Sequence record: MH517022.1
Length of the DNA: 64,000 nt
Source: Acinetobacter phage SH-Ab 15599
Strand: one strand, 5' to 3'
The notes beneath the pieces were generated by a model. That model had not been told where the DNA came from. It was given only the letters and a program-made list of their open reading frames with translations, and did no database searches. Below, piece by piece: positions 1 to 64,000 of the stretch. Within the stretch, counting starts at the first letter, position 1. The number at the start of each line of letters is the position of its first letter. Position numbers and translations under genes: made by a program.

Positions 1-140
1 TATTATTAATCAGCAATTCAAAATAAAACCACTCTATCCAAGAGTATCACTATAAAAACAGTGACTGATACTTGTTACCCTTATCCTGTTGAAGGATTCT
101 GCTCCTAAATGTTCAGCTGAAGCAGTCAGACCGCGAACGG

Positions 141-185
141 AAGAACCAATTGGTTCCCTCTCTATCATTTTTCTTTACCGTAAGG
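141..185 (+). terminator. Rho-independent terminator-like hairpin GGAACCAATTGGTTCC followed by a T-rich run
   Basis: Perfect 14-nt palindrome GAACCAATTGGTTC, then CCTCTCTATCATTTTTC. Shares the GGTTCCCTC motif with the terminator after rIIA. Confidence 0.4.
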
Positions 186-597
186 CGATAGATTCAAATT
201 GGCATTTGGGATGTTCTGAACGATCCAATTTGAATTCTCCACTCACGCAAGCTATCAGTATCAATAAGATGAATGGATTTATGATAGTGAGTTATACAAC
301 CTCAGTTGAACCATTCAAATCGTCTTACAACTTTGAAAACTGACCATACCATCAGAGGGCAGTTACTCCTCAGTGGAAATAGCTTTATCAAGTACAAGAA
401 TCTCTGTCTAAGCAAATGGGTACAAGCTCGACAGAGCAACAAGACCGTCATTATAATATAAGATTCAGGTACAAGTAAAGTCTTTATTTTATTTGATTTA
501 TAAGTATTTGTTTTAACATAAAATAAAAGTAGAATATTAACGTTTTGATAATTTAGAAATGTTCAGAAATCAGATATAATAAATTTTTCAAATTTGT

Positions 598-1176
598 ATG
601 ATGAGGAGAATTCAAGTGTTAGAGAAGGATTTGATATACTCGAAAGATAAGCCTGAACTGCTATCTCCATTGAGTGTATTAGAAATATGGACAGATGGGG
701 GCACTACCAATAATGGTAAGGCTGATGCATTTGGGGGTTGGTCATTTGTAGGTATAGAGAATGGAAAGAAACCAATCATCGGGTTTTCAGAACATTGTCC
801 AGGTATCATTACAAATAATCGTTGTGAAATCATGGGGGTTATCGCTGCAATTCTCCATTTGGCAACTCCAGATCGCAAATTGATTATTCGTTCAGATTCT
901 CAATATGTGGTCAAGACGGTTAATGAATGGCGTCATGGTTGGGCTAGAAAGAAAGATCAATCGGCAATTCTCAATAAAGAGTTGTTTGAACAATTATTTC
1001 ATCTTGTAGATAACAATCACGTATCTCTGGAATGGGTGAAAGGTCACGCTTCTTCCGTAGGTAATAATATAGCTGATTTCTGGGCAACCAAAGCTATGAA
1101 GAAAGAAAAACCTACAGAAAAACATTTGACCCAAGCCGATTTTGTATATTTTAATTCAATTAAAGGATTCATGTAA
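598..1176 (+). CDS. rnhA: Ribonuclease HI (bacterial type 1 RNase H fold)
   Basis: 192 aa. Motifs TDGG..N.G, TNNR-E, RSDSQYV, WVKGHA..GNN.AD match the RNase HI DEDD active-site layout. Stop overlaps the next start (TAATG). Confidence 0.8.
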   Translation: MMRRIQVLEKDLIYSKDKPELLSPLSVLEIWTDGGTTNNGKADAFGGWSFVGIENGKKPIIGFSEHCPGIITNNRCEIMGVIAAILHLATPDRKLIIRSDSQYVVKTVNEWRHGWARKKDQSAILNKELFEQLFHLVDNNHVSLEWVKGHASSVGNNIADFWATKAMKKEKPTEKHLTQADFVYFNSIKGFM

Positions 1177-1784
1177 TGGCTGGCAAAAAAGTCCAGAATT
1201 ATGTTGATAATGAGAAATTGTCCGATGCCATAATCGAGTGGGTGGGGAGATATAACGAAGCTAAAGCAGCTGGGTTGAAACCTCCTAAACCATCAGATTA
1301 TATTGGAAAATCTATTCTCGACATTGCTACCAATCTCGCTCGGCATCCTAACTTCAACCGCTATACGTGGAAAGAAGATATGATTGGCGATGCTGTAGAA
1401 AATGCTATCAAATATCTACATAATTTCAATGGTGGGTCGGAAACAAGAACTGGTAAACCAAATGCATTCAGTTGGCTTACCTTATCTATGGAACGTGTGT
1501 TTTATGATAGAATTGACATGGAGAAGCGTCAAAACTATTATAAAAACAGACTGGGGCTTGATGCTATGGACTCCCTTTCTGAGGAGTTGGATATGTCTCA
1601 AGATATGCAAACAACATCTAACTCACAGAAAATAACAAACGACATTAGAACAAGAGTTGGGGAGTATGAAGAAAATCAGAAGAGAAGAAAGGCCAAGGAA
1701 CGGGAGAAACAGGAGAAAAAACGTGGACTTGAGGCTCCTGAGCCAATTAGTAAAACGACACATTCATTGCTAGACGCAATATAA
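1176..1784 (+). CDS. 55: Late-transcription sigma factor gp55
   Basis: 202 aa. NYV.N..L..AII.W, DYIGKSI..IA..LARHPNF..YTWKEDMIGDAVENAIKYLHNF and NP.AF pattern match T4 gp55. Confidence 0.8.
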   Translation: MAGKKVQNYVDNEKLSDAIIEWVGRYNEAKAAGLKPPKPSDYIGKSILDIATNLARHPNFNRYTWKEDMIGDAVENAIKYLHNFNGGSETRTGKPNAFSWLTLSMERVFYDRIDMEKRQNYYKNRLGLDAMDSLSEELDMSQDMQTTSNSQKITNDIRTRVGEYEENQKRRKAKEREKQEKKRGLEAPEPISKTTHSLLDAI

Positions 1785-1788
1785 CAAA

Positions 1789-1812
1789 GGGGAGCTGATA
1801 AGCTCCCCAATT
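1789..1812. terminator. Bidirectional hairpin terminator between convergent genes
   Basis: GGGGAGC-TGATA-AGCTCCCC stem-loop between the gp55 stop and the stop of the minus-strand gene. Confidence 0.45.
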
Positions 1813-1815
1813 CAT

Positions 1816-2604
1816 TTAACGAAGACAACCAACATCTTGTGAATCAAATTCAATTCCGTAATCTTTAGCATGAGCCACAGCTTTGTCTAACAGGTTGAAA
1901 TAGTCATTATCCACAACCACTCCATCCGCAGTTACGATCTGAAGTTGATATTCAAACGTGCCGTCGTCACAAGACTTTTTGAAGATATAAGCGCGACCAG
2001 CATTGTACGGAGCTGAAATGTTTTTCACAAGAGCTTCATCAATACGTTTATAGGCGGCATATTCTTTACCCTTGACGAATTTCAAAATGTCATCACGAGA
2101 TTTCATTACCTTGAGAGTTGACACCATATCCTTAGATTCAAGAGCTGCCTTCCAACGATGATGTCCGTCAATTACAAAATGGTCTTCTGAGATAATGATT
2201 TGTTTCTTTTTCCAACTCTTGGCTTCAATGATAGCCTTGACCTTTTTATCGTTGAATTCATTCTGAGATGGAGTCAACTCAGAAGCATCCATTTCGCCGT
2301 TTTCAATTGCAATATCGTATTTCTTCAGATCAGCAACAAATTTATCAATTTCCAGTTGCGGCAACTCTATGCGTTTCATCCCAGTGTCTTTAAACTCATA
2401 CAACAAGAACCCTTCGCCCATTTTGGCATTTTCATTAAACCCTACCTTTTCAAGAATGGTATCCAGGGTTTTCTGACTGTTGCTGAAAAACTTTATAGAG
2501 GAGTCAGTACACTCGGACATAATTGAAGTCCCAGCATACATTATTCCGCTACGGTGAAGACCAAGTGAATTGATCTTCTTATTGAACTGGTTAATCATGT
2601 CCAT
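1816..2604 (-). CDS. ParB/Srx-like nuclease-domain protein
   Basis: 262 aa. Motif ISEDHFVIDGHHRWKAA is typical of the ParB N-terminal/sulfiredoxin-fold domain. Transcribed against the flanking + genes. Confidence 0.55.
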   Translation of the reverse strand: MDMINQFNKKINSLGLHRSGIMYAGTSIMSECTDSSIKFFSNSQKTLDTILEKVGFNENAKMGEGFLLYEFKDTGMKRIELPQLEIDKFVADLKKYDIAIENGEMDASELTPSQNEFNDKKVKAIIEAKSWKKKQIIISEDHFVIDGHHRWKAALESKDMVSTLKVMKSRDDILKFVKGKEYAAYKRIDEALVKNISAPYNAGRAYIFKKSCDDGTFEYQLQIVTADGVVVDNDYFNLLDKAVAHAKDYGIEFDSQDVGCLR

Positions 2605-2686
2605 TTTGCGTACCTTTTGATTTTAGGTGAATACAATAAAATATATTATACTAAGGTGAATTTGTTCAGTATCAAAGGATAAACAG

Positions 2687-3076
2687 TTGACTACTCCATT
2701 CTTTCCTCATCTTTTAGTTGCAGTGCGCGTTTGGTGCCAAGAAAATGCCGTTGGATGCCATATAAAGGCGCCAACTGCTCAAGTATCTGGTTTACCTCAG
2801 CATATCATAAATCGATTTCCAGAAGAGATTACACTTGATATCTCAGAAGGGGCTGTTGCTAATTTCTCAATTGATATAGAACAGCTACATTTCAATTGTC
2901 GTTTCAATGGCGTTGATTGTTTCGTAATGACTAATGTTGATAAAGTGATTCTGGTACACTCAACAGACGGTCAAATTGTTTGTCTGAATCCAGCTTACGT
3001 TCCAGATGATAATGAAACAGAGCAGGTTGTAAAGGAAGAACCAAAATCTCAATCAAAACTCCGCATAGTGGAATAA
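2687..3076 (+). CDS. Hypothetical protein (start codon uncertain, possibly TTG)
   Basis: 129-aa ORF filling the gap before gp47. No ATG near the 5' end. Confidence 0.3.
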   Translation: MTTPFFPHLLVAVRVWCQENAVGCHIKAPTAQVSGLPQHIINRFPEEITLDISEGAVANFSIDIEQLHFNCRFNGVDCFVMTNVDKVILVHSTDGQIVCLNPAYVPDDNETEQVVKEEPKSQSKLRIVE

Positions 3077-3080
3077 CATC

Positions 3081-4172
3081 ATGTTAAAAATTGAAATTGA
3101 TTCACCCGTTGTAGCATTTATTGGCGACCTCCATTTTGGTATTAAGAACGGCGACAAGTGGTTCCTTGAATTCCAAGTTGCTTACATGAAACGCAAACTA
3201 GATCAAATGAAAGCATTGGGTATCAAATACCTTCTCCAAGCTGGGGACGCTCTGGACAACCGTAAGCGTACCGAGACCAATGTAATTGACGCTCTACAAG
3301 AAGTAAATGAGTATGCCAACGCATTAGGCATTATTATCATTTATATTGTAGGGAACCATAATACATTCTATACTGATACCAATGCTGTTCACAACTTGAA
3401 TATTATTCAACATATGAGTAATGTCGCAGTTGTAGATGAGCAAGCTGTGTTGACTTATAAGGGAGCGGATGTCATTCTGTTATTAGCTTGGATTCATAAG
3501 AATAACATTGCTAAAATGATGGAAGTGGTAGAAGCTTCAACGGCTCCTTACTGTATGATGCATGCTGAGTTTGACGGCTTTGAAATGTATAAAGGTATTG
3601 AAGCAAAGGGTGGTATGTCTATTGTACCATTCCGTCGTTTCAGCAAAGTTTTTTCTGGTCACTACCACACTGTTTCAGAAGATGGTAATATCAAATATGT
3701 AGGTTCTCCATATGCTCTTACATGGATGGATTACGTTGATGGAACAAATCGTGGATGGTTCGAGCTAGACCTTAGAACTGGTCAAGAAACATTCCATAAA
3801 AATGATGAAACCGAAACATTATTCTTTGTTGATAATTACGATCCAACATTTGAATATAATGAAGCTTATTTTGATAAACTCAAAAATAAAATTGTCAAAT
3901 TCTTTGTTAAAGAAGTTCCAGATCAAAAACATTTTGACAAATATGTGAAACTTATCAACTCTATTCCATTCATTGACCGCCGTATTATTGATGAGCGCGA
4001 AATTGCTGCAATTGAACATGCAACCGTTGATATCAAAACAATGAACCTCACTCCTGTGAAGGTTATCGATGAATACGTTCGCAAAGAAGCAACCAATGTA
4101 AACTTGAATCCTGACCTTGTTGCAGCGGAAGCGTTATCCTTGTACAATCACGCAACTGGTATGGAAGGTTAA
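3081..4172 (+). CDS. 47: Recombination nuclease gp47 (Mre11/SbcD-like)
   Basis: 363 aa. N-terminal FIGDLHFG and GNHN phosphoesterase motifs, positioned just upstream of gp46. Confidence 0.8.
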   Translation: MLKIEIDSPVVAFIGDLHFGIKNGDKWFLEFQVAYMKRKLDQMKALGIKYLLQAGDALDNRKRTETNVIDALQEVNEYANALGIIIIYIVGNHNTFYTDTNAVHNLNIIQHMSNVAVVDEQAVLTYKGADVILLLAWIHKNNIAKMMEVVEASTAPYCMMHAEFDGFEMYKGIEAKGGMSIVPFRRFSKVFSGHYHTVSEDGNIKYVGSPYALTWMDYVDGTNRGWFELDLRTGQETFHKNDETETLFFVDNYDPTFEYNEAYFDKLKNKIVKFFVKEVPDQKHFDKYVKLINSIPFIDRRIIDEREIAAIEHATVDIKTMNLTPVKVIDEYVRKEATNVNLNPDLVAAEALSLYNHATGMEG

Positions 4173-4176
4173 GATC

Positions 4177-4524
4177 ATGGAAAAATTATATCCTGTAATG
4201 GATTCAAACGTTTTACTACAATTATTTCGCCCGTACAAATTCAATGTATTGAAGGTTACTCACGGCTCTGTTACCTTCAATAAAGGTTTGAACGATCCTC
4301 TTGATAATGCACAAATTGTACGCACCAAGTCTGTTCAAGGGTATGTTACAGAAGATCAGTTCAATCATTTGCTTTCTTTCAATAAGAGCATGGATGAGAT
4401 TAATGAAGCCTATCAAAAGCAGGTCAAAGCTTTGAAAGAGCAATATAAATCAACTCTCATTACATTTGTTGAACACAATGAAGAGCGTGGTATGTCTATC
4501 ACCAAACAACTGGAAGCGAAATAA
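4177..4524 (+). CDS. Hypothetical small protein between gp47 and gp46
   Basis: ATG at 4177 preceded by AAGGTTAAG. 115 aa, ending at the gp46 start. Confidence 0.45.
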   Translation: MEKLYPVMDSNVLLQLFRPYKFNVLKVTHGSVTFNKGLNDPLDNAQIVRTKSVQGYVTEDQFNHLLSFNKSMDEINEAYQKQVKALKEQYKSTLITFVEHNEERGMSITKQLEAK

Positions 4525-6665
4525 TGTCGCATATCAACTTCAAAACAATTTTTGCTAAAAACTTTCGTTCTATAGACAATGTTGGTCTTACTATTAATTA
4601 TAACAATGGTAAAAGCACTCTCGTTGCCTCTACTGATAATGGATCTGGTAAATCTACCATCTGGCGAGATGCGTTGTTTTACCTCTTGTTTGATAAGCCT
4701 TATGCGAAAGGTCAAACAAAGTCGCAACTGATTAACTCTCGTTCAGGTAATGGTTGTTTGGTACGGGGTGAATTTGAAAAGGGTGGCGTTGAATATGTTG
4801 TTGAACGAGGACAGAAGCCCTCTGTATTCAATATTACTGTTGACGGTACACCTCTCAATAAAGAAGCTGTAGACTTTCAAAAGACATTGCTTGATATCTT
4901 AGGTTCTGATGAAAAATTGTTCTCTAACAGTATCATTCTGGGCGCAGACAAGTTTGTTCCATTTACCACAATGGGCGCTGAGGAACGCCGTAAGTTTGGT
5001 GATCAGATGCTAGACCTTCTTGTTGTATCTGTAATGAGCAATGAGAACAAACAACGTTTGAAAGCAATCAATACTGAATTGGATATCAAACAGCCTGAAC
5101 TGTTGGTCATTGAAACCAAGATTACAGCTAAAAAAGAAATCATTGAAGTCAAGAAGCAGAACGGCGTTGAGAAAGAAAACAAGATACTTTCCAACATTGA
5201 ACAAATCAAAGGGCGCATTAAACAGAATCATTCAGATCGAGAATTGTTGGGAGAAGAAATTGAAGCTCTGACAAAACAAGAAACTCTTAAAAAAGATGAA
5301 CTACGTTCCGTCGAACAAACAATCTTTCAAGAGTTCTCTGGCCCGATCAATGATTTAAAATCTGAAATTGAAAAGGCTAAATCTCTTACGTCTGATCAAG
5401 ATACAAAAGAGCTACGCCGTTTACAAGATGAATTGGTGCTTCAGAATAAGGATGTAACCAGACTTCAGGTTGAATATAATGCGGTTGAATCTGATTTCAA
5501 AAACAAATATGCTGAACAAGCTCAATATGTAAAAATCGTTGAAGGTCTGAAAGAAAAGTTAGAAAATTTGAAAGCGCCAGACCGGAATTCACCTTGTTCT
5601 CATTGCGGTGGTGTAGTTGGAGATGATTACTTCGCTAAACATCAAGCTGAGTATGAAGCAAGTAAGGCTAAACTGGTGGCAGGTATTGCTCAAGGCGAAG
5701 AAATGCTTGAGACCTATGCTTCATTGGATCACGCTTATGCCCAATTTGATGAACATGGATCTACTGAGTTGGAAGCTGCTAAAGAGCAAGTTGAGAAGAC
5801 CAAGCTTGCAATTTCAGAAGTTGAAAAACGTTTATACGCATTTGAATCAGAGAAGCGCGGCGCTATTGATAAGGCTGAAGCTAATTTGAAACAAAAACAA
5901 TCTGATCTGAAAACTGAATTGGCCAATCGTTCATCTGGTATCAAGTCTGAATTGGCTACCATTGAAGCTAATATTCGTTCAAAGAATGATCAATCAACTC
6001 AACTCTTATCAACCTTATCTGGTCATGAACGCGATATTGCTTTTGAAGAGAAGACGCTTGCTGACCTGAAAGCTAATTCAGACTTTGCTACTGACGAATC
6101 TGATCTTCTGTTACTTGAAAGTGATAAGGCTCAACTTGATACTGAAATTACTGATCTGTTCAAGAAGAAAGAAATTCAAGAGCTTATGGTCAAGTGTTTG
6201 AAAGACGATGGTATCAAAGCTAAAATGGTGGACAACTACGTTCCATATTTGAATGATCGCATTAACTTCTATCTTGAAAAAATGTCCTTCTATGTTCGTA
6301 TTGAAATGAACAATGAATATGAATTGGAGATGTTTGCTCCTGATCGTAAAGGTCAAACCATTTCTTGTTTATCAGCTGGTCAACAGAAGCGTATTGACTT
6401 AGCGGTATTGATGGCTTGGAGAGATTTAGCGCGTCAGGCCTCTACTAACAGTTGTAACATTCTAATCATGGATGAAGTGTTAGAGGCTATGTCTCAAAAC
6501 GGTATCATTGACTTCATGGAAATGTGGCGTGGAATTGACGAATCTAAGTTCACCAACTTGGTTGTAATTACTCAACGTAAAGACGAGTTCAGTTCATTGT
6601 TTGATGAATGCAAATTCTACAAATTGGTTGATAATACTACTGTGGAGATTAGTGAAAATGAATAA
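4524..6665 (+). CDS. 46: Recombination ATPase gp46 (Rad50/SbcC-like)
   Basis: 713 aa. Walker A GSGKST, a long coiled-coil with a CxxC zinc hook (CSHCGG), signature LSAGQQ and Walker B IMDE. RGQKPSVFNITVDGT matches T4 gp46. Confidence 0.85.
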   Translation: MSHINFKTIFAKNFRSIDNVGLTINYNNGKSTLVASTDNGSGKSTIWRDALFYLLFDKPYAKGQTKSQLINSRSGNGCLVRGEFEKGGVEYVVERGQKPSVFNITVDGTPLNKEAVDFQKTLLDILGSDEKLFSNSIILGADKFVPFTTMGAEERRKFGDQMLDLLVVSVMSNENKQRLKAINTELDIKQPELLVIETKITAKKEIIEVKKQNGVEKENKILSNIEQIKGRIKQNHSDRELLGEEIEALTKQETLKKDELRSVEQTIFQEFSGPINDLKSEIEKAKSLTSDQDTKELRRLQDELVLQNKDVTRLQVEYNAVESDFKNKYAEQAQYVKIVEGLKEKLENLKAPDRNSPCSHCGGVVGDDYFAKHQAEYEASKAKLVAGIAQGEEMLETYASLDHAYAQFDEHGSTELEAAKEQVEKTKLAISEVEKRLYAFESEKRGAIDKAEANLKQKQSDLKTELANRSSGIKSELATIEANIRSKNDQSTQLLSTLSGHERDIAFEEKTLADLKANSDFATDESDLLLLESDKAQLDTEITDLFKKKEIQELMVKCLKDDGIKAKMVDNYVPYLNDRINFYLEKMSFYVRIEMNNEYELEMFAPDRKGQTISCLSAGQQKRIDLAVLMAWRDLARQASTNSCNILIMDEVLEAMSQNGIIDFMEMWRGIDESKFTNLVVITQRKDEFSSLFDECKFYKLVDNTTVEISENE

Positions 6666-7086
6666 GATTTATGACGTTTCTGAAAATTTATCAGTCGACC
6701 TTTCTAAAGTGGCTAAAATCTCTCATTATATTGATAATAGTGAGAAAAATACTGGAAAATTGTATATCCAAATGGATTGTGCAGCGGAACATGCATATTA
6801 CAAAGTGCCGAGAGAACAGTTTACAGAATTGTTAAAGGCTTGGAAACAATATCACTCTGCACAAAATGTAGGTGCTACAATACAAGCTACTCCAATTGAT
6901 TATACTGGAAAGACTGTTAGAATCCTAGGACATTTATATACAGCGGATACTTGTGGTCGAGCTTCTACATATAGCAAAGGATCCACGTTTCGCGTGAAAC
7001 AACAAGACGGTCTCCTGTTGAATGATGGAGATAATAATTGGGTTCACGCCTTCGATGTGGAAATTTTAGGAGGTTTAAACAAATGA
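6658..7086 (+). CDS. Small protein, paralog A of a tandem pair
   Basis: Start overlaps the gp46 stop. Shares SVDLSKV..SH, YKVPREQF.ELLKAWKQ and CGR.S.YS....F.VK.QDG with the next ORF. Confidence 0.55.
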   Translation: MNKIYDVSENLSVDLSKVAKISHYIDNSEKNTGKLYIQMDCAAEHAYYKVPREQFTELLKAWKQYHSAQNVGATIQATPIDYTGKTVRILGHLYTADTCGRASTYSKGSTFRVKQQDGLLLNDGDNNWVHAFDVEILGGLNK

Positions 7087-7475
7087 GCAATATTTATGAA
7101 GTTGAAGATCGCATATCTGTAGATTTATCTAAATTGGTAAGACTGTCTCACAGAGAGGGGTCTGGGCTTCTCGTCCAAATGGAAGGAACAAACCGAGAAA
7201 TATATGAACGAGTACCCAAATCTGCCTATAAAGAATTATTAGCAGCTTGGAAACAATGGCAAGAATTGAATTCTCCAAACAAAGGAATAAACCTCGGTAA
7301 TTTGGTCGGTAGAGTTGTCAAAGTTATTGGGTATGACCATACCCAAAGGAATTGCGGAAGACCATCTTCTTACAGTAGAAATGCTACATTCGTAGTTAAA
7401 AATCAAGACGGTTGTATCCTTGATGACGGTGATCGCAATTTCGTTCATATGTTTGACGTTGAAGTTATGCGTTAA
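7083..7475 (+). CDS. Small protein, paralog B of a tandem pair
   Basis: ATGA start/stop overlap with paralog A. Collinear similarity over the whole length. Confidence 0.55.
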   Translation: MSNIYEVEDRISVDLSKLVRLSHREGSGLLVQMEGTNREIYERVPKSAYKELLAAWKQWQELNSPNKGINLGNLVGRVVKVIGYDHTQRNCGRPSSYSRNATFVVKNQDGCILDDGDRNFVHMFDVEVMR

Positions 7476-7498
7476 TTGATTTAATTCTGTTAAACTAT

Positions 7499-7535
7499 CC
7501 CTGAGGTATAATAACTTCAGGGATTTTTATTTGAG
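7499..7535 (+). terminator. Rho-independent terminator
   Basis: TCCCTGAGG...ACTTCAGGGA hairpin followed by TTTTTATTTG. Confidence 0.5.
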
Positions 7536-7541
7536 ATAGAA

Positions 7542-8606
7542 ATGATTTATGAACTTATAGGGTATGTCAATCAAGTAGGCATGCGTCTGGAAGGTTTTAA
7601 ACAGGTTCGAGACAATGTTTGGAATGCTCGTTGTCCAGTCTGCGGTGACTCTGAAAAACGTAAGGGAAAGAGACGTTTTTACATTCATCTCGATAAGCAA
7701 AAGACAAGTCTGATTGCTAGTTGTCGTAACTGTTCATATGCTAACTCTTTCTTATATTTCATGAAAGATTTTCACAATGATCTATATTTGGAAGCGACAT
7801 TTGAGTTATTCAAAAACAAAGCAGAAAACAAGCCCGTAAGATTTACAAAAACAGAAGTCCCAGAAATAGATGAACCTGAAGTCATAAATGTAATTGATCA
7901 TACTCAACTTTATGAGACATTGGACTGCGTTCCGGAAAACAACCCAGTAAGACGATATGTCAAATCTCGTTACATTTATGATCATTGTCTTTCGAGATTA
8001 GGTTGGTGTGAAAATTTTAGAACCTTCTCTCAACAATTTGATCAATATGAAGATTCTTCAGATATGCCGGAAGATGTCAGATTGTTAATACCATTCTTTA
8101 ATCAGAAGGGTGAGATCACTCATATTCAGGCTCGCGCTATTGATCCAAATGCGTATATCCGTTATATCACATTGAAAATAGATGAAAGAGCGCCTAAATG
8201 GTTTGGGGTAGAACAACTGAAATCGGATTTCCCAACATATGTTATTGAAGGGCCGATTGACAGCTTATTCATTCCAAATTGCGTGGCTACAGCTGATGCA
8301 AATCTGTTATCATATCCAGATGGCGATATTTATATCCCTGACAACCAATACCGCAATAAAGAGATTGTTAACATCGTAAACCGCGTTATTGAATCTGGGA
8401 AATCGGTCGTATTGTTTCCAAACGACTTCAAATATAAAGATATCAATGATGCCATCATAAGTGGTTTACCAATTGTTGAACTTTACAGAATCATTAAACG
8501 TAATACATTCAGTGGTATGCAAGCCAAGCTTGAATGGTCAACTCGACACAAAGTAGGAGTAAGAAATGGCAACTTTAAAAGATCAACCAACAATCGCAGA
8601 TTTTGA
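7542..8606 (+). CDS. 61: DNA primase gp61
   Basis: 354 aa. N-terminal zinc ribbon CPVCGDS...CRNCS and a C-terminal TOPRIM-like region. Layout matches T4 gp61. Confidence 0.75.
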   Translation: MIYELIGYVNQVGMRLEGFKQVRDNVWNARCPVCGDSEKRKGKRRFYIHLDKQKTSLIASCRNCSYANSFLYFMKDFHNDLYLEATFELFKNKAENKPVRFTKTEVPEIDEPEVINVIDHTQLYETLDCVPENNPVRRYVKSRYIYDHCLSRLGWCENFRTFSQQFDQYEDSSDMPEDVRLLIPFFNQKGEITHIQARAIDPNAYIRYITLKIDERAPKWFGVEQLKSDFPTYVIEGPIDSLFIPNCVATADANLLSYPDGDIYIPDNQYRNKEIVNIVNRVIESGKSVVLFPNDFKYKDINDAIISGLPIVELYRIIKRNTFSGMQAKLEWSTRHKVGVRNGNFKRSTNNRRF

Positions 8607-9072
8607 ACTGGTAGTGGATCTAGCTGGACGTTATTTGAATATCATTAGTCGTAATCCACATAAAGATTATAGAACGCATAATCCTTACCAATATTTGGAC
8701 GATATGAGCAACTCCATTTCAGCTTGTCAACATTTCTTTCAAGCTATTGTAAGGGAAGATTTAACAAAGCATTCGGATATGTTGAATGAACATATGCCTA
8801 CAAATGTTCCAGTTGAAGATTTACTCTGTGAATACGCTAAGGTTGTACATGAAGTTAAAGGGTTTGATGATAGAAAATCTTTGAACGAATGGTTAAAGAC
8901 TCTTGATAATTCTCTTCATCGGGTTATTAGAATCACACCTATGGCCCCTTATAATAATAGAAGTGGTTTTGAAGTTCATTTTGTTACATTAGAACGTACA
9001 GATGAATTTAAGGTGGACGCAGTTATAACTGATCTGTTGCAGAAAACGGATAAATCCATTAAAAAACTTTAA
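8566..9072 (+). CDS. Hypothetical protein
   Basis: 168-aa ORF with RBS GGAGTAAGAA-ATG. Overlaps the gp61 3' end. Confidence 0.45.
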   Translation: MATLKDQPTIADFELVVDLAGRYLNIISRNPHKDYRTHNPYQYLDDMSNSISACQHFFQAIVREDLTKHSDMLNEHMPTNVPVEDLLCEYAKVVHEVKGFDDRKSLNEWLKTLDNSLHRVIRITPMAPYNNRSGFEVHFVTLERTDEFKVDAVITDLLQKTDKSIKKL

Positions 9073-9138
9073 TAAATTCATATAGTTAAGGTGTGGAAAA
9101 TACCAATTCCACACTACCGTGCGATAAAGGAGAAATGT

Positions 9139-9528
9139 ATGTCTATTCATATGGGCGTAGTAACTGGCGAGATCACAGATACTGTAAGAATGATTATGGA
9201 GAGATTCGATACAGGACATTTCAGAGTAATGCATTGCCCTGAAGCTATCTTTAAAAGAGATGTTGTTTGCGAATCTATCGTATTTGATACAGAGTACGCC
9301 GCTTTCAGTATTGCAACCGTGAAGGGAAATTTACATCCAGATGATCTAGAAGAAGTATTTGAGTACCAATTCTTCATGTTGTTCTGTGCGGAAGGACAAA
9401 TGACTGTAAATGGATATTTGATTGAGCCTGAACAAATGTGTTTAGTTGAAGATCCATATATTGAAGTTGAATCAAATACATTATGGGGTATAGCTCCAAT
9501 TGGTTCTGCACTAAAACTGAGGATATAA
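9139..9528 (+). CDS. Hypothetical protein
   Basis: AGGAG RBS 6 nt upstream of the ATG at 9139. 129 aa. Confidence 0.45.
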   Translation: MSIHMGVVTGEITDTVRMIMERFDTGHFRVMHCPEAIFKRDVVCESIVFDTEYAAFSIATVKGNLHPDDLEEVFEYQFFMLFCAEGQMTVNGYLIEPEQMCLVEDPYIEVESNTLWGIAPIGSALKLRI

Positions 9529-9529
9529 C

Positions 9530-9904
9530 ATGAAGATCGCTATCAAAGAATCTACATTAAATGAAATACGCCAGCAACATGTTAAACACATTAATCATGT
9601 ATTCAAAACAAGCAAATATACATTAGTTTGTGCAGAACGGTTTTCAAATAAGGAAGTGGTTGAAAAACTTTCAGAGGCTGGATATGCTCTAGATGATTCA
9701 AGAGCAATTCACGTATCTTCTACTACAGTCACTAACATCCCAGAGCAAGGTCAATATGCTTTGTTGAGATTATTTGGTAACCCCTTTAAACTGGGCAAAG
9801 AGACTCTAGGCAACAGTTTGCACATAATTGAAAATAAAGATTGTTTATCTGTTAATACAGAGACGTCTACATATTATGTGTTATACCCAATTAAAAATAT
9901 TTGA
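9530..9904 (+). CDS. Hypothetical protein
   Basis: 124-aa ORF abutting the previous stop. Confidence 0.4.
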   Translation: MKIAIKESTLNEIRQQHVKHINHVFKTSKYTLVCAERFSNKEVVEKLSEAGYALDDSRAIHVSSTTVTNIPEQGQYALLRLFGNPFKLGKETLGNSLHIIENKDCLSVNTETSTYYVLYPIKNI

Positions 9905-9930
9905 TTTCTTAACATAATAGTATATCATAT
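9901..9930 (+). promoter_or_regulatory. Candidate sigma70-like early promoter upstream of rIIA
   Basis: TTGATT-N17-TATCAT, with TATAAT just downstream, about 50 nt before the rIIA ATG. Confidence 0.3.
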
Positions 9931-9978
9931 TATAATTGTTTCCATTATTCCATCATATTACCCCGAACGAGGATTGAA

Positions 9979-12576
9979 ATGCAACTCCAACAAGTAGATG
10001 AAAGCGTTGAAGTAACAGGCGGCACAGCCATTAATATGACCATGAACGCAGAGTCTGGTATTGGTTTCCATCTTAACATTTCCAAGTTGTATACCAACAA
10101 GTATGAATCTGTAATTCGTGAAATCTGTTCTAATGCTAAAGACAGTCATGTTGAAGCTGGAAAGGGTCATGTTCCATTTGAAATTTTTCTGCCGTCTGAA
10201 CTATCTCCATATTTGATCATTAAAGATCAGGGTTTAGGTCTAAACAAAGAAGACGCAATCAAATACTTGTCTCAACTATACGCTTCATCAAAACAAGGTT
10301 CAAACGCGGCTTTGGGTGCATACGGTATTGGGGCGAAGTCTCCATTTGCCATCTCAGATTCATATAACATTACAACTGTGAAGGACGGAAAGAAATGTTC
10401 ATTCCAATTTTTCCGTTCTGGACGTAGTTTACCTCAATTGATGCTTTTAGAAGAGTGTGACACAGATGAACCTAACGGGGTTACATTCCGTATTCACGTG
10501 AAAGATTTCCAGCATCAAATCTATGAACGCGCTCTCAGAACGCAGATGTTCATGTTCACGCCAAAACCTATTATTGACGGACAAGCGTGGCCATATGATG
10601 AGCCTGTTCTTGAACGCGAGAAGTTCAATATCAAATTGTATTCTCGTTGTAACATTCAGCGAGACTTCTTTGGCCCTTATGTTCTTGAAATGGGTGGTGT
10701 AACATATCCGTTTGACCCGAGTCAGGTGGATTCATCTACTCGTGAAGTATTCAATGCGATCAAAGAAACAATTGCATCTGATGAGATTCTTGTCATCTCA
10801 GTACCGATTGGGGCTGTAGAGGTTCCAGGTGACCGCGAGCGCGTGGAGTACAGCGAATTCACTATTGAAAGTTTGAAAACGGAACTTCAAACAGTTGTAC
10901 AATCTTTTACCCAAGATGAAATTGAAGAATATATGAAAAACTTCAATGAAACTGAAGGTATGTTTGATACACTCAAAGTAATGAAAGACTTCAGTAACAA
11001 GATTGGTCGTTTGTCTTCATTTATTATTGGTTCTGAAAAACTTGAAGTATCTAAAACTTGGAATTTGTGCTCAAAGCCGTATCTAGCTAAAGAAGGAATG
11101 GTACAACCATCTCATACAGTTACAGCTAACAAATTCAAAGAACGTATTGACGATTGGTATTTGCCTGGCCCCATATATGTACGCAGTATCCCTCAAAAGA
11201 AAGCCATTCTTGCTGATGATAAAGAGACAATCCTTGGTTATGAGGATGAAATCAAATCTTTCAATGTAGAAAAATACAAGATTGGAGAGTTGCTACGAGC
11301 TTCATCTGGGGCTGTAATGTCAAAGTATTATGAAGTGGTTCATATCAACCAAAACTTCTTATACAGTCATAATATTCGCACTCACGATGCAGCAATTGTA
11401 TTTGTTGACACCGAATCTAAGCCTTGTGTGAAGACAACAGACGGTTGGTGGGCTGAAAATCCTCAATATAAAACGGTTATGATTATCAAAGATAATTCTA
11501 AAACCTATGACTTTGCTGATATCAAAGACATTCTTATGACCTTGGATCCAGGCATTGAGTCTCGCTTTCATATGTTATCTGATATGACATACACCAAAGC
11601 GAAGCCTCAGTCAATTGATGGAGTACCAGTTGAGCGTCTAGTGAATGCTGTAGGGTTCCGCGTAGTCAAGGGGCATCCAGTTGTTCACTCAAGAAGTGGA
11701 TACAAAGATGTGAAAGGTATGAGCAACGTTGTTCTTGAAGAGTTGAACAAATATCTGTTTGCTGAGCAGAAGGATGCATTCGCCGCGTATGCTTTCATTG
11801 ACGTTAACACTAACAAATTGTATTACGATCCAGAACATAAATTGTTAATAGACAATTGGGAAACTCATTTCTATTTGGATCTTCAAAAGACAGGTGAATA
11901 TTCAAAACACGCAAAATTATTGTTAATGTCCCCATCTATTGCTAAGAAACATCTTGAGCATATCAAAACATTGGGAACGCCGTCTTTGTATGATATCAAG
12001 ATCGGGGCTGAACGCTTACTTGTGCACAATATTAGACAACCACATAGAATGACTCTACTTCAGAATGTACTCAAGTACAATTACATTTGTAGAAGCCGCA
12101 GTGTTGCTAAAAAGTTTGATTTCTTAGCTGAGTGTATGTCTACCATATTAGGTCTGAACGACCCTCGTGATTATTCACATAGTTGTAAACTTGAGCCATA
12201 TACTTTGTTCAAACAAATATTTGAACGAGACAGTTGGTCTAGAGGTTTGATTAGCAACGCGAATGATGAGATGCGCGAAGATTGGTTCTGGATTCATATG
12301 ATCTTTTTATACGCCGATAAAAATCGTTTCAGTTATGCTTATCGTATGATAAATCATATGTTCTCTAACATTCAACGCGATTTGTTGAAAGAAGAGAATG
12401 AAGTTGATTTTAAAAATGCTGTAGAAAGCAGTAAGAAGAATCCGAGAGGGTTATATGATTTCTTTGTTAATCAAATGATTAACAAAATGGATAAGCATGA
12501 TAGAGCTAAGATTATGAAAGATTATTCAGCTTATCACGCCGACCAAGAAATTGATGATTTTGAATATGAAAATTAA
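9979..12576 (+). CDS. rIIA: rIIA membrane-associated protein with an N-terminal GHKL-type ATPase domain
   Basis: 865 aa. N-terminal GHKL/Bergerat-fold motifs (E..SNA.DS, DQGLGL, GAYGIGAKS). Immediately followed by rIIB. Confidence 0.7.
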   Translation: MQLQQVDESVEVTGGTAINMTMNAESGIGFHLNISKLYTNKYESVIREICSNAKDSHVEAGKGHVPFEIFLPSELSPYLIIKDQGLGLNKEDAIKYLSQLYASSKQGSNAALGAYGIGAKSPFAISDSYNITTVKDGKKCSFQFFRSGRSLPQLMLLEECDTDEPNGVTFRIHVKDFQHQIYERALRTQMFMFTPKPIIDGQAWPYDEPVLEREKFNIKLYSRCNIQRDFFGPYVLEMGGVTYPFDPSQVDSSTREVFNAIKETIASDEILVISVPIGAVEVPGDRERVEYSEFTIESLKTELQTVVQSFTQDEIEEYMKNFNETEGMFDTLKVMKDFSNKIGRLSSFIIGSEKLEVSKTWNLCSKPYLAKEGMVQPSHTVTANKFKERIDDWYLPGPIYVRSIPQKKAILADDKETILGYEDEIKSFNVEKYKIGELLRASSGAVMSKYYEVVHINQNFLYSHNIRTHDAAIVFVDTESKPCVKTTDGWWAENPQYKTVMIIKDNSKTYDFADIKDILMTLDPGIESRFHMLSDMTYTKAKPQSIDGVPVERLVNAVGFRVVKGHPVVHSRSGYKDVKGMSNVVLEELNKYLFAEQKDAFAAYAFIDVNTNKLYYDPEHKLLIDNWETHFYLDLQKTGEYSKHAKLLLMSPSIAKKHLEHIKTLGTPSLYDIKIGAERLLVHNIRQPHRMTLLQNVLKYNYICRSRSVAKKFDFLAECMSTILGLNDPRDYSHSCKLEPYTLFKQIFERDSWSRGLISNANDEMREDWFWIHMIFLYADKNRFSYAYRMINHMFSNIQRDLLKEENEVDFKNAVESSKKNPRGLYDFFVNQMINKMDKHDRAKIMKDYSAYHADQEIDDFEYEN

Positions 12577-12630
12577 TTGATTTTAACATCGCTTTTTATT
12601 TTAAGATAATATTGTTTTAACAACAAACGA

Positions 12631-12657
12631 GGGAACTGATTGGTTCCCTCCATTTTT
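12631..12657 (+). terminator. Terminator after rIIA
   Basis: GGGAAC-TGATTG-GTTCCC hairpin then TCCATTTTT. Confidence 0.5.
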
Positions 12658-12669
12658 AGGAGAGCTGTA

Positions 12670-13827
12670 ATGGCTTATACCGCTGCACAGAAGAAAGACT
12701 TTGTAACCAAAGCAAATCAACTGATTGAATCTGGTTCATCACTTAATGCTGCGTCTAAGGAATTGGGCGTATCTGCTAAAGCTTTGAAAGCTTGGATTGC
12801 AACTTCTGGAGTTGATACAGACTCTGACGTTGTTACAGAAGAGGCTCCGAAGACTACCAAGTCTCGCCGTAAGACAACAGCTGCGAAAACAAAGGCGACC
12901 AAAGCAACTAAGATTGTAAAAGCTGCCACCAAACGTTCTCGAAAACCTGTTGATTCGGAAGCATCAAAGGCTCGTTCTCTATCTCGAGCCAAAAAGAAAG
13001 AAGCGTATACAAAGGCTACTGAAGAACAATCTCAAGATGTTGCTTTTGAAGTTACATTGAAGGTTATCCGTATTACAGGTAATATCGTTGTAGCAATTAA
13101 TGGACAGTCTCACGAAGTCCGTTCTACTCATGAAAAGTACGCTGAAATTGACAAACTTCTGAACCTTTACGGAGACGGCTGTACCAAAGAACAAGCAGCT
13201 GCTTTAACCACTCTTATCGTTGGAGAGAAGGTGGAACGCATTGCTAAATGGACTAAGGGCAAACTGGTTATTGATAATGGTCAGGTACTTTGGGAAGGCA
13301 AACCAATTATTGGCGGTCTCAAAACAATCTTGATTCGTCACGCAGAAAGCGGAGATGAAGCTGCTCTCAGCGCCTTCTCCAACTTCATTGCTAAAGTACG
13401 TCAGTGCGTTTCATATAAGGTCAACCAACGCTTTTTTGAATTCATTTCAAAGAACAGCTTGAAAATTGACGCGGACGGTGATATCCTAGCGTTCAAAGTG
13501 GTGCGTGAAAATTACTTTGATAAGCATACTGGTACATTCAACAACTCAATTGGTACAACAGTTGAGATGCCGCGTAATGAAGTAGATGACCAAGATAGTA
13601 ATACTTGTTCAGCAGGTCTTCATATCTGTTCAGCTGATTATATTGGTTCATTCAGCAACAATGGCGACCGCGTTGTGGTTGTTAAAGTGAACCCTATGGA
13701 CATCGTATCTATCCCGACTGACTATAGCAGCTCTAAATGCCGTACATGCCGTTACACAGTCATCAAAGATGTAACTGCTGAATGGAAAGCTGGTACAATC
13801 AAAGAATATACAGAAAATCACAAGTAA
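12670..13827 (+). CDS. rIIB: rIIB protein
   Basis: C-terminal NYFD.H...F.NS.G..V.MPR..VDD.D...CS.GLH.CS..YI..F....DRVV.VKV.P.D.VSIP.DY...K.RTC.Y matches T4 rIIB closely. RBS AGGAGAGCTGTA-ATG. Confidence 0.9.
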   Translation: MAYTAAQKKDFVTKANQLIESGSSLNAASKELGVSAKALKAWIATSGVDTDSDVVTEEAPKTTKSRRKTTAAKTKATKATKIVKAATKRSRKPVDSEASKARSLSRAKKKEAYTKATEEQSQDVAFEVTLKVIRITGNIVVAINGQSHEVRSTHEKYAEIDKLLNLYGDGCTKEQAAALTTLIVGEKVERIAKWTKGKLVIDNGQVLWEGKPIIGGLKTILIRHAESGDEAALSAFSNFIAKVRQCVSYKVNQRFFEFISKNSLKIDADGDILAFKVVRENYFDKHTGTFNNSIGTTVEMPRNEVDDQDSNTCSAGLHICSADYIGSFSNNGDRVVVVKVNPMDIVSIPTDYSSSKCRTCRYTVIKDVTAEWKAGTIKEYTENHK

Positions 13828-13833
13828 CATTAC

Positions 13834-13853
13834 GGGGGAGAACTCTCTCCCCC
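13834..13853 (+). terminator. Strong GC hairpin after rIIB (weak T tract)
   Basis: GGGGGAGA-ACTC-TCTCCCCC. Confidence 0.3.
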
Positions 13854-13871
13854 TTCTCAAGGATAGACGAA

Positions 13872-14246
13872 ATGAGTATTCATTACATTGATCTTAAAGC
13901 TCGTATCGATAACAATTGCTATCATGCTGGAATGTTACAGAAAGAGATTTTGAACGTTATTGACCATTCGATTGTTCACATCGATTTGTCAAATATGACT
14001 GAATATCCACAATTGGACTTTTTTGAAGAGTCAATTGGCGGTCTCATCATTGAACACGGTATGCCTCTTGAGGTGTTACGCGGAAAGATACGTTTCAGAA
14101 CCAGTCAAGATCATATAGTTGTTATTGTACAATTATTGGAATCTTGCGAGAAGGAACGCGTGTCGAAGCAACGCACTAAAGAAATCGGAGCGTATATTCA
14201 AGATACAACTCGCGTAAGCAATGCCCCTATTCTGTCAGAGGGGTAA
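13872..14246 (+). CDS. Hypothetical protein
   Basis: AAGGA RBS before the ATG at 13872. 124 aa. Confidence 0.45.
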   Translation: MSIHYIDLKARIDNNCYHAGMLQKEILNVIDHSIVHIDLSNMTEYPQLDFFEESIGGLIIEHGMPLEVLRGKIRFRTSQDHIVVIVQLLESCEKERVSKQRTKEIGAYIQDTTRVSNAPILSEG

Positions 14247-14251
14247 ATGCT

Positions 14252-14644
14252 ATGAAGTTCTACGTTGGAACAACGAAAGTAGAACATGAAGAATTTGATT
14301 TTTCTCTTGCCACAGTGTTTAAGGAGAAAGATCGGGAAGGAATGTTACCATTATTTGAAGCTCTGATAGATGCTGAATATTGGACAGAAACAAGTCTGGT
14401 TGAGTTAACATCTCATATGGAATTGTACACTGGTATGACTCCATTTGATATCAAATATCTTAGTGGATTGTGCGAATATGTTGAGGAACATGATAACGGC
14501 GTGGAATATCTGTTCTTCAATATAATTGATATGCCAGTTCTAATGGTAACATTTGATAATTTTACGAGCCTGTTTATTGAATCTAAAAATGTAAACAGAT
14601 TTATAACCGCCCTTTCTGGGCAAAGAAGGAAGCGCAAACGCTGA
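14252..14644 (+). CDS. Hypothetical protein
   Basis: 130-aa ORF. Stop overlaps the next start (ATGA). Confidence 0.45.
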   Translation: MKFYVGTTKVEHEEFDFSLATVFKEKDREGMLPLFEALIDAEYWTETSLVELTSHMELYTGMTPFDIKYLSGLCEYVEEHDNGVEYLFFNIIDMPVLMVTFDNFTSLFIESKNVNRFITALSGQRRKRKR

Positions 14645-15444
14645 TGAACTTTTTAAGAAATTTTAACCCAATCAAAATTGGTGCATATGCCATCGTAGCA
14701 GTAATTGGTCTGGTAGTTCTACTGTCTTCATTTTATACAGTACCTACGGGCCATAAGGGGATTGTTTTACAGTTCAATGAAGTGAGTGATATTACGGATC
14801 CAGGGTTGAACTTTAAAATTCCATTTGTTCAAAGTGTTGTGAAGGTTGATACCCGTACAAATCGCACTGAAGAAGAAATCAGCGCAAACACTTCTGATAT
14901 GCAACGCGCAACTACCAGAATTGTAGTCAACTATCACTTGAACCCTCAAGCTGTGAAGAAGATTTATTCTGAAACGGGTCTTGATGTTGAAACTCGTATC
15001 ATTGCGCCGCGTATCTTAGATGTAACCAAGAACGCATTTACCAAATACAACTCTCAACAATTGGCAAACGGTCGTGATGCTCTACGTCAAATCATTATTG
15101 AGCGCCTACGCCCTAATCTGTTGAAGTATGGTATCATTGTTGAAGACGTTCAGTTGACCGACATCACATTCTCAGACAAGTTCTACGAAGCAATTGAAGC
15201 TAAGCAAATTGCTGAACAGTCTGCTCTGAAAGCTGAAAATGACTTGAAGCGAATCAAGGTGGAAGGCGAACAACGAGTGGTATCTGCTAAGGCTGAAGCC
15301 GAGTCTATCAAAATTCAGGCTGAAGCTATCAAAGCCAACGGCGGCGAAGAATATGTTCGTTTGACTGCTATCAAGAAGTGGGATGGACGTTTGCCAACAA
15401 CTATGGTTCCAGGAACTGCAACTCCTATGGTTCACTTGAAATAA
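14644..15444 (+). CDS. SPFH/band-7 (prohibitin-like) membrane protein
   Basis: 266 aa. N-terminal TM helix, PHB-domain core (GLNFKIPF..V.KVD.R) and a C-terminal A/E-rich coiled coil (EAIEAKQIAEQ...KAEAE). Confidence 0.75.
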   Translation: MNFLRNFNPIKIGAYAIVAVIGLVVLLSSFYTVPTGHKGIVLQFNEVSDITDPGLNFKIPFVQSVVKVDTRTNRTEEEISANTSDMQRATTRIVVNYHLNPQAVKKIYSETGLDVETRIIAPRILDVTKNAFTKYNSQQLANGRDALRQIIIERLRPNLLKYGIIVEDVQLTDITFSDKFYEAIEAKQIAEQSALKAENDLKRIKVEGEQRVVSAKAEAESIKIQAEAIKANGGEEYVRLTAIKKWDGRLPTTMVPGTATPMVHLK

Positions 15445-15455
15445 GGTAGTAGACA

Positions 15456-15878
15456 ATGAAAGCATATGTAGCATTACCTGTAATTGTTCAAGCGGAACTT
15501 TGTACACTTGGACAATACAATGATTTACGCGGTTGGACAATGCCGGAAGGTGAAGACCGTACTGCCGAAGGTTATATGGTTGTAGATGCATCACAACCTT
15601 CAAATACTGACTTACATGTTGGTCATGTGACTTGGGTTCCAGCTGATAAGTTTGAAGCGAGTAATCTTATTCTTGATGCTCCAAGTGGTTTACCTCCTCA
15701 TTTGTTACGCGTTGTTGGTGAAGCGGCTATTCTTGAACTCAATCGAGATAAGTTACACAACTTCTTATCTGATGAAACCAAGTTTAAATTAGTTCCAGAA
15801 CCGCAAATCACTCTTATGCGTCAACAGAGTCATCTCCAATACCGTTTGTTGGACGTTCTGAAAGAACGTTTGAAATAA
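15456..15878 (+). CDS. Hypothetical protein
   Basis: 140-aa ORF followed by a terminator. Confidence 0.45.
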   Translation: MKAYVALPVIVQAELCTLGQYNDLRGWTMPEGEDRTAEGYMVVDASQPSNTDLHVGHVTWVPADKFEASNLILDAPSGLPPHLLRVVGEAAILELNRDKLHNFLSDETKFKLVPEPQITLMRQQSHLQYRLLDVLKERLK

Positions 15879-15896
15879 AATATAATGGTAAACATG

Positions 15897-15924
15897 AGCC
15901 TCCTTCGGGAGGCTTTCTTGTGTT
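15897..15924 (+). terminator. Rho-independent terminator
   Basis: AGCCTCC-TTCG-GGAGGCT then TTCTTGTGTT. Nearly identical to the terminator at 23473. Confidence 0.6.
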
Positions 15925-15954
15925 AATAATTCAGATAAACATTCGGACAGTAAG

Positions 15955-16146
15955 ATGACTATATTTGTAATGATGATTACATTCGCCTTGACTTTGGTAA
16001 CAATGATTGAGAAAACAGACATTCCAAAGTTTGCAGCTGTTATCATTGCAGCCATCTTCTCAGTCTGTGCAGCTATCATATTGAATTTTATAAATCTTAG
16101 TGTTTTATTTTATGATATCTTCAGCATTTTGGAGACGCACAAATGA
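15955..16146 (+). CDS. Small two-TM membrane protein
   Basis: 63 aa, highly hydrophobic. Stop overlaps the next start. Confidence 0.35.
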   Translation: MTIFVMMITFALTLVTMIEKTDIPKFAAVIIAAIFSVCAAIILNFINLSVLFYDIFSILETHK

Positions 16147-16598
16147 CAGAACCAACCAAACAAGATATTGTTAAAGCACACCCTAATTTTCAACAAGAAC
16201 GAGTAAAACTGGGCAAAGTGATTATAGACACTTGCGAAGGGGAACATATCTATAATCATTTGTACATTAAATTGGGATTAGAAAAAGTTGAAGTTTCATT
16301 AAACCCTACTGATCCAAGAGTGCAAGACCGTCTTAAAACTGCATCATTGTTAGCCAGTACTTGTGCAGATGTAAAGACTTCAGCTCTCTTGACAATACGA
16401 GAGATGGCTAATCACTTGCCTATTGATATGGATTTGATAGATGATGTCTATTTTACTGCATTTGAACAACAGAAGTGCATTTGCTTGGTATTAGACAGAG
16501 GGATAGCTCTGATTGATACAGTTCTATCCCTAGATATGCTTACGCGCCATTTGTATGAGAAATTAATGTCTGAATTATCTCTCTTCGTGAAACCTTAG
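16143..16598 (+). CDS. Hypothetical protein
   Basis: 151-aa ORF. Confidence 0.4.
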   Translation: MTEPTKQDIVKAHPNFQQERVKLGKVIIDTCEGEHIYNHLYIKLGLEKVEVSLNPTDPRVQDRLKTASLLASTCADVKTSALLTIREMANHLPIDMDLIDDVYFTAFEQQKCICLVLDRGIALIDTVLSLDMLTRHLYEKLMSELSLFVKP

Positions 16599-16866
16599 CT
16601 TCAAGAATCTTTTGATAAGCCTCTTCATCAACTTTCAAAATTTCTTCTAATTCAACAAGAAAATCTGCCACGAGAGCTATTCCACTAGGAGTTGTTCTCG
16701 TTACGCGTTCTCCTACTTTCAGACCAACGTACATTCCATTATAACTAACAATGGTTCCTACGCTTCCGTACAGCTTATCGCCTTGGGTTGATACCAAAAC
16801 GCCTATACGCCCGACCTTTATGTTCTTATCAATCATGATAAACTCCAAAGTTGATTTTAAGGTCAA
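16540..16866 (-). CDS. Hypothetical protein, convergent to neighbours
   Basis: 108-aa minus-strand ORF in a region with no + ORF (16599-16921). Its 3' end overlaps the previous gene by 59 nt. Confidence 0.35.
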   Translation of the reverse strand: MTLKSTLEFIMIDKNIKVGRIGVLVSTQGDKLYGSVGTIVSYNGMYVGLKVGERVTRTTPSGIALVADFLVELEEILKVDEEAYQKILEAKVSRREIIQTLISHTNGA

Positions 16867-16921
16867 CAGATTTACTCTATTATAATTTACTCATTATTTC
16901 TAGACTACAAATAGGTGTGTA

Positions 16922-17494
16922 ATGGAAAAGTCTTATGAACAAGTGTTGAAGGTCATTGAGGCTGCTACTATCAGCGATATGACTATGGTCAATGCTGGGC
17001 TTATGGGGTTAAATTCAACTCAATTGACGATGGGCACTGTTAATCTCATTGAAGCGAAATACGATATTGACAACGGTCTATTTGAGACGCATGGCAAAGA
17101 TATAACAATGGTTTTGTTACAGGGAGAAGCTGAGATTCAATATGCTATCCCAAGTTTCAAATCTGAAGAAAGTAATGTAATTTACGCCAAAGCATGGAAG
17201 TCTAAATCGGAACCTAACAAATTAACGTATAAAACAGATAACCCTCTTTCATGCGATGAGTATAAGATTGAAAAATACGAACTTCAAACCGCTCAATGGG
17301 CTGTGATTCATAATGAAGTATTTCGTCGTTTGATTATCAAACGCGGTTCAAAATTAGTTGTATTTGAAGGGGAATACTCTAATCGAGATTTCACTTACGC
17401 TTTGTTCCAAGTGGCTGACAACGGGAAAGCTTACAACCCATTAGATGTAACAAACTTTTATGAACATAAAACAGAACCAAAATTCAAGGAGTAA
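16922..17494 (+). CDS. Hypothetical protein
   Basis: 190-aa ORF. Confidence 0.4.
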   Translation: MEKSYEQVLKVIEAATISDMTMVNAGLMGLNSTQLTMGTVNLIEAKYDIDNGLFETHGKDITMVLLQGEAEIQYAIPSFKSEESNVIYAKAWKSKSEPNKLTYKTDNPLSCDEYKIEKYELQTAQWAVIHNEVFRRLIIKRGSKLVVFEGEYSNRDFTYALFQVADNGKAYNPLDVTNFYEHKTEPKFKE

Positions 17495-17497
17495 CAA

Positions 17498-18175
17498 ATG
17501 AAGATTTTAGGTGCACTTGACGTAATGAAGAATGCAACAGCTAATGAGACATTCTTGTTGAATTTCGGAGCTGTTGGTTTAGACAAATGTTTAAAAAACA
17601 AGGGAGAAACATTCTTCCTTGAAGCAAAGTATGAAACAGAACTTCCAAACCCAATCAGTTACAGTTGTAACTTGATTATGTTTGTTATGTCTGGTTCTAT
17701 TATTATGCACAAGTATAACTCAATAGACGCTCTACAATTTGATGACACTAGTGATAAGAACGTCAGATTCATTGAAGAACCTGTGAACCCAGATATGTCT
17801 CCTAAACGAGATTTGGCTGTCTTGAACGCGCCGTCACATTGGGAAATTTCTGAATCTGAAGTTTGGGAAGTTGGTTCTTGGCATTTCTTAAACAAATTTG
17901 ATTTCCACTCTTTCCGTATGTCAAAGGGTACGAAAATTCTTTGTATTACAGATGATTTCAATATCGTTCCAACTGATGCTCTTTTCAAAGTTGGACGCGG
18001 CGGCGAACCTATCATTCCAAATGATAAATCTTTCTTGAATAAGCATTTTGCGCCCCCGCAACAACCTAGAGCTAACTTCACAGTTGATAAGACCTCAAAG
18101 CATTCTGAAGATGCAGCTCTTTTTTCTTCGGATTCATCACTTCCTAAAGCGGGCAGCGCCCCAACGAAGAAATAA
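17498..18175 (+). CDS. Hypothetical protein
   Basis: 225 aa. Weak motif resemblance to the preceding ORF (EAKY..hx...). Low-complexity S/P-rich tail. Confidence 0.4.
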   Translation: MKILGALDVMKNATANETFLLNFGAVGLDKCLKNKGETFFLEAKYETELPNPISYSCNLIMFVMSGSIIMHKYNSIDALQFDDTSDKNVRFIEEPVNPDMSPKRDLAVLNAPSHWEISESEVWEVGSWHFLNKFDFHSFRMSKGTKILCITDDFNIVPTDALFKVGRGGEPIIPNDKSFLNKHFAPPQQPRANFTVDKTSKHSEDAALFSSDSSLPKAGSAPTKK

Positions 18176-18346
18176 GGAGGAGAAACTTGAATAGCGTTCA
18201 ATTTACGGCGGTGCTTTTGATAGTATCCACAATATTTTTAACAAGCGACTATGCTCCTAATACATTATCCAAGTTGGGATTCGGCGTTTGTTTTGTATGT
18301 TTCTTCATTGCTTATAAGTTGCAAAAAAGAAACCAACAGTGAGTTT

Positions 18347-18604
18347 ATGTTTATGTTAGAACTATCAAATGAAGATATAAAGTTAGTGGAACAGGCTGGG
18401 TTTGAAGTTAGAATTGCAGCTGAACTCAATTACTATGAAGGTGGTATTGAAACTTTACCCAGATTGAACAGCGCCAGAGTTGAAGTGTTTATTAGATCAG
18501 CTCAATCTAACGGGGTTACTGGTACTATTCATCCAGTTGATATTGTAATCCCTACAGATAAGATTGTTGCTCTAATACGTTTGGCCAGAGGTCAACCAGT
18601 ATAA
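18347..18604 (+). CDS. Hypothetical small protein (start uncertain)
   Basis: ORF 18251-18604. The internal Met at 18347 gives 85 aa. Confidence 0.3.
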   Translation: MFMLELSNEDIKLVEQAGFEVRIAAELNYYEGGIETLPRLNSARVEVFIRSAQSNGVTGTIHPVDIVIPTDKIVALIRLARGQPV

Positions 18605-18617
18605 CCTTCAAATTCAA

Positions 18618-18650
18618 GAATGACTCCTTTATGGGGTCATTTTTATTTCT
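18618..18650 (+). terminator. Rho-independent terminator
   Basis: TGACTCC-TTTA-TGGGGTCA then TTTTTATTTCTT. Confidence 0.5.
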
Positions 18651-18699
18651 TAAAATAAATTAAAAATATTTATTTGATTTTAAGGGTTATTTTCGTTAA

Positions 18700-18710
18700 T
18701 GCTATATAAT
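18700..18710 (+). promoter_or_regulatory. Extended -10 promoter-like element upstream of the tRNA island
   Basis: TGcTATATAAT about 35 nt upstream of tRNA-Arg. Confidence 0.3.
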
Positions 18711-18745
18711 AGCTCTCATGAAACAAGTATGAAGATATTTGTAAT

Positions 18746-18822
18746 GCGCTTGTAGCTCAGTTGGATAGAGCATCCGCCTTCTAAGCGGATGGTCACAGGT
18801 TCGAGTCCTGTCAGGCGCGCCA
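18746..18822 (+). tRNA. tRNA-Arg (anticodon TCT)
   Basis: Cloverleaf by eye: acceptor GCGCTTG/CAGGCGC, D-arm GCTC-AGTTGGATA-GAGC, anticodon stem TCCGC/GCGGA with loop CTTCTAA, T-arm ACAGG-TTCGAGT-CCTGT. CCA is encoded. Confidence 0.85.
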
Positions 18823-18840
18823 ATTTATGAGGTTGTTGTC

Positions 18841-19293
18841 GTGGTTAAGATTACTAACAATGTTGTTATTGACAGTAATGGTTGTTGGATTTGGAACAAA
18901 TCCTTTTCTAGTAACGGATATGGTCAGTTGACTGTAGATAAGCGTTACTGGTTGGCTCACCGTTACTCTTACACGATGTCTAAGGGAGAGATTCCAGCCG
19001 ACAACGTCGTAAGACACAAGTGTCATAACAAGAAGTGTTGTAATCCAGAACACCTTGAAGTTGGTACTCAAGCTGAGAACTGGCAAGACTCTAAAGAAGT
19101 TCATTTGAACAATGCCAAGAACAGACGCAAGCAATGGTCTATCAATGGTAAGTCTTTTGATACTCTTATGGAGGCTCAACGTTCTTCAGGTGTACCAGCT
19201 AAGACAATAGCAAAATATACCGTAAGAGGCGTATTTGATTTAGAGCGTTACAGACAAAGTTGCGCTAGAATAAAACGCGAACCAAAGATTTGA
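18841..19293 (+). CDS. HNH homing endonuclease (HNH_3/AP2-associated type)
   Basis: 150 aa with a GTG start. GCWIWNKSFSSNGYGQLTV, WLAHRYSY and HKCHNKKCCNPEHLEVGTQAEN are the HNH_3 signature. Confidence 0.8.
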   Translation: MVKITNNVVIDSNGCWIWNKSFSSNGYGQLTVDKRYWLAHRYSYTMSKGEIPADNVVRHKCHNKKCCNPEHLEVGTQAENWQDSKEVHLNNAKNRRKQWSINGKSFDTLMEAQRSSGVPAKTIAKYTVRGVFDLERYRQSCARIKREPKI

Positions 19294-19531
19294 TTCGCAC
19301 GGTGAGTGAACTTGTAAACGGTTGAAGCCCCAGATGTGCGGTGGATACGTGAGCTGAAATTGTCTTGAGTAAGCTCTGAGGGACTAGACAAACCTCTCAG
19401 TCAGAAGTTCATTCAACCATGCGAAAGCAATAGACAGAGAACCGATTTGTTCCTTCTCTGGTGCGCGATTAGCATTGACGCGGTGGATGTCTATAAAGCC
19501 ACATCACTTTCTTATGTATGTAAGAGGTGAT

Positions 19532-19607
19532 TCCCTAGTAGCTCAGTTGGTAGAGCGACGGACTGTTAATCCGTGGGTCGCTGGTTCGAGTCCAGCCTAG
19601 GGAGCCA
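19532..19607 (+). tRNA. tRNA-Asn (anticodon GTT)
   Basis: Acceptor TCCCTAG/CTAGGGA, D-arm GCTC-AGTTGGTA-GAGC, anticodon stem ACGGA/TCCGT with loop CTGTTAA, T-arm GCTGG-TTCGAGT-CCAGC, then GCCA. Confidence 0.85.
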
Positions 19608-20152
19608 GATTCAAGACAGTAGCCCGAGAGGGTTATGAGGTGGCTGAGAGAGTGAGCACAAATTGTAAGTACGCATGGTTTGCGAACCACTTGACTTCTA
19701 GGAAGATAGCTAGATGACTGCTGGAAAGACAGCAACCAGATTCTGACTGAATCCATATCGCGGTTGCAGGAAATACCACATGAAATGGTGGCGCGAGACA
19801 CTAACAGTAGACTAATCAGTTGTAAATTCTATTCCCTGAAAGGCTGTCTAATAGGGTATAAACTAACAGCAAAGATGTTTGGATAGGTCAAATAGCAGGT
19901 ACGTCTATGCTTCCTGCTTAAAACTCAATAGGATAGGTTATGACAAACAACGGGTTTTGTTAGGATGATAACCTTGTAACTGCTCCGGCAAGTGCAGAAC
20001 AATCAAAGAATTTAAGAATAAGGCTGTTGAAGGGCAGCCACCTCTAGCTATCTTTCAGGGTAGTCATGAGAATGATAGTGTAAAGGTCTTTGCTGAAGAT
20101 TCACCTTTACATGAAAGGTCTCAGGAGCCGAGAGTTAAACAAACCCTTCATT
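19608..20152 (+). ncRNA. ORF-free, highly structured spacer between tRNAs; candidate stable small RNA(s)
   Basis: 545 nt with no ORF of 60 aa or more on either strand except a tRNA-antisense artefact. Multiple local inverted repeats (GTAAAGGT..ACCTTTAC, AGCAGG..CCTGCT) and repeated AGGATAGGT words. Confidence 0.3.
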
Positions 20153-20226
20153 CCCTGGCTGGTGTAACAGGTAGCACAATGATCTTTCAGATCATGGTTT
20201 AGGTTCGAATCCTAGGCTCGGGGCCA
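20153..20226 (+). tRNA. tRNA, anticodon read as TTC (Glu) - tentative
   Basis: Acceptor CCCTGGC/GCTCGGG (one mismatch), D-arm GTGT-AACAGGTA-GCAC, anticodon stem ATGAT/ATCAT with loop CTTTCAG, T-arm TTAGG-TTCGAAT-CCTAG, then GCCA. Short variable loop. Confidence 0.55.
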
Positions 20227-20445
20227 TTTCGAAAGCCAATTGTAAAGCACTTATCAAATACAAAGATCGCAACTTTGGGTGGATGAGGAAGGTGCTTCAA
20301 ACTCCGAAAGGATACCTCGCCAAATCACAGTTGGCTTTCGAAATTGCTGCTAATAACAAATAAAATAATAATTTGAAATACTCACTCCTCTCTAAACTAC
20401 ATTATACTTCCTTCATACAAACTATCTCTCAATGGAGAAATGTAA

Positions 20446-20780
20446 TGAAGCTGTGTAAAATCAATAATGCCTTTGAACAAGGCGAAGAAAACAACTACCT
20501 CTCTCAAGATGATATCAATGAATATCGTACTCACCCTGTCTTCAATGAACTGTACGAAAAGGTTATTGGGGATAAACCTCTTGCGCTCTTAGGGCCAGAT
20601 GAAGATTTTGAAGATTCAATCTTCCCTTGTGATCTCCCTTCTTTGGCTCTACGCTATAAAGATGCTTCTGTTGGTAATCTTACAATGGGCGATATCTATC
20701 ACGGCGTAGTGGATGGAGTAGAGTGTTTCGGTATGCACTGGGACTATACAGGCTTGTTATTGTTCGCGGCAGGGGAATGA
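20446..20780 (+). CDS. Hypothetical protein
   Basis: RBS GGAGAAATGTA-ATG. 111 aa. Confidence 0.4.
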
Positions 20781-20781
20781 T

Positions 20782-21252
20782 ATGGAATATATCATTATTG
20801 CTATCATTTCTATAGCATTTGGGTACTGGATTGGTTTACGCAATGGAGTAGCCAAAGGGGTAGAGTCAGTTGAATCATACTGGTTGCCTGATATAGTTAT
20901 GTCTGATATCAAAGGCGCTTCGGACATAACATTCCAAAACTTCATCCAAGATTTCTTTTCTGAATTTATCAGAATTTGTAATTCAAACGGCGAAGTTGCC
21001 TTTGATGATATTAGTCTTGTACTCTCCGTATTTAAGGAGACGCATCCTATTTTCAAGAAATATGATTGTCTTAGACATACCGACAATTATTTGATCTATG
21101 AAGACAAATATCGTTCTATAGTCATAGGAACAGACGGCGATTTATTCAAGTTATATGAATTACGGGAAGGTATAACGGGAATAAATTATAGCCAAAAATA
21201 TCAAATGTTTGGTCTTTTTGACAAATCATTCAGCGGTGGAGGGATGTATTAA
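20782..21252 (+). CDS. N-terminal-TM small protein, paralog A of a tandem pair
   Basis: Shares E.VESYW.P.I........F.NFI.DFF.E.I..C...G......I..VLSVF...HPIFKKY..L.R with the next ORF. Confidence 0.5.
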   Translation: MEYIIIAIISIAFGYWIGLRNGVAKGVESVESYWLPDIVMSDIKGASDITFQNFIQDFFSEFIRICNSNGEVAFDDISLVLSVFKETHPIFKKYDCLRHTDNYLIYEDKYRSIVIGTDGDLFKLYELREGITGINYSQKYQMFGLFDKSFSGGGMY

Positions 21253-21719
21253 TGGATATTTTAATGACATCAATTGGCGTAGGCGGTATAGTCTTAGGTT
21301 ACGTTTGTTACTTGTTCGGTCACTATTCTGGTTACAAATCTGGAATTGAGACTGTGGAATCTTATTGGAAACCAAATATAATTTTAGATGAAAATTTCCA
21401 AGGTGCGAAGACTCTCGAGTTTCATAATTTTATCAAAGACTTCTTCACAGAGTACATTACCCTCTGTGAAGAACAGGGTGTAAAGCCTTATGATCAGATT
21501 GGTCAAGTTCTCTCTGTATTTCACGATAACCACCCGATATTCAAGAAGTATAAACACCTCCACAGAATCAACGGAGTAATTTATTATGCTGACGATTTCC
21601 GTAAAATTGAATTCAAAGCAGACGGGGATGTATACAAATTATATGAAATTAAGAGCGATTCTGTGGGATACAGTTATAATTACAATTATTTCTATTTTGT
21701 ACAGTCTTTGGATTACTAA
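21252..21719 (+). CDS. N-terminal-TM small protein, paralog B of a tandem pair
   Basis: ATGG overlap with paralog A. Collinear similarity. Confidence 0.5.
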   Translation: MDILMTSIGVGGIVLGYVCYLFGHYSGYKSGIETVESYWKPNIILDENFQGAKTLEFHNFIKDFFTEYITLCEEQGVKPYDQIGQVLSVFHDNHPIFKKYKHLHRINGVIYYADDFRKIEFKADGDVYKLYEIKSDSVGYSYNYNYFYFVQSLDY

Positions 21720-21721
21720 TA

Positions 21722-22017
21722 TGAAGAAGTTACAATTTTTATACATGTATTTGAAAGTATTCCCATTCTACTATTGGGCAACATTTTGGTTAATGCCAAG
21801 ATTGTATAAGAGTTACCCTCATGACTCCACAGTAGCAGTATATGAAGTGGAGGTTATCCGCTTCACTGAAATCTCTTCAGTTGTTGCTCACTCTCAGCGT
21901 ATGAGAAAGACTAAGAATGAAGCATACTTGAGAATGCGTCTTGCAGCCCTACAAATTGATTTTAGAACCCCAGCAATGTTCGGTATATCGTTCCGTTTAA
22001 GAAAGGTTGGAGAATAA
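21722..22017 (+). CDS. Hypothetical small membrane-associated protein
   Basis: ATG at 21722 avoids overlap with the previous gene. 98 aa, with an aromatic-rich N-terminus. Confidence 0.35.
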
Positions 22018-22019
22018 AC

Positions 22020-22370
22020 ATGAAATACAAATTAGAAAGTGGAGAAGAAATCAGTGAGGGTCTTCTTGTGCCAGTACAATATGCAGAAGGGCCGAATGGA
22101 GGGCGTTATAATATTGACCTTGAAGCCTTTCAACACAAACGTTTCTTTGTTCTACTTAATGATAAGTTGAACGAATTACCTCTCGGAGAAGTAGTCGAGG
22201 TTAATGGGAACGGCGTATTTGCTCCTTGGAATCGTAAAGATTTACACTTCGTTGTTCATAATACCGAGTTTGGCCCGTCCATATTCAATTCTAAGGAACT
22301 GGCAACCAATCCGCATTTACATTTCTACATGCTCAATGATGAAGTAAATGTAGTCTTTGAGACCTTTTAA
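22020..22370 (+). CDS. Small protein, paralog A of a second tandem pair
   Basis: MKYKLESGEEI...KRFFV... parallels MSKYKLITGEEI...KRFFVY in the next ORF. Confidence 0.5.
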   Translation: MKYKLESGEEISEGLLVPVQYAEGPNGGRYNIDLEAFQHKRFFVLLNDKLNELPLGEVVEVNGNGVFAPWNRKDLHFVVHNTEFGPSIFNSKELATNPHLHFYMLNDEVNVVFETF

Positions 22371-22380
22371 GGGGACTGAT

Positions 22381-22719
22381 ATGTCAAAGTACAAGTTGAT
22401 AACTGGCGAAGAAATTGAAATGAACAATCTCACCGAAATCTCTTACATTGGAGGTTGGAGCGGAGGCTGCTATAATTTCAAAGTCAAAGAGTCTCTAGAC
22501 AAACGGTTCTTTGTATATGTTCTGAGCATTCATACTATTATGGAGTTGCCAAAACCTAAATTAGTTGAGATGACGGGCACAGATTATGATCACGGCCATA
22601 ACTACGCTTGGAAAAGAGATGATCTACAATTCAAGATCAGTACTCAATATGGGTTTGATTCTACATTTACGTTATATGATATTGTAACTCAATTCAAGCA
22701 GAAAGTTTGGATGATGTAA
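22381..22719 (+). CDS. Small protein, paralog B of a second tandem pair
   Basis: RBS GGGGACTGAT-ATG. Collinear similarity to the preceding ORF. Confidence 0.5.
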   Translation: MSKYKLITGEEIEMNNLTEISYIGGWSGGCYNFKVKESLDKRFFVYVLSIHTIMELPKPKLVEMTGTDYDHGHNYAWKRDDLQFKISTQYGFDSTFTLYDIVTQFKQKVWMM

Positions 22720-22737
22720 TATAGCCTTAAATGTATA

Positions 22738-22770
22738 AGTCTCCAAACGGAGGCTTTATTTTTATAAATT
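22738..22770 (+). terminator. Rho-independent terminator
   Basis: AGTCTCC-AAAC-GGAGGCT then TTTATTTTTAT. A TATAAATT late-promoter-like octamer follows at 22763-22770. Confidence 0.5.
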
Positions 22771-22865
22771 TTCAAATTATTTTTCTTAAACCACTTTACT
22801 TCTCAAGTTGAAACCATTATATTAATACTCATTAACACACTATCTTACTCATCGGAGTACATCAA

Positions 22866-23456
22866 ATGACTACATTAACAACAAATCAAGAAAACGTTCT
22901 TTTGGCTCTTGCTAAAGACACTCAATTATTAACGCAGCCTTGGGTATCAACAGCTGAAATTGCTGAAGTTACGGGTCTCACTAAATTGGTTACATCTGGT
23001 CTTGTATGTTCAATGATCCACAAAGGTCTTTTGATTTCATTGAAACAAAAGAAATGGGATGGCTCAAGATACCAGTACACTGAAGAAGGTTTAGCTGCTA
23101 TTCAACACAAATTGACTCCAGTTCAAGAAAAACCTGCTAAACAAAGAACCAAATATGTTACATTTGCAGGTCAACGTATCACCGAGAACCAAGCTGCAGT
23201 AATCAAAGCCCTAGCATACAGTCAATATACACAGGCTAACGGCGCTCCAGAAACAGCGCAAAGCATTGATGAACTTAGCACTTGGTTATATGTAGATGAA
23301 ATTGCTAAAGAATGCGGTATGACCGTTAAAACGGCTAAGGCAGTGGTTGGAACATTAGTGAAATCTGGTTATTATACAGTTGCCGAAGATGAAGACAATA
23401 TTGCATGCCCAACTGAACTCGGTTTTGAGATCATCAAAGCAATGGTTCAAAAATAA
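22866..23456 (+). CDS. Putative DNA-binding protein with two tandem winged-helix-like repeats
   Basis: 196 aa. N-terminal and C-terminal halves repeat the pattern (NQ..VL.ALA......ELS...VKT.KA.VGTLVKSG). Confidence 0.4.
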   Translation: MTTLTTNQENVLLALAKDTQLLTQPWVSTAEIAEVTGLTKLVTSGLVCSMIHKGLLISLKQKKWDGSRYQYTEEGLAAIQHKLTPVQEKPAKQRTKYVTFAGQRITENQAAVIKALAYSQYTQANGAPETAQSIDELSTWLYVDEIAKECGMTVKTAKAVVGTLVKSGYYTVAEDEDNIACPTELGFEIIKAMVQK

Positions 23457-23472
23457 TTCAAATGAAATATAC

Positions 23473-23500
23473 AGTCTCCTTCGGGAGGCTTTCTTGTTTT
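23473..23500 (+). terminator. Rho-independent terminator
   Basis: AGTCTCC-TTCG-GGAGGCT then TTCTTGTTTTT. Confidence 0.6.
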
Positions 23501-23556
23501 TAAAGATCATTATCTTATTCAGTTATAATATTATCATCTACCTCTGGACAACTACA

Positions 23557-24159
23557 ATGATCAAATTTTCTGATTTCAAAGATAAGTCTTATTCCCTTGC
23601 AAGTCTTCAAGACATTTTGAATAAGGCGACCCAAGAATACGTTAAGGCTAATGACGCCGTGCGTCTTCCGCCTATAAACCCCTCTTCTCCTGGTTACCAA
23701 CATCATATGGTTCGTTGCGAAGCGTATGTTGATATTTTGGAAATGGCAATTGTCGGTAAAACAAAATTTGGAGCATATCCAGAAGGGAATAAACAACTGC
23801 ATCTTCCTGATCGTTTATCGTCTTTCAAATTTTTATATACAACTGAAGTTTGTGTCATTGTATCTGAAGACAGTTACGTTCAATCTGCTCTTCTGAAATT
23901 GTTTGCTTCAGCTAAAATTCAGTTCAAACTAGCAAATGCGCGTAGTGGACACTCCGTGTTCCGCAGCGCAATGGATAGACCATTACACGTTTGTTTATTC
24001 TTGGTTGAAACATTAGAAGATTCTTTATTTGGTGCTCCAATCATGGTAGTGAACAATATCAATGAAGATGTTCTGATCAAAACCGAAGAACGTCTTGCAG
24101 CAATCAAGAATGAAATGTTCAACAGAGGTTATTTGAAAGATAGTCTCACTCAAGTATAA
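23557..24159 (+). CDS. Hypothetical protein
   Basis: ATG at 23557 (MIKFSDF...) inside ORF 23380-24159. 200 aa. Confidence 0.4.
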   Translation: MIKFSDFKDKSYSLASLQDILNKATQEYVKANDAVRLPPINPSSPGYQHHMVRCEAYVDILEMAIVGKTKFGAYPEGNKQLHLPDRLSSFKFLYTTEVCVIVSEDSYVQSALLKLFASAKIQFKLANARSGHSVFRSAMDRPLHVCLFLVETLEDSLFGAPIMVVNNINEDVLIKTEERLAAIKNEMFNRGYLKDSLTQV

Positions 24160-24237
24160 ACAAAACTTGATTTTTAATTGAATTCCTTTTTAAGATTATA
24201 ATCCATTTATGATTTGAAATACTAAAAGGAATTCAAG

Positions 24238-24354
24238 ATGAAAATTTACTCAGCAACTATCTTAACATGCCGTTATTGCTTCAAACCTGTTAACAACTAT
24301 AACCGCATTTGTGGTTTGTGCGATGCAGTGTTGCAAGAGGGCTTTGGCTACTAG
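24238..24354 (+). CDS. Tiny Zn-ribbon protein (38 aa)
   Basis: MKIYSATILTCRYCFKPVNNYNRICGLCDAVLQEGFGY with CxxC...CxxC. Below the ORF-track length cutoff. Confidence 0.35.
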   Translation: MKIYSATILTCRYCFKPVNNYNRICGLCDAVLQEGFGY

Positions 24355-24365
24355 GAGTTCATTAA

Positions 24366-24587
24366 ATGAACGACAAACAATTATTGAAGTTAATGGCTTC
24401 AAATATTGCAGCAGGTATGGTCTCTTCGTTAAAAGATCAAAAGGATTATGACCGTTTCAAAGAAATGGCGGATAGAGAAGGTCTCAAAGTGAGAACGTGG
24501 ATTACTAAAAATTCCGTTCGTCAAGCCAAGTCTATCTCCAAAGAAGTTGATCAGACATATACCGTCGTTGATGAGCAGAAGGATTAA
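24366..24587 (+). CDS. Hypothetical small protein
   Basis: 73-aa ORF. Confidence 0.35.
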   Translation: MNDKQLLKLMASNIAAGMVSSLKDQKDYDRFKEMADREGLKVRTWITKNSVRQAKSISKEVDQTYTVVDEQKD

Positions 24588-24592
24588 AAGAG

Positions 24593-24898
24593 ATGGCAAC
24601 TTACATTCTTGAAAAACAAGACTTTGAACGTCATCTCGGATCAAAAACATTTACCTTTTGTAAGTTGCATACGACTTGGGACAGAAGAGATAATCAAAGT
24701 ATTTCTGAACTTTGGAAAGAGCATGTAAACCCTCATTTCAATGACTTCAGACATTCTGAGTTAAAAACGGCGTTTGTGGCTCTTCAACCTGTATTCCGTT
24801 GCGTTTCATTTTGTATGAGAGTTGAATTATCTCAAGAAGAAATGGATCATCTATTCAGATTAATTGAATTAGCGAATAGTGGAAAGGGTTCACTATAA
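24593..24898 (+). CDS. Hypothetical small protein
   Basis: 101-aa ORF. Confidence 0.35.
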   Translation: MATYILEKQDFERHLGSKTFTFCKLHTTWDRRDNQSISELWKEHVNPHFNDFRHSELKTAFVALQPVFRCVSFCMRVELSQEEMDHLFRLIELANSGKGSL

Positions 24899-25190
24899 TA
24901 ACTCTACTGATAATGATATGAGTTATGGTGAAGATGAGTTCCGACTTGTTTAACCCCTAAGACACTGAAGCCCTCGGGCATAACCAATAATGAGGATGTA
25001 GAAGACAGTAAGTTGATAAGGTTGAAATTCTTATCATCTGATATAGTTCTAAGATAGAAGGAGAGTATCAACTCTCAAACCAAGAGTCACTGCGGCTATT
25101 AAAGAATAGACATACTCATATCCTTCTTGAGAATTCAGCTTGTCGGTCGTTTTAGATGTTCAACAGCAACTTAAAAATATTTAGATGAAA

Positions 25191-25225
25191 GAGGGAGCAT
25201 TTCAGACTGGCTCCCTCTTTTAATT
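25191..25225 (+). terminator. Rho-independent terminator
   Basis: GAGGGAGC...GCTCCCTC hairpin then TTTTAATTTG. Confidence 0.5.
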
Positions 25226-25286
25226 TGAGAATAACAATAACCCTAATGATCCAATATAATAAAGAAAATCAACAGAGACTCTCAAT

Positions 25287-25556
25287 ATGCTCACGCCAGA
25301 AGAACAACTCACCAAGCTTATAGCTTTCAAGGCTAAGATCGAATTGATCAAACCCCGTATCCCCTTGATGGGTTTAGAAGTTGAACAAGCTTGTCAAATC
25401 ATGTTTGAACTTGGAGAAGCTAATAACAGCATTTGGTTAGCGACTCGAAATCAATTGAGTCAAGGTATTGTTTGTAAATTAATTGAAATTATTGAAACTC
25501 GATACGGTCAAATATTAGATCAAGCAGAACAGGATGATTGGAATGAAGTTGATTAA
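25287..25556 (+). CDS. Hypothetical small protein
   Basis: 89-aa ORF. Confidence 0.4.
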   Translation: MLTPEEQLTKLIAFKAKIELIKPRIPLMGLEVEQACQIMFELGEANNSIWLATRNQLSQGIVCKLIEIIETRYGQILDQAEQDDWNEVD

Positions 25557-25665
25557 ATCAATAATTGGAAAAACGTTTTGTATCCTTGCTTTACCATTCT
25601 TTGGAATTGGTATGGCTTGTTTATACATTGCTGCAGTCATTACAGATACATTCATTGATTGGTGA
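25543..25665 (+). CDS. Tiny hydrophobic membrane peptide (40 aa)
   Basis: MKLIKSIIGKTFCILALPFFGIGMACLYIAAVITDTFIDW. Overlaps the previous stop. Confidence 0.3.
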   Translation: MKLIKSIIGKTFCILALPFFGIGMACLYIAAVITDTFIDW

Positions 25666-25671
25666 TTCAAA

Positions 25672-25845
25672 ATGAGCAGAACGCGTAAGGGTAGTAAACC
25701 AGTTGGATATGAATACTGGGGCAAGCGTCCAGGGTCTTATTGGGTAGACAGAAAGACCTGCCATCGTAAAGAGCGCATGGAAGGCAAAGATGAGGTTAGA
25801 AACAATCTCAAGAATGAGGAGAAACATAATGCAGATGTGTTATGA
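25672..25845 (+). CDS. Small basic protein (57 aa)
   Basis: MSRTRKGSKPVGYEYWGKRPGSYWVDRKTCHRKERMEGKD... Confidence 0.3.
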   Translation: MSRTRKGSKPVGYEYWGKRPGSYWVDRKTCHRKERMEGKDEVRNNLKNEEKHNADVL

Positions 25846-26263
25846 CAGTACATATTTCGACTGGGGAACCTACCCAAGCTGGGTCAATTGTATATTAGTT
25901 TCAAGAGTAAAACGGGAAGAGTATGATGAGTCTACAGGTTCCAATAAGCAAGTAACTTATCGCCTTTCATCTCCTCTTATGGATATGCCTACATTTGAAA
26001 ATGGCGTTTATAGATTTGAGGGATTGTATATTCAGAAACAAATTGATGAAGGTACTCTTGAGCCTCTGGAGTTACACACTAAACCTACTCCGTGTCCATT
26101 TCAAATAGGAGAGATTGTTGAACTATTTTATGAAGGGCGTACAGTGGTGGGCAATGGTTCTAGAGTTCAATTGCTTGAAATACTCGGTAATGGTTGGGTT
26201 GTAGTTACGACTGGTATTAGTCAATGGCCTGAGCGTGTATCTAATATTCGTAAATGTTCATGA
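25829..26263 (+). CDS. Hypothetical protein
   Basis: AGGAG RBS 8 nt before the ATG at 25829. 144 aa. Confidence 0.4.
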   Translation: MQMCYDSTYFDWGTYPSWVNCILVSRVKREEYDESTGSNKQVTYRLSSPLMDMPTFENGVYRFEGLYIQKQIDEGTLEPLELHTKPTPCPFQIGEIVELFYEGRTVVGNGSRVQLLEILGNGWVVVTTGISQWPERVSNIRKCS

Positions 26264-26291
26264 ACAAAAATTTTTAAATTCCATAAAAATT

Positions 26292-26315
26292 GCCCTGTTA
26301 TTAACAGGGCTTTTT
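26292..26315 (+). terminator. Rho-independent terminator
   Basis: GCCCTGTTA-T-TAACAGGGC then TTTTT. Lies between convergent gene ends. Confidence 0.55.
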
Positions 26316-26353
26316 AGTGTCTTATTTTGTCTCCCAGCCTACCGTGTGACTGG

Positions 26354-28165
26354 TTAATTCCAATATCCATTTCTTCCATAAGAATCATGAACATAAGGGT
26401 CATACATATCTGTACCTCTTAATCCAGCGTAAGGGTCGGGATCATTATCAGCAAAGAACTGTTCCACGCTTCTGTTTTTAAGATATGCTAAACGTTCTTC
26501 ATCTTCATTCTGCATAGATGTTGAGCTGAAGAATGTAGCCATAGCGGTATCAGACAATTTAGCGTCATGGATAGCTTTTAGACGGTCTTGAATAGTCTTT
26601 TTATCAGCCGTCTCAAACTCTGAAATGAAGAACGGGTCTTTCACCAACCAACTGAATAACACAAGTGTCATTACAGTATCGTCTTTCGCGCCTTCATCTG
26701 CCTCATATGATCCAGTCTTGTTAGCTACGAAAGTGCCCAACTCATCAATCATGATCTCAGATTCAATAACTAATGATTCCGTTTCTAACAAGGTTTTAAG
26801 GTTAGAACAACCAATAGATTTAGTTGCTTTAGTTGTCTTAATGCCTGGTTTAGCTCCAGAACCACCAATTTGTAAACCAAGACCGTTCTTTTTAGCAGAT
26901 GTCAAGAATACATTTTCATATTCAATTTCATAGTACAGAATCTGAATAATTTGAGAACCAACGGCGTTATTCTCTACCAGACACCAAGCATTGTTGTACT
27001 GAGTACAGATTCTTTCTATCTCATAAGGGAATAGGAGTGGCGAGATAGTGTTAGAATGATATGTGGCCACAACTTTGTATGGCTTCTCAGTTACATCAAA
27101 GATCGTAATGACGGAGTTGTCTTGACCTACCCCCTCGGCACAGTCCACTGTTGCCACATATAGACGTTCTTTATCAGGAGCTGTTAAAATTTCATACGCG
27201 CCGTCATCAAATGAATGAATCGGAGACGCAAATGACATTTTCTCAAGAATATTTGAAGAAATCAAACCGCCAGCTGATGCAAGGAACTTACACTCATGTT
27301 CTTGAGAGAATCTAGAATCGCCCAATGATTTACGAGTTTTGTTAGCCCAATCTTCAGTACGTCCAGGCACACTTCTCCAAGTAACAAGAAGTGATTTGAA
27401 TCCATTCCAATTTTCTCCTTTACCTTGAGAGCCTTGCCAGATTTTATGGAATTGACCTCTGGCTCCCTTAGGAGTAGATGTGATGAGAATCTTAGATGTT
27501 TCACCTGAAGATACAACTGGGAATACAGAATCAACAAAGTCTTCGTCATTGGCTAAGAACGCCATCTCATCAAGATACAGTAATGATGCTGAACGACCAC
27601 GAATAGAGTCAGAAGATGATGCATGACCTTCACAAGATGAACCATTTTCAAACAAGATGTTACCTTGGTTGAATGCGACTGCGCCCTGTTGTAAGAAGTA
27701 TGGCAATTCTTCATATAAACGTCTTAGACGCTTCATGATTTCCATTGCCTGAGCTTCTTTGTTAGCAAGTACGTGACAATCTTTCTCAGCATGGAAGATC
27801 AAATACCAAGCCAAGAACCCTACAACAGCAGTAGTCTTACCAGCCTGACGACAAGTAAGAGCAATATTATAGCGATTCTCTTGATAGTTCTTGATCATTT
27901 CCTCTTGATATGGGTATAACTCAAGAGGTACAAGACCTCGGTCAACGTGTACTACGCGTCCATAGGTCTTCAAGAAGTAAATTGGATCTTTCTTACACTT
28001 CAGCCATTCTTTGATCTGAGCTTCAGACATGTCAATAGACACACCAGCTCTCTTCACACGAGGTTTACCAACAAACAATTGTTCTTTTGTAAGAATGGAA
28101 TCCTCTACAGGCCAAGGGTATTTGCCACCATTCTTTTGAAATGTAGTGATTCCATCTGCTTTCAT
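26354..28165 (-). CDS. 17: Terminase large subunit gp17
   Basis: 603 aa. Walker A CRQAGKTT, LYLDEMAF, and a C-terminal nuclease region with HSNTISP..PYE. Collinear with T4 gp17. Confidence 0.9.
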   Translation of the reverse strand: MKADGITTFQKNGGKYPWPVEDSILTKEQLFVGKPRVKRAGVSIDMSEAQIKEWLKCKKDPIYFLKTYGRVVHVDRGLVPLELYPYQEEMIKNYQENRYNIALTCRQAGKTTAVVGFLAWYLIFHAEKDCHVLANKEAQAMEIMKRLRRLYEELPYFLQQGAVAFNQGNILFENGSSCEGHASSSDSIRGRSASLLYLDEMAFLANDEDFVDSVFPVVSSGETSKILITSTPKGARGQFHKIWQGSQGKGENWNGFKSLLVTWRSVPGRTEDWANKTRKSLGDSRFSQEHECKFLASAGGLISSNILEKMSFASPIHSFDDGAYEILTAPDKERLYVATVDCAEGVGQDNSVITIFDVTEKPYKVVATYHSNTISPLLFPYEIERICTQYNNAWCLVENNAVGSQIIQILYYEIEYENVFLTSAKKNGLGLQIGGSGAKPGIKTTKATKSIGCSNLKTLLETESLVIESEIMIDELGTFVANKTGSYEADEGAKDDTVMTLVLFSWLVKDPFFISEFETADKKTIQDRLKAIHDAKLSDTAMATFFSSTSMQNEDEERLAYLKNRSVEQFFADNDPDPYAGLRGTDMYDPYVHDSYGRNGYWN

Positions 28166-28674
28166 TAAGAGTTACCGCCTTGACTATTACGTTCAGCTTC
28201 AGCTTCATCAGCTAATCTGAGGAGTTCAGATGTATTTACTGCTACTGTCTTAGCGATGTTAATTGTTGTACCTTCTTCAGCCTCTTCAGGTGGCGTCTTA
28301 GGAACAACTTTAGCGTCTTTGTAAATGGTCTTCATGTTACTATGAAGTGAAACAAGTTCTTTCACAGAGTTCAAAGCATTTGAAGATGCAGAGTTGAAAG
28401 CCTCAATTGCTCGAGGGTGTTCAGTCTCTTTAGCAACTGTAGATGCTCTATGAGTGATCTCAAGGTTCATTGTAATCAATGCATGAATGGCACTACGAGC
28501 AAAAGACAAGTCTGGTTTAGCATCAGAGTCTTCAATATCAGGCGCATTGGATGGTTTGATTTCAAGCTCAAAATCTTCGCGCTGCGGTCTCTCATCTGGA
28601 GATACGTCTCCTAGATTTGTATCTGAGCCTGCGGGGATAATCCCCAACTCAGATAAAAGGTTATTCATGCTCAT
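28165..28674 (-). CDS. 16: Terminase small subunit gp16
   Basis: 169 aa, immediately upstream of gp17 with an overlapping ATGA junction. Confidence 0.6.
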   Translation of the reverse strand: MSMNNLLSELGIIPAGSDTNLGDVSPDERPQREDFELEIKPSNAPDIEDSDAKPDLSFARSAIHALITMNLEITHRASTVAKETEHPRAIEAFNSASSNALNSVKELVSLHSNMKTIYKDAKVVPKTPPEEAEEGTTINIAKTVAVNTSELLRLADEAEAERNSQGGNS

Positions 28675-29446
28675 TCATATCCTCCACAACAACCTGTTTC
28701 AATGATCTCAATTCTACATCTTCAGAAGGTGCAATGGTTGTGATCCATTTATTTTCTTCCAAATTAGTGTCAATTTGGAGAACAACTGGAACATCATCAA
28801 TTGAATTGTACAAGTATCCCTTCAGCGTGAACATCAGGTTGAACTCTACAATTCTGGTTTGATCCATATCCTCGAAATTGTCAGTAAGATCCATTGATGG
28901 ATGTTTTCTTATATTTATGACTCTGGTAACGTCAAGAATTGAAGAATCCAAAACTCTAACGTTCACGCCCTTTGCAAATGCAGATTCGATCTGTTCAAAG
29001 ATCAATAATGCCTCGGTTGTTGTATTTGTTCTTACAGTTAACACATAATCTACATTATATGGAGATGGAGCAAGAGCTGATTTAGAAAAAGCTGTATTTC
29101 TTTTGTAATAAATGCTGGCACTCTTTACTCTGGCATGATCCACTGTTTGTCTAGAACCATCCCTTTGAATGGAACCGAAAGTGAATGCCATAGCTGGTAG
29201 AGTAGGTTTAGCCTTTGGGGTCCCGCTATCATTCAGTTGCGTATCACCTTTGTTTCTCACATTACCATTGGCAAAACGGATTGGTACGGGGATTTCTTTC
29301 CCACCCAATCTGATCTTGAACCCAGAGAACAATGCACCGAAGATTGCTGAATAACGACTCAGTTGAGATTGCTCTACAATATGATGTCCATCTGCAAATA
29401 AAGAAAACTGGTTAGACATATCATTCTCCAAATGGGTTATCAACAT
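28661..29446 (-). CDS. 15: Tail sheath stabilizer/completion protein gp15
   Basis: 261 aa. N-terminal FSLFADGHH...YSAIFGALFSGFKIRLGG..IPVPIRFANG resembles the T4 gp15 N-terminus. Position matches. Confidence 0.6.
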   Translation of the reverse strand: MLITHLENDMSNQFSLFADGHHIVEQSQLSRYSAIFGALFSGFKIRLGGKEIPVPIRFANGNVRNKGDTQLNDSGTPKAKPTLPAMAFTFGSIQRDGSRQTVDHARVKSASIYYKRNTAFSKSALAPSPYNVDYVLTVRTNTTTEALLIFEQIESAFAKGVNVRVLDSSILDVTRVINIRKHPSMDLTDNFEDMDQTRIVEFNLMFTLKGYLYNSIDDVPVVLQIDTNLEENKWITTIAPSEDVELRSLKQVVVEDMNEHE

Positions 29447-30050
29447 CGAACTTGACTACAGCTTCAATAGCATTAGCTGCCGTATCTTCAAAATTCTCAC
29501 TTTCATCCTGAGAAGGAAGTCCTTTGGCAAGATCGTCAAGAACGCCTTGGAAAACGTAATCTTGATTATCAAAAGCATCTTCATGTTTTGGTTGATAGAT
29601 TGTACAGTTGATAATCCAGCTATATCGTTTAGCCCCGACATAATATGTGTCATCAGTTCTCACGCGTCTTATTTCCCAGAGTCTATTACCAACTGGGTCA
29701 TATAACACGTCTCCCTCTTTGGGTTCGGAAATATTGAAGGGCTTTGATTCTTCCTTAAATCGACTCATAGCAAATCTAAGGACGGCTGTATCTGAAGGGA
29801 TTACACCCCAGTTACTGAAGATATCAGCCTCGCCCCCGAAATTCTGGATTTCAATAACTTCACCCTCAATGGTGAATTGACGGGCTAATTTTTTGATTTC
29901 AGCATCATTCAAAGCATTATGTTCAGATTCGATCAACTGAATATATTTGAAATCAATGCCTACAACTTGAATAGCCTCAACAACTAGATCATTGTATAGG
30001 TCGCATTCTCCATCCGTTACTTGGATGGCATTTAACATTGGATTTAGCAT
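29421..30050 (-). CDS. 14: Neck protein gp14
   Basis: 209 aa, sitting between gp13 and gp15 as in T4. Confidence 0.5.
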   Translation of the reverse strand: MLNPMLNAIQVTDGECDLYNDLVVEAIQVVGIDFKYIQLIESEHNALNDAEIKKLARQFTIEGEVIEIQNFGGEADIFSNWGVIPSDTAVLRFAMSRFKEESKPFNISEPKEGDVLYDPVGNRLWEIRRVRTDDTYYVGAKRYSWIINCTIYQPKHEDAFDNQDYVFQGVLDDLAKGLPSQDESENFEDTAANAIEAVVKFDVDNPFGE

Positions 30051-30072
30051 CAGTTGATCTCCTCTGGTCTAT

Positions 30073-30858
30073 TTACGCTAGATAAAATAAATCACATGCT
30101 TCATTGCGTAAACGTTGCATAATGTCATCTTCATCTTGACGCCCTTGCTCTAACATAGCTTGACCGCTGATAACTTGTCCGCCAGGCAAGCGCATACCTT
30201 CGTATTTCGACATTGTTTGACCAATAATCTGTTTACAAAAGGCAGTAGCCAAATCTTGCATGGTTTCATTATCAAAGATAAGACCGCCGTTGATTTCACT
30301 AATTGGAACAGTTTGGTTCATACCAGTATGTTGTTCTTCAGGAGGATAATCTTCAATGGCTCTTACGCAGATCATATCATTCAATTTCACAGGAAACTTT
30401 AACATAACGCGGTGATTGAATTTAGAGAATACAAATGGAAAGATGTCCATACCAGTGGTAATCTTATATGTATCAACCCGAGCTAATGCCGCAAAATAGT
30501 CTACCATAGACAAAGGTGTCATAAACACCCCATTTAGGAACACATTGCGAGTGAGAGTGAATTCAGTTGTAGCAAAGTACAATGGATCTGAATTTGTATT
30601 ACCAGCCGGGATAATATCAGTGACGGCGTCAAATGTATCTGGTACTACAAAATAACCTTGGTCAAGAATCTCTTGGGTAATCTTAACAACACAGAAAGAT
30701 TCAAATGAAAAGTTGGTATGCCATCTCCACATTTTCTTCAGTGCGCCGTCAATAGCCCCGTTCATCTGCTCATCAGTAATGTTGATCTTCACTACTGGAT
30801 AACCTAAAGAGTTCATGATGCGAGATTTTACATCAGCTCTCGTTCTATTTCTGTACAT
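30073..30858 (-). CDS. 13: Neck protein gp13
   Basis: 261 aa. DVKSRIMNSLGYPVVKINITDEQ and C-terminal RLPGGQVISGQAMLEQGRQDEDDIMQRLRNE match T4 gp13. Confidence 0.75.
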   Translation of the reverse strand: MYRNRTRADVKSRIMNSLGYPVVKINITDEQMNGAIDGALKKMWRWHTNFSFESFCVVKITQEILDQGYFVVPDTFDAVTDIIPAGNTNSDPLYFATTEFTLTRNVFLNGVFMTPLSMVDYFAALARVDTYKITTGMDIFPFVFSKFNHRVMLKFPVKLNDMICVRAIEDYPPEEQHTGMNQTVPISEINGGLIFDNETMQDLATAFCKQIIGQTMSKYEGMRLPGGQVISGQAMLEQGRQDEDDIMQRLRNEACDLFYLA

Positions 30859-31069
30859 TGTTCATTAACTCCCGTATCTGCTCTTGCTGTTCATTATACA
30901 GACGTTTTAATGTTAGGACATCAGATTCAAGACTTTCAATTCTTTGTTTCTGAGTCCTAACAATTTCTCTTGATTTTACAAACTGAAGGAAGCCTTCGGT
31001 ATCGTTATTTGATACCGAAGCCCCTTGTCTAATCCATTTATCGCTCATATTAGCCTTACGCCAACGCAA
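30845..31069 (-). CDS. Small coiled-coil protein
   Basis: 74 aa, with the C-terminal heptad-like stretch IESLESDVLTLKRLYNEQQEQIRELMNNV. Occupies the slot where T4 has wac. Confidence 0.35.
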   Translation of the reverse strand: MRWRKANMSDKWIRQGASVSNNDTEGFLQFVKSREIVRTQKQRIESLESDVLTLKRLYNEQQEQIRELMNNVQK

Positions 31070-34000
31070 TCAAACGCAATTCACTCAATTCAGGGGCTTG
31101 GTTCCCTTCAGACGCAAACAGTTCAATGCGAAGTTTTAATCCCAAGAATGTATCTTGAGTATTAATCTCATATTCAGCTTCATATGAATCGGAGTTAGAG
31201 TTTTTGAAGTTCTTAACAACAGAAACATCCTTCCATTCTTTGTTTGTCAAGTTCTCATCCCCAGAAGTCAAATCCTTGTATTTCAACTTCACACTAGAAC
31301 CATATGGAATGTTACCAACCAAGTAGATTCTAGCAGATGTTGAAGGGTTGTTGAACTTCATAGAACGGGTGATGACCTTAGCAATTACATCAGTCGCATT
31401 AGTGCTGATACGCGAACCAATTAATTCAAGTCCAGCTCCATCTAGATCAATCATTGGAGTAACCCATTCATTGTCAGATTTCATTGTAATTGAAAGTTTT
31501 GGTTTAAGGTCTTTAGTTGAAATTCCATCAAATGGCATATCAGCTAATGTATCAGGTAATAGACCTGTGAATGTTGCAGCTGTTCTGTTACCTTGTTGAT
31601 GAGTTAACAAGTCAAGAGATAAAGATGTACTATCAAGAACAAATGTTCCTAACCAAGGGCACACTTTATCAAACGGGTTGTTACAAGCTACCATGATAGC
31701 GCCACCGCCAATGGAACCGCTAACCAAAGCAGGGGTAGTTGCATCAATAGTGAACCAGTCTACATCTGCAGTTACAACGCGTTGTTCTTGGTTGATACGC
31801 GATGCATCAATTCCATTACCAGATACTGCTCCAGTAATAGAGACGTAATCGCCCACTTTCAGACCGTGACCAAGACACTCTACTTTTAACGAAGAGCTTG
31901 CTTCTGTAGTAGAGATTGAGTTGTATGGTAAAAGTCTTGCGCTTGGTGAAGAACCTTCTAAAACGGCGGTATAAGCTGTATCGGTCTTAAATTTACAACC
32001 CATGATCTTGAATTTCAAGTCTTCTAACTGATTAGGAGTCCAAGTTTGGCCGTTAGAAGATACAAAGAAAACGCCAGTATGAGGTTGTTTAGCAACAACA
32101 TAGTTGTTAGCAAGATCAATCTCTCCCATACGAGCTAAGAATACATTGTACTCTTGGGTATCTGCAAGCAATACAATAGCATATTCCTTATCTTTCTCAA
32201 GATAAACAGGATCAGAAAATTCAAATCTTGTTGCTACTGTACCGTTGTTTGAAACATTCACTTGGTCTGGGTTCTTAATAACTTCACCAAACATCAACAC
32301 TTCATTTGAAGGAGTACCATTGTATACATTACGGATTTGCAATGTCACAGGGATACTACGGGCTTTAGTTGAGAAGTAAATGTCAACTGCTTTAATGAAC
32401 CCACCTCCATCTTTAGAGATAGAGAATGTTTGAGCAACAGGGTCACGATTCCAACGCGCTGTAACTCTTGATGAAGATGAAGTCCATTTGGTTTGGATTG
32501 CTCTGAGGGTTTTAGTTACAGTTGTAGTCTTTTGACGAGTCTCTAACTCACCGCCAGATACAAAGGCCGCTTCGCCCATAGTGAAGTTGTTATTTGGATC
32601 ATCAGAGTTTGTCTGAGAATCTGTGAACTTCAGAATATTCGTACCATTCTTGAAGCGGAAGTCAGTTGTAGTAGGGATTCTAAATGTTCCTGTTGCTGAG
32701 CCGTTAGCATCAGTTACAATAGCTTCACCAAAGTCCTTACCAGTTTGGCGACACTGAGATGATACTGCAATACCTGAGAAGAATGGATACAAACGAGTCA
32801 ATGGTTTGAAACCTTTCAAATCGAATGAAATATCAATACCACGCATGTAAGGTAATACTTGGATTGATACTCTTGAATCAGTAACCTTAACACTTGTACT
32901 TTCTTGAATCTTAGTGTTTACAAATGTATCAGTTGTAGTCTGAATAGTCTCACCTAGACGTTGTGTCAAACGAGTGGTTTCAGATACGACTGAAGAGAGA
33001 AGTTCATCACCTGCTTTCAAACCATTAGTCAAATCATTTGTTTCATTCAAAACGATAGGTTTGTTGTATACAGTATCTTTCCAGAAATCCTGCATTGGAT
33101 TCAAAGTAACCGTACCGCCCCAAGTGAATACTGCAAATGGGTTGATGTTAGATGTAGTTGTAGCATAAACCTGAGAAGCAAACTCTACAAGATCATACGG
33201 TAATGTAACTGTTGAACCATGTTTAACGCCACCACTCAAATATGATAGATCAATACCATTTTGTACGATAGGAGCAGAAACAATTCCTTCTTCAGTATCA
33301 ATAGACGCAGCCCACTCTTGATCTAAAATATCAATCAAACGGAAGTCTTTGAAACGGTCAGCAGCAATACCGTTTTTGTAGCGGTTGTTACCTGTATCTG
33401 GATCCAGAATCTGAGTGCGTTCAGCCTTGGTCTCTACTTGACTCAATGTAGCATAATATTCAACATTTTTCAAGCGTTGATCGATCTTACCAATATCAGC
33501 CATTGTATAGCGTCTATTCTCGACAACACTAGCTTTCACAGACAGAATTGTATCTGTATAAGCAGGAATATTGAGTTGATATAGAGCCATAGAGTCAGCA
33601 GGTATTTTTGGAGCTACAGGAGTCTCAGATGACGTACCCTTAGCAACAGAATAATTTCCTGCAGCTGAAACGTACAAAATGTCAATACGTGGCAAGAACA
33701 TTGTTAAATCAATACGCACGTTATCATTTGGATTAACAATATCATAAGCAGTAGGCAAGTTCGTGAAACTACCGTTAGAAGTCTTCAACAGACGGAAATC
33801 AATACAGTCAGCAAGGCTGCGCAATACTCGGTCTGAAGACTCTTTAGACGTTGGAATATCAGTACGTGGAACATTATATGAATCTACGCAGAAGAACTCT
33901 CCTGAGTTAGAGTGTTCAAAGTATTCATAAGTCACAGTGATGTTAGCAGTAACAGTACCAGATGTTGAAATCAAAGAACCAGTTTCATACCAGTTAGGGC

Positions 34001-35867
34001 GTTGACCGTCAAAGAATGTAAACCCTGAAGTCATATCTAAACCACTATCTGTATTGATAACTGAAACAATACGATAGATGTCAGCTTTTGAAAGACTAAC
34101 AGAAGACGCATCATTCAATGAAAGATTTTCAGTCGTCTCTCTGAGCGTCTTTGTCTTGTATGTTGGGTTGGTTTTGATGATTGTAGCAATTACACGCAAA
34201 GCAACGCCAGCATATGAATTGCCGTAGTCAACATTCAAAACTTTACCTGTAGGTGAACCACCTAATGCTAAACCAGTTACAGGTAGAGTTCCAGAACCAT
34301 TTTGACAAACAAGATAGTCCAGAGAATTGATAGAATTAAAGATTTCAGAGCCAGTTAAACCAATTGAAGATTTACCCGTAGCATCTAAAACGATATCAAA
34401 AGAACGGGTAACATTGAATGTAACATCTAGGCCACCAGTTCCAGTTAATGAACTAACATTTGCATATGGCAGAGGGAATAACAAGCTGTCTACCGTACCA
34501 CCGAACACGCTAGAAACAACTAATGAAGCCTCGAATGTATCTAGAGTTGAAAAACTAGCAACAATACGTTTTACGTTGGAAAACGCTTGGTTAGCGTTCA
34601 TCTTGATATCCATTAGATATAATACAAGATTTTCTCCATCGCGTTTAGCAGCACGGACTTTACAAGTCCCGAGAATTGTATTTGCATCATCTACAAGGTT
34701 ATGAGTTCTGGTGAGATCCAGTTTTGGCAAACCTTTGATTACACTGGTTACAATATAAGAACCGTATTGAGATTGTACTACACCATTGTTGATGATTTTG
34801 GTATCTCTGGCCTTCTCTACAACAACATCTTTGTAGTTAGAAATTTCATGACGGTAGCCCTGAACATAAGAAACGCCACGTTTCAAACGCATAACCATCA
34901 AAGACTCATTACCACCTTCAACTGGAGTATACAATCCATCGACATGTGATTCATCTCGAATATGGTCTAAAATCTCAACAGGAGGGTGAGTGACGGTGTA
35001 GTTACCAGACTCTTCATATGTGCGTTGAGCCAAGATGTCATTAAAAGCAGCATATTGAGTAGTATCATTGACATTCAACACATCGCCTTCTTGAATTTCT
35101 ACAATTTCAATGAATGTATCATCTTTAGCAGAACGGTCAATTGCTTCAAGACTTAATGAGAGTTTAAGACGACATGCCCCTGCCCCCTTGTAGTTAGGTT
35201 CACCAGAAGCGTTAGAGAATAGCGATGCATCCATAGTCTCATCAATGATTTCTTCATGAATTCTGAAGCCAACCAATTTTGAAGGAGACGGTTCTGGGAT
35301 CAAGATAGATTGAGCTGGAGACAATACAAATGAACCGTTTACAAAATAAACACCTTCAATGATACCAGCATAGAAGCCTTTTGACTTTTCAGCAATAACA
35401 GCTGTAGTGATATCAACTTCAGTACCGTCAATCAATTGAGAAACAATTAACGATTCTTCAAGAGCATATTCTGTTTTAGTTTCGCCGTCTGTATTCAGAT
35501 ACTCAATAGCAAACCAACCTGTATTACCGCTGATATCCAAGTATTTTAAGATTTTAGCGCGTAAGCCACTGTTTGCTCCACGAAGATAAAAATCATTGCT
35601 CTGAGACAAGAAATTAGATTGGAAATCAGTTGGGAACAATACACGTAATGTATCTTGATCTTCACGAACTGATACTGAACCCTCACCTACAACAGATCCA
35701 GATTTGAAGAAGTGTGAACCAATACGATTAATTTGTTCTTCAATGATTGACTGCAACTGGTTCATTTCACGAACTTGCACAGAACGACCTGGGCGGAACA
35801 ATACCTTGTGGAATCCCTTACTTGGATCAAAGTCATCGTAGAAAGGTGATGCGTTTGTGTCAACCAT
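31056..35867 (-). CDS. Very large virion structural protein (1603 aa), baseplate/fibre-associated
   Basis: Single uninterrupted ORF at the head of the neck/terminase late operon. Beta-rich and S/T/N/G-rich composition. Confidence 0.5.
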   Translation of the reverse strand: MVDTNASPFYDDFDPSKGFHKVLFRPGRSVQVREMNQLQSIIEEQINRIGSHFFKSGSVVGEGSVSVREDQDTLRVLFPTDFQSNFLSQSNDFYLRGANSGLRAKILKYLDISGNTGWFAIEYLNTDGETKTEYALEESLIVSQLIDGTEVDITTAVIAEKSKGFYAGIIEGVYFVNGSFVLSPAQSILIPEPSPSKLVGFRIHEEIIDETMDASLFSNASGEPNYKGAGACRLKLSLSLEAIDRSAKDDTFIEIVEIQEGDVLNVNDTTQYAAFNDILAQRTYEESGNYTVTHPPVEILDHIRDESHVDGLYTPVEGGNESLMVMRLKRGVSYVQGYRHEISNYKDVVVEKARDTKIINNGVVQSQYGSYIVTSVIKGLPKLDLTRTHNLVDDANTILGTCKVRAAKRDGENLVLYLMDIKMNANQAFSNVKRIVASFSTLDTFEASLVVSSVFGGTVDSLLFPLPYANVSSLTGTGGLDVTFNVTRSFDIVLDATGKSSIGLTGSEIFNSINSLDYLVCQNGSGTLPVTGLALGGSPTGKVLNVDYGNSYAGVALRVIATIIKTNPTYKTKTLRETTENLSLNDASSVSLSKADIYRIVSVINTDSGLDMTSGFTFFDGQRPNWYETGSLISTSGTVTANITVTYEYFEHSNSGEFFCVDSYNVPRTDIPTSKESSDRVLRSLADCIDFRLLKTSNGSFTNLPTAYDIVNPNDNVRIDLTMFLPRIDILYVSAAGNYSVAKGTSSETPVAPKIPADSMALYQLNIPAYTDTILSVKASVVENRRYTMADIGKIDQRLKNVEYYATLSQVETKAERTQILDPDTGNNRYKNGIAADRFKDFRLIDILDQEWAASIDTEEGIVSAPIVQNGIDLSYLSGGVKHGSTVTLPYDLVEFASQVYATTTSNINPFAVFTWGGTVTLNPMQDFWKDTVYNKPIVLNETNDLTNGLKAGDELLSSVVSETTRLTQRLGETIQTTTDTFVNTKIQESTSVKVTDSRVSIQVLPYMRGIDISFDLKGFKPLTRLYPFFSGIAVSSQCRQTGKDFGEAIVTDANGSATGTFRIPTTTDFRFKNGTNILKFTDSQTNSDDPNNNFTMGEAAFVSGGELETRQKTTTVTKTLRAIQTKWTSSSSRVTARWNRDPVAQTFSISKDGGGFIKAVDIYFSTKARSIPVTLQIRNVYNGTPSNEVLMFGEVIKNPDQVNVSNNGTVATRFEFSDPVYLEKDKEYAIVLLADTQEYNVFLARMGEIDLANNYVVAKQPHTGVFFVSSNGQTWTPNQLEDLKFKIMGCKFKTDTAYTAVLEGSSPSARLLPYNSISTTEASSSLKVECLGHGLKVGDYVSITGAVSGNGIDASRINQEQRVVTADVDWFTIDATTPALVSGSIGGGAIMVACNNPFDKVCPWLGTFVLDSTSLSLDLLTHQQGNRTAATFTGLLPDTLADMPFDGISTKDLKPKLSITMKSDNEWVTPMIDLDGAGLELIGSRISTNATDVIAKVITRSMKFNNPSTSARIYLVGNIPYGSSVKLKYKDLTSGDENLTNKEWKDVSVVKNFKNSNSDSYEAEYEINTQDTFLGLKLRIELFASEGNQAPELSELRLIALA

Positions 35868-35924
35868 TCTGGTATCTCCAATGTTGAAATTATGTGTACT
35901 ATATTGTTTTATTTAGTTAAAAGA

Positions 35925-35958
35925 CAAAAGAAAGGGAGCCATTAAGCTCCCTTGATCT
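35925..35958 (-). terminator. Rho-independent terminator (minus strand)
   Basis: GGGAGCTTAATGGCTCCC hairpin then TTTCTTTTGTCTTTT on the minus strand. Confidence 0.55.
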
Positions 35959-38766
35959 TTACCATCCACCCCGTATATAGGAGTTTTCATTGTAGTACTG
36001 AGATGATGTGATCAAGCTGCCATTCTTCTTGATAACAAGAGTTCCGGAACCAGATTTGATATTACCGTATGTTCCAGCCGCCGTATTAGAACCAGAACCT
36101 GTTGCAACAGAACCCGATAGACCTGCATCACCACCTTTACCACCGTTGAATACAGTAGTTACAGAAGTGCCTGGGTCAGTATAAGAATATGAACCGCCAT
36201 CTCCACCGATTGTTCTAGTTGCAACAACACCATTGTAATCGCCTGTACCAGCTGCACCTGTAGAAGCGCCACCGCCCCCGCCAATGTTCTTTCCATTAAC
36301 AGCTACACCGCCGCCGCCGCCGCCGCCTGATGCAATGATACAATCGGAGGTAGAGATGTTCAAGTTCAGAGTAAGACCAGAACCTACTTCAATACATGGC
36401 CCACCGTTTGCTCCTACTTGAGAAAGACCAGGAGATGCACCCTTACCACCTTTACCTACAACGCCGCCAGTACTGTTCCAGAAAATGTTCATTTCTGTAC
36501 CAGCTAACCAGTTAACATTTCTCAGAGCAGCGCCCAGAGTAGAAGACGCTGTGAACCAACACTCTCCAGTAATGTACAAGTTACAAATCCAAGCAACGTC
36601 TTGAGTGCCAAATTGGGCTTCAAACAACGACTTGAGATCAACATCTGTAAGGTTTGAACCAGAGAGATACATATTCATCACAGGTGTCAAAGAGGTATCT
36701 TTCACCAGTAATTGTTTGTTTGAATCTCCTACAACTTGAGATGTAGTTTGGTTGACCCATTCCATCAATAACAATTCATCTCCTTCAGTCTTCTTATCAG
36801 CAATGATTTCAATCTTTTGAGCAAGAATCATATTGCCTGTATATTGTTTAGCGACCATTGTACTGTTAGTGATATCAACATCTTGTCCTTCTACGATTTC
36901 ACCTGTTGTAGATACTGATTTAATTGTAGGTTTGAAATAGGTATTGATAAGCGTTCCAGACGGTACTCTTAGGATCAAATAAACTGTTTTACCTTCATCA
37001 GATTGAGTGATGATATCCGTCCCATTTGGATTAGTTGAATACCAAGTTTCAGCCTTCCAAGCAGTGTCAATAATGATGAGAGCAGTAGATGTAACAACAG
37101 CACCTAAACGTCTCACTTCAAGAGTGATTGTTTCTGTACCTTCATATGGTTTAGTTGGATCAGCCTCTAATGTAACAGGTACAATAATCAAGTTATTGTT
37201 AATGTTTCTTGGAGTACCAAATTCAACAATGTTACTGATATCCGAGTCACTTGAACTGGTAAATGTGAATTCAGTACCATTTGCTACATATTTTGTTTCA
37301 AGAACCAAATAAACAGTATCGCCTTCATTAGCTTGGGTAATGGTATTTGATCCATCTGCATAGCGAGAGACTCTTGATGCATACTCCGGAGGGCCAGATA
37401 CATCAATAACATCTATTTCTTTGAAAGTATTAGATGCTGACAAAGTGAAACGTAACTTCTCAGTTGCTTCAGGTAAAAAGTCTTGTACAATAGGAATATC
37501 TACAATACCGTTGCCACTTCTGATTTCTACATTCCCAGATAATGGGATACCAATATCGGATTGCGATACTTGAGTGATGTTATATGCCAATAAAGAACCG
37601 TCTGCATTTTGAGGGGCGTTAACAATAACGCGTAGCATTTGTCCTTCACTGACAGTTGTAGATTCAATAAACGCAGAACCCTGTAATATACCCATCTGTA
37701 AAGAATATGTCATTTCTTCTGATGAAGAGTATGATTCCATGATTGTCCAGTTGATCTTCCCTGTCCAGTTACCACCAGAATCATTTTTAGCAACAAGTCC
37801 AAATGATCCATTAGCCCGATTTGTTACTTCAACGCCTCCGCAGACAGCTGAGATTTTCTCTGGAGTAGTCAGAATTACAAATCTTTCTCTTGAGAGATCA
37901 ATGCCTGGAACGGATACATCAAATGGGGATGTAGGACTGAATGTAGTCACTGCGCTCCCAGCTGCTACAACCTTCGGATAAATCTTAGTTGTATAGATTT
38001 GAGTCCAGAACCCATAAGCGCCGTTGACCTTAGAACGGAAATACATCTCATTTTCTTCTGAGATGAACATTTGCGCTCCCATTGAGGCGTTATATGTTCC
38101 TGCAATTGTTTGACAAACGCCTTTACCATTCGCATTAGGTCTAGAGCCAGGAGTAGCTGGATTACAATAAACGATAGATGAGAATGAAATTGAGTTCAAG
38201 TCTACATTGACCCCAGCTGCATCATCTTTCACTTCAACGCTGTTAACATACCCGTATTTGCGTTGTACAACGGTACGCTCAAACAAATTGTAATTTGTTG
38301 ACGGCGATAAACGACCTTGAGTACTGAGACCAGTAATTTCAACAGATGCTGCATCATAAACTGTGCTGATAGCAGTCATGGTCAGAATGATACCTACTGA
38401 AGTGGTACCAATCTTTTGCGCCAATGATAATTCTTTAAATTTGAATAAAGATGGATCTTCATTCAGAACGCTAATGATATTCACACTGTTATCGATAGCC
38501 GCGCCCGTATTTCTACCTTGACCACTAACTGCTACGACAAGATTGAAACGCTTTCTGTTCATAGAGAAATCAATAATGTAGAATCCATTAATCAATTCCC
38601 CCTCGTCAATCAATACGTTGTATTCCCCGTCCTTTCTTGTAACAACAATAGGAGAGGGAGTTGTATCAATCGTCATGTTTTTGTCAAAAGACATATATCC
38701 CAACCCAGAAATATTCGGGGCTTGAATACCCTGAGGGAACTGGGTTGCTACATTATTATCAGACAT
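35959..38766 (-). CDS. Tail-fibre-like protein with a glycine-rich C-terminus, paralog 1
   Basis: 935 aa. Collinear with the 810-aa protein (CQTIAG..MYFRS.., DIGIPLSGN.EI.S.NG.VD.P.V.D). C-terminal poly-Gly blocks (GGGGGGG). Confidence 0.55.
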   Translation of the reverse strand: MSDNNVATQFPQGIQAPNISGLGYMSFDKNMTIDTTPSPIVVTRKDGEYNVLIDEGELINGFYIIDFSMNRKRFNLVVAVSGQGRNTGAAIDNSVNIISVLNEDPSLFKFKELSLAQKIGTTSVGIILTMTAISTVYDAASVEITGLSTQGRLSPSTNYNLFERTVVQRKYGYVNSVEVKDDAAGVNVDLNSISFSSIVYCNPATPGSRPNANGKGVCQTIAGTYNASMGAQMFISEENEMYFRSKVNGAYGFWTQIYTTKIYPKVVAAGSAVTTFSPTSPFDVSVPGIDLSRERFVILTTPEKISAVCGGVEVTNRANGSFGLVAKNDSGGNWTGKINWTIMESYSSSEEMTYSLQMGILQGSAFIESTTVSEGQMLRVIVNAPQNADGSLLAYNITQVSQSDIGIPLSGNVEIRSGNGIVDIPIVQDFLPEATEKLRFTLSASNTFKEIDVIDVSGPPEYASRVSRYADGSNTITQANEGDTVYLVLETKYVANGTEFTFTSSSDSDISNIVEFGTPRNINNNLIIVPVTLEADPTKPYEGTETITLEVRRLGAVVTSTALIIIDTAWKAETWYSTNPNGTDIITQSDEGKTVYLILRVPSGTLINTYFKPTIKSVSTTGEIVEGQDVDITNSTMVAKQYTGNMILAQKIEIIADKKTEGDELLLMEWVNQTTSQVVGDSNKQLLVKDTSLTPVMNMYLSGSNLTDVDLKSLFEAQFGTQDVAWICNLYITGECWFTASSTLGAALRNVNWLAGTEMNIFWNSTGGVVGKGGKGASPGLSQVGANGGPCIEVGSGLTLNLNISTSDCIIASGGGGGGGVAVNGKNIGGGGGASTGAAGTGDYNGVVATRTIGGDGGSYSYTDPGTSVTTVFNGGKGGDAGLSGSVATGSGSNTAAGTYGNIKSGSGTLVIKKNGSLITSSQYYNENSYIRGGW

Positions 38767-38804
38767 TAGTCAAATCCTCTGCTTCATACGTTATTTATGT
38801 TATA

Positions 38805-39206
38805 TCACACTTTCAACGCATAATACTTGTATCCTATTACTTTATCAGCATAGTTGACGTGTTGTATCTGAATGATTACATTACCAAACCAATTTGATGG
38901 TATTGAGAACAACCAAATACATTCACTGCCATTTACAAATTTGATTTCAGTCAATTCCATACGAGCTGTTGATTCAGTACCCACGGGTTGAATAAAGGCT
39001 CTTAATGTATCTCCGTTCACCAATCCACTAAAAGATTTCAATGAAATGGTATGTTGAGTTGATTTTTTAATATCATTGACCTCAACATTATTCAACTTCA
39101 CCATTGGGACAACAGTAGAGGCTCTGGTCACTCTTGACACTTGAGCCATACCCGTTTTGAGAGGGTTGTTGTTATGTTTTACTGTAGCAACTACTGTAGC
39201 AGCCAT
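38805..39206 (-). CDS. Small protein between the fibre paralogs (candidate chaperone or adhesin accessory)
   Basis: ATG at 39206 with RBS GGGAGATAAAC. 133 aa. Confidence 0.4.
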   Translation of the reverse strand: MAATVVATVKHNNNPLKTGMAQVSRVTRASTVVPMVKLNNVEVNDIKKSTQHTISLKSFSGLVNGDTLRAFIQPVGTESTARMELTEIKFVNGSECIWLFSIPSNWFGNVIIQIQHVNYADKVIGYKYYALKV

Positions 39207-39208
39207 GT

Positions 39209-41641
39209 TTATCTCCCAGAAATCCAACCAGAATAGTTTCTGATATCTACATTATGTTCATTTGTTTCAATAATTTTACCCTTCAAACCGCCCTTGCCTG
39301 GAGCTAAAGCAACATACCAAGTACCAGTATAGTTGAATATTCCGTCACTGCCGTCGGCTCCAATGTCGCCGCCATTGCCTGGTTTCATAGGGCGCATAGT
39401 TGGGTCATACTGTTGAGGAGCCGTTGTAGCGTTCCCTACTGGTCCAACGTCTGTTTGAACTTCTTGTCCAGACGGGTATCGTCTATAAACTTTATCATTT
39501 TTGGAATAGGCTGAAAAGTCGTAAGCATCAGTCCAGATCGGCCAAGACTGTAGATCGGGAGAAATTAGAGTTTGAGGCGTGTACATCATTTTAGGCGTAA
39601 TTCCATAAGGAGCGCCGCCGCTTCCAGCTACAATAGGGTGCCAAGCGTTTCGGTTACTCATTTCAGTACTTGCGCCCACACCAGAAGCGCCACCTCCGCC
39701 GCCGCCTCCAGCTACAACTCCATAGTTCTCAAAGATCAAGAAATTGTTATTTGATCCAGATATACAACTCCCGCCATCCTCTCCATTAAAGTTTGTTGTA
39801 TTCAAAGGGGATATTGCATATCCACCTTGACCACCTCTGCCCCAGACAGAACCAAAGTTTACATACTTGATCTTTGACCCATAAGGGAAATCTCCAACAG
39901 TGATAGCTGAGATGGCAGTAGACGATGCTACAACAACCGTTCCATAGTTTTGAGTAAACTTGATGTTCACAGGGTTGGTTACATCTACGCCCTTTGACTT
40001 AGCAAAATTGTAAAGATTCAAATCAACCATATCTGTAGAAATGTTAATAACAATTTCATTTACAACTGGTTGGTTAAACAACAACGGATAATAAAAGCGC
40101 CCGTTATTATCCAGTGAAACATCTATCTCATTGGGAACGGAGTTGATAAGAGAGGATGCAAAGTCGGAACCTTCAAAGGAAAGTCTATATGTTTGCTGAG
40201 GGTCATAAACAATACCCACGACCTGAACATATAATACAAATCCATCTTTCAGATCAGTGACAGGCATATTACCTTGGATATCAGAAGAGAAATATACATT
40301 AAATTCAGGTGCAATTGAAGTATCTTGAATTATCATAGAAGCTGACACGCCAGAACCATTTTGTAATGTTAGGGTCATTGTTTCTTGACCTTCTGGTGTC
40401 ATATCTTTGATTACTGGAACATCTATTACACCAGAGGAGTTCATGATAGTGAAATTACCAGATAATGGGATACCAATATCGGTCTCTGTAACGCCAGTAA
40501 TCAAAAATGGAATCAGCGTACCGTTAGGGACATTCAAAGTCGAAAGAACGAATCTTACAGTTTGCCCCTCCTCAACCGAAGTAACTGGAGTTGTATCTGA
40601 CCCATCTAAGCGTCCAGCATACATATTATATCTTGGCGCGTTAGAAGGAGCGTAAGCCTCTGATATGTTATAATTGATTACGCCCGCCCAAGCTGTCTTC
40701 AAAACAATATCAAAGAATCCATAACCTCTATCAGCAATCTGAGGAGTTGGAGATAGATCAATGTTATCATATTGGGTAGACATATTGATAACATAAGCTT
40801 CGTTGGTAAGATCAATGTTGCCTACGCTTATTCTGATCAATTGGGTTCCAGTACCAGCTGCTACAAATTGAATACCACTTTTGACCAGTTTAGGATATTT
40901 GTCATCACTTAATGCTTCCTCCCAACTTGTACCCGTTGATCTGAAATACATCTTTCTGTTTTCTGAGACAAATATCTGATTGACCTTATCGCCAAAGGCA
41001 AAGGTCATACAAACGCCAACCCCGTTGAAATCTGGTCTAGAATTAACAGAAGCTGGTTGACATAAATTGATGGAGTTTTCTTTGATATTATTCAAATCAA
41101 CATTTGTAATGTCATCAACTCTTAGAATATTCTTTGGATTAATGATAGAGGCGTCAATATTATTAGTGTAATTGTTATAATTGAGATTTGGAGAGACTTC
41201 TATCTGTGAACCAATATGAACAATTGAGCAACTTAATGGGCCGTGAGTTCCAGCGCCGTTGGTTCCAATTTTCAATAACAAACCTACATCTGTTGATGCA
41301 TTAGCTCTTAAATCAACATCTTTGAGATAAATTGGGCCTGGGTTTGAGATGCTCAAGATGTTGAGTGTGTTACTACCTGAATCAGCTGATTGTCTTCCAT
41401 TAGCTGAAGCCAGGATCATGAGTTTTTCATTATCTGGGTTAGTGAATGTAATGAAATACAGACCACTTATGGTTTGTTTTGAGTCTACAACAAATAAATA
41501 TTCATCGCCATTAACAGGAATATTAGCAACATCCTTTCTTGAGCTGCCAAAATTTCTAGAGAATTTCAATCCATCGATACCAATGAGGCTTTTTGCTCCA
41601 ACTCCTCTAGGGTAGATGGATGGTAATTTCACGTCAGCCAT
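39209..41641 (-). CDS. Tail-fibre-like protein with a glycine-rich C-terminus, paralog 2
   Basis: 810 aa. Collinear with the 935-aa protein. C-terminal GGGGGGGASG and GGQGG blocks. Confidence 0.55.
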   Translation of the reverse strand: MADVKLPSIYPRGVGAKSLIGIDGLKFSRNFGSSRKDVANIPVNGDEYLFVVDSKQTISGLYFITFTNPDNEKLMILASANGRQSADSGSNTLNILSISNPGPIYLKDVDLRANASTDVGLLLKIGTNGAGTHGPLSCSIVHIGSQIEVSPNLNYNNYTNNIDASIINPKNILRVDDITNVDLNNIKENSINLCQPASVNSRPDFNGVGVCMTFAFGDKVNQIFVSENRKMYFRSTGTSWEEALSDDKYPKLVKSGIQFVAAGTGTQLIRISVGNIDLTNEAYVINMSTQYDNIDLSPTPQIADRGYGFFDIVLKTAWAGVINYNISEAYAPSNAPRYNMYAGRLDGSDTTPVTSVEEGQTVRFVLSTLNVPNGTLIPFLITGVTETDIGIPLSGNFTIMNSSGVIDVPVIKDMTPEGQETMTLTLQNGSGVSASMIIQDTSIAPEFNVYFSSDIQGNMPVTDLKDGFVLYVQVVGIVYDPQQTYRLSFEGSDFASSLINSVPNEIDVSLDNNGRFYYPLLFNQPVVNEIVINISTDMVDLNLYNFAKSKGVDVTNPVNIKFTQNYGTVVVASSTAISAITVGDFPYGSKIKYVNFGSVWGRGGQGGYAISPLNTTNFNGEDGGSCISGSNNNFLIFENYGVVAGGGGGGGASGVGASTEMSNRNAWHPIVAGSGGAPYGITPKMMYTPQTLISPDLQSWPIWTDAYDFSAYSKNDKVYRRYPSGQEVQTDVGPVGNATTAPQQYDPTMRPMKPGNGGDIGADGSDGIFNYTGTWYVALAPGKGGLKGKIIETNEHNVDIRNYSGWISGR

Positions 41642-41662
41642 TTCTTTATCTCAATAATTGCC

Positions 41663-41670
41663 AATTTATA
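41663..41670 (-). promoter_or_regulatory. T4-type late promoter-like box TATAAATT
   Basis: Minus-strand sequence AGTATAAATTGG about 25 nt upstream of the 810-aa gene ATG (T4 late consensus TATAAATA). Confidence 0.4.
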
Positions 41671-41727
41671 CTTTATTTACAAAACATTCAAGATTGTAAA
41701 TAATACTGAGCAAGAGAGGAAATCAAC

Positions 41728-42114
41728 ATGACTCCTAAGAACCATCTTACATTGGAATGTCACTACGGCACCAATCTGACAACTACGGTGACAGGTATTG
41801 ATCCAGAGACGTCATTAACGTACCGTTTTGATCAGTTCACAGATATTCAAATGCACATTTCAGTATCTGCAATTGACCCTCCATACAAAATCGTACCCCT
41901 AGAATTTGATCAGGGCGATCCTAGACAATTGGTTGTGGAGGTATTAGAGACGCAATTGATGAACTCAGATGTAGTGTCATCAATGGTATTAGTGAATCCA
42001 CCGCCTTACTTTGTATTTTCAATAATTGGAAAGAAAGACGGCGTTAACAAGGTGTTGTTTGATGGTATAATCAATTATACCAGATTTGGAGCTATGAAGT
42101 TCTCACGACTTTGA
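41728..42114 (+). CDS. Hypothetical protein on the opposite strand inside the structural block
   Basis: 128 aa, RBS GAGAGGAAATCAAC-ATG, no competing minus ORF. 3' end converges with gp25. Confidence 0.45.
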   Translation: MTPKNHLTLECHYGTNLTTTVTGIDPETSLTYRFDQFTDIQMHISVSAIDPPYKIVPLEFDQGDPRQLVVEVLETQLMNSDVVSSMVLVNPPPYFVFSIIGKKDGVNKVLFDGIINYTRFGAMKFSRL

Positions 42115-42463
42115 TGAAATCAGTAGAGGCATCAAGTTCATTCTCATACAGATAAATGATACGTATGGTCAGCTGATGCCTCTCAATACTCTCAAACAAT
42201 ACATCTTTCACTGTAATTCTAGGTTCATCAATCCTAGCAATTTCTTCAATCCGACTCTTCACTTGATTTCTTATAAGAGCATTATCATTCTGGAACAGAG
42301 TGTTGTAAACTTCCCCGCCATGAATATCAGTTCTCATAATAAAATCTGTGATGCTAGACAATACAAGTGTCTTAAATGATTGAAAAACTGCTCGCTTTCC
42401 AGTGAGTAAGAACAAATCCTGAGTCTCTGGATGGGATAAAAATCTAGGGTCAAAATCGGCCAT
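42092..42463 (-). CDS. 25: Baseplate wedge protein gp25 (GPW/TssE family)
   Basis: 123 aa. Size and sequence pattern fit GPW/gp25. Directly followed by the spike genes. Confidence 0.55.
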   Translation of the reverse strand: MADFDPRFLSHPETQDLFLLTGKRAVFQSFKTLVLSSITDFIMRTDIHGGEVYNTLFQNDNALIRNQVKSRIEEIARIDEPRITVKDVLFESIERHQLTIRIIYLYENELDASTDFIKVVRTS

Positions 42464-42473
42464 TTTAGATACC

Positions 42474-43934
42474 TCAAGGACTAGGCGTAGGTGTTACGGG
42501 CGCACCCAAAGGGAATATTTTGTTTCCAACGCCCAAATACACTGAGTCATTATGAATGAACATCCCAGAGTATGTTGTTGGCATAGAATTCAAAGTTGGA
42601 ACAATCATACCAGCTGCAACATTGATTGGTGAGTTGAAAGATACCTCTCCAGCTGTACCTCCACTACCACCTTCCCCTCCACTTGGAGGTTGAACGTTGA
42701 TTGCTCCAGAAAGACCTGCTAATGCCGCTCCAGCTGCACTGCCTGGGGCTAATGCGTTTGCGACCTTAGCAAGTTCTGATGAAGCTGCGTTCAACTGAGC
42801 AATAGGGGCTTTACAAGTCAACTCTTGAGTATCAATACTCTTGGCATCAACAGGTTGAGCAAATGCTGCCGGAGAGTTGACTTGAAGGTCTTTAGATTCA
42901 ATAGTCATATTGTCGTTAGACATGACCTTTTGTCCAGTTTTCTCATAAGACTGACCTTCAACAATTTCAGCTTGGTCTTCCTTTTGAAGCTTTTGGACTG
43001 ACCCATTAGCCAACAAAAATAGGTCTTTATGCGCTTTGATTACAATATCTCCATCTGCGTGCATCTCAATATATGAGCCACTCATATGAAATATCATAAT
43101 GCGTTCAACCCCAGGGGTATCGTCAATCTCAATACAGTGACCAGACGGAGATTGATACACCTTATTATGAGGATATTGCGGGGCTGCTCTACTTCTTGGT
43201 TCAGTTACACCTGAAGAACGAGAATTTGGGGTCGGTGAATCAGTAGAAGTACCAGACTCAGGGACAGCTTCATCCAAATCCTCAACTTCCTTTCCCGTGA
43301 GGACACTCAAAGCGCGTTTGTACATTGTAGTACGTTCTTCAAAATGGAGACTTGCTGCGTTGATTCGCTTAACAACAACAGCCCAGTTACCAGCATCGGC
43401 TTGTCTATTCAGAGATTTGTTACCCCAGAACCAACAAGCGGAAAGAGCCGCGTTTTGTTTCTGTTGTAAAGACTCTGGATTGTTTACAGCCCCAGAACTC
43501 GGTTCACTGCGTTGGAAATCGGCATAGTTCCCTCTGCCCGTCAATTGGATGATACCTTGTCCTCGATATCTCCAACCGTCTCCAGACGCTTCATTGCCAT
43601 TACCAATCTTGTTAGCATAGACGTAGTTTGCAATCTTTTGAGGGTTGCGAGCATATGCATTAGCCTGAGCTGAGGTTTTGAACTTGCTAGGGAATACTTC
43701 CATCAAACGTTCAGCTGAATAATTGAGGTTCTCAACCAGTCTGCTAAAGTTACTTGATTCAACAGAAACATTTCCAAAGAACATTGCAATACGATACAAC
43801 TTTACAATCTGATACTTTTGCATTGAAGGCCAGAGTGCAGCATGCCAACCAGCTGCATTACTCGCACTCAAACCAAATATCTTCTGAACATGTTCTACAG
43901 TGAGAACAATATCCTTATTTTCTAATTCAGCCAT
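42474..43934 (-). CDS. Spike-associated protein: N-terminal GH19-like glycoside hydrolase domain plus C-terminal Gly/Ala-rich beta-helix-like tail
   Basis: 486 aa. YANKIGNGNEASGDGWRYRGQGIIQLTGRGNY resembles the GH19 chitinase/lysozyme catalytic motif. C-terminus has GGEGGSGG and a V/G-rich tail. Confidence 0.55.
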   Translation of the reverse strand: MAELENKDIVLTVEHVQKIFGLSASNAAGWHAALWPSMQKYQIVKLYRIAMFFGNVSVESSNFSRLVENLNYSAERLMEVFPSKFKTSAQANAYARNPQKIANYVYANKIGNGNEASGDGWRYRGQGIIQLTGRGNYADFQRSEPSSGAVNNPESLQQKQNAALSACWFWGNKSLNRQADAGNWAVVVKRINAASLHFEERTTMYKRALSVLTGKEVEDLDEAVPESGTSTDSPTPNSRSSGVTEPRSRAAPQYPHNKVYQSPSGHCIEIDDTPGVERIMIFHMSGSYIEMHADGDIVIKAHKDLFLLANGSVQKLQKEDQAEIVEGQSYEKTGQKVMSNDNMTIESKDLQVNSPAAFAQPVDAKSIDTQELTCKAPIAQLNAASSELAKVANALAPGSAAGAALAGLSGAINVQPPSGGEGGSGGTAGEVSFNSPINVAAGMIVPTLNSMPTTYSGMFIHNDSVYLGVGNKIFPLGAPVTPTPSP

Positions 43935-43935
43935 G

Positions 43936-44883
43936 TTATTTCGCCTTTAAATTAGCAACATCTGGAAAGACTGCTGCAATGAGACTTGATCTAGCAAAGG
44001 TTGTTCTTGTAACTTCCCCGCCATTCTGTTTGTTCTTAGCCGATTGGTTACCACCCACAGCATGTATACGCCCATCTTTTTCATATTCACAGAAAAATAC
44101 GTGACCAGAAGATGCGCCCCTGTTACCCGCAATTACACAAATACTGCCTGGCGGAATAGGCTTCTGATTAAGAGTTGATTTACCGTATCTTGTATAAGAA
44201 CGGGCTGCAGCTGAGCCAGATCCTTTGATACCAACCTTTTGTAAACACCAACCCACAAAGGATGCACACCATGGAGTCTCTCCTCCCCATTTAGATGAAC
44301 CACCGCCTTTGGCGTGATACTCTCTAATTTGAGCAGGGTTATCTCTTTCATCAACACCCAATTGAGAAATAGCTACAGCCAACCAAGGATAGTTTTTCAA
44401 CTCCTCTGGACTAATCTGCGTATCATTTGGATTGTTAGCGCCGTCAATGTCACCAGAAATGGCATTTGCGTCTTTCTGAGCATATACATCTGATGAAGTT
44501 ACAATACCACGGGCCAAGGGGTTGACGTCATGGTCAGTACCATTTGGAAAGGGAACTGAAGGGTCAATGAGATTGTTACGCTGTCCGGCAATAGTGAATT
44601 GAACTTCCCATTCTTGAAAGTCATTTGATGACTTAGGTCTCAATCTGACCAAAGAACCTTCTAGAAGTCCTAGAGGGGCAGTTCCTAAACCACTTACAAA
44701 TGGATTTGTAGCTGGTACTGCTATAGTACACCAAGGTAATTTTTCTTTCGGGACCTCTGCTGGGTTCAAAGAATGAATACCAAAAATGCGAACTCTCACG
44801 CGTCCACACTCTTTTGGATCCATAAGGTCTTCAACAATCCCTATATGATCTCCACAATACAATGGTAATTCTTTTCTTGACAT
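43936..44883 (-). CDS. 5: gp5-like baseplate hub/spike N-terminal OB-fold domain fused to a CHAP (NlpC/P60-like) peptidase domain
   Basis: N-terminal GIVEDLMDP..GRVRVRIFGIH (gp5/gpV OB-fold). C-terminal PWCASFVGWCL...GHVFFCEYE (CHAP Cys/His). The ORF may instead start at TTG 44904. Confidence 0.6.
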   Translation of the reverse strand: MSRKELPLYCGDHIGIVEDLMDPKECGRVRVRIFGIHSLNPAEVPKEKLPWCTIAVPATNPFVSGLGTAPLGLLEGSLVRLRPKSSNDFQEWEVQFTIAGQRNNLIDPSVPFPNGTDHDVNPLARGIVTSSDVYAQKDANAISGDIDGANNPNDTQISPEELKNYPWLAVAISQLGVDERDNPAQIREYHAKGGGSSKWGGETPWCASFVGWCLQKVGIKGSGSAAARSYTRYGKSTLNQKPIPPGSICVIAGNRGASSGHVFFCEYEKDGRIHAVGGNQSAKNKQNGGEVTRTTFARSSLIAAVFPDVANLKAK

Positions 44884-44930
44884 AATAAATGCCCGATAAC
44901 ACAATATATTGAATATTTAGCTTCAGGCAT

Positions 44931-44952
44931 AAAGAAAGGGGCTTTCGCCCCT
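44931..44952 (-). terminator. Terminator (minus strand)
   Basis: GGGGCGAAAGCCCC then TTTCTTTAT on the minus strand. Confidence 0.5.
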
Positions 44953-44954
44953 GT

Positions 44955-45293
44955 TTAGATTTTAGACCAAGTCACTTCAAATTGATGAATTGTTTTGAGA
45001 TTACCGCAGGGAGAACCCTCATGTCCAATTATAGCGGTTTGTTTCTCTTCATCTACTTCTAAAACGCAACCTACAATCCCTTTGAATAATATACCTCTCT
45101 TTCTTAGCATGTCCCATAAAGGTATAGCGTAGATTGAGTTGTTCATATCAATACATTTTACGATAGTATCAAACTCAATTTCACCTGCTTTAGCATGGTC
45201 AGTTTCCAAACTTGTTACATTTACGTGGTAGCGATTTTTCTCATTATTTTCCATGACCTTCTCCTTAGAATAAATGTGGGCCAAATAGATCAA
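44955..45293 (-). CDS. Hypothetical protein
   Basis: 112-aa ORF. Confidence 0.4.
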   Translation of the reverse strand: MIYLAHIYSKEKVMENNEKNRYHVNVTSLETDHAKAGEIEFDTIVKCIDMNNSIYAIPLWDMLRKRGILFKGIVGCVLEVDEEKQTAIIGHEGSPCGNLKTIHQFEVTWSKI

Positions 45294-45594
45294 TTGAAAC
45301 TAGCATATGTTTATATTCATTAAGCATACGTTGGTCAAACGGGTAGTGACAAGCTTTGATATATTCAACTGCTTCAGAGAATGTAGGGAAATGTCTAGCA
45401 TCGCCGCCGTCACAAGCTTCTATACTTGAATCATTTACTTCAAACAAACCGCCAGCTGAATCAACAGCTTTATCAAAAGCGATATAGATCCAACGGTCGC
45501 CTTTAACATAGTTCATAGCAGGTAAACAGCTTAGTGATTCATCACGAGAATCAATGTAAACGTTTTCAGAAAGGTCTTTGCGAATGTTAGTCAT
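45265..45594 (-). CDS. Hypothetical protein
   Basis: 109-aa ORF. Confidence 0.4.
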   Translation of the reverse strand: MTNIRKDLSENVYIDSRDESLSCLPAMNYVKGDRWIYIAFDKAVDSAGGLFEVNDSSIEACDGGDARHFPTFSEAVEYIKACHYPFDQRMLNEYKHMLVSIDLFGPHLF

Positions 45595-45679
45595 ATTCTA
45601 CTCCGTTGAGTGATAGTATGTTTGATAGAGATATAATAACCGTTTTCAAGTTTCAAGTAAAGTGGTTTACTTGAAAATT

Positions 45680-45919
45680 TTAATAAAGATTATTAAAACA
45701 TATCTTTCTGATAGTTCCAACCCAAACAACTTTAGGTTTATTATCAGCTAAACATTTGCTCTTAACAATATCGCTTTTACCAACCCATGCGAAATATACT
45801 GCGGCTGCTATCACTAATAACAAACCAATCACCAACCCAATATTTTTCAACCAAGACTCTACCGCAAATGTAATACCGCTATGATTCAATGAGAGGTACC
45901 ATTTTAAGAATTTGTTCAT
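45680..45919 (-). CDS. Small single-TM membrane protein
   Basis: 79 aa with hydrophobic core IGLVIGLLLVIAAAVYFAWV. Confidence 0.4.
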   Translation of the reverse strand: MNKFLKWYLSLNHSGITFAVESWLKNIGLVIGLLLVIAAAVYFAWVGKSDIVKSKCLADNKPKVVWVGTIRKICFNNLY

Positions 45920-46036
45920 TGTTGCTCCGTTGAGCGTTATTCAGATGTAATATATTAGCCCTCTAAAGTGTACAAGTAAAGTGGTATTTTAATATTGTTC
46001 CACACGGTAGGCTGAGAGGTAAAATATACACATTAA

Positions 46037-46062
46037 AAAGCCTGTACTAGACAGGCTTAATT
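46037..46062. terminator. Bidirectional terminator
   Basis: AAGCCTGT-ACTAG-ACAGGCTT flanked by A-runs and T-runs. Confidence 0.5.
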
Positions 46063-46094
46063 TTTGGCTTTTTATAAAATAATGTTCATGAACA

Positions 46095-46736
46095 TTATTC
46101 TTTATCTGCGGCCGCTTCTTTAGCTGCATTTGCCTCAGTCGCTTTCTTAGCAGCTGCACGGGCTTTTGCTGCTAATGAAAGATTTACGCGGCGTTTGATT
46201 TCTTCATCATCCAGACCTTCGTATTTCGGGTCTTTCTTAGCCGCTGCAAACGCTTCATCAAATAGGATTTCTTCAGATGTTTTACCGCCGTTAGCATCTA
46301 CAATCACTTGACTGACTTCTTGTACAGAACGTTGGTCATCTGTACCTTCAAATGCTACTTCTTTGTCTTCTGGCGTCTGTTCTGATACAGGGGTTTGCTC
46401 GGTCTCAGCAGGAGTTTCAGCTGGGGTTGAGTCAACGTCACCTGTTGTATCTGTTGATTTGGTATCATCTTGTCCAGAAGTTTCATCAGCGTCTTCATCT
46501 TTATCTTCTTCATCAGATGTAGTTTCAACAGGTTTACCAGTAGCAATAGCAAGGTTTTCAGCTTGTTCTGCACGGATGGCATCAAAGTGCTCAGCATAGT
46601 CTTGATCTGCATTCGGTAGACCAATTAATAGCTCATCCAACTTCCCTTCTCGGATTAATACAACACCGCGCTCTGTTAGAACAGCATTTGGATTCTTACG
46701 AATCTCATTTTCAATATGTGCAGGCATTTTGTTCAT
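46095..46736 (-). CDS. Acidic protein with a low-complexity D/E/T-rich centre
   Basis: 213-aa ORF. The antisense ORFs listed in the track lie within its low-complexity region. Confidence 0.45.
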   Translation of the reverse strand: MNKMPAHIENEIRKNPNAVLTERGVVLIREGKLDELLIGLPNADQDYAEHFDAIRAEQAENLAIATGKPVETTSDEEDKDEDADETSGQDDTKSTDTTGDVDSTPAETPAETEQTPVSEQTPEDKEVAFEGTDDQRSVQEVSQVIVDANGGKTSEEILFDEAFAAAKKDPKYEGLDDEEIKRRVNLSLAAKARAAAKKATEANAAKEAAADKE

Positions 46737-47155
46737 TATAGAACCTCATTCAATATAACTGGGCGAAATATGTTTAGATGTAATTCCATCTGATTAACTT
46801 GAACGCCATTAGCCCTCAAGTAATTGATGCCATCTGGAAGACGATAATCAAGAATATAACTTACATATGGTATTCCCGCTTCAACAATCTTCTTAGCGCA
46901 TTCTATACAAGGAGAATGGGTCACATGTAGATGTAAGATATCATCACACTGACTGATAACATGACACTCTGCATGTTCCACGTCTGGTTTGGATTGTTCT
47001 AGGGTAATTTCACAAGGTGAACCATCTTTCATATGATTCCAACCCAAATAATGAGTACCCTTGTAATCAATACCAATACACCCGACTTGGAGTCGGATGC
47101 ATTTGGAATTAGAAGCCACCTTGAACAAATCACTTGGTCGGATCAATTGGTTCAA
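46736..47155 (-). CDS. Cytidine/dCMP deaminase-fold protein
   Basis: 139 aa. HAECHVIS (H-x-E) and SPCIECAKKI (PCxxC) zinc-binding motifs of the CDA fold. Confidence 0.65.
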   Translation of the reverse strand: MNQLIRPSDLFKVASNSKCIRLQVGCIGIDYKGTHYLGWNHMKDGSPCEITLEQSKPDVEHAECHVISQCDDILHLHVTHSPCIECAKKIVEAGIPYVSYILDYRLPDGINYLRANGVQVNQMELHLNIFRPVILNEVL

Positions 47156-47642
47156 CTTTCATATCCTTCAAACGGAAGCTATCAATATTGGTTGTGCCAA
47201 TTAGCACATAGCGTTTACCAGATAGAGAGTTGGCATACACTTTGCGTTCATCTTCAATAGTTGTTCTAATACCCCATTGAGATAAATCAATTTTGAGGTC
47301 TTCTTCATTGAGTTTATCAACAATAAACTCAGGAATCATTACATCCATAAGGCTCTCCGCGTGAGCTATTTTCACTTTCAAAATATCTAGCAGACGTTTG
47401 AAATCAGCCTTACACTCAGCCATATTATGACCAACACCTTCTATATGAAGACGACCCAAATAACTGATATCGCCAGAAGTGCTATCTCCTAGATCAACAG
47501 CAAACTGTTTGAAAAAGTTATGTTCTGGATGATTTACATCATGGTATCGAGTGTAACCGTATTCAACCTTTACATTTGATTCGCCAGATGCGCAGCGGTC
47601 TTTCCAAAATTGTACTGAAGGATCAATTTCTTTGTTATCCAT
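47130..47642 (-). CDS. Hypothetical protein
   Basis: 170-aa ORF. Its start abuts the stop of the upstream P-loop protein gene (47642). Confidence 0.4.
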   Translation of the reverse strand: MDNKEIDPSVQFWKDRCASGESNVKVEYGYTRYHDVNHPEHNFFKQFAVDLGDSTSGDISYLGRLHIEGVGHNMAECKADFKRLLDILKVKIAHAESLMDVMIPEFIVDKLNEEDLKIDLSQWGIRTTIEDERKVYANSLSGKRYVLIGTTNIDSFRLKDMKVEPIDPTK

Positions 47643-48442
47643 TAGAATAAATCCATGAGATTGGTCGTAGATTGGTATTGACGTTTCAGAGCTTCAGATG
47701 GAACATACATCTCCCCATCTCTCATCTTCTGGGAATACAATTCCATGTCTGGAACAAAGAAATGTTCTTTAGTGAAATCAACCCCTTCCAAGGTATTTTC
47801 TCTAAGAAGTCTTACAATGCGTGGCACCAAGTAGTCAGTATCGCCCCAAAGAACATAGGAGCCATAATAAACTGCATGGTTAGTGCCAGTATTAATTGAT
47901 TTGACCTTTCCAATTACATTTTTCAATTGCATTGGTTCAAATACGCCACGCTTAGCCCGTCTTTCCATGATACGGTCAAGATGAGTTTGACAATCCCATT
48001 GGAATGCACACCATACAGAGGCATGACCCATTTCTCTCAGTTCTCTGTCTAGACGATGCATAGCAGAGAAGACTGAAGACCAAAGTACGCCTTCCATGAG
48101 TATAGATTTGGTTCCAATCAGTTGTTTAACCAATGGAGCAATTACATAGAAGTCTCTCACACCGTCAAGACCGCCGCACTCATTGTCATATGAGCCTAAC
48201 ACATAGAAGGTTTCATATTCATCTACAGGGACTTTGACTGTACCGTATTTTTCACTAGGCATATCAAATACATGTCTAGCAATAGGCTTATGAAACTGAC
48301 TAACAACCTTACGGATACAATATGATTTACCTGAACCATTTGAACCACGTAAGTTTACCAGAATGTTGCCAGTATGCTGGAAAGCAGGGAGTTGTGAAAC
48401 TCCCTCCATCCCTGAAATTGTTTTAGACAATTTGAAAATCAA
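47642..48442 (-). CDS. P-loop NTPase/kinase-like protein
   Basis: 266 aa with Walker A GSNGSGKS. Confidence 0.45.
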   Translation of the reverse strand: MIFKLSKTISGMEGVSQLPAFQHTGNILVNLRGSNGSGKSYCIRKVVSQFHKPIARHVFDMPSEKYGTVKVPVDEYETFYVLGSYDNECGGLDGVRDFYVIAPLVKQLIGTKSILMEGVLWSSVFSAMHRLDRELREMGHASVWCAFQWDCQTHLDRIMERRAKRGVFEPMQLKNVIGKVKSINTGTNHAVYYGSYVLWGDTDYLVPRIVRLLRENTLEGVDFTKEHFFVPDMELYSQKMRDGEMYVPSEALKRQYQSTTNLMDLF

Positions 48443-48645
48443 GATTCGTTGCTCCCATTCAAATAATACCGCGAATCAGTTCTGTTACCATTCGGAGATA
48501 CTATAAAGCCTATAACATCCCGAGTTTCAGAATCAATAATGTTAACGCGGTTAGACTGTTTATCGTCAGGTTCATTGATATAAGACTTTCCGCGCAAGTG
48601 GTTTATGAAATCAAAATACGTGACTCTTTTCATTTTGAATCTCAA
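48439..48645 (-). CDS. Hypothetical small protein
   Basis: 68-aa ORF. Confidence 0.3.
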   Translation of the reverse strand: MRFKMKRVTYFDFINHLRGKSYINEPDDKQSNRVNIIDSETRDVIGFIVSPNGNRTDSRYYLNGSNES

Positions 48646-48829
48646 CTAGAATATTGGTCACTTTAGCAACACACTTCCATTTCCCAAATTTGTTATCATT
48701 GTAACGTTGACGCATGTATAGGTCTCCGTTTTCAATGTTCATCTGAGGGTTATTTGGCCCGCCATTCACAACATTAGAAACATCTTCAACTGTTACATTG
48801 TACTGACTAACGATATTTTTTAATTTCAT
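48611..48829 (-). CDS. Hypothetical small protein
   Basis: 72-aa ORF. Confidence 0.3.
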   Translation of the reverse strand: MKLKNIVSQYNVTVEDVSNVVNGGPNNPQMNIENGDLYMRQRYNDNKFGKWKCVAKVTNILVEIQNEKSHVF

Positions 48830-48836
48830 GTTTACA

Positions 48837-50540
48837 TTATCCTTGTTTAACTTCTACGATGCTGTCGAGGAACCACTGCGGGAAAAGATTCATTTGTTTG
48901 CCTTCATAAAGAACGCGCTGGAAATTGGAGTCAATGATATAGGTATCAGCATAATCATCAACACCGCGTACTGAACGCCCGCACATTTGAACAATTGATA
49001 AAATTGCTTTACGCAGATACCATCCAGAACGATATTCAGAATTCAATTTGATAAGAGGGTCGCCCAAATAACCAAATGGAACTTTAGCAATAATTTGGAA
49101 ACGACTCATATCTCCCTTGAAGTCATAACCCTTCACAATAGACGGGCTGATACATACTGCACCCGTCTTATGACGAGCCATTTCATTAACAATTTCATTA
49201 CGGTCTCGGCCAATAAAAGCACCGCCTTTGTTCTGAAGGTTCTGAAAGATGTTATTACCCAGAGCATAACTGACACAGTGTACTAGACCATTATGAGGGG
49301 CATGTCGGTCAATCAATTTTCCAACTACATTAGCCAAAGCAGGGTAATCTTTGAATTGAGCGTTCATTTTGAATTTAGGGATAACATACACCTTACGGTT
49401 ATCAACTGGAATTGGATTCTGAAGTTCTCCATATTGGAACTTCTCAAGACCAAGAGTTGATGCATATTCATCAATACCGCAAATGGTAGCAGACATGTGT
49501 AAGAATATATCACCCTTTCTGAATAGAGCATAGTCAGCTACTTGCCAAGCGAAAACTGGTTTAATAGTTGCCATTTGACTTTCATCATTGTTGCTGTACT
49601 CATTTACAATCCACTTAGCTCCCGCTTCAGCTTCACCAAATAGAGTCAATTTATCGCTGATAGATTGAATTGTCTCAAGCATATCTCCTAACTTCTCAAT
49701 GCGAGAATCAGAAGCACCTTCTTCAATTTCCGCTTCTAAAGCTTCAATGATATCTTCAGCAATAACATGAAGATCATGACAACTTTGACGCAGATCATCT
49801 GGTGTATCAAAATATTCCATTTTAGAATATTTTTCAATTACCTCAAGAAGTTCTTTCATGCCAACAAAAAATTGAGGGAATCCAAGTTCTTCCGTAAATT
49901 TGTACATGTTAGGGAAGATTGAAATGGTTGTATGATCTACAATTGCATCATCAATTTCATGACATTCATCAATGATAATGAGATTTGCGCGGTTTTCTTC
50001 TTTTGTACAAAGAGTGTCGCATGCTTCAATTTGGAAACTGAAATTAGAAGAACGCAACATTGCTTCGTTACACCAACGTTTTCTACGGATCACATAAGGG
50101 CAATCCAAATGTTTGCGACAACCGCCGTTGCGAACCATAGCTCGACATTGACCGCTGTTGTATGGTCCTTTGTTATGAGGGCAACTGTAATTTGTACGTC
50201 CACGGATATCATAGATTGTACGATCTGATTCACAATACTGATCTTGTAAACCAATAGTGGCGGTCACAATTGTACTACGGAAATTATTCACCAGATCAGC
50301 TAAGACCTTATGCACTACAATTGCGAACACACTTTTACCGAAGCCTGTAGGGGCCTGAACAATTACGTGCTTCTCTCCAGCGAGGAACTGTACTACAGCC
50401 CAAACAACTGCCTCAATCTGACCTGGGTTTGGAACGTCAAATGGAAAATGTTTTTTAGCAAGATCCATTATGGCTTCGTGAGAAATTGATACATTTCTCA
50501 AATTAGAAATATCTGGAGCTGCGTTTTTAGATTCATTCAT
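48837..50540 (-). CDS. DinG/XPD(Rad3)-like SF2 helicase with a 4-Cys FeS-cluster insertion
   Basis: 567 aa. Walker A APTGFGKS, DECH box IIIDECHEIDD, and a Cys cluster CPHNK...CRAMV..GGCRKHLDCPY between them. Confidence 0.65.
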   Translation of the reverse strand: MNESKNAAPDISNLRNVSISHEAIMDLAKKHFPFDVPNPGQIEAVVWAVVQFLAGEKHVIVQAPTGFGKSVFAIVVHKVLADLVNNFRSTIVTATIGLQDQYCESDRTIYDIRGRTNYSCPHNKGPYNSGQCRAMVRNGGCRKHLDCPYVIRRKRWCNEAMLRSSNFSFQIEACDTLCTKEENRANLIIIDECHEIDDAIVDHTTISIFPNMYKFTEELGFPQFFVGMKELLEVIEKYSKMEYFDTPDDLRQSCHDLHVIAEDIIEALEAEIEEGASDSRIEKLGDMLETIQSISDKLTLFGEAEAGAKWIVNEYSNNDESQMATIKPVFAWQVADYALFRKGDIFLHMSATICGIDEYASTLGLEKFQYGELQNPIPVDNRKVYVIPKFKMNAQFKDYPALANVVGKLIDRHAPHNGLVHCVSYALGNNIFQNLQNKGGAFIGRDRNEIVNEMARHKTGAVCISPSIVKGYDFKGDMSRFQIIAKVPFGYLGDPLIKLNSEYRSGWYLRKAILSIVQMCGRSVRGVDDYADTYIIDSNFQRVLYEGKQMNLFPQWFLDSIVEVKQG

Positions 50541-51196
50541 TAAATTGTCTCATTCCCTGCAAATGTTTCAATAAAACGGTATGCATCAAGCGCGGCATCA
50601 TGAGCTGCGTGATGGTATTTGAAGTTTGGAGATGTAATTGAGTCCACTGGAATGTTTGCATAGTTATCATTTGTGAACAGTTTAAACATCTGAGAACATT
50701 CCCAATATGCGTATTGGTTATAAGGCAATTTGACCTTCGTTTCAGAAGCATCATTTCCTAATGTTACGGCATGGATATGTTGTAATTTTGAAACGTCATA
50801 ATGTTTGCGATCAACTAAACGGGTTTGATCAAGCGTAACGCCGTAATGAATATGGTAAGCCTGTAATAAATTGAAGATTTCCGTAATAGAAAGATCATCT
50901 TCAGAAGGCTTAATCACTTCATCATATACTTCAGCAGGTTGTTCTTTCCAAAATTGGATAGCGCTCTTTGTTGTAGTACGCCCTAGACGCGCTTGTTCCT
51001 TAACATCAAACTTCCAAGAGTTTGCGCGGTTGATCAATGCGTCAATGTTATTTGTTGTTTCGCCGTTCAGATGACCTTGCTTCAACTCTTCATTAGAAAT
51101 GAAACAAACTCCAGTCATTGCAATAATAGAGCTATCCCAATGCCCTAATGTTTCATGGTCGATGAAAGTCCAACCAAGGGGTGTTTTATGAGCCAT
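50540..51196 (-). CDS. dexA: DEDDh 3'-5' exonuclease (DexA-like)
   Basis: 218 aa. Exo I FIDHETLG and Exo III YHHAAHDAALDA motifs. Confidence 0.55.
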   Translation of the reverse strand: MAHKTPLGWTFIDHETLGHWDSSIIAMTGVCFISNEELKQGHLNGETTNNIDALINRANSWKFDVKEQARLGRTTTKSAIQFWKEQPAEVYDEVIKPSEDDLSITEIFNLLQAYHIHYGVTLDQTRLVDRKHYDVSKLQHIHAVTLGNDASETKVKLPYNQYAYWECSQMFKLFTNDNYANIPVDSITSPNFKYHHAAHDAALDAYRFIETFAGNETI

Positions 51197-51269
51197 GTTA
51201 TTTGTCCTAAAATAAAGGAGACCAAATCGTCTCCTCTATTATAACTTTGTTTAATGATTTATGGAATTA

Positions 51270-52139
51270 TCAAATAGGTTTACCGTCTTCGCCAACCAAT
51301 TCAATTTTAGGAGTGTTTTGAACAATATCAACAGCTGCAGCAGCATGAGCAGCTTCAATAGGAGAATGTTTCACCATAGGCGCAAATACTGGATCCATGA
51401 ATTCAACAGATTTCAAGAATTTATTGGCTTCATATTTTTTGCCGTGACAGTCTACTTGGTCACCTAAAGAATATACCGCATACACGTCATGCTCAACTTC
51501 TTTATGGAACAATTTAATGCCAATTGCAGCATATTTCGAATATGTTGAATCTAAAGACGTTGTGCCATAACAAAGTTTAGAGACGTTTGAAACTGTAACA
51601 GCATATAAGTCGTCTACTGGATCAACACCAATGAATACCGAGATATGAATTAATGCATTGATCAATTTATCAAGGTCTTGGCAGAATTTTTCATTTGTGT
51701 AGTTTTTAGTTTTCAAAGAAGTTGCAATGTCTTTTACAAGAGTATCAATTTCATCGCGATATTCTTCAAACTCTACAGTTAGCAAGTTACGCTCTGTGCT
51801 GTTCACATGAGCAAAGCCGCCGCGAATTTCAGCAATAGTTTGAGTGAAATAATATTGAGTATCAACACCAGCGCGCCAAATACTACCAATAGAAGTAGTC
51901 AAACAATCAGATAGACCATCACGTAATTCATCAGAAACATAACCGTGATTCAATGCTAATAGGACTTCATCCCATTCAGATTCAGTATAAGAATGTTGAT
52001 CAATTGCATTTTGGGTTCCAGCTTCTGCATCACCTAAAGCGCGACCAAACAATGAATTCATATAAGCAATTTGACCAGCAAATGTTTGCTTTTCTTTTAA
52101 ACTAGCAACAGAAAGAAGCATTTTGTTATTTCCTAACAT
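51270..52139 (-). CDS. Hypothetical protein, possibly a MazG-like nucleotide pyrophosphohydrolase
   Basis: 289 aa. E-rich helix motif EFEEYRDEID. Weak assignment. Confidence 0.3.
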   Translation of the reverse strand: MLGNNKMLLSVASLKEKQTFAGQIAYMNSLFGRALGDAEAGTQNAIDQHSYTESEWDEVLLALNHGYVSDELRDGLSDCLTTSIGSIWRAGVDTQYYFTQTIAEIRGGFAHVNSTERNLLTVEFEEYRDEIDTLVKDIATSLKTKNYTNEKFCQDLDKLINALIHISVFIGVDPVDDLYAVTVSNVSKLCYGTTSLDSTYSKYAAIGIKLFHKEVEHDVYAVYSLGDQVDCHGKKYEANKFLKSVEFMDPVFAPMVKHSPIEAAHAAAAVDIVQNTPKIELVGEDGKPI

Positions 52140-52195
52140 GTTAAGGGGTTCACGGTAAAGTTTACCCCTTAATCTTAGTCAAGATAAAAATCAAA

Positions 52196-54187
52196 TTAAA
52201 CTTTAAAAGAATCATCAGGCATGCGAGTAGAGATAGGCAGAGAGTTATACACGTTGGTACTGCTATTTGATACGTTGTTAGTCGTATTATTTTGAGTGGT
52301 CTGGTGAATAGCTGCTTGTGCTTTCTTCTCCTCTTTCTCCCTTTCTTCTTTGGTATCAAAGATATCCTTTAAAGAAGGCCAGTCAGATGTCCAACGCTCA
52401 ATCAGAGGCTTTTTAGCCTCCTTCTCAGCGTCCTTTTGTTTAGCCTCTGGAGATGATTTCTCTTGTTTATCTGTATTTCCAATACTAGGAAAGAATTTGT
52501 CTCCTAGGTTACCAGGCAATACATTAAGCGCATCACGAGCCTTTTCTTGGAACAGTTTCTTCAAAGTCGGCCCGATATTGTCAATGAAATTAGATACGTC
52601 AGCAAATACATCTGTAATGAAAGTGAATCCAGATTCTATCTTGTCTTTAGCTGTAGAAAGACCGTCTGAGATAGTATTCTTCAGATCAACAAGAAAGGCG
52701 AATGACTGAATGATAACATTAGGGATGTCTGCCAATTTCTTAGCAACGTATTGCTTAACAAATCCGCCAATATCAGTTTCAAACCCGAAGAATCCAGTGA
52801 TAACATCTACGATACCAACGATACCGCCAATGAAACCCCCAACGCCAGCACTTACTTTGTCCCAAAGGGTTAATGCCTCTTTAGCCTTACCCAGTACTTG
52901 ATCTGCATTGGAGAAAGCGTCAAAGAAATCAAACAGACCTACTACAACTGCAATGACCTGTCCAATAACGGGTATGCTCTTTGTCAATTTGCCCAATTTG
53001 GATACCTTTCCAAGCGTACCCTTGAGGCCATCAAATGCTTCCCCGAGTTTACCGAACGCCCCTCCAATAAAGTCTTTTACAACAGTAATAACATTACCAG
53101 CGAACTTGATCAGATTTTTAGGACTAAGGGCCGCCAAAACCATAACTCCAGCCCTAGCAATGAACGATACAATCCCTTTCATCAAGCCCTTGCGTCCAAA
53201 CAACAGAGGCGTTATGAAATCCAAAATGCCGCCTCCAGTGTCACCCTGAGGAGGGGCCAATGTTGGCGTTGTAGATACTGGGGTTGCTTTAGGTTTATAG
53301 TGACGGAAATTGTTACCCATCTTCTCAGCATTACGAGCTTCAGCATCATTTTTACTCATAATGAGTTGTTCTTTGATATCTGCTGCAATAGCCTCAATAT
53401 GAGTTAAGATACCCTGATCTACATCTTTTAGACCTAGAATATCAGCCTTCATTTCCTTGTAATCAAATGTAACTGGATTATTGATTACGACGGGAGCAGA
53501 ACTTGCCACTGTTGGTTTTGGTAACTTAACAGGCTTAGTCTGTTCTTCAACCTCTGGGATTTTAGGAACAGGGAAAGGGCGCTCTTTCATATGATCAAGG
53601 AATGAAATCTGCGGAGCGCTCTTGGTCTTTCTTTCACTTCTGTCTACAATCTTTTTAGAGACGGATTTCACAACATCTTTCATTAGACCAAACAAAGGAC
53701 CAGTTTGATCTGCAAAATCTCCCACTCCCATCTTATCCTTTTGGATATTAGATGCAATACGTTCCAATAGACTATCAGTTTTCACTGAATCAATAGCAAC
53801 TTTAACATTTTGTTTAACAGCCTCTTGATCTACATTATGTGTTGTAGAGTCTTCTGCCAACTTAATATTGCTGTTGATAGTTTTCAACGTCAACAATGCC
53901 TGACGTCTCAGAGCAGGATCATTCAACGAGCGTAATTGCATTGATACATCTAGCGCCGTTTGAATAGCGGCAGACGTTATAGCATCAATCTGTTTATCTT
54001 CAGACAATTTCACCTGTTCAGTGATTTTCTTCATTGCCTTCAAAAGTTCAGATTTATCTCCCTTGTCTTTTGACAGATCGTGCATTGCTTTGTTCAGCTC
54101 TTCTGCTGACTTAGCCGCCTCCAATTCCCGTTGACGTTCCAATGCTGCCTTAGATGGAGATGTTATTGGTTTGTTATCAGGTTCCAT
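52196..54187 (-). CDS. 29: Baseplate hub/tail-length determinator gp29-like (tape-measure-like)
   Basis: 663 aa. Helical N-terminus and a long G/A/hydrophobic repeat region (GGAFGKLGEAFDGLKG..., GGFIGGIVGIVDVITGFFG). Confidence 0.5.
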   Translation of the reverse strand: MEPDNKPITSPSKAALERQRELEAAKSAEELNKAMHDLSKDKGDKSELLKAMKKITEQVKLSEDKQIDAITSAAIQTALDVSMQLRSLNDPALRRQALLTLKTINSNIKLAEDSTTHNVDQEAVKQNVKVAIDSVKTDSLLERIASNIQKDKMGVGDFADQTGPLFGLMKDVVKSVSKKIVDRSERKTKSAPQISFLDHMKERPFPVPKIPEVEEQTKPVKLPKPTVASSAPVVINNPVTFDYKEMKADILGLKDVDQGILTHIEAIAADIKEQLIMSKNDAEARNAEKMGNNFRHYKPKATPVSTTPTLAPPQGDTGGGILDFITPLLFGRKGLMKGIVSFIARAGVMVLAALSPKNLIKFAGNVITVVKDFIGGAFGKLGEAFDGLKGTLGKVSKLGKLTKSIPVIGQVIAVVVGLFDFFDAFSNADQVLGKAKEALTLWDKVSAGVGGFIGGIVGIVDVITGFFGFETDIGGFVKQYVAKKLADIPNVIIQSFAFLVDLKNTISDGLSTAKDKIESGFTFITDVFADVSNFIDNIGPTLKKLFQEKARDALNVLPGNLGDKFFPSIGNTDKQEKSSPEAKQKDAEKEAKKPLIERWTSDWPSLKDIFDTKEEREKEEKKAQAAIHQTTQNNTTNNVSNSSTNVYNSLPISTRMPDDSFKV

Positions 54188-54197
54188 TGTTTACACC

Positions 54198-55493
54198 TCA
54201 AGGAAGTAATTTCTGCGCAGGTGCATTCTCTGGAGGAGGAGCATCTTTGCTTTGGGCGGTCTTTTGATCTGTTTGAGGGACTTCTGGAAGCCCAATCTCA
54301 GCTTGAACATCTACAGCATAACTGTCTTTACATAATTCAAGAGCGCAACTGTAATTGTTCCCTTTGATCAAATGTCTGAGTGAAGTGATTAACCAACGTC
54401 CAGACGTTAATGTTTCATTTTGTACATTTGAAGATGATAAATCAGGTACAGCCATTTCAATAATCTGACCCGCCTTGTATCCACTATCTCCTGGAACAAT
54501 GACTTTGATCTTATAGAAATCCATAAGACCTATTAACATGTTGCGATAGACTTCACCCTCATGGCTCATATCAGCTCTGGTATACATGAAGTCCATTCTG
54601 AAGAAATTTTGGTCAGTTTCAGGATATAAAGGGAACTCATCAATTTTAGCAAAGTTTTCAGTACCAGATAGGGTTCTATAATCATATTGTTGCGTCTCTA
54701 CAATTCTGGAGTCGGCATTCAATAGGATCAGATTTACTCCCCACGCGCCGTTCTGAATTTGTTTCATACGGTCTGCTGATTTACAATATTCGTATTTTTG
54801 AACTCGTCTCCAAGCTCTATCTCCATCATCAGATACTCGACTCGGCTCAATATACAATCTGGTATAAGGTTCTTGAGAATATACATTATGTAATGATCTG
54901 AATTGATAACCGTCCATTGTTTCCCAGAATAAGAATGGATCGGTTTTTACACCGTATGCTCTCCCTGATATCCATTTACAAGCTTGTAAAGGAGAATAAT
55001 ATGGACAAACGAAGGTTTGATTGTAATTAGCAGTATCTTTTGTTAAAGAGGTTGTTGAACCCAAGTCTTTTAATAACATTTCAACAATAGCATCATATGT
55101 TCCATCGTATGCTTTAGAAATGTTTAACTTGAAATCTCTGTAACGGTCTTGGGTGATCAAATACAATGTATAGATTTGTTTATTGGTTTGATCAGTCTCT
55201 AATCTATCCCCGACTTTGGCTACACAAAGAGTTATCAATTGAGTATCTTGATAAACTGGAGTTCTGAATCTAACATCTATCAACTCTCCGCCCACCAATG
55301 GAAATGACTCAGGCAAGTTAATGAGATCATGCATTACAATAGTTCCGAATATTGTAGGCGAGAACATATCTTCATGAATAGCTAGTTCAAAGACAAAATC
55401 TCTGATATCAAATTTTTCGTCTTCAGTCATACCCTCTCTATACATCAATATGCTTTCTATTCGGAATGTATCCAAAGGAACAAAATCACTCAT
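54198..55493 (-). CDS. 27: Baseplate hub protein gp27-like
   Basis: 431 aa. Motif neighbourhood DPFLFWETMDGYQF parallels FVFVWQDIMG in T4 gp27. Positioned next to gp29. Confidence 0.45.
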   Translation of the reverse strand: MSDFVPLDTFRIESILMYREGMTEDEKFDIRDFVFELAIHEDMFSPTIFGTIVMHDLINLPESFPLVGGELIDVRFRTPVYQDTQLITLCVAKVGDRLETDQTNKQIYTLYLITQDRYRDFKLNISKAYDGTYDAIVEMLLKDLGSTTSLTKDTANYNQTFVCPYYSPLQACKWISGRAYGVKTDPFLFWETMDGYQFRSLHNVYSQEPYTRLYIEPSRVSDDGDRAWRRVQKYEYCKSADRMKQIQNGAWGVNLILLNADSRIVETQQYDYRTLSGTENFAKIDEFPLYPETDQNFFRMDFMYTRADMSHEGEVYRNMLIGLMDFYKIKVIVPGDSGYKAGQIIEMAVPDLSSSNVQNETLTSGRWLITSLRHLIKGNNYSCALELCKDSYAVDVQAEIGLPEVPQTDQKTAQSKDAPPPENAPAQKLLP

Positions 55494-56035
55494 TTGAATA
55501 ACTCCTCAATTTGACGAACAATGTTAGGGATATATTCCGGCAGAATCAATTTGATTTGTCTTTTCTTTTGGTTGATTTCATCTTCATAAGCAAAATACGT
55601 TACGGGTTTAAGACCATGTTTCGAAATTGCTTCTTGTGTTGAAATGCTCTCTCCAATCAACACATAAGCTTCTGGGTCTTGAACATTCCCATGTTCATCA
55701 ATCCAATGGTATACGTCTCCGTATTCATTATCGGGGTACTTGTCTTTGAACCATTTTTCAAATGCGTATTGAGGTACAGGCCAACTGTCAACTATGTTAA
55801 CCATATTGTTAGCAAGAACAATAACCCACCAATAATTGGGAGAACCATATACAATTCTGGATAGGTCTGAGAGTGTATCAGAATCTCTCAATGAATGTTC
55901 TGTCCAATATCTTGGATTGTTTTTGTATTGATCTGGAATTGCTACATGCTTGGTCAGATCGGGAATGGATACAATCTGACCCTGTTTATTGTATTCTGCC
56001 TTTCCGAAATAACGAGATAGCATCTCAATTCTCAC
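55490..56035 (-). CDS. Baseplate-associated protein with a LysM-like segment
   Basis: 181 aa. DTLSDLSRIVYGSPNYWWVIVLANNM is LysM-like. Heads the hub operon. Confidence 0.35.
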   Translation of the reverse strand: MRIEMLSRYFGKAEYNKQGQIVSIPDLTKHVAIPDQYKNNPRYWTEHSLRDSDTLSDLSRIVYGSPNYWWVIVLANNMVNIVDSWPVPQYAFEKWFKDKYPDNEYGDVYHWIDEHGNVQDPEAYVLIGESISTQEAISKHGLKPVTYFAYEDEINQKKRQIKLILPEYIPNIVRQIEELFK

Positions 56036-56169
56036 TTAGTCTTATCACTAATCGTACTTATGAGAATAGACATTCTATGAGTGAGCAGTAATTTCTAAAA
56101 TCCATAAAAATTGCCCTGATAGATACAGAGCAATTTGACCCAATTTTACCATTTCCACACGGTAGTGAC

Positions 56170-57195
56170 TCAATAAGATTCGTTCGGATCATCGTTGGCG
56201 TCTCTGACTAAACGCAACAACTCAACGAATTGTAGTTCTATTACTACAGACTGAGGAATATATTCGCCCTCTGGACTCTTGATAATACTCATGCCACCGT
56301 TAGGGGTTCTGTTCACATTGATGTTAGTCAACGCACAAGTCTGAAGTTTTGTCCAATATTTTGAACGTTTACCACTCTTAGCATCAACAAAGCTGATGTC
56401 AAATGTGTAAGGTGCTCTGAAGTATGAACCATTATCAGTTCCGTTGACCCAAAGCTCAGGTAGAGAAGCTTGCTTCAGCCTATGGATCAACAACTGCATT
56501 GTTTCAGCTTCTTGTAGATTTCTAGGCGTTAATGTAAACTGAAAGGGAATCATACGGTTGTTTACATTAGAGAACAACATCTCAGTAAAGTCATTGGCTC
56601 TGATACCTGCCATTAACTCAACATAACGTTTAGCGCCATCAGCAACCTTTGAGAGATTGCTGCCCTTTCTACCAGCAACCTTTGCTAAAACAGAAGGAGC
56701 AGCAGCTGCTACTTGTTGCCCAGCCCCTGCATAATCGCCTTGAACAACTGACTGTACAAGCTCTGCATTGCGGGCTAATGCACCAAACTCAGTCTGAGAC
56801 CAACCGACGTTTAAGTTTTCAATCCACTGATCAGGTGGAGGTAGTACAATGGATTGACCCGTCTTTCTGTAACCAGGCAATGATGAACGCACAGAACCAG
56901 CGTTGGTAGAATTACCTTTCTTCTGCATCTCAACTTCAGTATTTTCAACACCTGTTGTATTTTTAGATGTCAAACTGGATTTGTTGTTTGTCTTAGTTGA
57001 AGCATTATTGGTTGCGTTAGACGAGTCTTTGTTATAGTCAATAGCATTAAGCTCAAACATGACTACCAAACCAGAGTGATCCTCTCTGTTTAACAAATCA
57101 GTCGGCAATACCAATTGATCTTTGATTTTAGATTGGTTGTCATTCTTATCATTTGACAACTGTTGCTTAATTCTTTCTGCTACTGACGTTGCCAT
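56170..57195 (-). CDS. Hypothetical structural protein
   Basis: 341 aa with an S/T/N-rich centre. Confidence 0.4.
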   Translation of the reverse strand: MATSVAERIKQQLSNDKNDNQSKIKDQLVLPTDLLNREDHSGLVVMFELNAIDYNKDSSNATNNASTKTNNKSSLTSKNTTGVENTEVEMQKKGNSTNAGSVRSSLPGYRKTGQSIVLPPPDQWIENLNVGWSQTEFGALARNAELVQSVVQGDYAGAGQQVAAAAPSVLAKVAGRKGSNLSKVADGAKRYVELMAGIRANDFTEMLFSNVNNRMIPFQFTLTPRNLQEAETMQLLIHRLKQASLPELWVNGTDNGSYFRAPYTFDISFVDAKSGKRSKYWTKLQTCALTNINVNRTPNGGMSIIKSPEGEYIPQSVVIELQFVELLRLVRDANDDPNESY

Positions 57196-57694
57196 TGACT
57201 TTCACCTTTGGTTTCTTTGGTTGTCTATACGGTTTGATAGCATTTCTGTTAGGCATGATATGATCTTCAGTCAAGATGATGAAGACTGCTTTTTCAGCTT
57301 CTGCTACCTTCTTAGCCGCAGCCCATTTAGCGCTATTGATCGTCCAAGTCTTCACCTTCTCTTGCCAAGTGAATTCAGATTCCTTTGGCCCCCGTTTAGG
57401 CGGTTGAGTCTCGTGTTTAGGTTTGACTTCAACTAAGAACTTTGTCAACCCATCTTTTGTATTAGACCAAAACACAAAATCAATAATATATCTTCTCATC
57501 TTGCTCGAAGTTGGATCCCAATATGGTATCTCCTTCTCCTCAGATTGCCATCTAAGAATTTCAGGAGTTTCATCAAACCACTTCATGAGAATGCGTTCCC
57601 AAGAACTTCTGAAAACGCAATTAGTGTGATCCCCAATATACTTCTCAGGATGTAAGATTCCATATTTGCCTTGTTGGAATTTTCCCCAAGCCAT
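57167..57694 (-). CDS. PD-(D/E)xK nuclease-fold protein
   Basis: 175 aa. IIDFVFW...FLVEVKPK matches a D...E-x-K core. Confidence 0.35.
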   Translation of the reverse strand: MAWGKFQQGKYGILHPEKYIGDHTNCVFRSSWERILMKWFDETPEILRWQSEEKEIPYWDPTSSKMRRYIIDFVFWSNTKDGLTKFLVEVKPKHETQPPKRGPKESEFTWQEKVKTWTINSAKWAAAKKVAEAEKAVFIILTEDHIMPNRNAIKPYRQPKKPKVKVNGNVSSRKN

Positions 57695-58045
57695 TTACAT
57701 ATCTCCTAGTTCAACCATATCAACAGTTTGTCCAGCTAATGAATGGTGGCAATCGCTCAAGAATTGAATCTTTCCATCTGTCATAAACAAATGACATTGA
57801 TTACTATCGCCTTGATTAACCATTAATGAAGGGGTGAACGTAGGTTTATCAATATCGCCGTTGAAGTTCCAAGTGATAGGATAACGAGCTGGATTGGTAT
57901 GATATGGGTGTAGACGGTCGCACCCAGGGCATCTGAAAAAGTAGATATCCTGAGAACGGTAGAAGAACTTGTTCAACGGCTTCCATTCATGGTCTTCGTC
58001 TTCAATGGTATGATTCATTTCTTCTTCAATAATTTTATGTATCAT
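57695..58045 (-). CDS. Zinc-finger protein
   Basis: 116 aa. CPGCDRLHPYH...C..H pattern. Confidence 0.35.
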   Translation of the reverse strand: MIHKIIEEEMNHTIEDEDHEWKPLNKFFYRSQDIYFFRCPGCDRLHPYHTNPARYPITWNFNGDIDKPTFTPSLMVNQGDSNQCHLFMTDGKIQFLSDCHHSLAGQTVDMVELGDM

Positions 58046-58620
58046 TTCTTGACCACTCCGGCATTCGAATTAGATTTGTCCATTGACTTCAGTTTACGAT
58101 ACTTAAATGTAACTGTGAATGAACCGACAACATCTCTTTCTTCTCGGTTGATCGTTAAATCAGTAACAATGGATGGCCACACTTCCGTAGCAACGCATTT
58201 TCTTACGTCTCTGTCCATTCGGTCTTTCAATATAATTGCGACTTGTTCTGAAACGTAATCGTCGTAAAATCCTACAGTATGATCTTCCTTGAAAATAACC
58301 TCACGCCAAATGGTGAAGAATTTATGTTCAAGCATATCGCCCATACAAATGAATGTAATTGCGAAATCGCCATTTGATTTCTCATATGCCACATAAGCAG
58401 TAAACCCCACATGAATCTCTGAAGCGGCAATAGAAAAACCAGGCAGGTTGGTGTCTCTAGCAGTGAGGTTAATACGGTTTAATATGGGATCATTATTGTA
58501 TTCAGCATTGAATTTATTGAGCACAGCTTCAGGAACAGCCAATTGTACTGAAAATCTGTTAGTGCGCTGCACATCCTTAGTCTTGACTAAGTTGATGAAC
58601 TGCTGTAATTGTTCAGACAT
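58042..58620 (-). CDS. Baseplate/tail-tube-fold structural protein (gp53/gp19-family-like, tentative)
   Basis: 192 aa. N-terminal TNRFSVQL motif typical of tube-initiator proteins. Divergent from the + gene across a late-promoter-like palindrome, as with gene 4 | 53 in T4. Confidence 0.4.
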   Translation of the reverse strand: MSEQLQQFINLVKTKDVQRTNRFSVQLAVPEAVLNKFNAEYNNDPILNRINLTARDTNLPGFSIAASEIHVGFTAYVAYEKSNGDFAITFICMGDMLEHKFFTIWREVIFKEDHTVGFYDDYVSEQVAIILKDRMDRDVRKCVATEVWPSIVTDLTINREERDVVGSFTVTFKYRKLKSMDKSNSNAGVVKK

Positions 58621-58640
58621 GGTATCACCTCAACTTACAC

Positions 58641-58652
58641 ATAAATATTTAT
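58641..58652. promoter_or_regulatory. Palindromic late-promoter-like element ATAAATATTTAT between divergent genes
   Basis: Reads cATAAATA on both strands, about 24-30 nt upstream of both divergent ATGs (58620 minus, 58679 plus). Confidence 0.4.
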
Positions 58653-58678
58653 GCTGGTATTGAAATGGGAGTAAATCA

Positions 58679-59356
58679 ATGGCAACAGCTAAAGAACAAT
58701 TGATGTCGCCTTTGGCTATTACCCGTTATTGGGATAAATTCTTCAAAGCGAATCCATATCAACAGAAGGTTTATAATGACGAAGCCGTTGAATGGTTCAG
58801 AAAACGCGTCTCAAAAGACTTAAAGGTACAAGCTGAAAAGATCATTGATGCAAATTCTGGATATAAAAAGCGTACCCCAAAAGCAACTGCCAGACTATCT
58901 ACCAGTTCATTGTATACATTCGAGTATAAAGCTGAGAGTCCAGGCAGCGATTTAGGATTCTATGATAGATTTCCAATGTGTTTCTTCTTCAATTCATATA
59001 AATCAAAAGAAGGGAAAACAATCATATTAGGATTGAATCTACACTATCTCACCCCTATGCAACGCGCACAATTGTTGAAGGCATTAATGAAAATCAAAAA
59101 TGCCAAAGGTATTGATATGGGCAGACGTTTGAATCTCGAATGGCAAACAATTGTATCAGTTGCTGGTACAAAGATTGCCGAAGCGGCGGTGCATGCCTAC
59201 AGAGCGGATAGATTCCTATCTCATACTGTAGAGGTAGCTCCTGAGGATTACATTGTAGCAGCCTTCCTACGCTCAGAAAGATGGGTTAAACCAGTTTCAG
59301 TTGATCCTGCAGTTCAGTCTCATGTAAGAAGAATGATAAGAAAAGGCGCCAAATAA
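58679..59356 (+). CDS. Hypothetical protein (possibly a head-completion/DNA-end protein of the gp2/gp4 class)
   Basis: 225-aa basic protein. Position is analogous to T4 genes 2/4, divergent from the baseplate genes. Confidence 0.35.
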   Translation: MATAKEQLMSPLAITRYWDKFFKANPYQQKVYNDEAVEWFRKRVSKDLKVQAEKIIDANSGYKKRTPKATARLSTSSLYTFEYKAESPGSDLGFYDRFPMCFFFNSYKSKEGKTIILGLNLHYLTPMQRAQLLKALMKIKNAKGIDMGRRLNLEWQTIVSVAGTKIAEAAVHAYRADRFLSHTVEVAPEDYIVAAFLRSERWVKPVSVDPAVQSHVRRMIRKGAK

Positions 59357-59368
59357 GCGCCTTCTTTT
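59344..59368. terminator. Terminator between convergent genes
   Basis: GGCGCC-AAATAA-GCGCC then TTCTTTT. Confidence 0.45.
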
Positions 59369-59993
59369 AAGCCAATATGCGTTTGGCCTTTTGAGTTTGA
59401 TCAATTATTTCTTGAAATCCATCAACATGTTGTATCCAAGCAGATTGAGGACCAGAAGATAACAATTTGTGTTCTTTCGGGGTTATCTGATTGGTTTGAA
59501 TAAGCATAGCTGGAATACCAGAATTTGCAACATCTTGTAGCACTTTAGGGTTATCATCCACCAATAAGTGATACTGATATTTGCTTTTACAAACGTTGGC
59601 ATCAATTAGTTTCACATCCTGGCCGAAATGTTTTTTCAGGAAATTGAACTTAGAAGTAAAATGACCTGGATAACATACGCTCAAAAAGTAGAAGTCAATA
59701 TTGTTTCTGCGTAACCACTCAACATATTCTTGTGAACCAGACATTGGATCTAAATGGTCGTATAAATCGGCGTTGCTCCAGAAGTCATTGATTTTGTCTT
59801 CATTTACGCCGTAAAGTTCGTTCAAATGTTTATTATAATGACCATCTATTGATTGATATTGAGGTCTGATATAATCTTCTGGATGATTAACCCCCATCCA
59901 TTTTAACCAAGGTTGTAATACGTCAACAACCGTCATATCTACATCTATCGCTACTGTCAAAGACATTTCAAATTTCCCGTAGGTTGTTATCAA
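59367..59993 (-). CDS. HAD-superfamily 5'(3')-deoxyribonucleotidase-like phosphatase
   Basis: 208 aa. N-terminal motif I VAIDVDMTVVD (DxDxT/V). Confidence 0.55.
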   Translation of the reverse strand: MITTYGKFEMSLTVAIDVDMTVVDVLQPWLKWMGVNHPEDYIRPQYQSIDGHYNKHLNELYGVNEDKINDFWSNADLYDHLDPMSGSQEYVEWLRRNNIDFYFLSVCYPGHFTSKFNFLKKHFGQDVKLIDANVCKSKYQYHLLVDDNPKVLQDVANSGIPAMLIQTNQITPKEHKLLSSGPQSAWIQHVDGFQEIIDQTQKAKRILA

Positions 59994-60022
59994 GAATTAA
60001 AAGGGAGTCGCAAGACTCCCTC
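59994..60022 (-). terminator. Terminator after gp32 (minus strand)
   Basis: GGGAGTC-TTGC-GACTCCC then TTTTAATTCTTG on the minus strand. Confidence 0.5.
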
Positions 60023-60027
60023 TTTCA

Positions 60028-61116
60028 TTACGCGTCTTTTAACAGATCGGATAATGCAGCCAAGGTATTCTCTTGTGGATTTGTACCAAGGGCTGGCTCA
60101 TTCGCAGTAGCAGGTTGTGCTTCTGGAGTGGCAGCAGATTGAGCAACGGTATTAGTTGTCGCAGTCGAAGGAGCAGATGCACCCACAGACGGTTGAGCAA
60201 CAGAACCGATTTGATGAGCTGTAGTTGTACTTGTAGTACCAGATGAAGGCGCTTTTGGATTGTAGTCCGCGTCAAAATTCATGGCTTTACAGAATTCAGC
60301 TTTTGCATCATCATAATCTTTAGGGAAATGCTTACGATCCAAGAACTCTTGAAGAGAGTGGGCTTGACGCCAAATTTCTTCAATCTTTTCTTCAGATTCA
60401 GCAATAGGTGTAGCATTAGGTTGCCAAGCGCAAAGATCGAATTTAGGAACCGAAACTTCACGACCATTGAAAGTACGGTTTTCAAAAGTCAATTTAAGTT
60501 CTAAGTTACGACCTTCGAAGGCATCAAACGGATCAAACGGCGCAGCACCAAAAGGCGGCTCGCTTGCTTGATCAATGTATTTACGAATTGCACGACCAAA
60601 TTTGAATAAACGAACAGTACCATTGTTTTCAGGATGATTTAAATCAGAAACAATAAGAATGTTTGCGTAGTAATCTTCACTTGGGATGTAATTTTTCAAT
60701 TCATTTTTACGGCGTTCATAGTCAGGGTGACCTTCACCTAATTTTTTGAGATCGCCCCATAATGGCATAGACCATTCACGGACTGGATCTTCTTCACCGA
60801 AAGTAGCTAAAGAGTTTTTATTATACCATTTATTACTTGGTGTTTTGAAGCTGTGACGCAAGATTTTTACAACTGGAGATAGGTTTTCAGCTAACACTTC
60901 ACCAGCTTCAGCTTTTTCCATATCAACAGCTGGAATAGGAAGAAAACGAATTACAGCGAGAGCTTCATTCTTTGCGTTCTTTTCATATTTCCAGATACGC
61001 GGATCATCATAACTTGGACGCTCGGTTTTCTCCAAAGTTTTTTGGAGTTGAGCCATATTATTGGTTCCACTTTTACGTAAAGCACTAAAATCAATAGCCA
61101 TTTTTTCATTACTCAC
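60028..61116 (-). CDS. 32: Single-stranded DNA-binding protein gp32
   Basis: 362 aa. AVIRFLP and an OB-fold core like T4 gp32, with a long acidic S/T/A-rich C-terminal tail. Confidence 0.7.
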   Translation of the reverse strand: MSNEKMAIDFSALRKSGTNNMAQLQKTLEKTERPSYDDPRIWKYEKNAKNEALAVIRFLPIPAVDMEKAEAGEVLAENLSPVVKILRHSFKTPSNKWYNKNSLATFGEEDPVREWSMPLWGDLKKLGEGHPDYERRKNELKNYIPSEDYYANILIVSDLNHPENNGTVRLFKFGRAIRKYIDQASEPPFGAAPFDPFDAFEGRNLELKLTFENRTFNGREVSVPKFDLCAWQPNATPIAESEEKIEEIWRQAHSLQEFLDRKHFPKDYDDAKAEFCKAMNFDADYNPKAPSSGTTSTTTAHQIGSVAQPSVGASAPSTATTNTVAQSAATPEAQPATANEPALGTNPQENTLAALSDLLKDA

Positions 61117-61221
61117 TTAATATCGCCATTCCTAAAGCGTGGTTGGCGGCCGACCAAAGACGGGTTTGAACCCTCGTGAGAATCTATCATATAGATAAAA
61201 TCCCACGCTATACTTAATCAA

Positions 61222-61485
61222 TTAAAATAATTCTTTCAAAGAGATAGTTGTTTGTTCGACTTTGAGAATCCTTTGCTCAACGCATTCAGCTTCAATCTTG
61301 TCAATGATCAGCTTGGCTACCATATTTTTGACTTTATGATAATCAATCTGATGCTCTTCAACTAACAAAGAGAGGGCTTCAGAATATGTAATGTCTTCAG
61401 CCCATACAAGGTCTTCAACCGCCTTTGAGAATGCCTCAACGCTTCCGAAAGGGTTTTCAGACTCCTCTAATTCCTTCTCAATCAT
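61222..61485 (-). CDS. Small acidic protein
   Basis: 87 aa, acidic. Sits in the 33-59-32 neighbourhood. Confidence 0.35.
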   Translation of the reverse strand: MIEKELEESENPFGSVEAFSKAVEDLVWAEDITYSEALSLLVEEHQIDYHKVKNMVAKLIIDKIEAECVEQRILKVEQTTISLKELF

Positions 61486-61739
61486 TCTGTATACTCCTGA
61501 TTATGAGCTTTTTTAATTCCTTTCACTAGGTCTTTGAAATCTTGAGGAACCTTTTTGTAGTTCAGCTGATCAGATTTGTTTGAAATATGAGAAGAACCGA
61601 TTTTGATATAAATTTCACCCTGACAATTTGCACAAGGCGTTTCAGTTGGTATATTGCGGTCATCCACTTTATGTAATTGAGTGAATTCATTAGTACATGA
61701 CCGACAAGCGTATTGATATAGAGGCATGTCACTTTCCAA
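61482..61739 (-). CDS. Small Zn-ribbon protein
   Basis: 85 aa. CRSC...CANC. Confidence 0.35.
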   Translation of the reverse strand: MESDMPLYQYACRSCTNEFTQLHKVDDRNIPTETPCANCQGEIYIKIGSSHISNKSDQLNYKKVPQDFKDLVKGIKKAHNQEYTE

Positions 61740-62169
61740 TTAGCATATTGTACGTTTCAAGACCGAAATCATCAAATTCCACAATTTGCTCTAATTTGAT
61801 AAACTTTTTGATGATTTCAACGTCATCTTTATTAGTATACTCTAATAAAGCAGAGATATGATTTTTCAACCGTTCTATGTTGATTTCTTTATTCTCCCAT
61901 TGTTCAATATCACGGAAGAATCTTTCAAAATTGAATTTATCAATCATACGCGTTTCACGCACTTTGATATCATCAATAACTTCAGCTACATGCACCAATT
62001 TGTATTCGCGTTCCCCGAAGTAAATGTCCATAAAGGTCTTCATATGAGGAATTTTTGTGAATACAAATCGAGTTCTTGCGGCGCGTTCAGAAGAACCTTC
62101 AACATCATTGATGTATTCCATTACTTCTGAAAACGGGGTAGCATAATCGAGAATAATTTTCTTAGTCAT
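61729..62169 (-). CDS. Possible helicase-loader gp59-like protein (tentative; start set at an internal Met)
   Basis: ORF 61729-62271. The Met at 62169 gives 147 aa without overlapping the upstream gene. Location upstream of gp32 as in T4. Confidence 0.3.
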   Translation of the reverse strand: MTKKIILDYATPFSEVMEYINDVEGSSERAARTRFVFTKIPHMKTFMDIYFGEREYKLVHVAEVIDDIKVRETRMIDKFNFERFFRDIEQWENKEINIERLKNHISALLEYTNKDDVEIIKKFIKLEQIVEFDDFGLETYNMLIGK

Positions 62170-62176
62170 AACAGGC

Positions 62177-62734
62177 TCACATAAACATCTTTTTGGCGGC
62201 TTTCTCATCAAGGCGTACATCACAATGGGCAATTGAATAAGCATCGACCATGTCGTTTTCAGGAGTTTCATATTGTTTAGTCCCTAAAATTTCGTAGAAT
62301 CTAGCGCCATGAACCTGATAGAACTTCTCGCACATCTCAGGCTTCCCTGCATTACCCATTCCAAAGAATGCTTTTTTATTTGTAGTAGGCGGTATGAAGT
62401 TGACTTTGATACCAGCCTCATGAATCTTCATATAGAGGATTCCAGAATGCGCCCCGATATCGTATGTCGCTTGTCCAGAGGTAGAACCCATTGAGAATGA
62501 TTCTAGATTGAGTTCAGTAACACCCTCGGACTTCAGAATGTTTATAGCCCAATCAGCCACGTATATCGCTCTTTCTAGCTTGGAAGCGTACTTGGGGTGA
62601 CGTTTGATACAGATAGTGTCATTATCTTGTACTAGGCGTAAAACCTCTTGGATCAAGTACCACTTCTCACTTCCATCATCGCGTTTGACGTAGATACAAG
62701 GACAAGACATTGAATAATCTATACCAACTTTCAT
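62177..62734 (-). CDS. RuvC/RNase-H-fold resolvase-like protein (tentative)
   Basis: N-terminal MKVGIDYSMSCP resembles the RuvC-family G-I-D start. 186 aa from the Met at 62734. Confidence 0.3.
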   Translation of the reverse strand: MKVGIDYSMSCPCIYVKRDDGSEKWYLIQEVLRLVQDNDTICIKRHPKYASKLERAIYVADWAINILKSEGVTELNLESFSMGSTSGQATYDIGAHSGILYMKIHEAGIKVNFIPPTTNKKAFFGMGNAGKPEMCEKFYQVHGARFYEILGTKQYETPENDMVDAYSIAHCDVRLDEKAAKKMFM

Positions 62735-62742
62735 AACAATTA

Positions 62743-62880
62743 CTCCAAAGGTTCGCCGCAGAATGGGCAACATTCGGTTTTTTCATGGTTGTTATGAAGA
62801 ACGATATATTGCTTCTCACAATTCTGACAATCGTGAGTCTCACGCTGTTCAATATCTTCTTGGTCGTCTAAAATGCTCAT
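62743..62880 (-). CDS. Tiny Zn-ribbon protein (45 aa)
   Basis: MSILDDQEDIEQRETHDCQNCEKQYIVLHNNHEKTECCPFCGEPLE. Confidence 0.3.
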
Positions 62881-62925
62881 TTACAATCTCTTTTGTTTGT
62901 CTATGAACATATAAAGGGGCAAAGA

Positions 62926-62950
62926 AAATCCCGCAATTTGCGGGATTTTT
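62926..62950. terminator. Hairpin terminator
   Basis: AAATCCCGC-AATT-GCGGGATTT flanked by T-runs on both strands. Confidence 0.5.
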
Positions 62951-62963
62951 ATTACAGAATTAG

Positions 62964-63833
62964 TTATTCCGTAGGTTGCGCTACTTCAGCAGGTTGTTCT
63001 GTTTTAGTCTCTTCAGATTGAGCTTGTAACTCTTCAACGGCTTGATCAACAACTACCGTAGCAGCTGGAACTTCATCTGCCTTCGCTTTTTCAGCCGCTT
63101 CAGCTTGCTCAGCAGCCATAACTGCATTTTGAGCATCTTCAATACGCTTCAATGTAGCACGACCTGAAAGATAAGCTGCTTTAGCCGCAATCGCCATAAC
63201 TTGATCTGGATCAGCAACTAACACGTGACGACCTGACTCAGTACGTACTGGGGCAATCATACCAGCAATGTCAAGTTTAAGACCTTTGCGAGATAAACGC
63301 TCTTGCATATTCAAGGCCATTTCTAACACACCAACAGCGTCATCTGCAGGGAAACCAGAAACAAACACAGCATTTTGAATGTATTCAATTTCTTCAGCAG
63401 TTGCTTCAGGGCGCTGTTTTGCTACATCAGAACAATAAGCGAATTGTAATGTAGGATTACCAAATGAAGTAAGAGTATAAGTTCCATCAACGCAATCTAG
63501 TTGAGTATGCATGATGCTACCGTAATCAGTACCGAACTGAATAAAGATTGCTTTTACAACTTCAACAGTATCATTTGGATCAATTTCACCTTCAGCCAAT
63601 TTTACATTTTCTGAAATTGAAACTGGTAAAGGCGCTTCTACTTCTGAAACTTGTACAGTAGGCTCGTCTACTGTTACTTCAACGCCAGAAGCTACTTCAA
63701 CTGAAGGATCTGAAGTTTCAGGTTGAGCAACTTCAGCGGCTTCGGTTTGTTTTGTTGCTTCAGATTGATCCAATTCTACATCTACAACTTCAGCAGCAGT
63801 AATTTCGTTCAATGTTTGAGTTGTCTGTGTCAT
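62964..63833 (-). CDS. Acidic hypothetical protein
   Basis: 289-aa ORF with an E/A/V/T-rich N-terminus. Confidence 0.4.
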   Translation of the reverse strand: MTQTTQTLNEITAAEVVDVELDQSEATKQTEAAEVAQPETSDPSVEVASGVEVTVDEPTVQVSEVEAPLPVSISENVKLAEGEIDPNDTVEVVKAIFIQFGTDYGSIMHTQLDCVDGTYTLTSFGNPTLQFAYCSDVAKQRPEATAEEIEYIQNAVFVSGFPADDAVGVLEMALNMQERLSRKGLKLDIAGMIAPVRTESGRHVLVADPDQVMAIAAKAAYLSGRATLKRIEDAQNAVMAAEQAEAAEKAKADEVPAATVVVDQAVEELQAQSEETKTEQPAEVAQPTE

Positions 63834-63914
63834 TTCATATCTCCAAAATATATTTCTCTCTAACAGATAGGGCTATTATAAACCCTATCTGTCTACCCAA
63901 TAAAAATCAATTAT

Positions 63915-64000
63915 TAGAATTTTTGCCCAAGAGCTAACATTTCATTCAAATCAAATTTACCAACAATCGCGCCGTCAACTTGGTATGAACTCACTTTTGT
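63915..64000 (-). CDS. 3' end of a minus-strand gene continuing beyond the window
   Basis: Open frame from the window edge to a stop at 63915. Confidence 0.3.

Follow-up and report, generated by a model that had tools for sequence, protein, structure and literature searches.

How did the tRNA gene cluster of Acinetobacter phage SH-Ab 15599 come to contain an endonuclease gene and extended ORF-free spacers, and what do these spacers encode? The DNA analysed here, referred to as the window, is a 64,000-nucleotide stretch of this phage (MH517022.1); all coordinates are those of the window, and the features described are on the + strand unless stated to be antisense. SH-Ab 15599 is a cultured phage that has been proposed for therapy, and its DNA contains a hypermodified thymine (PMC13458397). 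We think it likely that its tRNA operon has been enlarged both by a selfish HNH block and by RNA modules exchanged with other phages, giving a polycistronic precursor of mixed composition.

The tRNA genes, their spacers and the island borders

ARAGORN and the Rfam model RF00005 are in agreement on three tRNA genes in the island: tRNA-Arg (UCU) at 18746–18822 (Arg-tct; 72.6 bits), tRNA-Asn (GUU) at 19532–19607 (Asn-gtt; 73.8 bits), and tRNA-Glu (UUC) at 20153–20226 (Glu-ttc; 41.0 bits). All three encode the CCA end, have a 7-nt anticodon loop, and score above the RF00005 gathering score of 29; this matches the initial annotation, which read the tRNAs as Arg-TCT, Asn-GTT and Glu-TTC and named ARAGORN as a check. 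The third had been noted there for an acceptor-stem mismatch and a 3-nt variable loop, and the sequence does read U4/C69 with a variable loop of 3 nt. Species of tRNA-Glu normally have a short variable loop, and the identity set for E. coli GluRS comprises the UUC anticodon with A37, the U11-A24 and U13-G22 pairs, and a variable loop that is short and has no residue 47. The phage tRNA has U11-A24, U13-G22 and the anticodon loop CUUUCAG, which it shares with the tRNA-Glu of locus L062 and with that of E. coli; it departs in having C1-G72 for G1-C72, the U4/C69 mismatch, and a variable loop of 3 rather than 4 nt. By sequence, it fits the GluRS identity set, and its assignment to tRNA-Glu is confirmed.

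The left border of the island is marked by an intrinsic terminator-like hairpin with a T run (18616–18644) that ends the upstream gene, whose ORF stops at 18604. A promoter-like extended -10 sequence, TGCTATATAAT, was read by eye at 18700–18710, approximately 35 nt upstream of tRNA-Arg. This segment is not called by a consensus scan, and the motif GTTAAT...CTATATAATA upstream of tRNA-Arg is common to SH-Ab 15599 and phage nACB2; we infer that 18700–18710 is a promoter. On the right, a long hairpin (20223–20347) has 21-nt arms (20223–20243 and 20327–20347) that are 90% complementary and enclose 83 nt. Its 5′ arm begins inside the CCA end of tRNA-Glu, and it is possibly a processing stem forming the right end of the RNA island.

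Phage nACB2, of cluster N, is the sole known relative of SH-Ab 15599 (the rIIA proteins have 40% amino acid identity), and the two are mutually closest relatives (PMC10057805). The nACB2 operon is compact, with tRNA-Arg, 115 nt, tRNA-Asn, 2 nt, and tRNA-Ile, and no HNH gene. It is orthologous to that in the window, with the promoter motif and the right flank conserved and the tRNA-Arg genes 94% identical.

Three stretches of the island, 19294–19531 (238 nt), 19608–20152 (545 nt) and 20227–20372 (146 nt), are ORF-free and total ~0.9 kb; such ORFs as they contain are either short or are antisense and overlap the tRNAs. Their GC content is 0.47–0.495, compared with ~0.35 in the surroundings. Folding-energy z scores are -2.36, -1.24 and -3.56 for the 238-nt, 545-nt and 146-nt spacers, respectively, and the largest spacer thus folds no better than its shuffles. 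Folding energy is weak evidence of structured spacers, and the claim that they are structured therefore depends on the comparative data, specifically the covariation described below for modules A and C and for hairpin Pb. The initial annotation described two ORF-free spacers and about 0.8 kb of ORF-free structured RNA; the ORF-free part of this description holds, and the structured part gains its support from covariation in these elements rather than from folding energy. It did not anticipate the mosaic of RNA modules in the second spacer, nor the apparently ancestral portion of the first.

A free-standing HNH endonuclease gene and signs of homing among its relatives

The gene between tRNA-Arg and tRNA-Asn (18841–19293, with a GTG start) is intact and encodes a 150-residue product, 100% identical to SHAb15599_00126. 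It matches the Pfam HNH_3 profile (PF13392) with 48.1 bits (E = 8.9e-13) against a cutoff of 24.8, in keeping with the HNH_3-type endonuclease that the initial annotation placed just after tRNA-Arg. In a clade alignment, residues R58-H59, C61, C67, N68-P69, H71 and N80 are invariant in eight members, and the catalytic and zinc-binding residues are present. The best homologues are 43–55% identical and are from jumbo and other large phages and from metagenomes. The start codon is 18 nt from the CCA end of tRNA-Arg, and the leader (18823–18840) contains a Shine-Dalgarno sequence, GAGG, at 18829–18832. A leader of 18 nt is too short to contain a separate promoter, so from the layout the gene would be co-transcribed with tRNA-Arg. 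Rfam gives no group I or group II intron match around the gene, and the ORF stands alone with its own Shine-Dalgarno sequence and start codon, such that it is free-standing.

The 238-nt spacer that follows appears to be composite. Its first part (19294–19411), for which no homologue was found, would make up the 3′ portion of the HNH insertion, and the remainder (19412–19531) would be the ancestral spacer between tRNA-Arg and tRNA-Asn. Within the latter, 19412–19500 aligns with positions 2–94 of the 115-nt Arg-Asn spacer of nACB2, with a common hairpin loop, AUUAGCAU(U/G)GAC. The alignment score is 36, compared with 22.3 ± 4.0 for shuffles, of which 1 in 200 reached 36, giving modest support for an ancestral origin. 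The first 20 nt of the spacer (19294–19313) are able to pair with 19405–19425, at the start of the ancestral segment. BLAST of the whole 238-nt spacer against phages gave no match, and local BLAST of this spacer and the 146-nt spacer against loci L001–L063 gave nothing.

Is the HNH gene a mobile insertion? For SH-Ab 15599 itself a presence/absence comparison is weak, because nACB2 is both distant and the only relative. An exact-protein lookup and searches with a 225-residue neighbour and with rIIB found no close relatives in the collections searched, the rIIB search returning just one relative (33%), which lacks tRNAs. The HNH clade, by comparison, is found in tRNA clusters of unrelated phages, and tRNA genes adjoin it in five of the seven other contexts examined (L062, Slickus01, Centimanus, PS1 and Atu_ph07). 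Klebsiella phage Centimanus carries the HNH gene, whereas at least nine relatives with flanks 93–98.5% identical lack exactly that block; likewise, Aeromonas phage PS1 has the HNH gene and the related AVP1 does not. The HNH-containing genomes of the clade have a truncated resident tRNA together with a full-length variant tRNA, and the truncated tRNA is beside the HNH gene in Centimanus, PS1 and L062. In the window, no truncated tRNA adjoins the HNH gene, and no residual tRNA-Arg fragment was found downstream of it.

The combination of presence/absence polymorphism, tRNA fragments and a variant replacement tRNA represents, at the level of sequence comparison, a strong homing signature for the clade, and it supports the earlier suggestion that a free-standing endonuclease gene was inserted as a selfish element in the manner of segB. 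The presence/absence comparison that the initial annotation proposed is thus positive for the clade, and at this particular site it yields the absence of HNH from one distant genome, nACB2. The HNH_3 clade is well delimited, appears to enter tRNA genes carrying a replacement tRNA, and offers natural before and after alleles in Klebsiella and Aeromonas phages.

RNA modules between tRNA-Asn and tRNA-Glu

The 545-nt spacer is a mosaic of RNA modules, pieces of which are common to ORF-free tRNA and tmRNA regions of unrelated Acinetobacter phages; similarity was found to BP10, BUCT628, 3098, phiAC-1, Ab1-TPeters and L005. It begins with a hairpin, Pa (19620–19635, UAGCCC-GAGA-GGGUUA), whose place is taken in other phages by a hairpin of different sequence. 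Module A follows (19636–19694) and has two covarying helices, P1 (19638–19643 paired with 19687–19692) and the P2 hairpin (19672–19684), around a purine-rich 28-nt core, CUGAGAGAGUGAGCACAAAUUGUAAGUA (19644–19671), whose near-invariance is partly by construction, because most members were retrieved with a 17-mer taken from it. Of the 48 matches to this 17-mer in metagenomes, ~38 were set aside as chance matches, by inspection and with model R1; many of these appear to fall in coding sequence. Members of module A occur in Acinetobacter phages, GC-rich metagenome phage contigs and a Delftia genome. Many adjoin a tRNA gene or a permuted tmRNA gene, whereas in BP10, L005, L028 and L063 neither kind was found near module A. 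Across 14 distinct sequences, 90.9% of cells are paired (slid controls, 30–41%) and 10 of the 11 pairs are compensatory. None of 500 shuffles of the MAFFT alignment (A3) reached its score, slid controls of that alignment give 31–40%, and the outcome is unchanged on the 14 distinct sequences.

Two further hairpins occupy 19698–19734, Pb (19698–19713) with the conserved loop GAAGAUAG, and Pc (19719–19734) with a GAAAGA loop. They come after module A in Acinetobacter phages, and three of the five Pb pairs are compensatory. Module B (19749–19809, with a hairpin at 19758–19796) shows 93.5% identity to phiAC-1 and 89% to the IMG/VR contig L005, where it is upstream of module A, reflecting a shuffled order; it has a single compensatory pair. 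Module C (19893–20008) is a multi-helix element of ~115 nt common to Ab1-TPeters, where it is located between tRNA-Arg and tRNA-Met, and phage 3098, where it directly follows module A and Pb. In module C 94.6% of cells are paired and 13 of 31 pairs are compensatory (slid controls, 36–53%), a comparison of three sequences with the structure derived from the same alignment. The segment between module C and tRNA-Glu (20009–20152) is ORF-free with local hairpins at 20022–20039 and 20079–20111. No homologues were found for this segment, for 19294–19411 or for 20227–20372, together ~400 nt of the island. The covariation argues that selection at the RNA level maintains the base pairing of modules A and C.

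No Rfam 15 family matches modules A, B or C in searches of 18000–21000 and 19590–20400 at E ≤ 10, which returned tRNAs and noise of no more than ~16–22 bits, and the modules are also unmatched in the homologous regions of other phages. Group I introns, GOLLD, ROOL, HEARO, ribozymes and tmRNA are rejected for the window, since Rfam at permissive thresholds gave tRNAs alone. A 12-bp pairing of 19703–19714 with 20043–20054, which would close a large domain, is unsupported and is absent from other phages. A degenerate pattern for module C gave 0 matches in IMG/VR, and L008, recovered with an exact 19-mer, is a chance match in a coding region. The lone literature match to the module A core is plant miR156, with 14 nt in common by coincidence. 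No endonuclease genes were found beside the modules in 3098, BP10 or L005, the last yielding just a RusA homologue.

Proposed origin of the island and comparison with known systems

We favour a model in which the region is a single tRNA operon and the promoter near 18700 probably drives a precursor comprising tRNA-Arg (UCU), the HNH mRNA, tRNA-Asn (GUU), the RNA modules, and tRNA-Glu (UUC). Relative to the compact nACB2 operon there would be two additions. One is ~590 nt (18823 to ~19411) directly 3′ of the tRNA-Arg CCA end that carries the HNH_3 gene. By analogy with the clade, the enzyme would cut the tRNA-gene allele of a co-infecting phage lacking HNH and be copied in by recombinational repair, and tRNA-precursor processing may limit its expression, as proposed for the T5 F-Tfl endonucleases. 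The other is ~400 nt between tRNA-Asn and tRNA-Glu, containing modules A, B and C and the hairpins, with the modules presumably swapped as cassettes among unrelated Acinetobacter phages in ORF-free regions. The tRNA-processing enzymes may free the modules from the precursor as small stable RNAs, by analogy with rnaC and rnaD of T4.

The HNH gene could also be retained as beneficial, through segmental amplification like that of SegB in T4 and T6, or through preferential inheritance of a tRNA and RNA island that counters host immunity aimed at tRNAs. SegB is enriched beside tRNA genes, and by amplifying a tRNA-Tyr segment it allows escape from Septu (PMC13096335); the gene in the window is intact with all of the clade-invariant residues and belongs to a clade that travels with a replacement tRNA. 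However, the window has no repeat amplification, the repeats being tRNA-derived only, and the HNH_3 and GIY-YIG enzymes are unrelated. We regard such a benefit, which is compatible with homing, as rather unlikely. For the spacers, it is improbable that they are functionless, decaying remnants of tRNA and permuted tmRNA genes mixed with recombination debris at a homing hot spot. The order of the modules is indeed a mosaic shuffled between phages, a permuted tmRNA adjoins the same modules in BUCT628 and 3098 and is missing from the window, the HNH clade demonstrably leaves tRNA fragments, the ~400 nt lacking homologues are in the island, and the folding z score of the 545-nt spacer is not significant. 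Against this stand the compensatory pairs in module A, module C and Pb and the persistence of the 28-nt core from Acinetobacter phages to GC-rich contigs and a Delftia genome, and the spacers are unmatched by any tRNA or tmRNA model even at E ≤ 10. It is barely credible that the spacers encode small proteins, such as those of the 88-codon antisense ORF at 19535–19801 or ORFs of 40–41 codons. These exist mechanically, and an antisense ORF over tRNA-Arg and module A in phage 3098 is annotated as a hypothetical protein, but they run antisense across tRNA genes, P2-loop indels are 1–3 nt and not confined to multiples of three, and the variation in module A is compensatory and in paired positions around an invariant 28-nt block, a pattern that is not codon-like.

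A further alternative is that the modules act in cis. Module A could be a tRNA-like punctuation element for RNase P, RNase E or RNase Z, the modules being processing or regulatory elements that set the ends of a neighbouring tRNA, tmRNA or mRNA in phage polycistronic transcripts. In five loci the distance between module A and a tRNA or tmRNA gene is 13–45 nt, and in L017, L034 and L046 module A precedes, by 40–130 nt, an ORF that has a ribosome-binding site. The core is similar to a tRNA D arm (GCUGAGAGAGU-GAGCAC compared with GCUCAGUUGGUAGAGCAC), and in L048 and L038 it is joined to a T arm and a CCA-bearing acceptor strand. Yet no tRNA or tmRNA neighbour was found in BP10, L005, L028 and L063, and the side on which module A is located, upstream or downstream, varies. 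Moreover, the GC-rich L063, L016 and L006 have a ~135-nt four-way junction with a 10–13-bp closing helix (fold z = -5.2 in L063), of which module A forms one arm, and this resembles a self-contained RNA. We consider a cis-acting role unlikely, although by no means negligible. Our tentative proposal, plausible but short of probable, is that module A with Pa, Pb and sometimes module C constitutes an undescribed class of phage structured RNA tied to tRNA and tmRNA biology, moving as a cassette between unrelated phages and possibly aided by endonucleases that home into tRNA genes. Candidate functions are as a tRNA-mimicking decoy, or as a cofactor, acting on host tRNA-targeting defences or processing enzymes.

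A homing nuclease within a phage tRNA cluster is already known from T4 segB and T5 F-Tfl, so the HNH part of the enlarged operon is ordinary. The less expected part is that its 'spacers' contain RNA modules that appear to be under structural selection, to pass between unrelated Acinetobacter phages and to keep company with tRNA and permuted tmRNA genes. The tRNA loci of phages are now known to serve in counter-defence against immunity that cleaves tRNAs, which makes conserved non-tRNA RNAs within them candidates for new roles in counter-defence or RNA processing.

In phages, GOLLD and ROOL commonly lie near tRNA genes, and these, together with the HNH-associated HEARO, are structured RNAs, as are the modules in the window. 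The island differs in that these families are unmatched at E ≤ 10, and in being a chain of 40–115-nt modules rather than one large ornate fold. Permuted tmRNA (RF04321/RF01850) is linked to the modules in two ways, in that modules A and C and Pb are beside a permuted tmRNA gene in BUCT628 and 3098, and the module A core is joined to a T arm and acceptor strand in two metagenome contigs. RF04321 detects the BUCT628 and 3098 genes with 123.9 and 108 bits as positive controls, and neither ARAGORN nor Rfam at E ≤ 10 finds a tmRNA or tmRNA-like domain in the window, where T arms occur in the three tRNAs alone.

The F-Tfl enzymes of T5 are HNH-type. Compared by layout alone, they resemble the SH-Ab 15599 enzyme in being encoded within the tRNA gene cluster of a phage, and PMC2330249, citing Akulenko et al. 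2004, describes these ORFs within the T5 cluster and their expression as thought to be limited by tRNA-precursor processing. The closest analogue is the tRNA cluster of T4, with seven tRNAs, segB, tRNA-Arg, rnaD and rnaC, of which rnaC (species 1) and rnaD (species 2) are small stable RNAs. SegB is a proven homing endonuclease that confers preferential inheritance of the tRNA region (PMC2330249). The modules are not homologues of rnaC and rnaD, the best BLAST match having E = 0.17 and model R1 scoring at best 9.1 bits in the T4 cluster. In both phages a tRNA operon is broken, beside tRNA-Arg (UCU), by the gene of a free-standing endonuclease, a putative homing enzyme in SH-Ab 15599, and is followed by small non-tRNA RNAs; however, SegB is a GIY-YIG enzyme whereas that of SH-Ab 15599 is HNH_3, and the SH-Ab 15599 modules are located between tRNAs and are common to unrelated Acinetobacter phages.

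The tRNA operon and its HNH gene

ARAGORN identifies three tRNA genes in the whole 64-kb window and none more, all on the plus strand: Arg-tct (18746-18822), Asn-gtt (19532-19607), and Glu-ttc (20153-20226). Each encodes its own CCA end, and they score 72.6, 73.8, and 41.0 bits, respectively, with the Rfam tRNA model (gathering score 29), in agreement with the initial annotation. The third, for which confirmation had been advised, does have the reported acceptor-stem mismatch (U4/C69) and 3-nt variable loop. tRNA-Glu normally has a short variable loop, and the gene carries U11-A24, U13-G22, and the loop CUUUCAG, traits shared with another phage's tRNA-Glu and with E. coli tRNA-Glu; on these sequence features we accept it as a predicted tRNA-Glu.

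An HNH open reading frame (18841-19293, plus strand; 150 aa) begins with a GTG codon 18 nt after the tRNA-Arg CCA and is preceded by GAGG at 18829-18832. Both Pfam HNH_3 (E = 8.9e-13) and several PHROG HNH families match it, as expected of the HNH_3-type gene proposed at this position, and the product is 100% identical to SHAb15599_00126 of the 143-kb SH-Ab 15599 genome. The copy is intact, and its catalytic and zinc-binding residues do not vary within the clade. Within 19294-19531, 19608-20152, and 20227-20372 the only ORFs are short or run antisense across tRNA genes, and these stretches can be regarded as ORF-free as first described. Their G+C content is 0.47-0.495 versus ~0.35 in the flanks; the folding z-scores are -2.36, -1.24, and -3.56, and folding energy by itself is poor evidence for structure.

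Among the records, Acinetobacter phage nACB2 is nearest, with an rIIA of 40% aa identity at an equal distance from tRNA-Arg; the two phages have been reported as each other's sole close relatives (PMC10057805). At 9979-13827, some 5 kb upstream of the island, are an rIIA-like gene (865 aa) and an rIIB-like gene (395 aa), with order and spacing identical to those of nACB2. The tRNA-Arg genes share 94% nucleotide identity, and the island borders are homologous on both sides, with the motif GTTAAT...CTATATAATA upstream and AATAACAAA..AATAAAATAAT downstream. In nACB2 the order is tRNA-Arg, 115 nt, tRNA-Asn, 2 nt, and tRNA-Ile(CAU), with neither an HNH gene nor a long spacer. Window positions 19412-19500 align with positions 2-94 of the 115-nt nACB2 Arg-Asn spacer (score 36; shuffles 22.3 +/- 4.0), modest evidence that the two segments may be homologous. 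The inserted block would then extend from 18823 to ~19411 and, on that reading, would start directly after the tRNA-Arg CCA and consist of a leader, the HNH ORF, and a unique 3' part of ~118 nt. In nACB2 a ~190-nt leader of its own (L004, 2930-3012), which contains a ~20-nt inverted repeat, separates tRNA-Arg from the shared promoter motif, whereas the window has only ~35 nt there. Right downstream of the window island are two tandem paralogous genes, 20782-21252 (156 aa) and 21252-21719 (155 aa), which share 40% identity; both have a hydrophobic N-terminus, and the first ends 1 nt into the second.

Probable homing of the HNH clade into tRNA genes

The closest HNH homologues are 43-55% identical and are spread across unrelated phages and metagenome contigs, adjoining tRNA genes in five of the seven other contexts examined. 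The gene orders are tRNA-Ser, 16 nt, HNH in Alishewanella phage Slickus01; tRNA-Met, 22 nt, HNH, tRNA-Leu in Klebsiella phage Centimanus; and tRNA-Arg, HNH, tRNA-Met in Aeromonas phage PS1. In contig L062 the HNH stop codon abuts a tRNA-Arg(TCT) that opens a cluster of 20 tRNAs, and in Agrobacterium phage Atu_ph07 a tRNA-Arg(TCT) lies 140 nt from the HNH gene on the opposite strand. No tRNA genes are present near the homologue in the remaining two contexts (L059/L060 and L061).

At least nine Centimanus relatives have flanks that are 93-98.5% identical and lack exactly the HNH block. The HNH-less FBKp24 has a single tRNA-Met, and Centimanus has a full-length tRNA-Met that differs in sequence, followed after 22 nt by the HNH gene and, directly behind the HNH stop codon, by a 3' fragment of the resident tRNA-Met (L066, 1945-1975). 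In PS1 (L068, ~1409-1441) the resident tRNA-Met is cut off inside the anticodon stem and is followed by the HNH gene and then by a full variant tRNA-Met; the resident gene is intact in the HNH-less AVP1. Contig L062 has a similar layout to PS1, with a 5' tRNA fragment (2912-2947) beside the HNH gene. The Centimanus/FBKp24 and PS1/AVP1 pairs are thus apparent natural alleles from before and after homing into a tRNA gene, and the resident fragments and full variant tRNAs beside the HNH genes indicate that these elements carry a replacement tRNA while disrupting the resident one. The window has the Centimanus and Slickus01 type of layout (full tRNA, 18 nt, HNH gene), and no truncated tRNA fragment is detectable beside its HNH gene.

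The suggestion of a selfish insertion analogous to T4 segB is supported by these alleles and by the frequent tRNA neighbours of the clade. The presence/absence comparison that had been recommended shows a gene missing from nACB2, a single and distant relative that makes for a weak test at this site, and polymorphic in its clade among near-identical genomes. What the initial annotation observed is confirmed. In phage T5, the ORFs of the F-Tfl endonucleases lie in the tRNA cluster and processing of the primary transcript has been proposed to lower their expression (PMC2330249), and SegB amplifies tRNA loci, leading to escape from tRNA-cleaving defence (PMC13096335).

RNA modules in the Asn-Glu spacer

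Three separate pieces of the 545-nt spacer (19608-20152) are matched by BLAST in unrelated Acinetobacter phages, in ORF-free DNA in each case. Counterparts of module A (19636-19694) are present in BP10 and BUCT628 (Obolenskvirus), phage 3098, and IMG/VR contig L005, and those of module B (19749-19809) in phiAC-1 (93.5%) and L005. Module C (19893-20008) recurs in Ab1-TPeters, flanked by tRNA-Arg and tRNA-Met, and in phage 3098, directly behind module A and hairpin Pb. Module B is upstream of module A in L005, so the module order is shuffled, and the 'spacers' form an RNA-module mosaic.

Scanning public collections with a conserved 17-20-mer, with chance matches filtered out, yielded 14 distinct module A sequences from phage genomes, IMG/VR and metagenome contigs, and one Delftia acidovorans genome. 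The Delftia sequence, on a chromosome contig of strain MMO-42 (L063, 4995-5136), is the sole match to the 20-nt pattern among 185,579 species genomes. In module A the two strands of a 6-bp helix (P1) enclose, in order, 28 near-invariant nucleotides (CUGAGAGAGUGAGCACAAA-NNN-U-N-AG-K-A), a 5-bp hairpin (P2) whose loop varies, and AA. Most members were fetched with the 17-mer, and its invariance is therefore partly by construction; the helix pairing is unaffected by this selection, and the phage copies found by BLAST keep the core too. In an independent MAFFT alignment 90.9% of cells are paired with compensatory changes in 10 of 11 pairs, figures unchanged with 14 sequences; of 500 shuffles none scores as high, and pairing in slid controls is 31-40%. 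No Rfam 15 family matches module A at E <= 10.

Hairpin Pb, which follows module A (19698-19713, loop GAAGAUAG), has compensatory changes in three of five pairs among Acinetobacter phages. For module C 94.6% of cells are paired and 13 of 31 pairs are compensatory (slid controls 36-53%), from three sequences whose alignment also served to predict the structure; in module B a single pair is compensatory. The proposal of structured RNA in the spacers thus holds where modules A and C and hairpin Pb covary, and draws little from folding energy. A perfect 12-bp complement (19703-19714/20043-20054) enclosing modules B and C is not kept in other phages and is probably due to chance. A 14-nt direct repeat (12/14 identical) occurs in the HNH leader after tRNA-Arg (18825-18838) and at 19633-19646, where P1 adjoins Pa, the hairpin preceding module A; it could be what is left of a module A copy that once followed tRNA-Arg, the position seen in phage 3098, or be due to chance.

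Module A lies 28 nt after tRNA-Asn in the window, 45 nt after tRNA-Arg in phage 3098, 13 nt before tRNA-Asn in L051, 43 nt before a tRNA-like gene in L006, 244 nt before a four-tRNA cluster in L016, and 29 nt before a permuted tmRNA gene in BUCT628. The L006 gene (4148-4224, minus strand) scores 31.9 bits with Rfam, has the anticodon loop CUUAAGU, and is not called by ARAGORN. Permuted, two-piece tmRNAs are present in BUCT628 (MZ593728; L009, 1586-1919; RF04321, 124 bits; ARAGORN tmRNA*, tag ANDNVFGAKTLAA) and vB_AbaM_3098 (PV081573; L010, 2393-2729; RF04321, 108 bits; ARAGORN tmRNA*, tag ANDSTFGTRALAA), with no annotated feature over either gene in the record stretches examined; the window has no tmRNA-like domain. 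The module A core resembles a tRNA D arm, and in metagenome contigs L048 (~620-760) and L038 (~499-600) it is fused with a T arm plus a CCA-bearing acceptor strand, the acceptor strands of L038 being in permuted order. These fusions, called by neither ARAGORN nor Rfam, may be tRNA-like or CDS-less tmRNA-like chimeras. In the GC-rich L063, L016, and L006, module A forms one of the arms of a ~135-nt four-way junction closed by a 10-13 bp helix, and L063 folds at z = -5.2.

Possible roles and relation to known systems

One promoter near 18700, recognised by eye and not called by a promoter scan, may drive the island, which would be co-transcribed as a whole. tRNA-processing enzymes could then free the modules as small stable RNAs, and a 21-bp stem (20223-20243/20327-20347) starting in the tRNA-Glu CCA end may have a role in processing. 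Exchange of modules among phages presumably occurs via recombination in these RNA-gene regions. We rank first, tentatively, the reading in which the modules act as stable RNAs in counter-defence or in processes related to tRNA or tmRNA. Second, and rather unlikely, is that they are cis-acting signals for processing or punctuation, which would also suit their positions beside tRNA and tmRNA genes; third, and distinctly improbable, is debris, against which the compensatory changes in the helices stand.

The closest known architecture is the T4 cluster, in which seven tRNAs are followed by segB, tRNA-Arg, rnaD, and rnaC. The window differs in that its nuclease family is not that of segB, and T4 rnaC and rnaD have no homology to the window modules. 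A nuclease in a tRNA cluster is already known in kind. The RNA modules are undescribed within the reach of Rfam 15 and the searchable literature (a scope outside which falls a large 2023 catalogue of viral structured-RNA candidates), and would be of greater interest if module A is a functional RNA class.

Follow-up and report, generated by a model that had tools for sequence, protein, structure and literature searches.

A probable central spike encoded by two coupled genes, with CHAP and GH19 lytic domains, in Acinetobacter phage SH-Ab 15599

In phage T4, the OB domain seats gp5 on the gp27 hub, and cleavage of gp5 at Ser351 generates the non-covalent gp5*-gp5C complex. Whether such a spike may instead be encoded by separate genes is the question raised by a 64,000-nucleotide stretch of DNA from Acinetobacter phage SH-Ab 15599 (MH517022.1; the window), in which a first-pass annotation had read two adjacent ORFs as a gp5-like spike split into two genes carrying two lytic domains instead of a T4 lysozyme. 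Domain matches and conservation of the split bear this reading out, and a T4-lysozyme-like domain is absent from both ORFs, which we located on the minus strand together with the following neighbouring elements:

44937..44952, minus strand: terminator-like hairpin (AGGGGC-GAAA-GCCCCT then TTCTTT), from sequence and a terminator scan; ends the preceding gene, immediately ahead of the putative spike operon
44914..44920, minus strand: CTAAATA, resembling a T4-type late promoter, 36 nt ahead of the ORF1 ATG; a consensus match only
43936..44883, minus strand: ORF1 (SHAb15599_00156), 315 aa plus stop; putative spike N-terminal subunit with OB domain and CHAP/TIGR02594 peptidase
43932..43938, minus strand: cistron junction, with the ORF1 stop TAA (43938-43936), one base C and the ORF2 ATG (43934-43932)
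42474..43934, minus strand: ORF2 (SHAb15599_00155), 486 aa plus stop; putative spike C-terminal subunit with GH19 domain, linker, gp5C-type needle and C-terminal region
42092..42463, minus strand: gp25-like baseplate wedge subunit, 123 aa, the third cistron, from matches to PHROG, Afp9 and Menlow

The mechanical call for ORF1 spans 44904..43936 (322 aa, TTG start), but the ATG at 44883 is the start in the GenBank product and in all homologues, giving the 315-aa protein whose numbering is used here:

44410..44847, minus strand: gp5-type OB domain (residues about 13-158), from Pfam, T4 gp5 and PHROG 430
44038..44388, minus strand: CHAP/TIGR02594 (NlpC/P60 superfamily) domain, from Pfam CHAP and TIGR02594
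44266-44268, minus strand: Cys206, predicted catalytic, from alignment of homologues
44101-44103, minus strand: His261, predicted catalytic, from alignment of homologues
44047-44049, minus strand: Asn279, polar third residue (His + 18), from alignment of homologues

The proposed fusion of OB and CHAP domains holds: the motifs originally quoted for it (GIVEDLMDP...GRVRVRIFGIH, PWCASFVGWC and GHVFFCEYE) are present in ORF1, and both Pfam profiles score above their cut-offs (Gp5_OB, PF06714, 38.1 bits, cut-off 25; CHAP, PF05257, 35.1 bits, cut-off 26), with TIGR02594 (NCBIfam) passing marginally at 71.6 bits against 70.55. ORF1 residues 20-177 align with T4 gp5 residues 11-176 (E about 1e-12), and ORF1 matches PHROG 430 (baseplate hub subunit and tail lysozyme) at 6.6e-27. 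Its predicted model is of moderate confidence (pLDDT 61), and Foldseek relates it weakly to CHAP endolysins (E 4e-4 to 7e-2). C206, H261, N279 and Q280 are unchanged across 16 homologues, and the spacing from His to Asn279 (+18) is the same as within the Cys-His-Glu triad of the cleaver domain in phage 812. CHAP/TIGR02594 domains can be amidases or endopeptidases; judged from its sequence, that of ORF1 could be either, and the label 'endopeptidase' is not established.

ORF2 comprises the following parts:

43296..43916, minus strand: GH19 muramidase-type domain (residues 7-213), from PDB matches, Foldseek and active-site residues
43758-43760, minus strand: Glu59, predicted catalytic, aligned with E51 of PaGH19Lys (9EOI)
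43731-43733, minus strand: Glu68, predicted catalytic, aligned with E60 of PaGH19Lys (9EOI)
43185..43295, minus strand: Ser/Thr/Pro/Glu-rich linker (residues 214-250), from composition and pLDDT below 35
42870..43184, minus strand: gp5C-type region (residues 251-355), from alignments with T4 gp5, 9F4A and PHROG 430
42477..42869, minus strand: C-terminal region (residues 356-486), from AF2 and composition

The sequence GDGWRYRGQGIIQLTGRGNY is present in ORF2. Of the profile matches that had been anticipated, those to gp5 OB and CHAP were obtained, whereas Pfam Glyco_hydro_19 (PF00182), a model built mainly from chitinases, remained below threshold for ORF2 (13.3 bits vs 25.5); family members P0162 (29-32 bits) and P0166 (26 bits) do pass it, as does a cyanophage gp5 (35 bits). 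Despite the sub-threshold model, sequence, fold and active-site residues establish this as a GH19 domain. Solved GH19 endolysins match ORF2 residues 11-212 (9MS6, 1.8e-41; 9EOI, 1.1e-37; 8P8E, 3.7e-35; 4OK7, 4.4e-25), and against 9EOI and 9MS6 the AlphaFold model for residues 1-215, with pLDDT of about 90, gives a target-normalised Foldseek TM of 0.88-0.90, the range over solved GH19 endolysins overall being 0.78-0.90. PaGH19Lys (9EOI) is a muramidase by experiment, with E51 and E60 as catalytic residues (PMC12329726). Besides the two glutamates, which form the Glu-x8-Glu pair, ORF2 Y106, Q130, T132, N192 and R201 correspond to PaGH19Lys Y103, Q127, T129, N188 and R197, and E59, E68 and these five are invariant in 15 homologues.

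What follows the GH19 domain had been described as a Gly/Ala/Val-rich tail, a description that overlooked gp5C needle homology ahead of the tail. The linker corresponds to the T4 gp5 linker C-terminal to the S351/A352 maturation site, and the gp5C-type region carries a YPxN...SxSGHxxExDDTPGxER...H..G motif, the first needle beta-strands and a conserved QVNxP at its end; across 15 homologues the residues of the needle motif do not vary. ORF2 residues 221-325 align with T4 gp5 residues 354-455 (E 1e-8), residues 251-355 being matched by about 375-455 of T4 gp5, while the needle start aligns with residues 357-459 of 9F4A, the KP1 variant vB_Kpn_Lilla1 central spike protein (E 9e-11), and the needle region with PHROG 430 positions 302-430 (2.7e-28). 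Only the first ~100 needle residues, to about residue 325, can be aligned to T4 gp5, and Pfam Gp5_C (including its repeats) and Gp5_trimer_C have no match in ORF2, so that gp5C homology demonstrable from sequence appears limited to the needle base. Because it carries this homology, ORF2 is better regarded as a spike part than as an endolysin.

The AF2 monomer of ORF2 is unreliable beyond residue 215 (pLDDT <50 over most of 219-447 and <60 throughout the C-terminal half). The C-terminal region combines Ala-rich stretches predicted as helical with a Gly-rich linker and a small beta unit (~50 residues), AF2 placing helices at 383-409 and strands at 457-476 with low confidence; transmembrane-grade hydrophobicity was not found in it (maximum KD19 1.34). 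Its length differs among relatives, it is triplicated in P0006, and it may form the far tip of the needle.

The layout around the two ORFs resembles that of one late transcription unit in which the terminator-like hairpin and the late-promoter-like element lie ahead of ORF1 only, no such promoter element being found ahead of ORF2 or gp25. The element xTAAATA also occurs 25-48 nt upstream of the first cistrons of five other structural units in the window, which encodes a gp55-like late sigma factor at 1176-1784. The gp25-like gene begins 10 nt after the ORF2 stop, and its product matches PHROG 261 (baseplate wedge subunit; 3.7e-13), PHROG 43 (2.6e-8), Afp9 (6RAO_H; 1.6e-7) and, with 32% identity, the baseplate wedge subunit of Klebsiella phage Menlow (E 7e-19), although Pfam GPW_gp25 gives 19.6 bits, under its 27.2 cut-off. 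A gp25 gene directly downstream, as first reported, is therefore present and differs from T4, but is no peculiarity, being normal in Ackermannviridae, in Delftia phage phiW-14 and in metagenomic relatives. No gp27 homologue was recognised within the window.

Like T4 gp5 (1K28, 1PDL, 5IV5), the SH-Ab 15599 proteins provide an N-terminal OB domain, a linker and the start of a needle, with peptidoglycan hydrolase between OB domain and needle, and in both cases there are two chains, held together non-covalently in T4 as gp5* and gp5C. In SH-Ab 15599, however, two unrelated enzymes, CHAP and GH19, replace the GH24 lysozyme; the chains come from two genes rather than from proteolysis; and the break precedes the second enzyme, so that the needle keeps an enzyme, unlike in T4.

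A closer parallel is found in the ViI-like phages, whose gp5 (CBA120) was described in 2011 as OB-CHAP(TIGR02594)-gp5C, the ViI orthologue of this single chain being detected in the virion proteome (PMC3184105). CBA120 gp5 (537 aa) and Menlow gp096 (536 aa) are collinear with ORF1 plus the C-terminal half of ORF2: residues 10-290 of Menlow gp5 align with ORF1 residues 15-314 (33% identity, E 5e-36) and residues 313-535 with ORF2 residues 232-428 (28% identity). The GH19 module and the gene break hence sit in a gap of ~22 residues between CHAP and needle, where the ViI-like proteins are one polypeptide without GH19, and SH-Ab 15599 has a GH19 domain of ~215 aa plus a stop/start; gp25 lies immediately downstream in both.

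The same two-gene order, with identical architecture, occurs in Acinetobacter phage nACB2 (gp131/gp130; 83%/68% amino-acid identity to ORF1/ORF2), phiW-14 (an unannotated ORF and gp083; 44%/33%) and Ralstonia phage RSP15 (ORF208/ORF207; 39%/38%), whose modules are of the same family as the SH-Ab 15599 genes. Annotations across these relatives read 'hypothetical protein', 'tail associated lysozyme' or 'endolysin', and the OB-CHAP ORF of phiW-14 is missing from the annotation of its record.

GH19 endolysins (PaGH19Lys, 9EOI; KTN6 gp46, 8P8E; SPN1S, 4OK7; PWe1, 9MS6) share fold and active-site set with ORF2 at 33-40% identity, but are soluble proteins of ~200 aa or are fused to PG-binding domains and act in lysis from within, whereas in SH-Ab 15599 a needle protein begins with the GH19 domain. 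GH19 also takes the lysozyme position of single-chain gp5 in Synechococcus phage BUCT-ZZ01 (939 aa) and in metagenomic P0194 and P0203. This cyanophage type, with Pfam Gp5_OB, Glyco_hydro_19 and Gp5_C/DUF2345, lacks CHAP; its C-terminus matches Peptidase_M15_3 weakly and below threshold. None of these GH19 domains groups with the split-spike clade in a crude NJ tree, where those of P0194 and P0203 are placed among stand-alone GH19 proteins and that of BUCT-ZZ01 forms a single long branch close to the root, a pattern suggestive of independent recruitment.

Two-enzyme tail tips are also known from phages of Gram-positive hosts, phi29 gp13 being one. In Staphylococcus phage 812, two hydrolytic activities reside on separate baseplate-core polypeptides, a hub CHAP 'cleaver' and a central spike hydrolase (PMC13433997). 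There the gp27-like hub bears the CHAP, and teichoic acid is the proposed target of the spike enzyme; proteins and host are unrelated to those of SH-Ab 15599, and the analogy is functional only.

Since ORF2 lies in the +1 frame after a single base (AAA TAA c ATG), and T4 and ViI-like gp5 are single chains, one might suspect one gene, interrupted by a frameshift error of sequencing or assembly or read as a single OB-CHAP-GH19-needle chain through programmed frameshifting or readthrough, an explanation to which we give almost no credence. The ORF2 frame is closed by a stop four codons 5' of its ATG, and an AAGG Shine-Dalgarno-like motif lies ~10 nt 5' of the junction, within ORF1. An OB-CHAP gene followed immediately by a GH19-needle gene recurs in five independent relatives (nACB2, phiW-14, RSP15 and two metagenomic contigs), with TAATG, TGATG or ATGA overlaps or with TGA-GGA-TAA-CAA-ATG, where two in-frame stops separate the cistrons of one relative. 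The set of junctions (TAAcATG, TAATG, TGATG, ATGA, TGAggaTAAcaaATG) differs in frame and spacing, which excludes both a sequencing error and a conserved recoding site, and no slippery motif or conserved recoding signal is shared across the junctions compared. At least 16 clusters are of ORF1 type (OB-CHAP), the 16 all being 314-330 aa long, and about 28 clusters among 1.84 billion representatives combine GH19 and needle, with GH19 starting at or before residue 17 in all and OB-CHAP fused ahead in none (0/~28). Nor did matches from 5.8 billion and 1.84 billion proteins include a fused OB-CHAP-GH19-needle protein. The frameshifted single gene envisaged at the outset as the refuting case is thus not what we find: clade-wide, OB, lytic domains and needle are divided between two cistrons rather than joined in one polypeptide, and from its sequence the stop/start junction looks like typical translational coupling.

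Other readings accept two genes and differ on what their products do. It is improbable that ORF1 and ORF2 belong to different complexes, ORF1 as a hub plug and ORF2 as an independent tail-associated lysin or needle elsewhere. Agrobacterium phage Atu_ph04 does encode a 291-aa OB-CHAP protein followed by a 98-aa ORF and then neck genes, with no adjacent needle gene, so that OB-CHAP apparently can function without a neighbouring ORF2, and some ORF2 relatives bear C-terminal extensions of 1291-2647 aa; yet the two genes are strictly adjacent with start/stop coupling in 6/6 contexts examined, the same halves are covalently joined in the single-chain homologues, and T4 gp5 residues 354-455, matched by ORF2, presumably sit beside the OB domains in 1K28. 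That one lytic domain is catalytically dead and serves structure or binding, leaving a spike with a single working enzyme, we consider quite improbable. [quoted passage not shown] A role of ORF2, alone or besides that in the spike, as the phage endolysin, released late by a holin and using its C-terminal half for oligomerisation or wall binding, is very improbable, even though bona fide endolysins are what its GH19 domain most resembles, its orthologues phiW-14 gp083 and RSP15 ORF207 are annotated 'endolysin', the lytic cassette of nACB2 was left unannotated (PMC10057805), and no other lysin emerged among the ~50 window ORFs scanned against PHROGs. Against it stand the homology of residues 221-325 to the gp5C region of T4 gp5 and the 9F4A spike, the covalent inclusion of the needle region within gp5 in Menlow and CBA120, and the constant coupling of ORF2 to an OB-CHAP gene, with gp25 next in most relatives (RSP15, which has no gp25 directly downstream, excepted). 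Moreover, RSP15 has a separate lysis cassette comprising ORF081, a stand-alone GH19 endolysin candidate 47% identical to the RSP15 spike GH19, and adjacent spanin-like genes (a lipoprotein and an Rz-like spanin), and nACB2 has gp163, a PG_binding_1 plus Peptidase_M15_4 protein with a catalytic domain 60-67% identical to annotated endolysins. As both phages thus possess separate endolysin candidates, ORF2 is probably not the lysis enzyme.

We consider it likely, with good though not full confidence, that in this Ackermannviridae-related myovirus the pair, two late cistrons coupled in translation, takes the place of one gene 5 and encodes the central spike. ORF1 would contribute the OB domain and a CHAP/TIGR02594 cysteine peptidase or amidase, and ORF2 a GH19 muramidase domain flexibly tethered to a gp5C-type trimeric needle, the two assembling in the virion, presumably as three copies of each, in a manner analogous to the T4 non-covalent gp5*-gp5C complex. 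On sheath contraction the needle would pass through the outer membrane, and CHAP and GH19 would then cut peptidoglycan locally at two bonds, one glycosidic, between MurNAc and GlcNAc, the other a stem-peptide or amide bond. Relative to the OB-CHAP-needle gp5 of ViI-like phages, an endolysin-type GH19 with its own start codon would have entered the short linker between CHAP and needle. The two lytic domains that had been held to make an unusual device are indeed present, but the novelty is smaller than supposed, OB-CHAP-needle gp5 having been known since 2011 (PMC3184105), and is lowered further by GH19 inside the single-chain gp5 of some cyanophages. Rather than a machine of a new kind, the two-gene, two-enzyme spike is a well-known device in a conserved variant form.

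More tentatively, and as a possibility that we rate well short of even, the split may itself be functional, hard-wiring the proteolytic maturation of T4 and assigning one enzyme to each separable half, with the ORF2 trimer shed and CHAP staying behind. If so, the trimer of needle and three tethered GH19 domains would be freed in the periplasm after puncture of the outer membrane as a trivalent glycan cutter, while CHAP would remain at the tip of the tube, on the OB collar, widening the hole, and the wall would be breached in two stages at two locations. A detachable needle scaffold would also explain the C-terminal extensions of 1.3-2.6 thousand residues in relatives, which would then be cargo-carrying spikes like evolved VgrG.

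ORF1 and ORF2 both lie on the minus strand, at the positions assigned to them in the first-pass annotation, which had read the pair as a gp5-like cell-puncturing spike split into two genes and carrying CHAP and GH19-like domains. That reading was right in substance, and the elements of the spike unit are:

44952-44937, minus strand: terminator-like hairpin upstream of ORF1
36 nt 5' of the ORF1 ATG, minus strand: T4-type late-promoter-like CTAAATA
44883-43936, minus strand: ORF1, OB and CHAP/TIGR02594 domains
43934-42474, minus strand: ORF2 (486 aa), GH19 domain, linker and gp5C-type needle
42463-42092, minus strand: gp25-like baseplate wedge gene
41728-42114, plus strand: convergent 128-aa ORF whose end overlaps that of gp25 by 23 nt

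ORF1 matches SHAb15599_00156 and ORF2 is 100% identical to SHAb15599_00155, each currently annotated as 'hypothetical protein'. The start of ORF1 is the ATG at 44883 (315 aa) in the GenBank product and in all homologues, the mechanical call having used an upstream TTG. Pfam detected Gp5_OB (38.1 bits, cut-off 25) and CHAP (35.1 bits, cut-off 26) in ORF1, and NCBIfam detected TIGR02594 (71.6 bits versus a cut-off of 70.55); ORF1 residues 20-177 aligned with residues 11-176 of T4 gp5 (E ~1e-12). Aligning 16 homologues with identities down to 44% showed no variation at Cys206, His261 or Asn279. Asn279 follows the His by 18 residues, which matches the spacing of the Cys-His-Glu triad in the CHAP domain of phage 812 (PMC13433997). 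The AlphaFold monomer model of ORF1 was only moderate (pLDDT 61), and Foldseek with this model returned weak matches to T4 gp5 and CHAP endolysins.

The GH19 assignment of ORF2 stood on matches in solved structures, fold and active site, although the Pfam model itself scored below threshold (13.3 bits). Four solved GH19 endolysins matched residues 11-212 (E 1.8e-41 to 4e-25), and the confidently modelled residues 1-215 superposed on 9EOI and 9MS6 with TM-scores of 0.88-0.90 (normalised by target). Glu59 and Glu68 align with E51 and E60, the catalytic residues of PaGH19Lys (9EOI), a muramidase by experiment, and Y106, Q130, T132, N192 and R201 with its remaining active-site residues (PMC12329726); all seven are invariant among 15 homologues. 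A Ser/Thr/Pro-rich linker separates this domain from the needle region, where residues 221-325 match T4 gp5 residues 354-455 and the central spike protein in 9F4A (E 1e-8 to 9e-11) and the homologue alignment holds an invariant motif, YPxN...SxSGHxxExDDTPGxER. The T4 counterpart of this segment directly follows the T4 maturation site and makes the base of the needle; the 'Gly/Ala/Val-rich tail' noted in the first-pass annotation is indeed present, but given this homology is better read as the distal portion of a needle protein of the gp5C type. The final ~130 residues, in which Ala-rich helices are predicted alongside a Gly-rich linker and a small beta unit, were poorly modelled, and the AlphaFold monomer models were uninformative for the needle. 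Used as a homology query, the C-terminal half of ORF2 found just five distant proteins and gave no deeper alignment. We considered and rejected membrane insertion or a glycine zipper for the Ala/Gly-rich C-terminus (maximum 19-residue Kyte-Doolittle value 1.34, hydrophobicity unconserved).

In the window, the ORF1/ORF2 junction reads AAA-TAA-c-ATG, and the ORF2 reading frame is closed by a stop codon four codons 5' of the ORF2 ATG. Its form varies among relatives:

nACB2: TAATG overlap
phiW-14: TGATG overlap, the OB-CHAP ORF (328 aa) being intact but unannotated
RSP15: ATGA overlap
metagenomic contig L004: TGA-GGA-TAA-CAA-ATG
metagenomic contig L005: TAATG overlap

The unannotated phiW-14 ORF lies at 4980-5966 of its locus (L002; ~70152-71138 of NC_013697); the locus tags skip gp082, and the stop codon of the ORF shares bases with the ATG of gp083 ('endolysin').

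All 16 OB-CHAP clusters found span 314-330 aa, and in all of the ~28 clusters with GH19 and needle that a profile retrieved from 1.84 billion representatives GH19 starts at or before residue 17. Protein homology searches, this profile search included, found no fused ORF1-ORF2 homologue. Since frames and spacers differ from one junction to the next and no fused form was found, a sequencing frameshift or other artefact is ruled out, and the same observations led us to reject a recoding event bridging the two ORFs. The conserved split thus contradicts the possibility, raised in the first-pass annotation, of a single frameshifted gene, and the junction sequences have the form of ordinary translational coupling.

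An xTAAATA motif (CTAAATA, CATAAATA or GTAAATA) lies 25-48 nt 5' of the first cistrons of structural units, the exact TATAAATA occurring once in the window; no such element precedes ORF2 or gp25, the latter starting 10 nt past the ORF2 stop. These elements are consistent with T4-type late promoters for the gp55-like sigma factor. The relevant features are:

1176-1784: gp55-like late sigma factor
upstream of 44883, 41641, 38766, 35867, 30050 and 58620, minus strand: xTAAATA sites
downstream of gp25, same strand: two fibre-like proteins, a 1603-aa virion protein, gp13-, gp14- and gp15-like proteins, and terminase
52-58.6 kb: second tail/baseplate block with tube-like, gp48-like and gp53-like proteins

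No gp27 hub or PAAR-type tip protein was recognisable within the window, and two proteins of the second tail block (431 and 663 aa) matched no PDB sequence. An opposite-strand ORF of ~120 aa occupies the position of the convergent 128-aa ORF in nACB2, Klebsiella phage Menlow and contig L004; the window ORF had no family match and no detectable similarity to that of Menlow.

SH-Ab 15599 is a published A. baumannii myovirus with a 143,204-bp genome, placed beside Ackermannviridae (PMC8878043, PMC10057805). In ViI-like phage CBA120, gp5 was described in 2011 as a single 537-aa chain in which a CHAP/TIGR02594 domain replaces lysozyme and lies between regions homologous to the N- and C-terminal parts of T4 gp5, and virion proteomics detected its ViI orthologue (PMC3184105). 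Menlow gp096 (536 aa) is built in the same way, with gp25 as the next gene; residues 10-290 of gp096 align with ORF1 15-314 (33% identity, E 5e-36) and 313-535 with ORF2 232-428 (E 4e-17). Compared with this form, the SH-Ab 15599 clade adds a GH19 module and a stop/start inside a linker of ~22 residues. Other combinations occur: OB-GH19-needle on one chain in metagenomic proteins and Synechococcus phage BUCT-ZZ01 (gp5, 2928-5747 of locus L009), OB-CHAP with no adjoining needle gene in Agrobacterium phage Atu_ph04, and OB with a VgrG3-like lysozyme domain in protein P0146. In BUCT-ZZ01 gp5 and in protein P0194, Peptidase_M15_3 matched weakly and below threshold near the C-terminus, which hints at another double-enzyme spike in cyanophages. 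Five metagenomic GH19 and gp5C-type spikes (P0162, P0166, P0168, P0169 and P0170; 1291-2647 aa in total) have very long C-terminal extensions and may be cargo-carrying; in those of P0162, P0166, P0169 and P0170 Pfam found no domain above cut-off, P0166 having a weak sub-threshold DUF7863 match. In a crude neighbour-joining tree without support values, most split-spike GH19 domains formed one grade, apart from stand-alone endolysins and fused cyanophage forms, a separateness that is suggestive only. Megablast of the spike locus against the phage collection gave no match.

ORF2 might instead be the phage endolysin, as sole or dual-use enzyme, given that its orthologues in phiW-14 and RSP15 are annotated as such and that the lytic cassette of nACB2 is unresolved according to its paper (PMC10057805). 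This explanation we largely reject, as RSP15 keeps a canonical lysis cassette elsewhere in its genome and nACB2 has a separate endolysin candidate:

RSP15, 23511-24782 of locus L011: ORF081-083 lysis cassette with GH19 endolysin, lipoprotein and Rz-like spanin
nACB2, 19477-20082 of locus L016 (126476-127081 of the nACB2 record): gp163, PG_binding_1 and Peptidase_M15_4

RSP15 ORF081 is a 203-aa stand-alone GH19 with 47% identity to the RSP15 spike GH19 and 53.5% to the GH19 of metagenomic spikes, and the lipoprotein (60 aa) has a lipobox. The RSP15 spike GH19/ORF081 pair mirrors T4, where gp5 lysozyme and endolysin are paralogues. In nACB2 gp163, which carries the label 'peptidase containing protein', the catalytic domain shares 60-67% identity with annotated endolysins; gp163 is probably the endolysin said to be missing in the nACB2 paper (PMC10057805). 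The absence of a gp163 homologue from the window, which covers less than half of the genome, carries little weight either way. The only lysis gene cited in that paper, the 'lysozyme family protein' gp129 (PMC10057805), holds the gp25 baseplate-wedge position directly 3' of the spike genes (7395-7766 of locus L001) and, on synteny with gp25 of the window, is probably not a lysozyme.

Several other window genes could be assigned in part:

35959-38766 and 39209-41641, minus strand: fibre-like proteins of 935 and 810 aa
31056-35867, minus strand: 1603-aa protein between the fibre-like and neck genes, PHROGs 358 and 877 (unknown function)
14644-15444, plus strand: SPFH/Band 7 family protein (Pfam 122 bits; PHROG 200 'lipoprotein')
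18841-19293, plus strand: HNH homing-endonuclease-like ORF among small ORFs mostly without family match
47642-48442, minus strand: 266-aa P-loop protein, weak match to PHROG 800 (terminase small subunit)

The fibre-like proteins, with a 140-aa ORF between them, have related N-termini and Gly-rich C-terminal parts (glycine runs up to ~9), their only match being a weak one to PHROG 2056 (tail fibre family). The 1603-aa protein is conserved in nACB2 (gp124), and RSP15 ORF044 is probably its counterpart. The SPFH/Band 7 gene is separated from rIIA/rIIB, ~800 bp upstream, by two small ORFs, and its nACB2 counterpart is annotated 'protease'. A syntenic terS is at 28165-28674, and phiW-14 and contig L004 have a PhoH-like ATPase in a neighbourhood roughly equivalent to that of the P-loop gene. 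Diaminopropane-modified thymine was recently reported in SH-Ab 15599, with a biosynthetic pathway common to phiW-14 (PMC13458397); phiW-14 thus has the hypermodification genes as well as the split spike module in common with SH-Ab 15599.

In the two-cistron spike that we propose, coupled translation of a late transcript would yield equal amounts of ORF1 and ORF2, and three chains of each would assemble as a single spike, the OB domains forming the collar on the hub, the C-terminal halves of ORF2 the needle, and three CHAP and three GH19 domains being displayed round it. Contraction would push the needle across the outer membrane, after which muramidase and peptidase/amidase would open peptidoglycan and make way for the tube. 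Speculatively, having collar and needle on separate chains might let the needle depart with GH19 while CHAP stays at the tube tip.

How unusual is this spike? CHAP-bearing gp5 and gp5-gp25 adjacency were already known, and Gram-positive phages provide examples of two-enzyme tail tips (PMC13433997), but we found no description of a two-gene CHAP and GH19 spike in the searchable literature, within which the conserved two-cistron form with both enzymes seems undescribed. A 2017 review stated that either a virion endopeptidase or a pair of different virion lysins had been demonstrated in very few Gram-negative phages (PMC5380687). The module is present in several deposited genomes, mis-annotated or unannotated, and corrections are due to 'hypothetical protein' in the window, 'endolysin' in phiW-14 and RSP15, and the unannotated phiW-14 OB-CHAP ORF. 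The two predicted muralytic domains, coming from an A. baumannii phage, are enzybiotic candidates. Altogether, these findings show the gp5 spike to be a modular scaffold whose OB collar and needle base are conserved while its enzyme cassette is swapped (GH24, CHAP, GH19), doubled or split between genes. The predicted double-enzyme spikes form a well-populated clade that merits experiment, and offer a natural test of whether a covalent collar-needle link matters and whether two bond specificities aid wall crossing in Acinetobacter, Delftia and Ralstonia.
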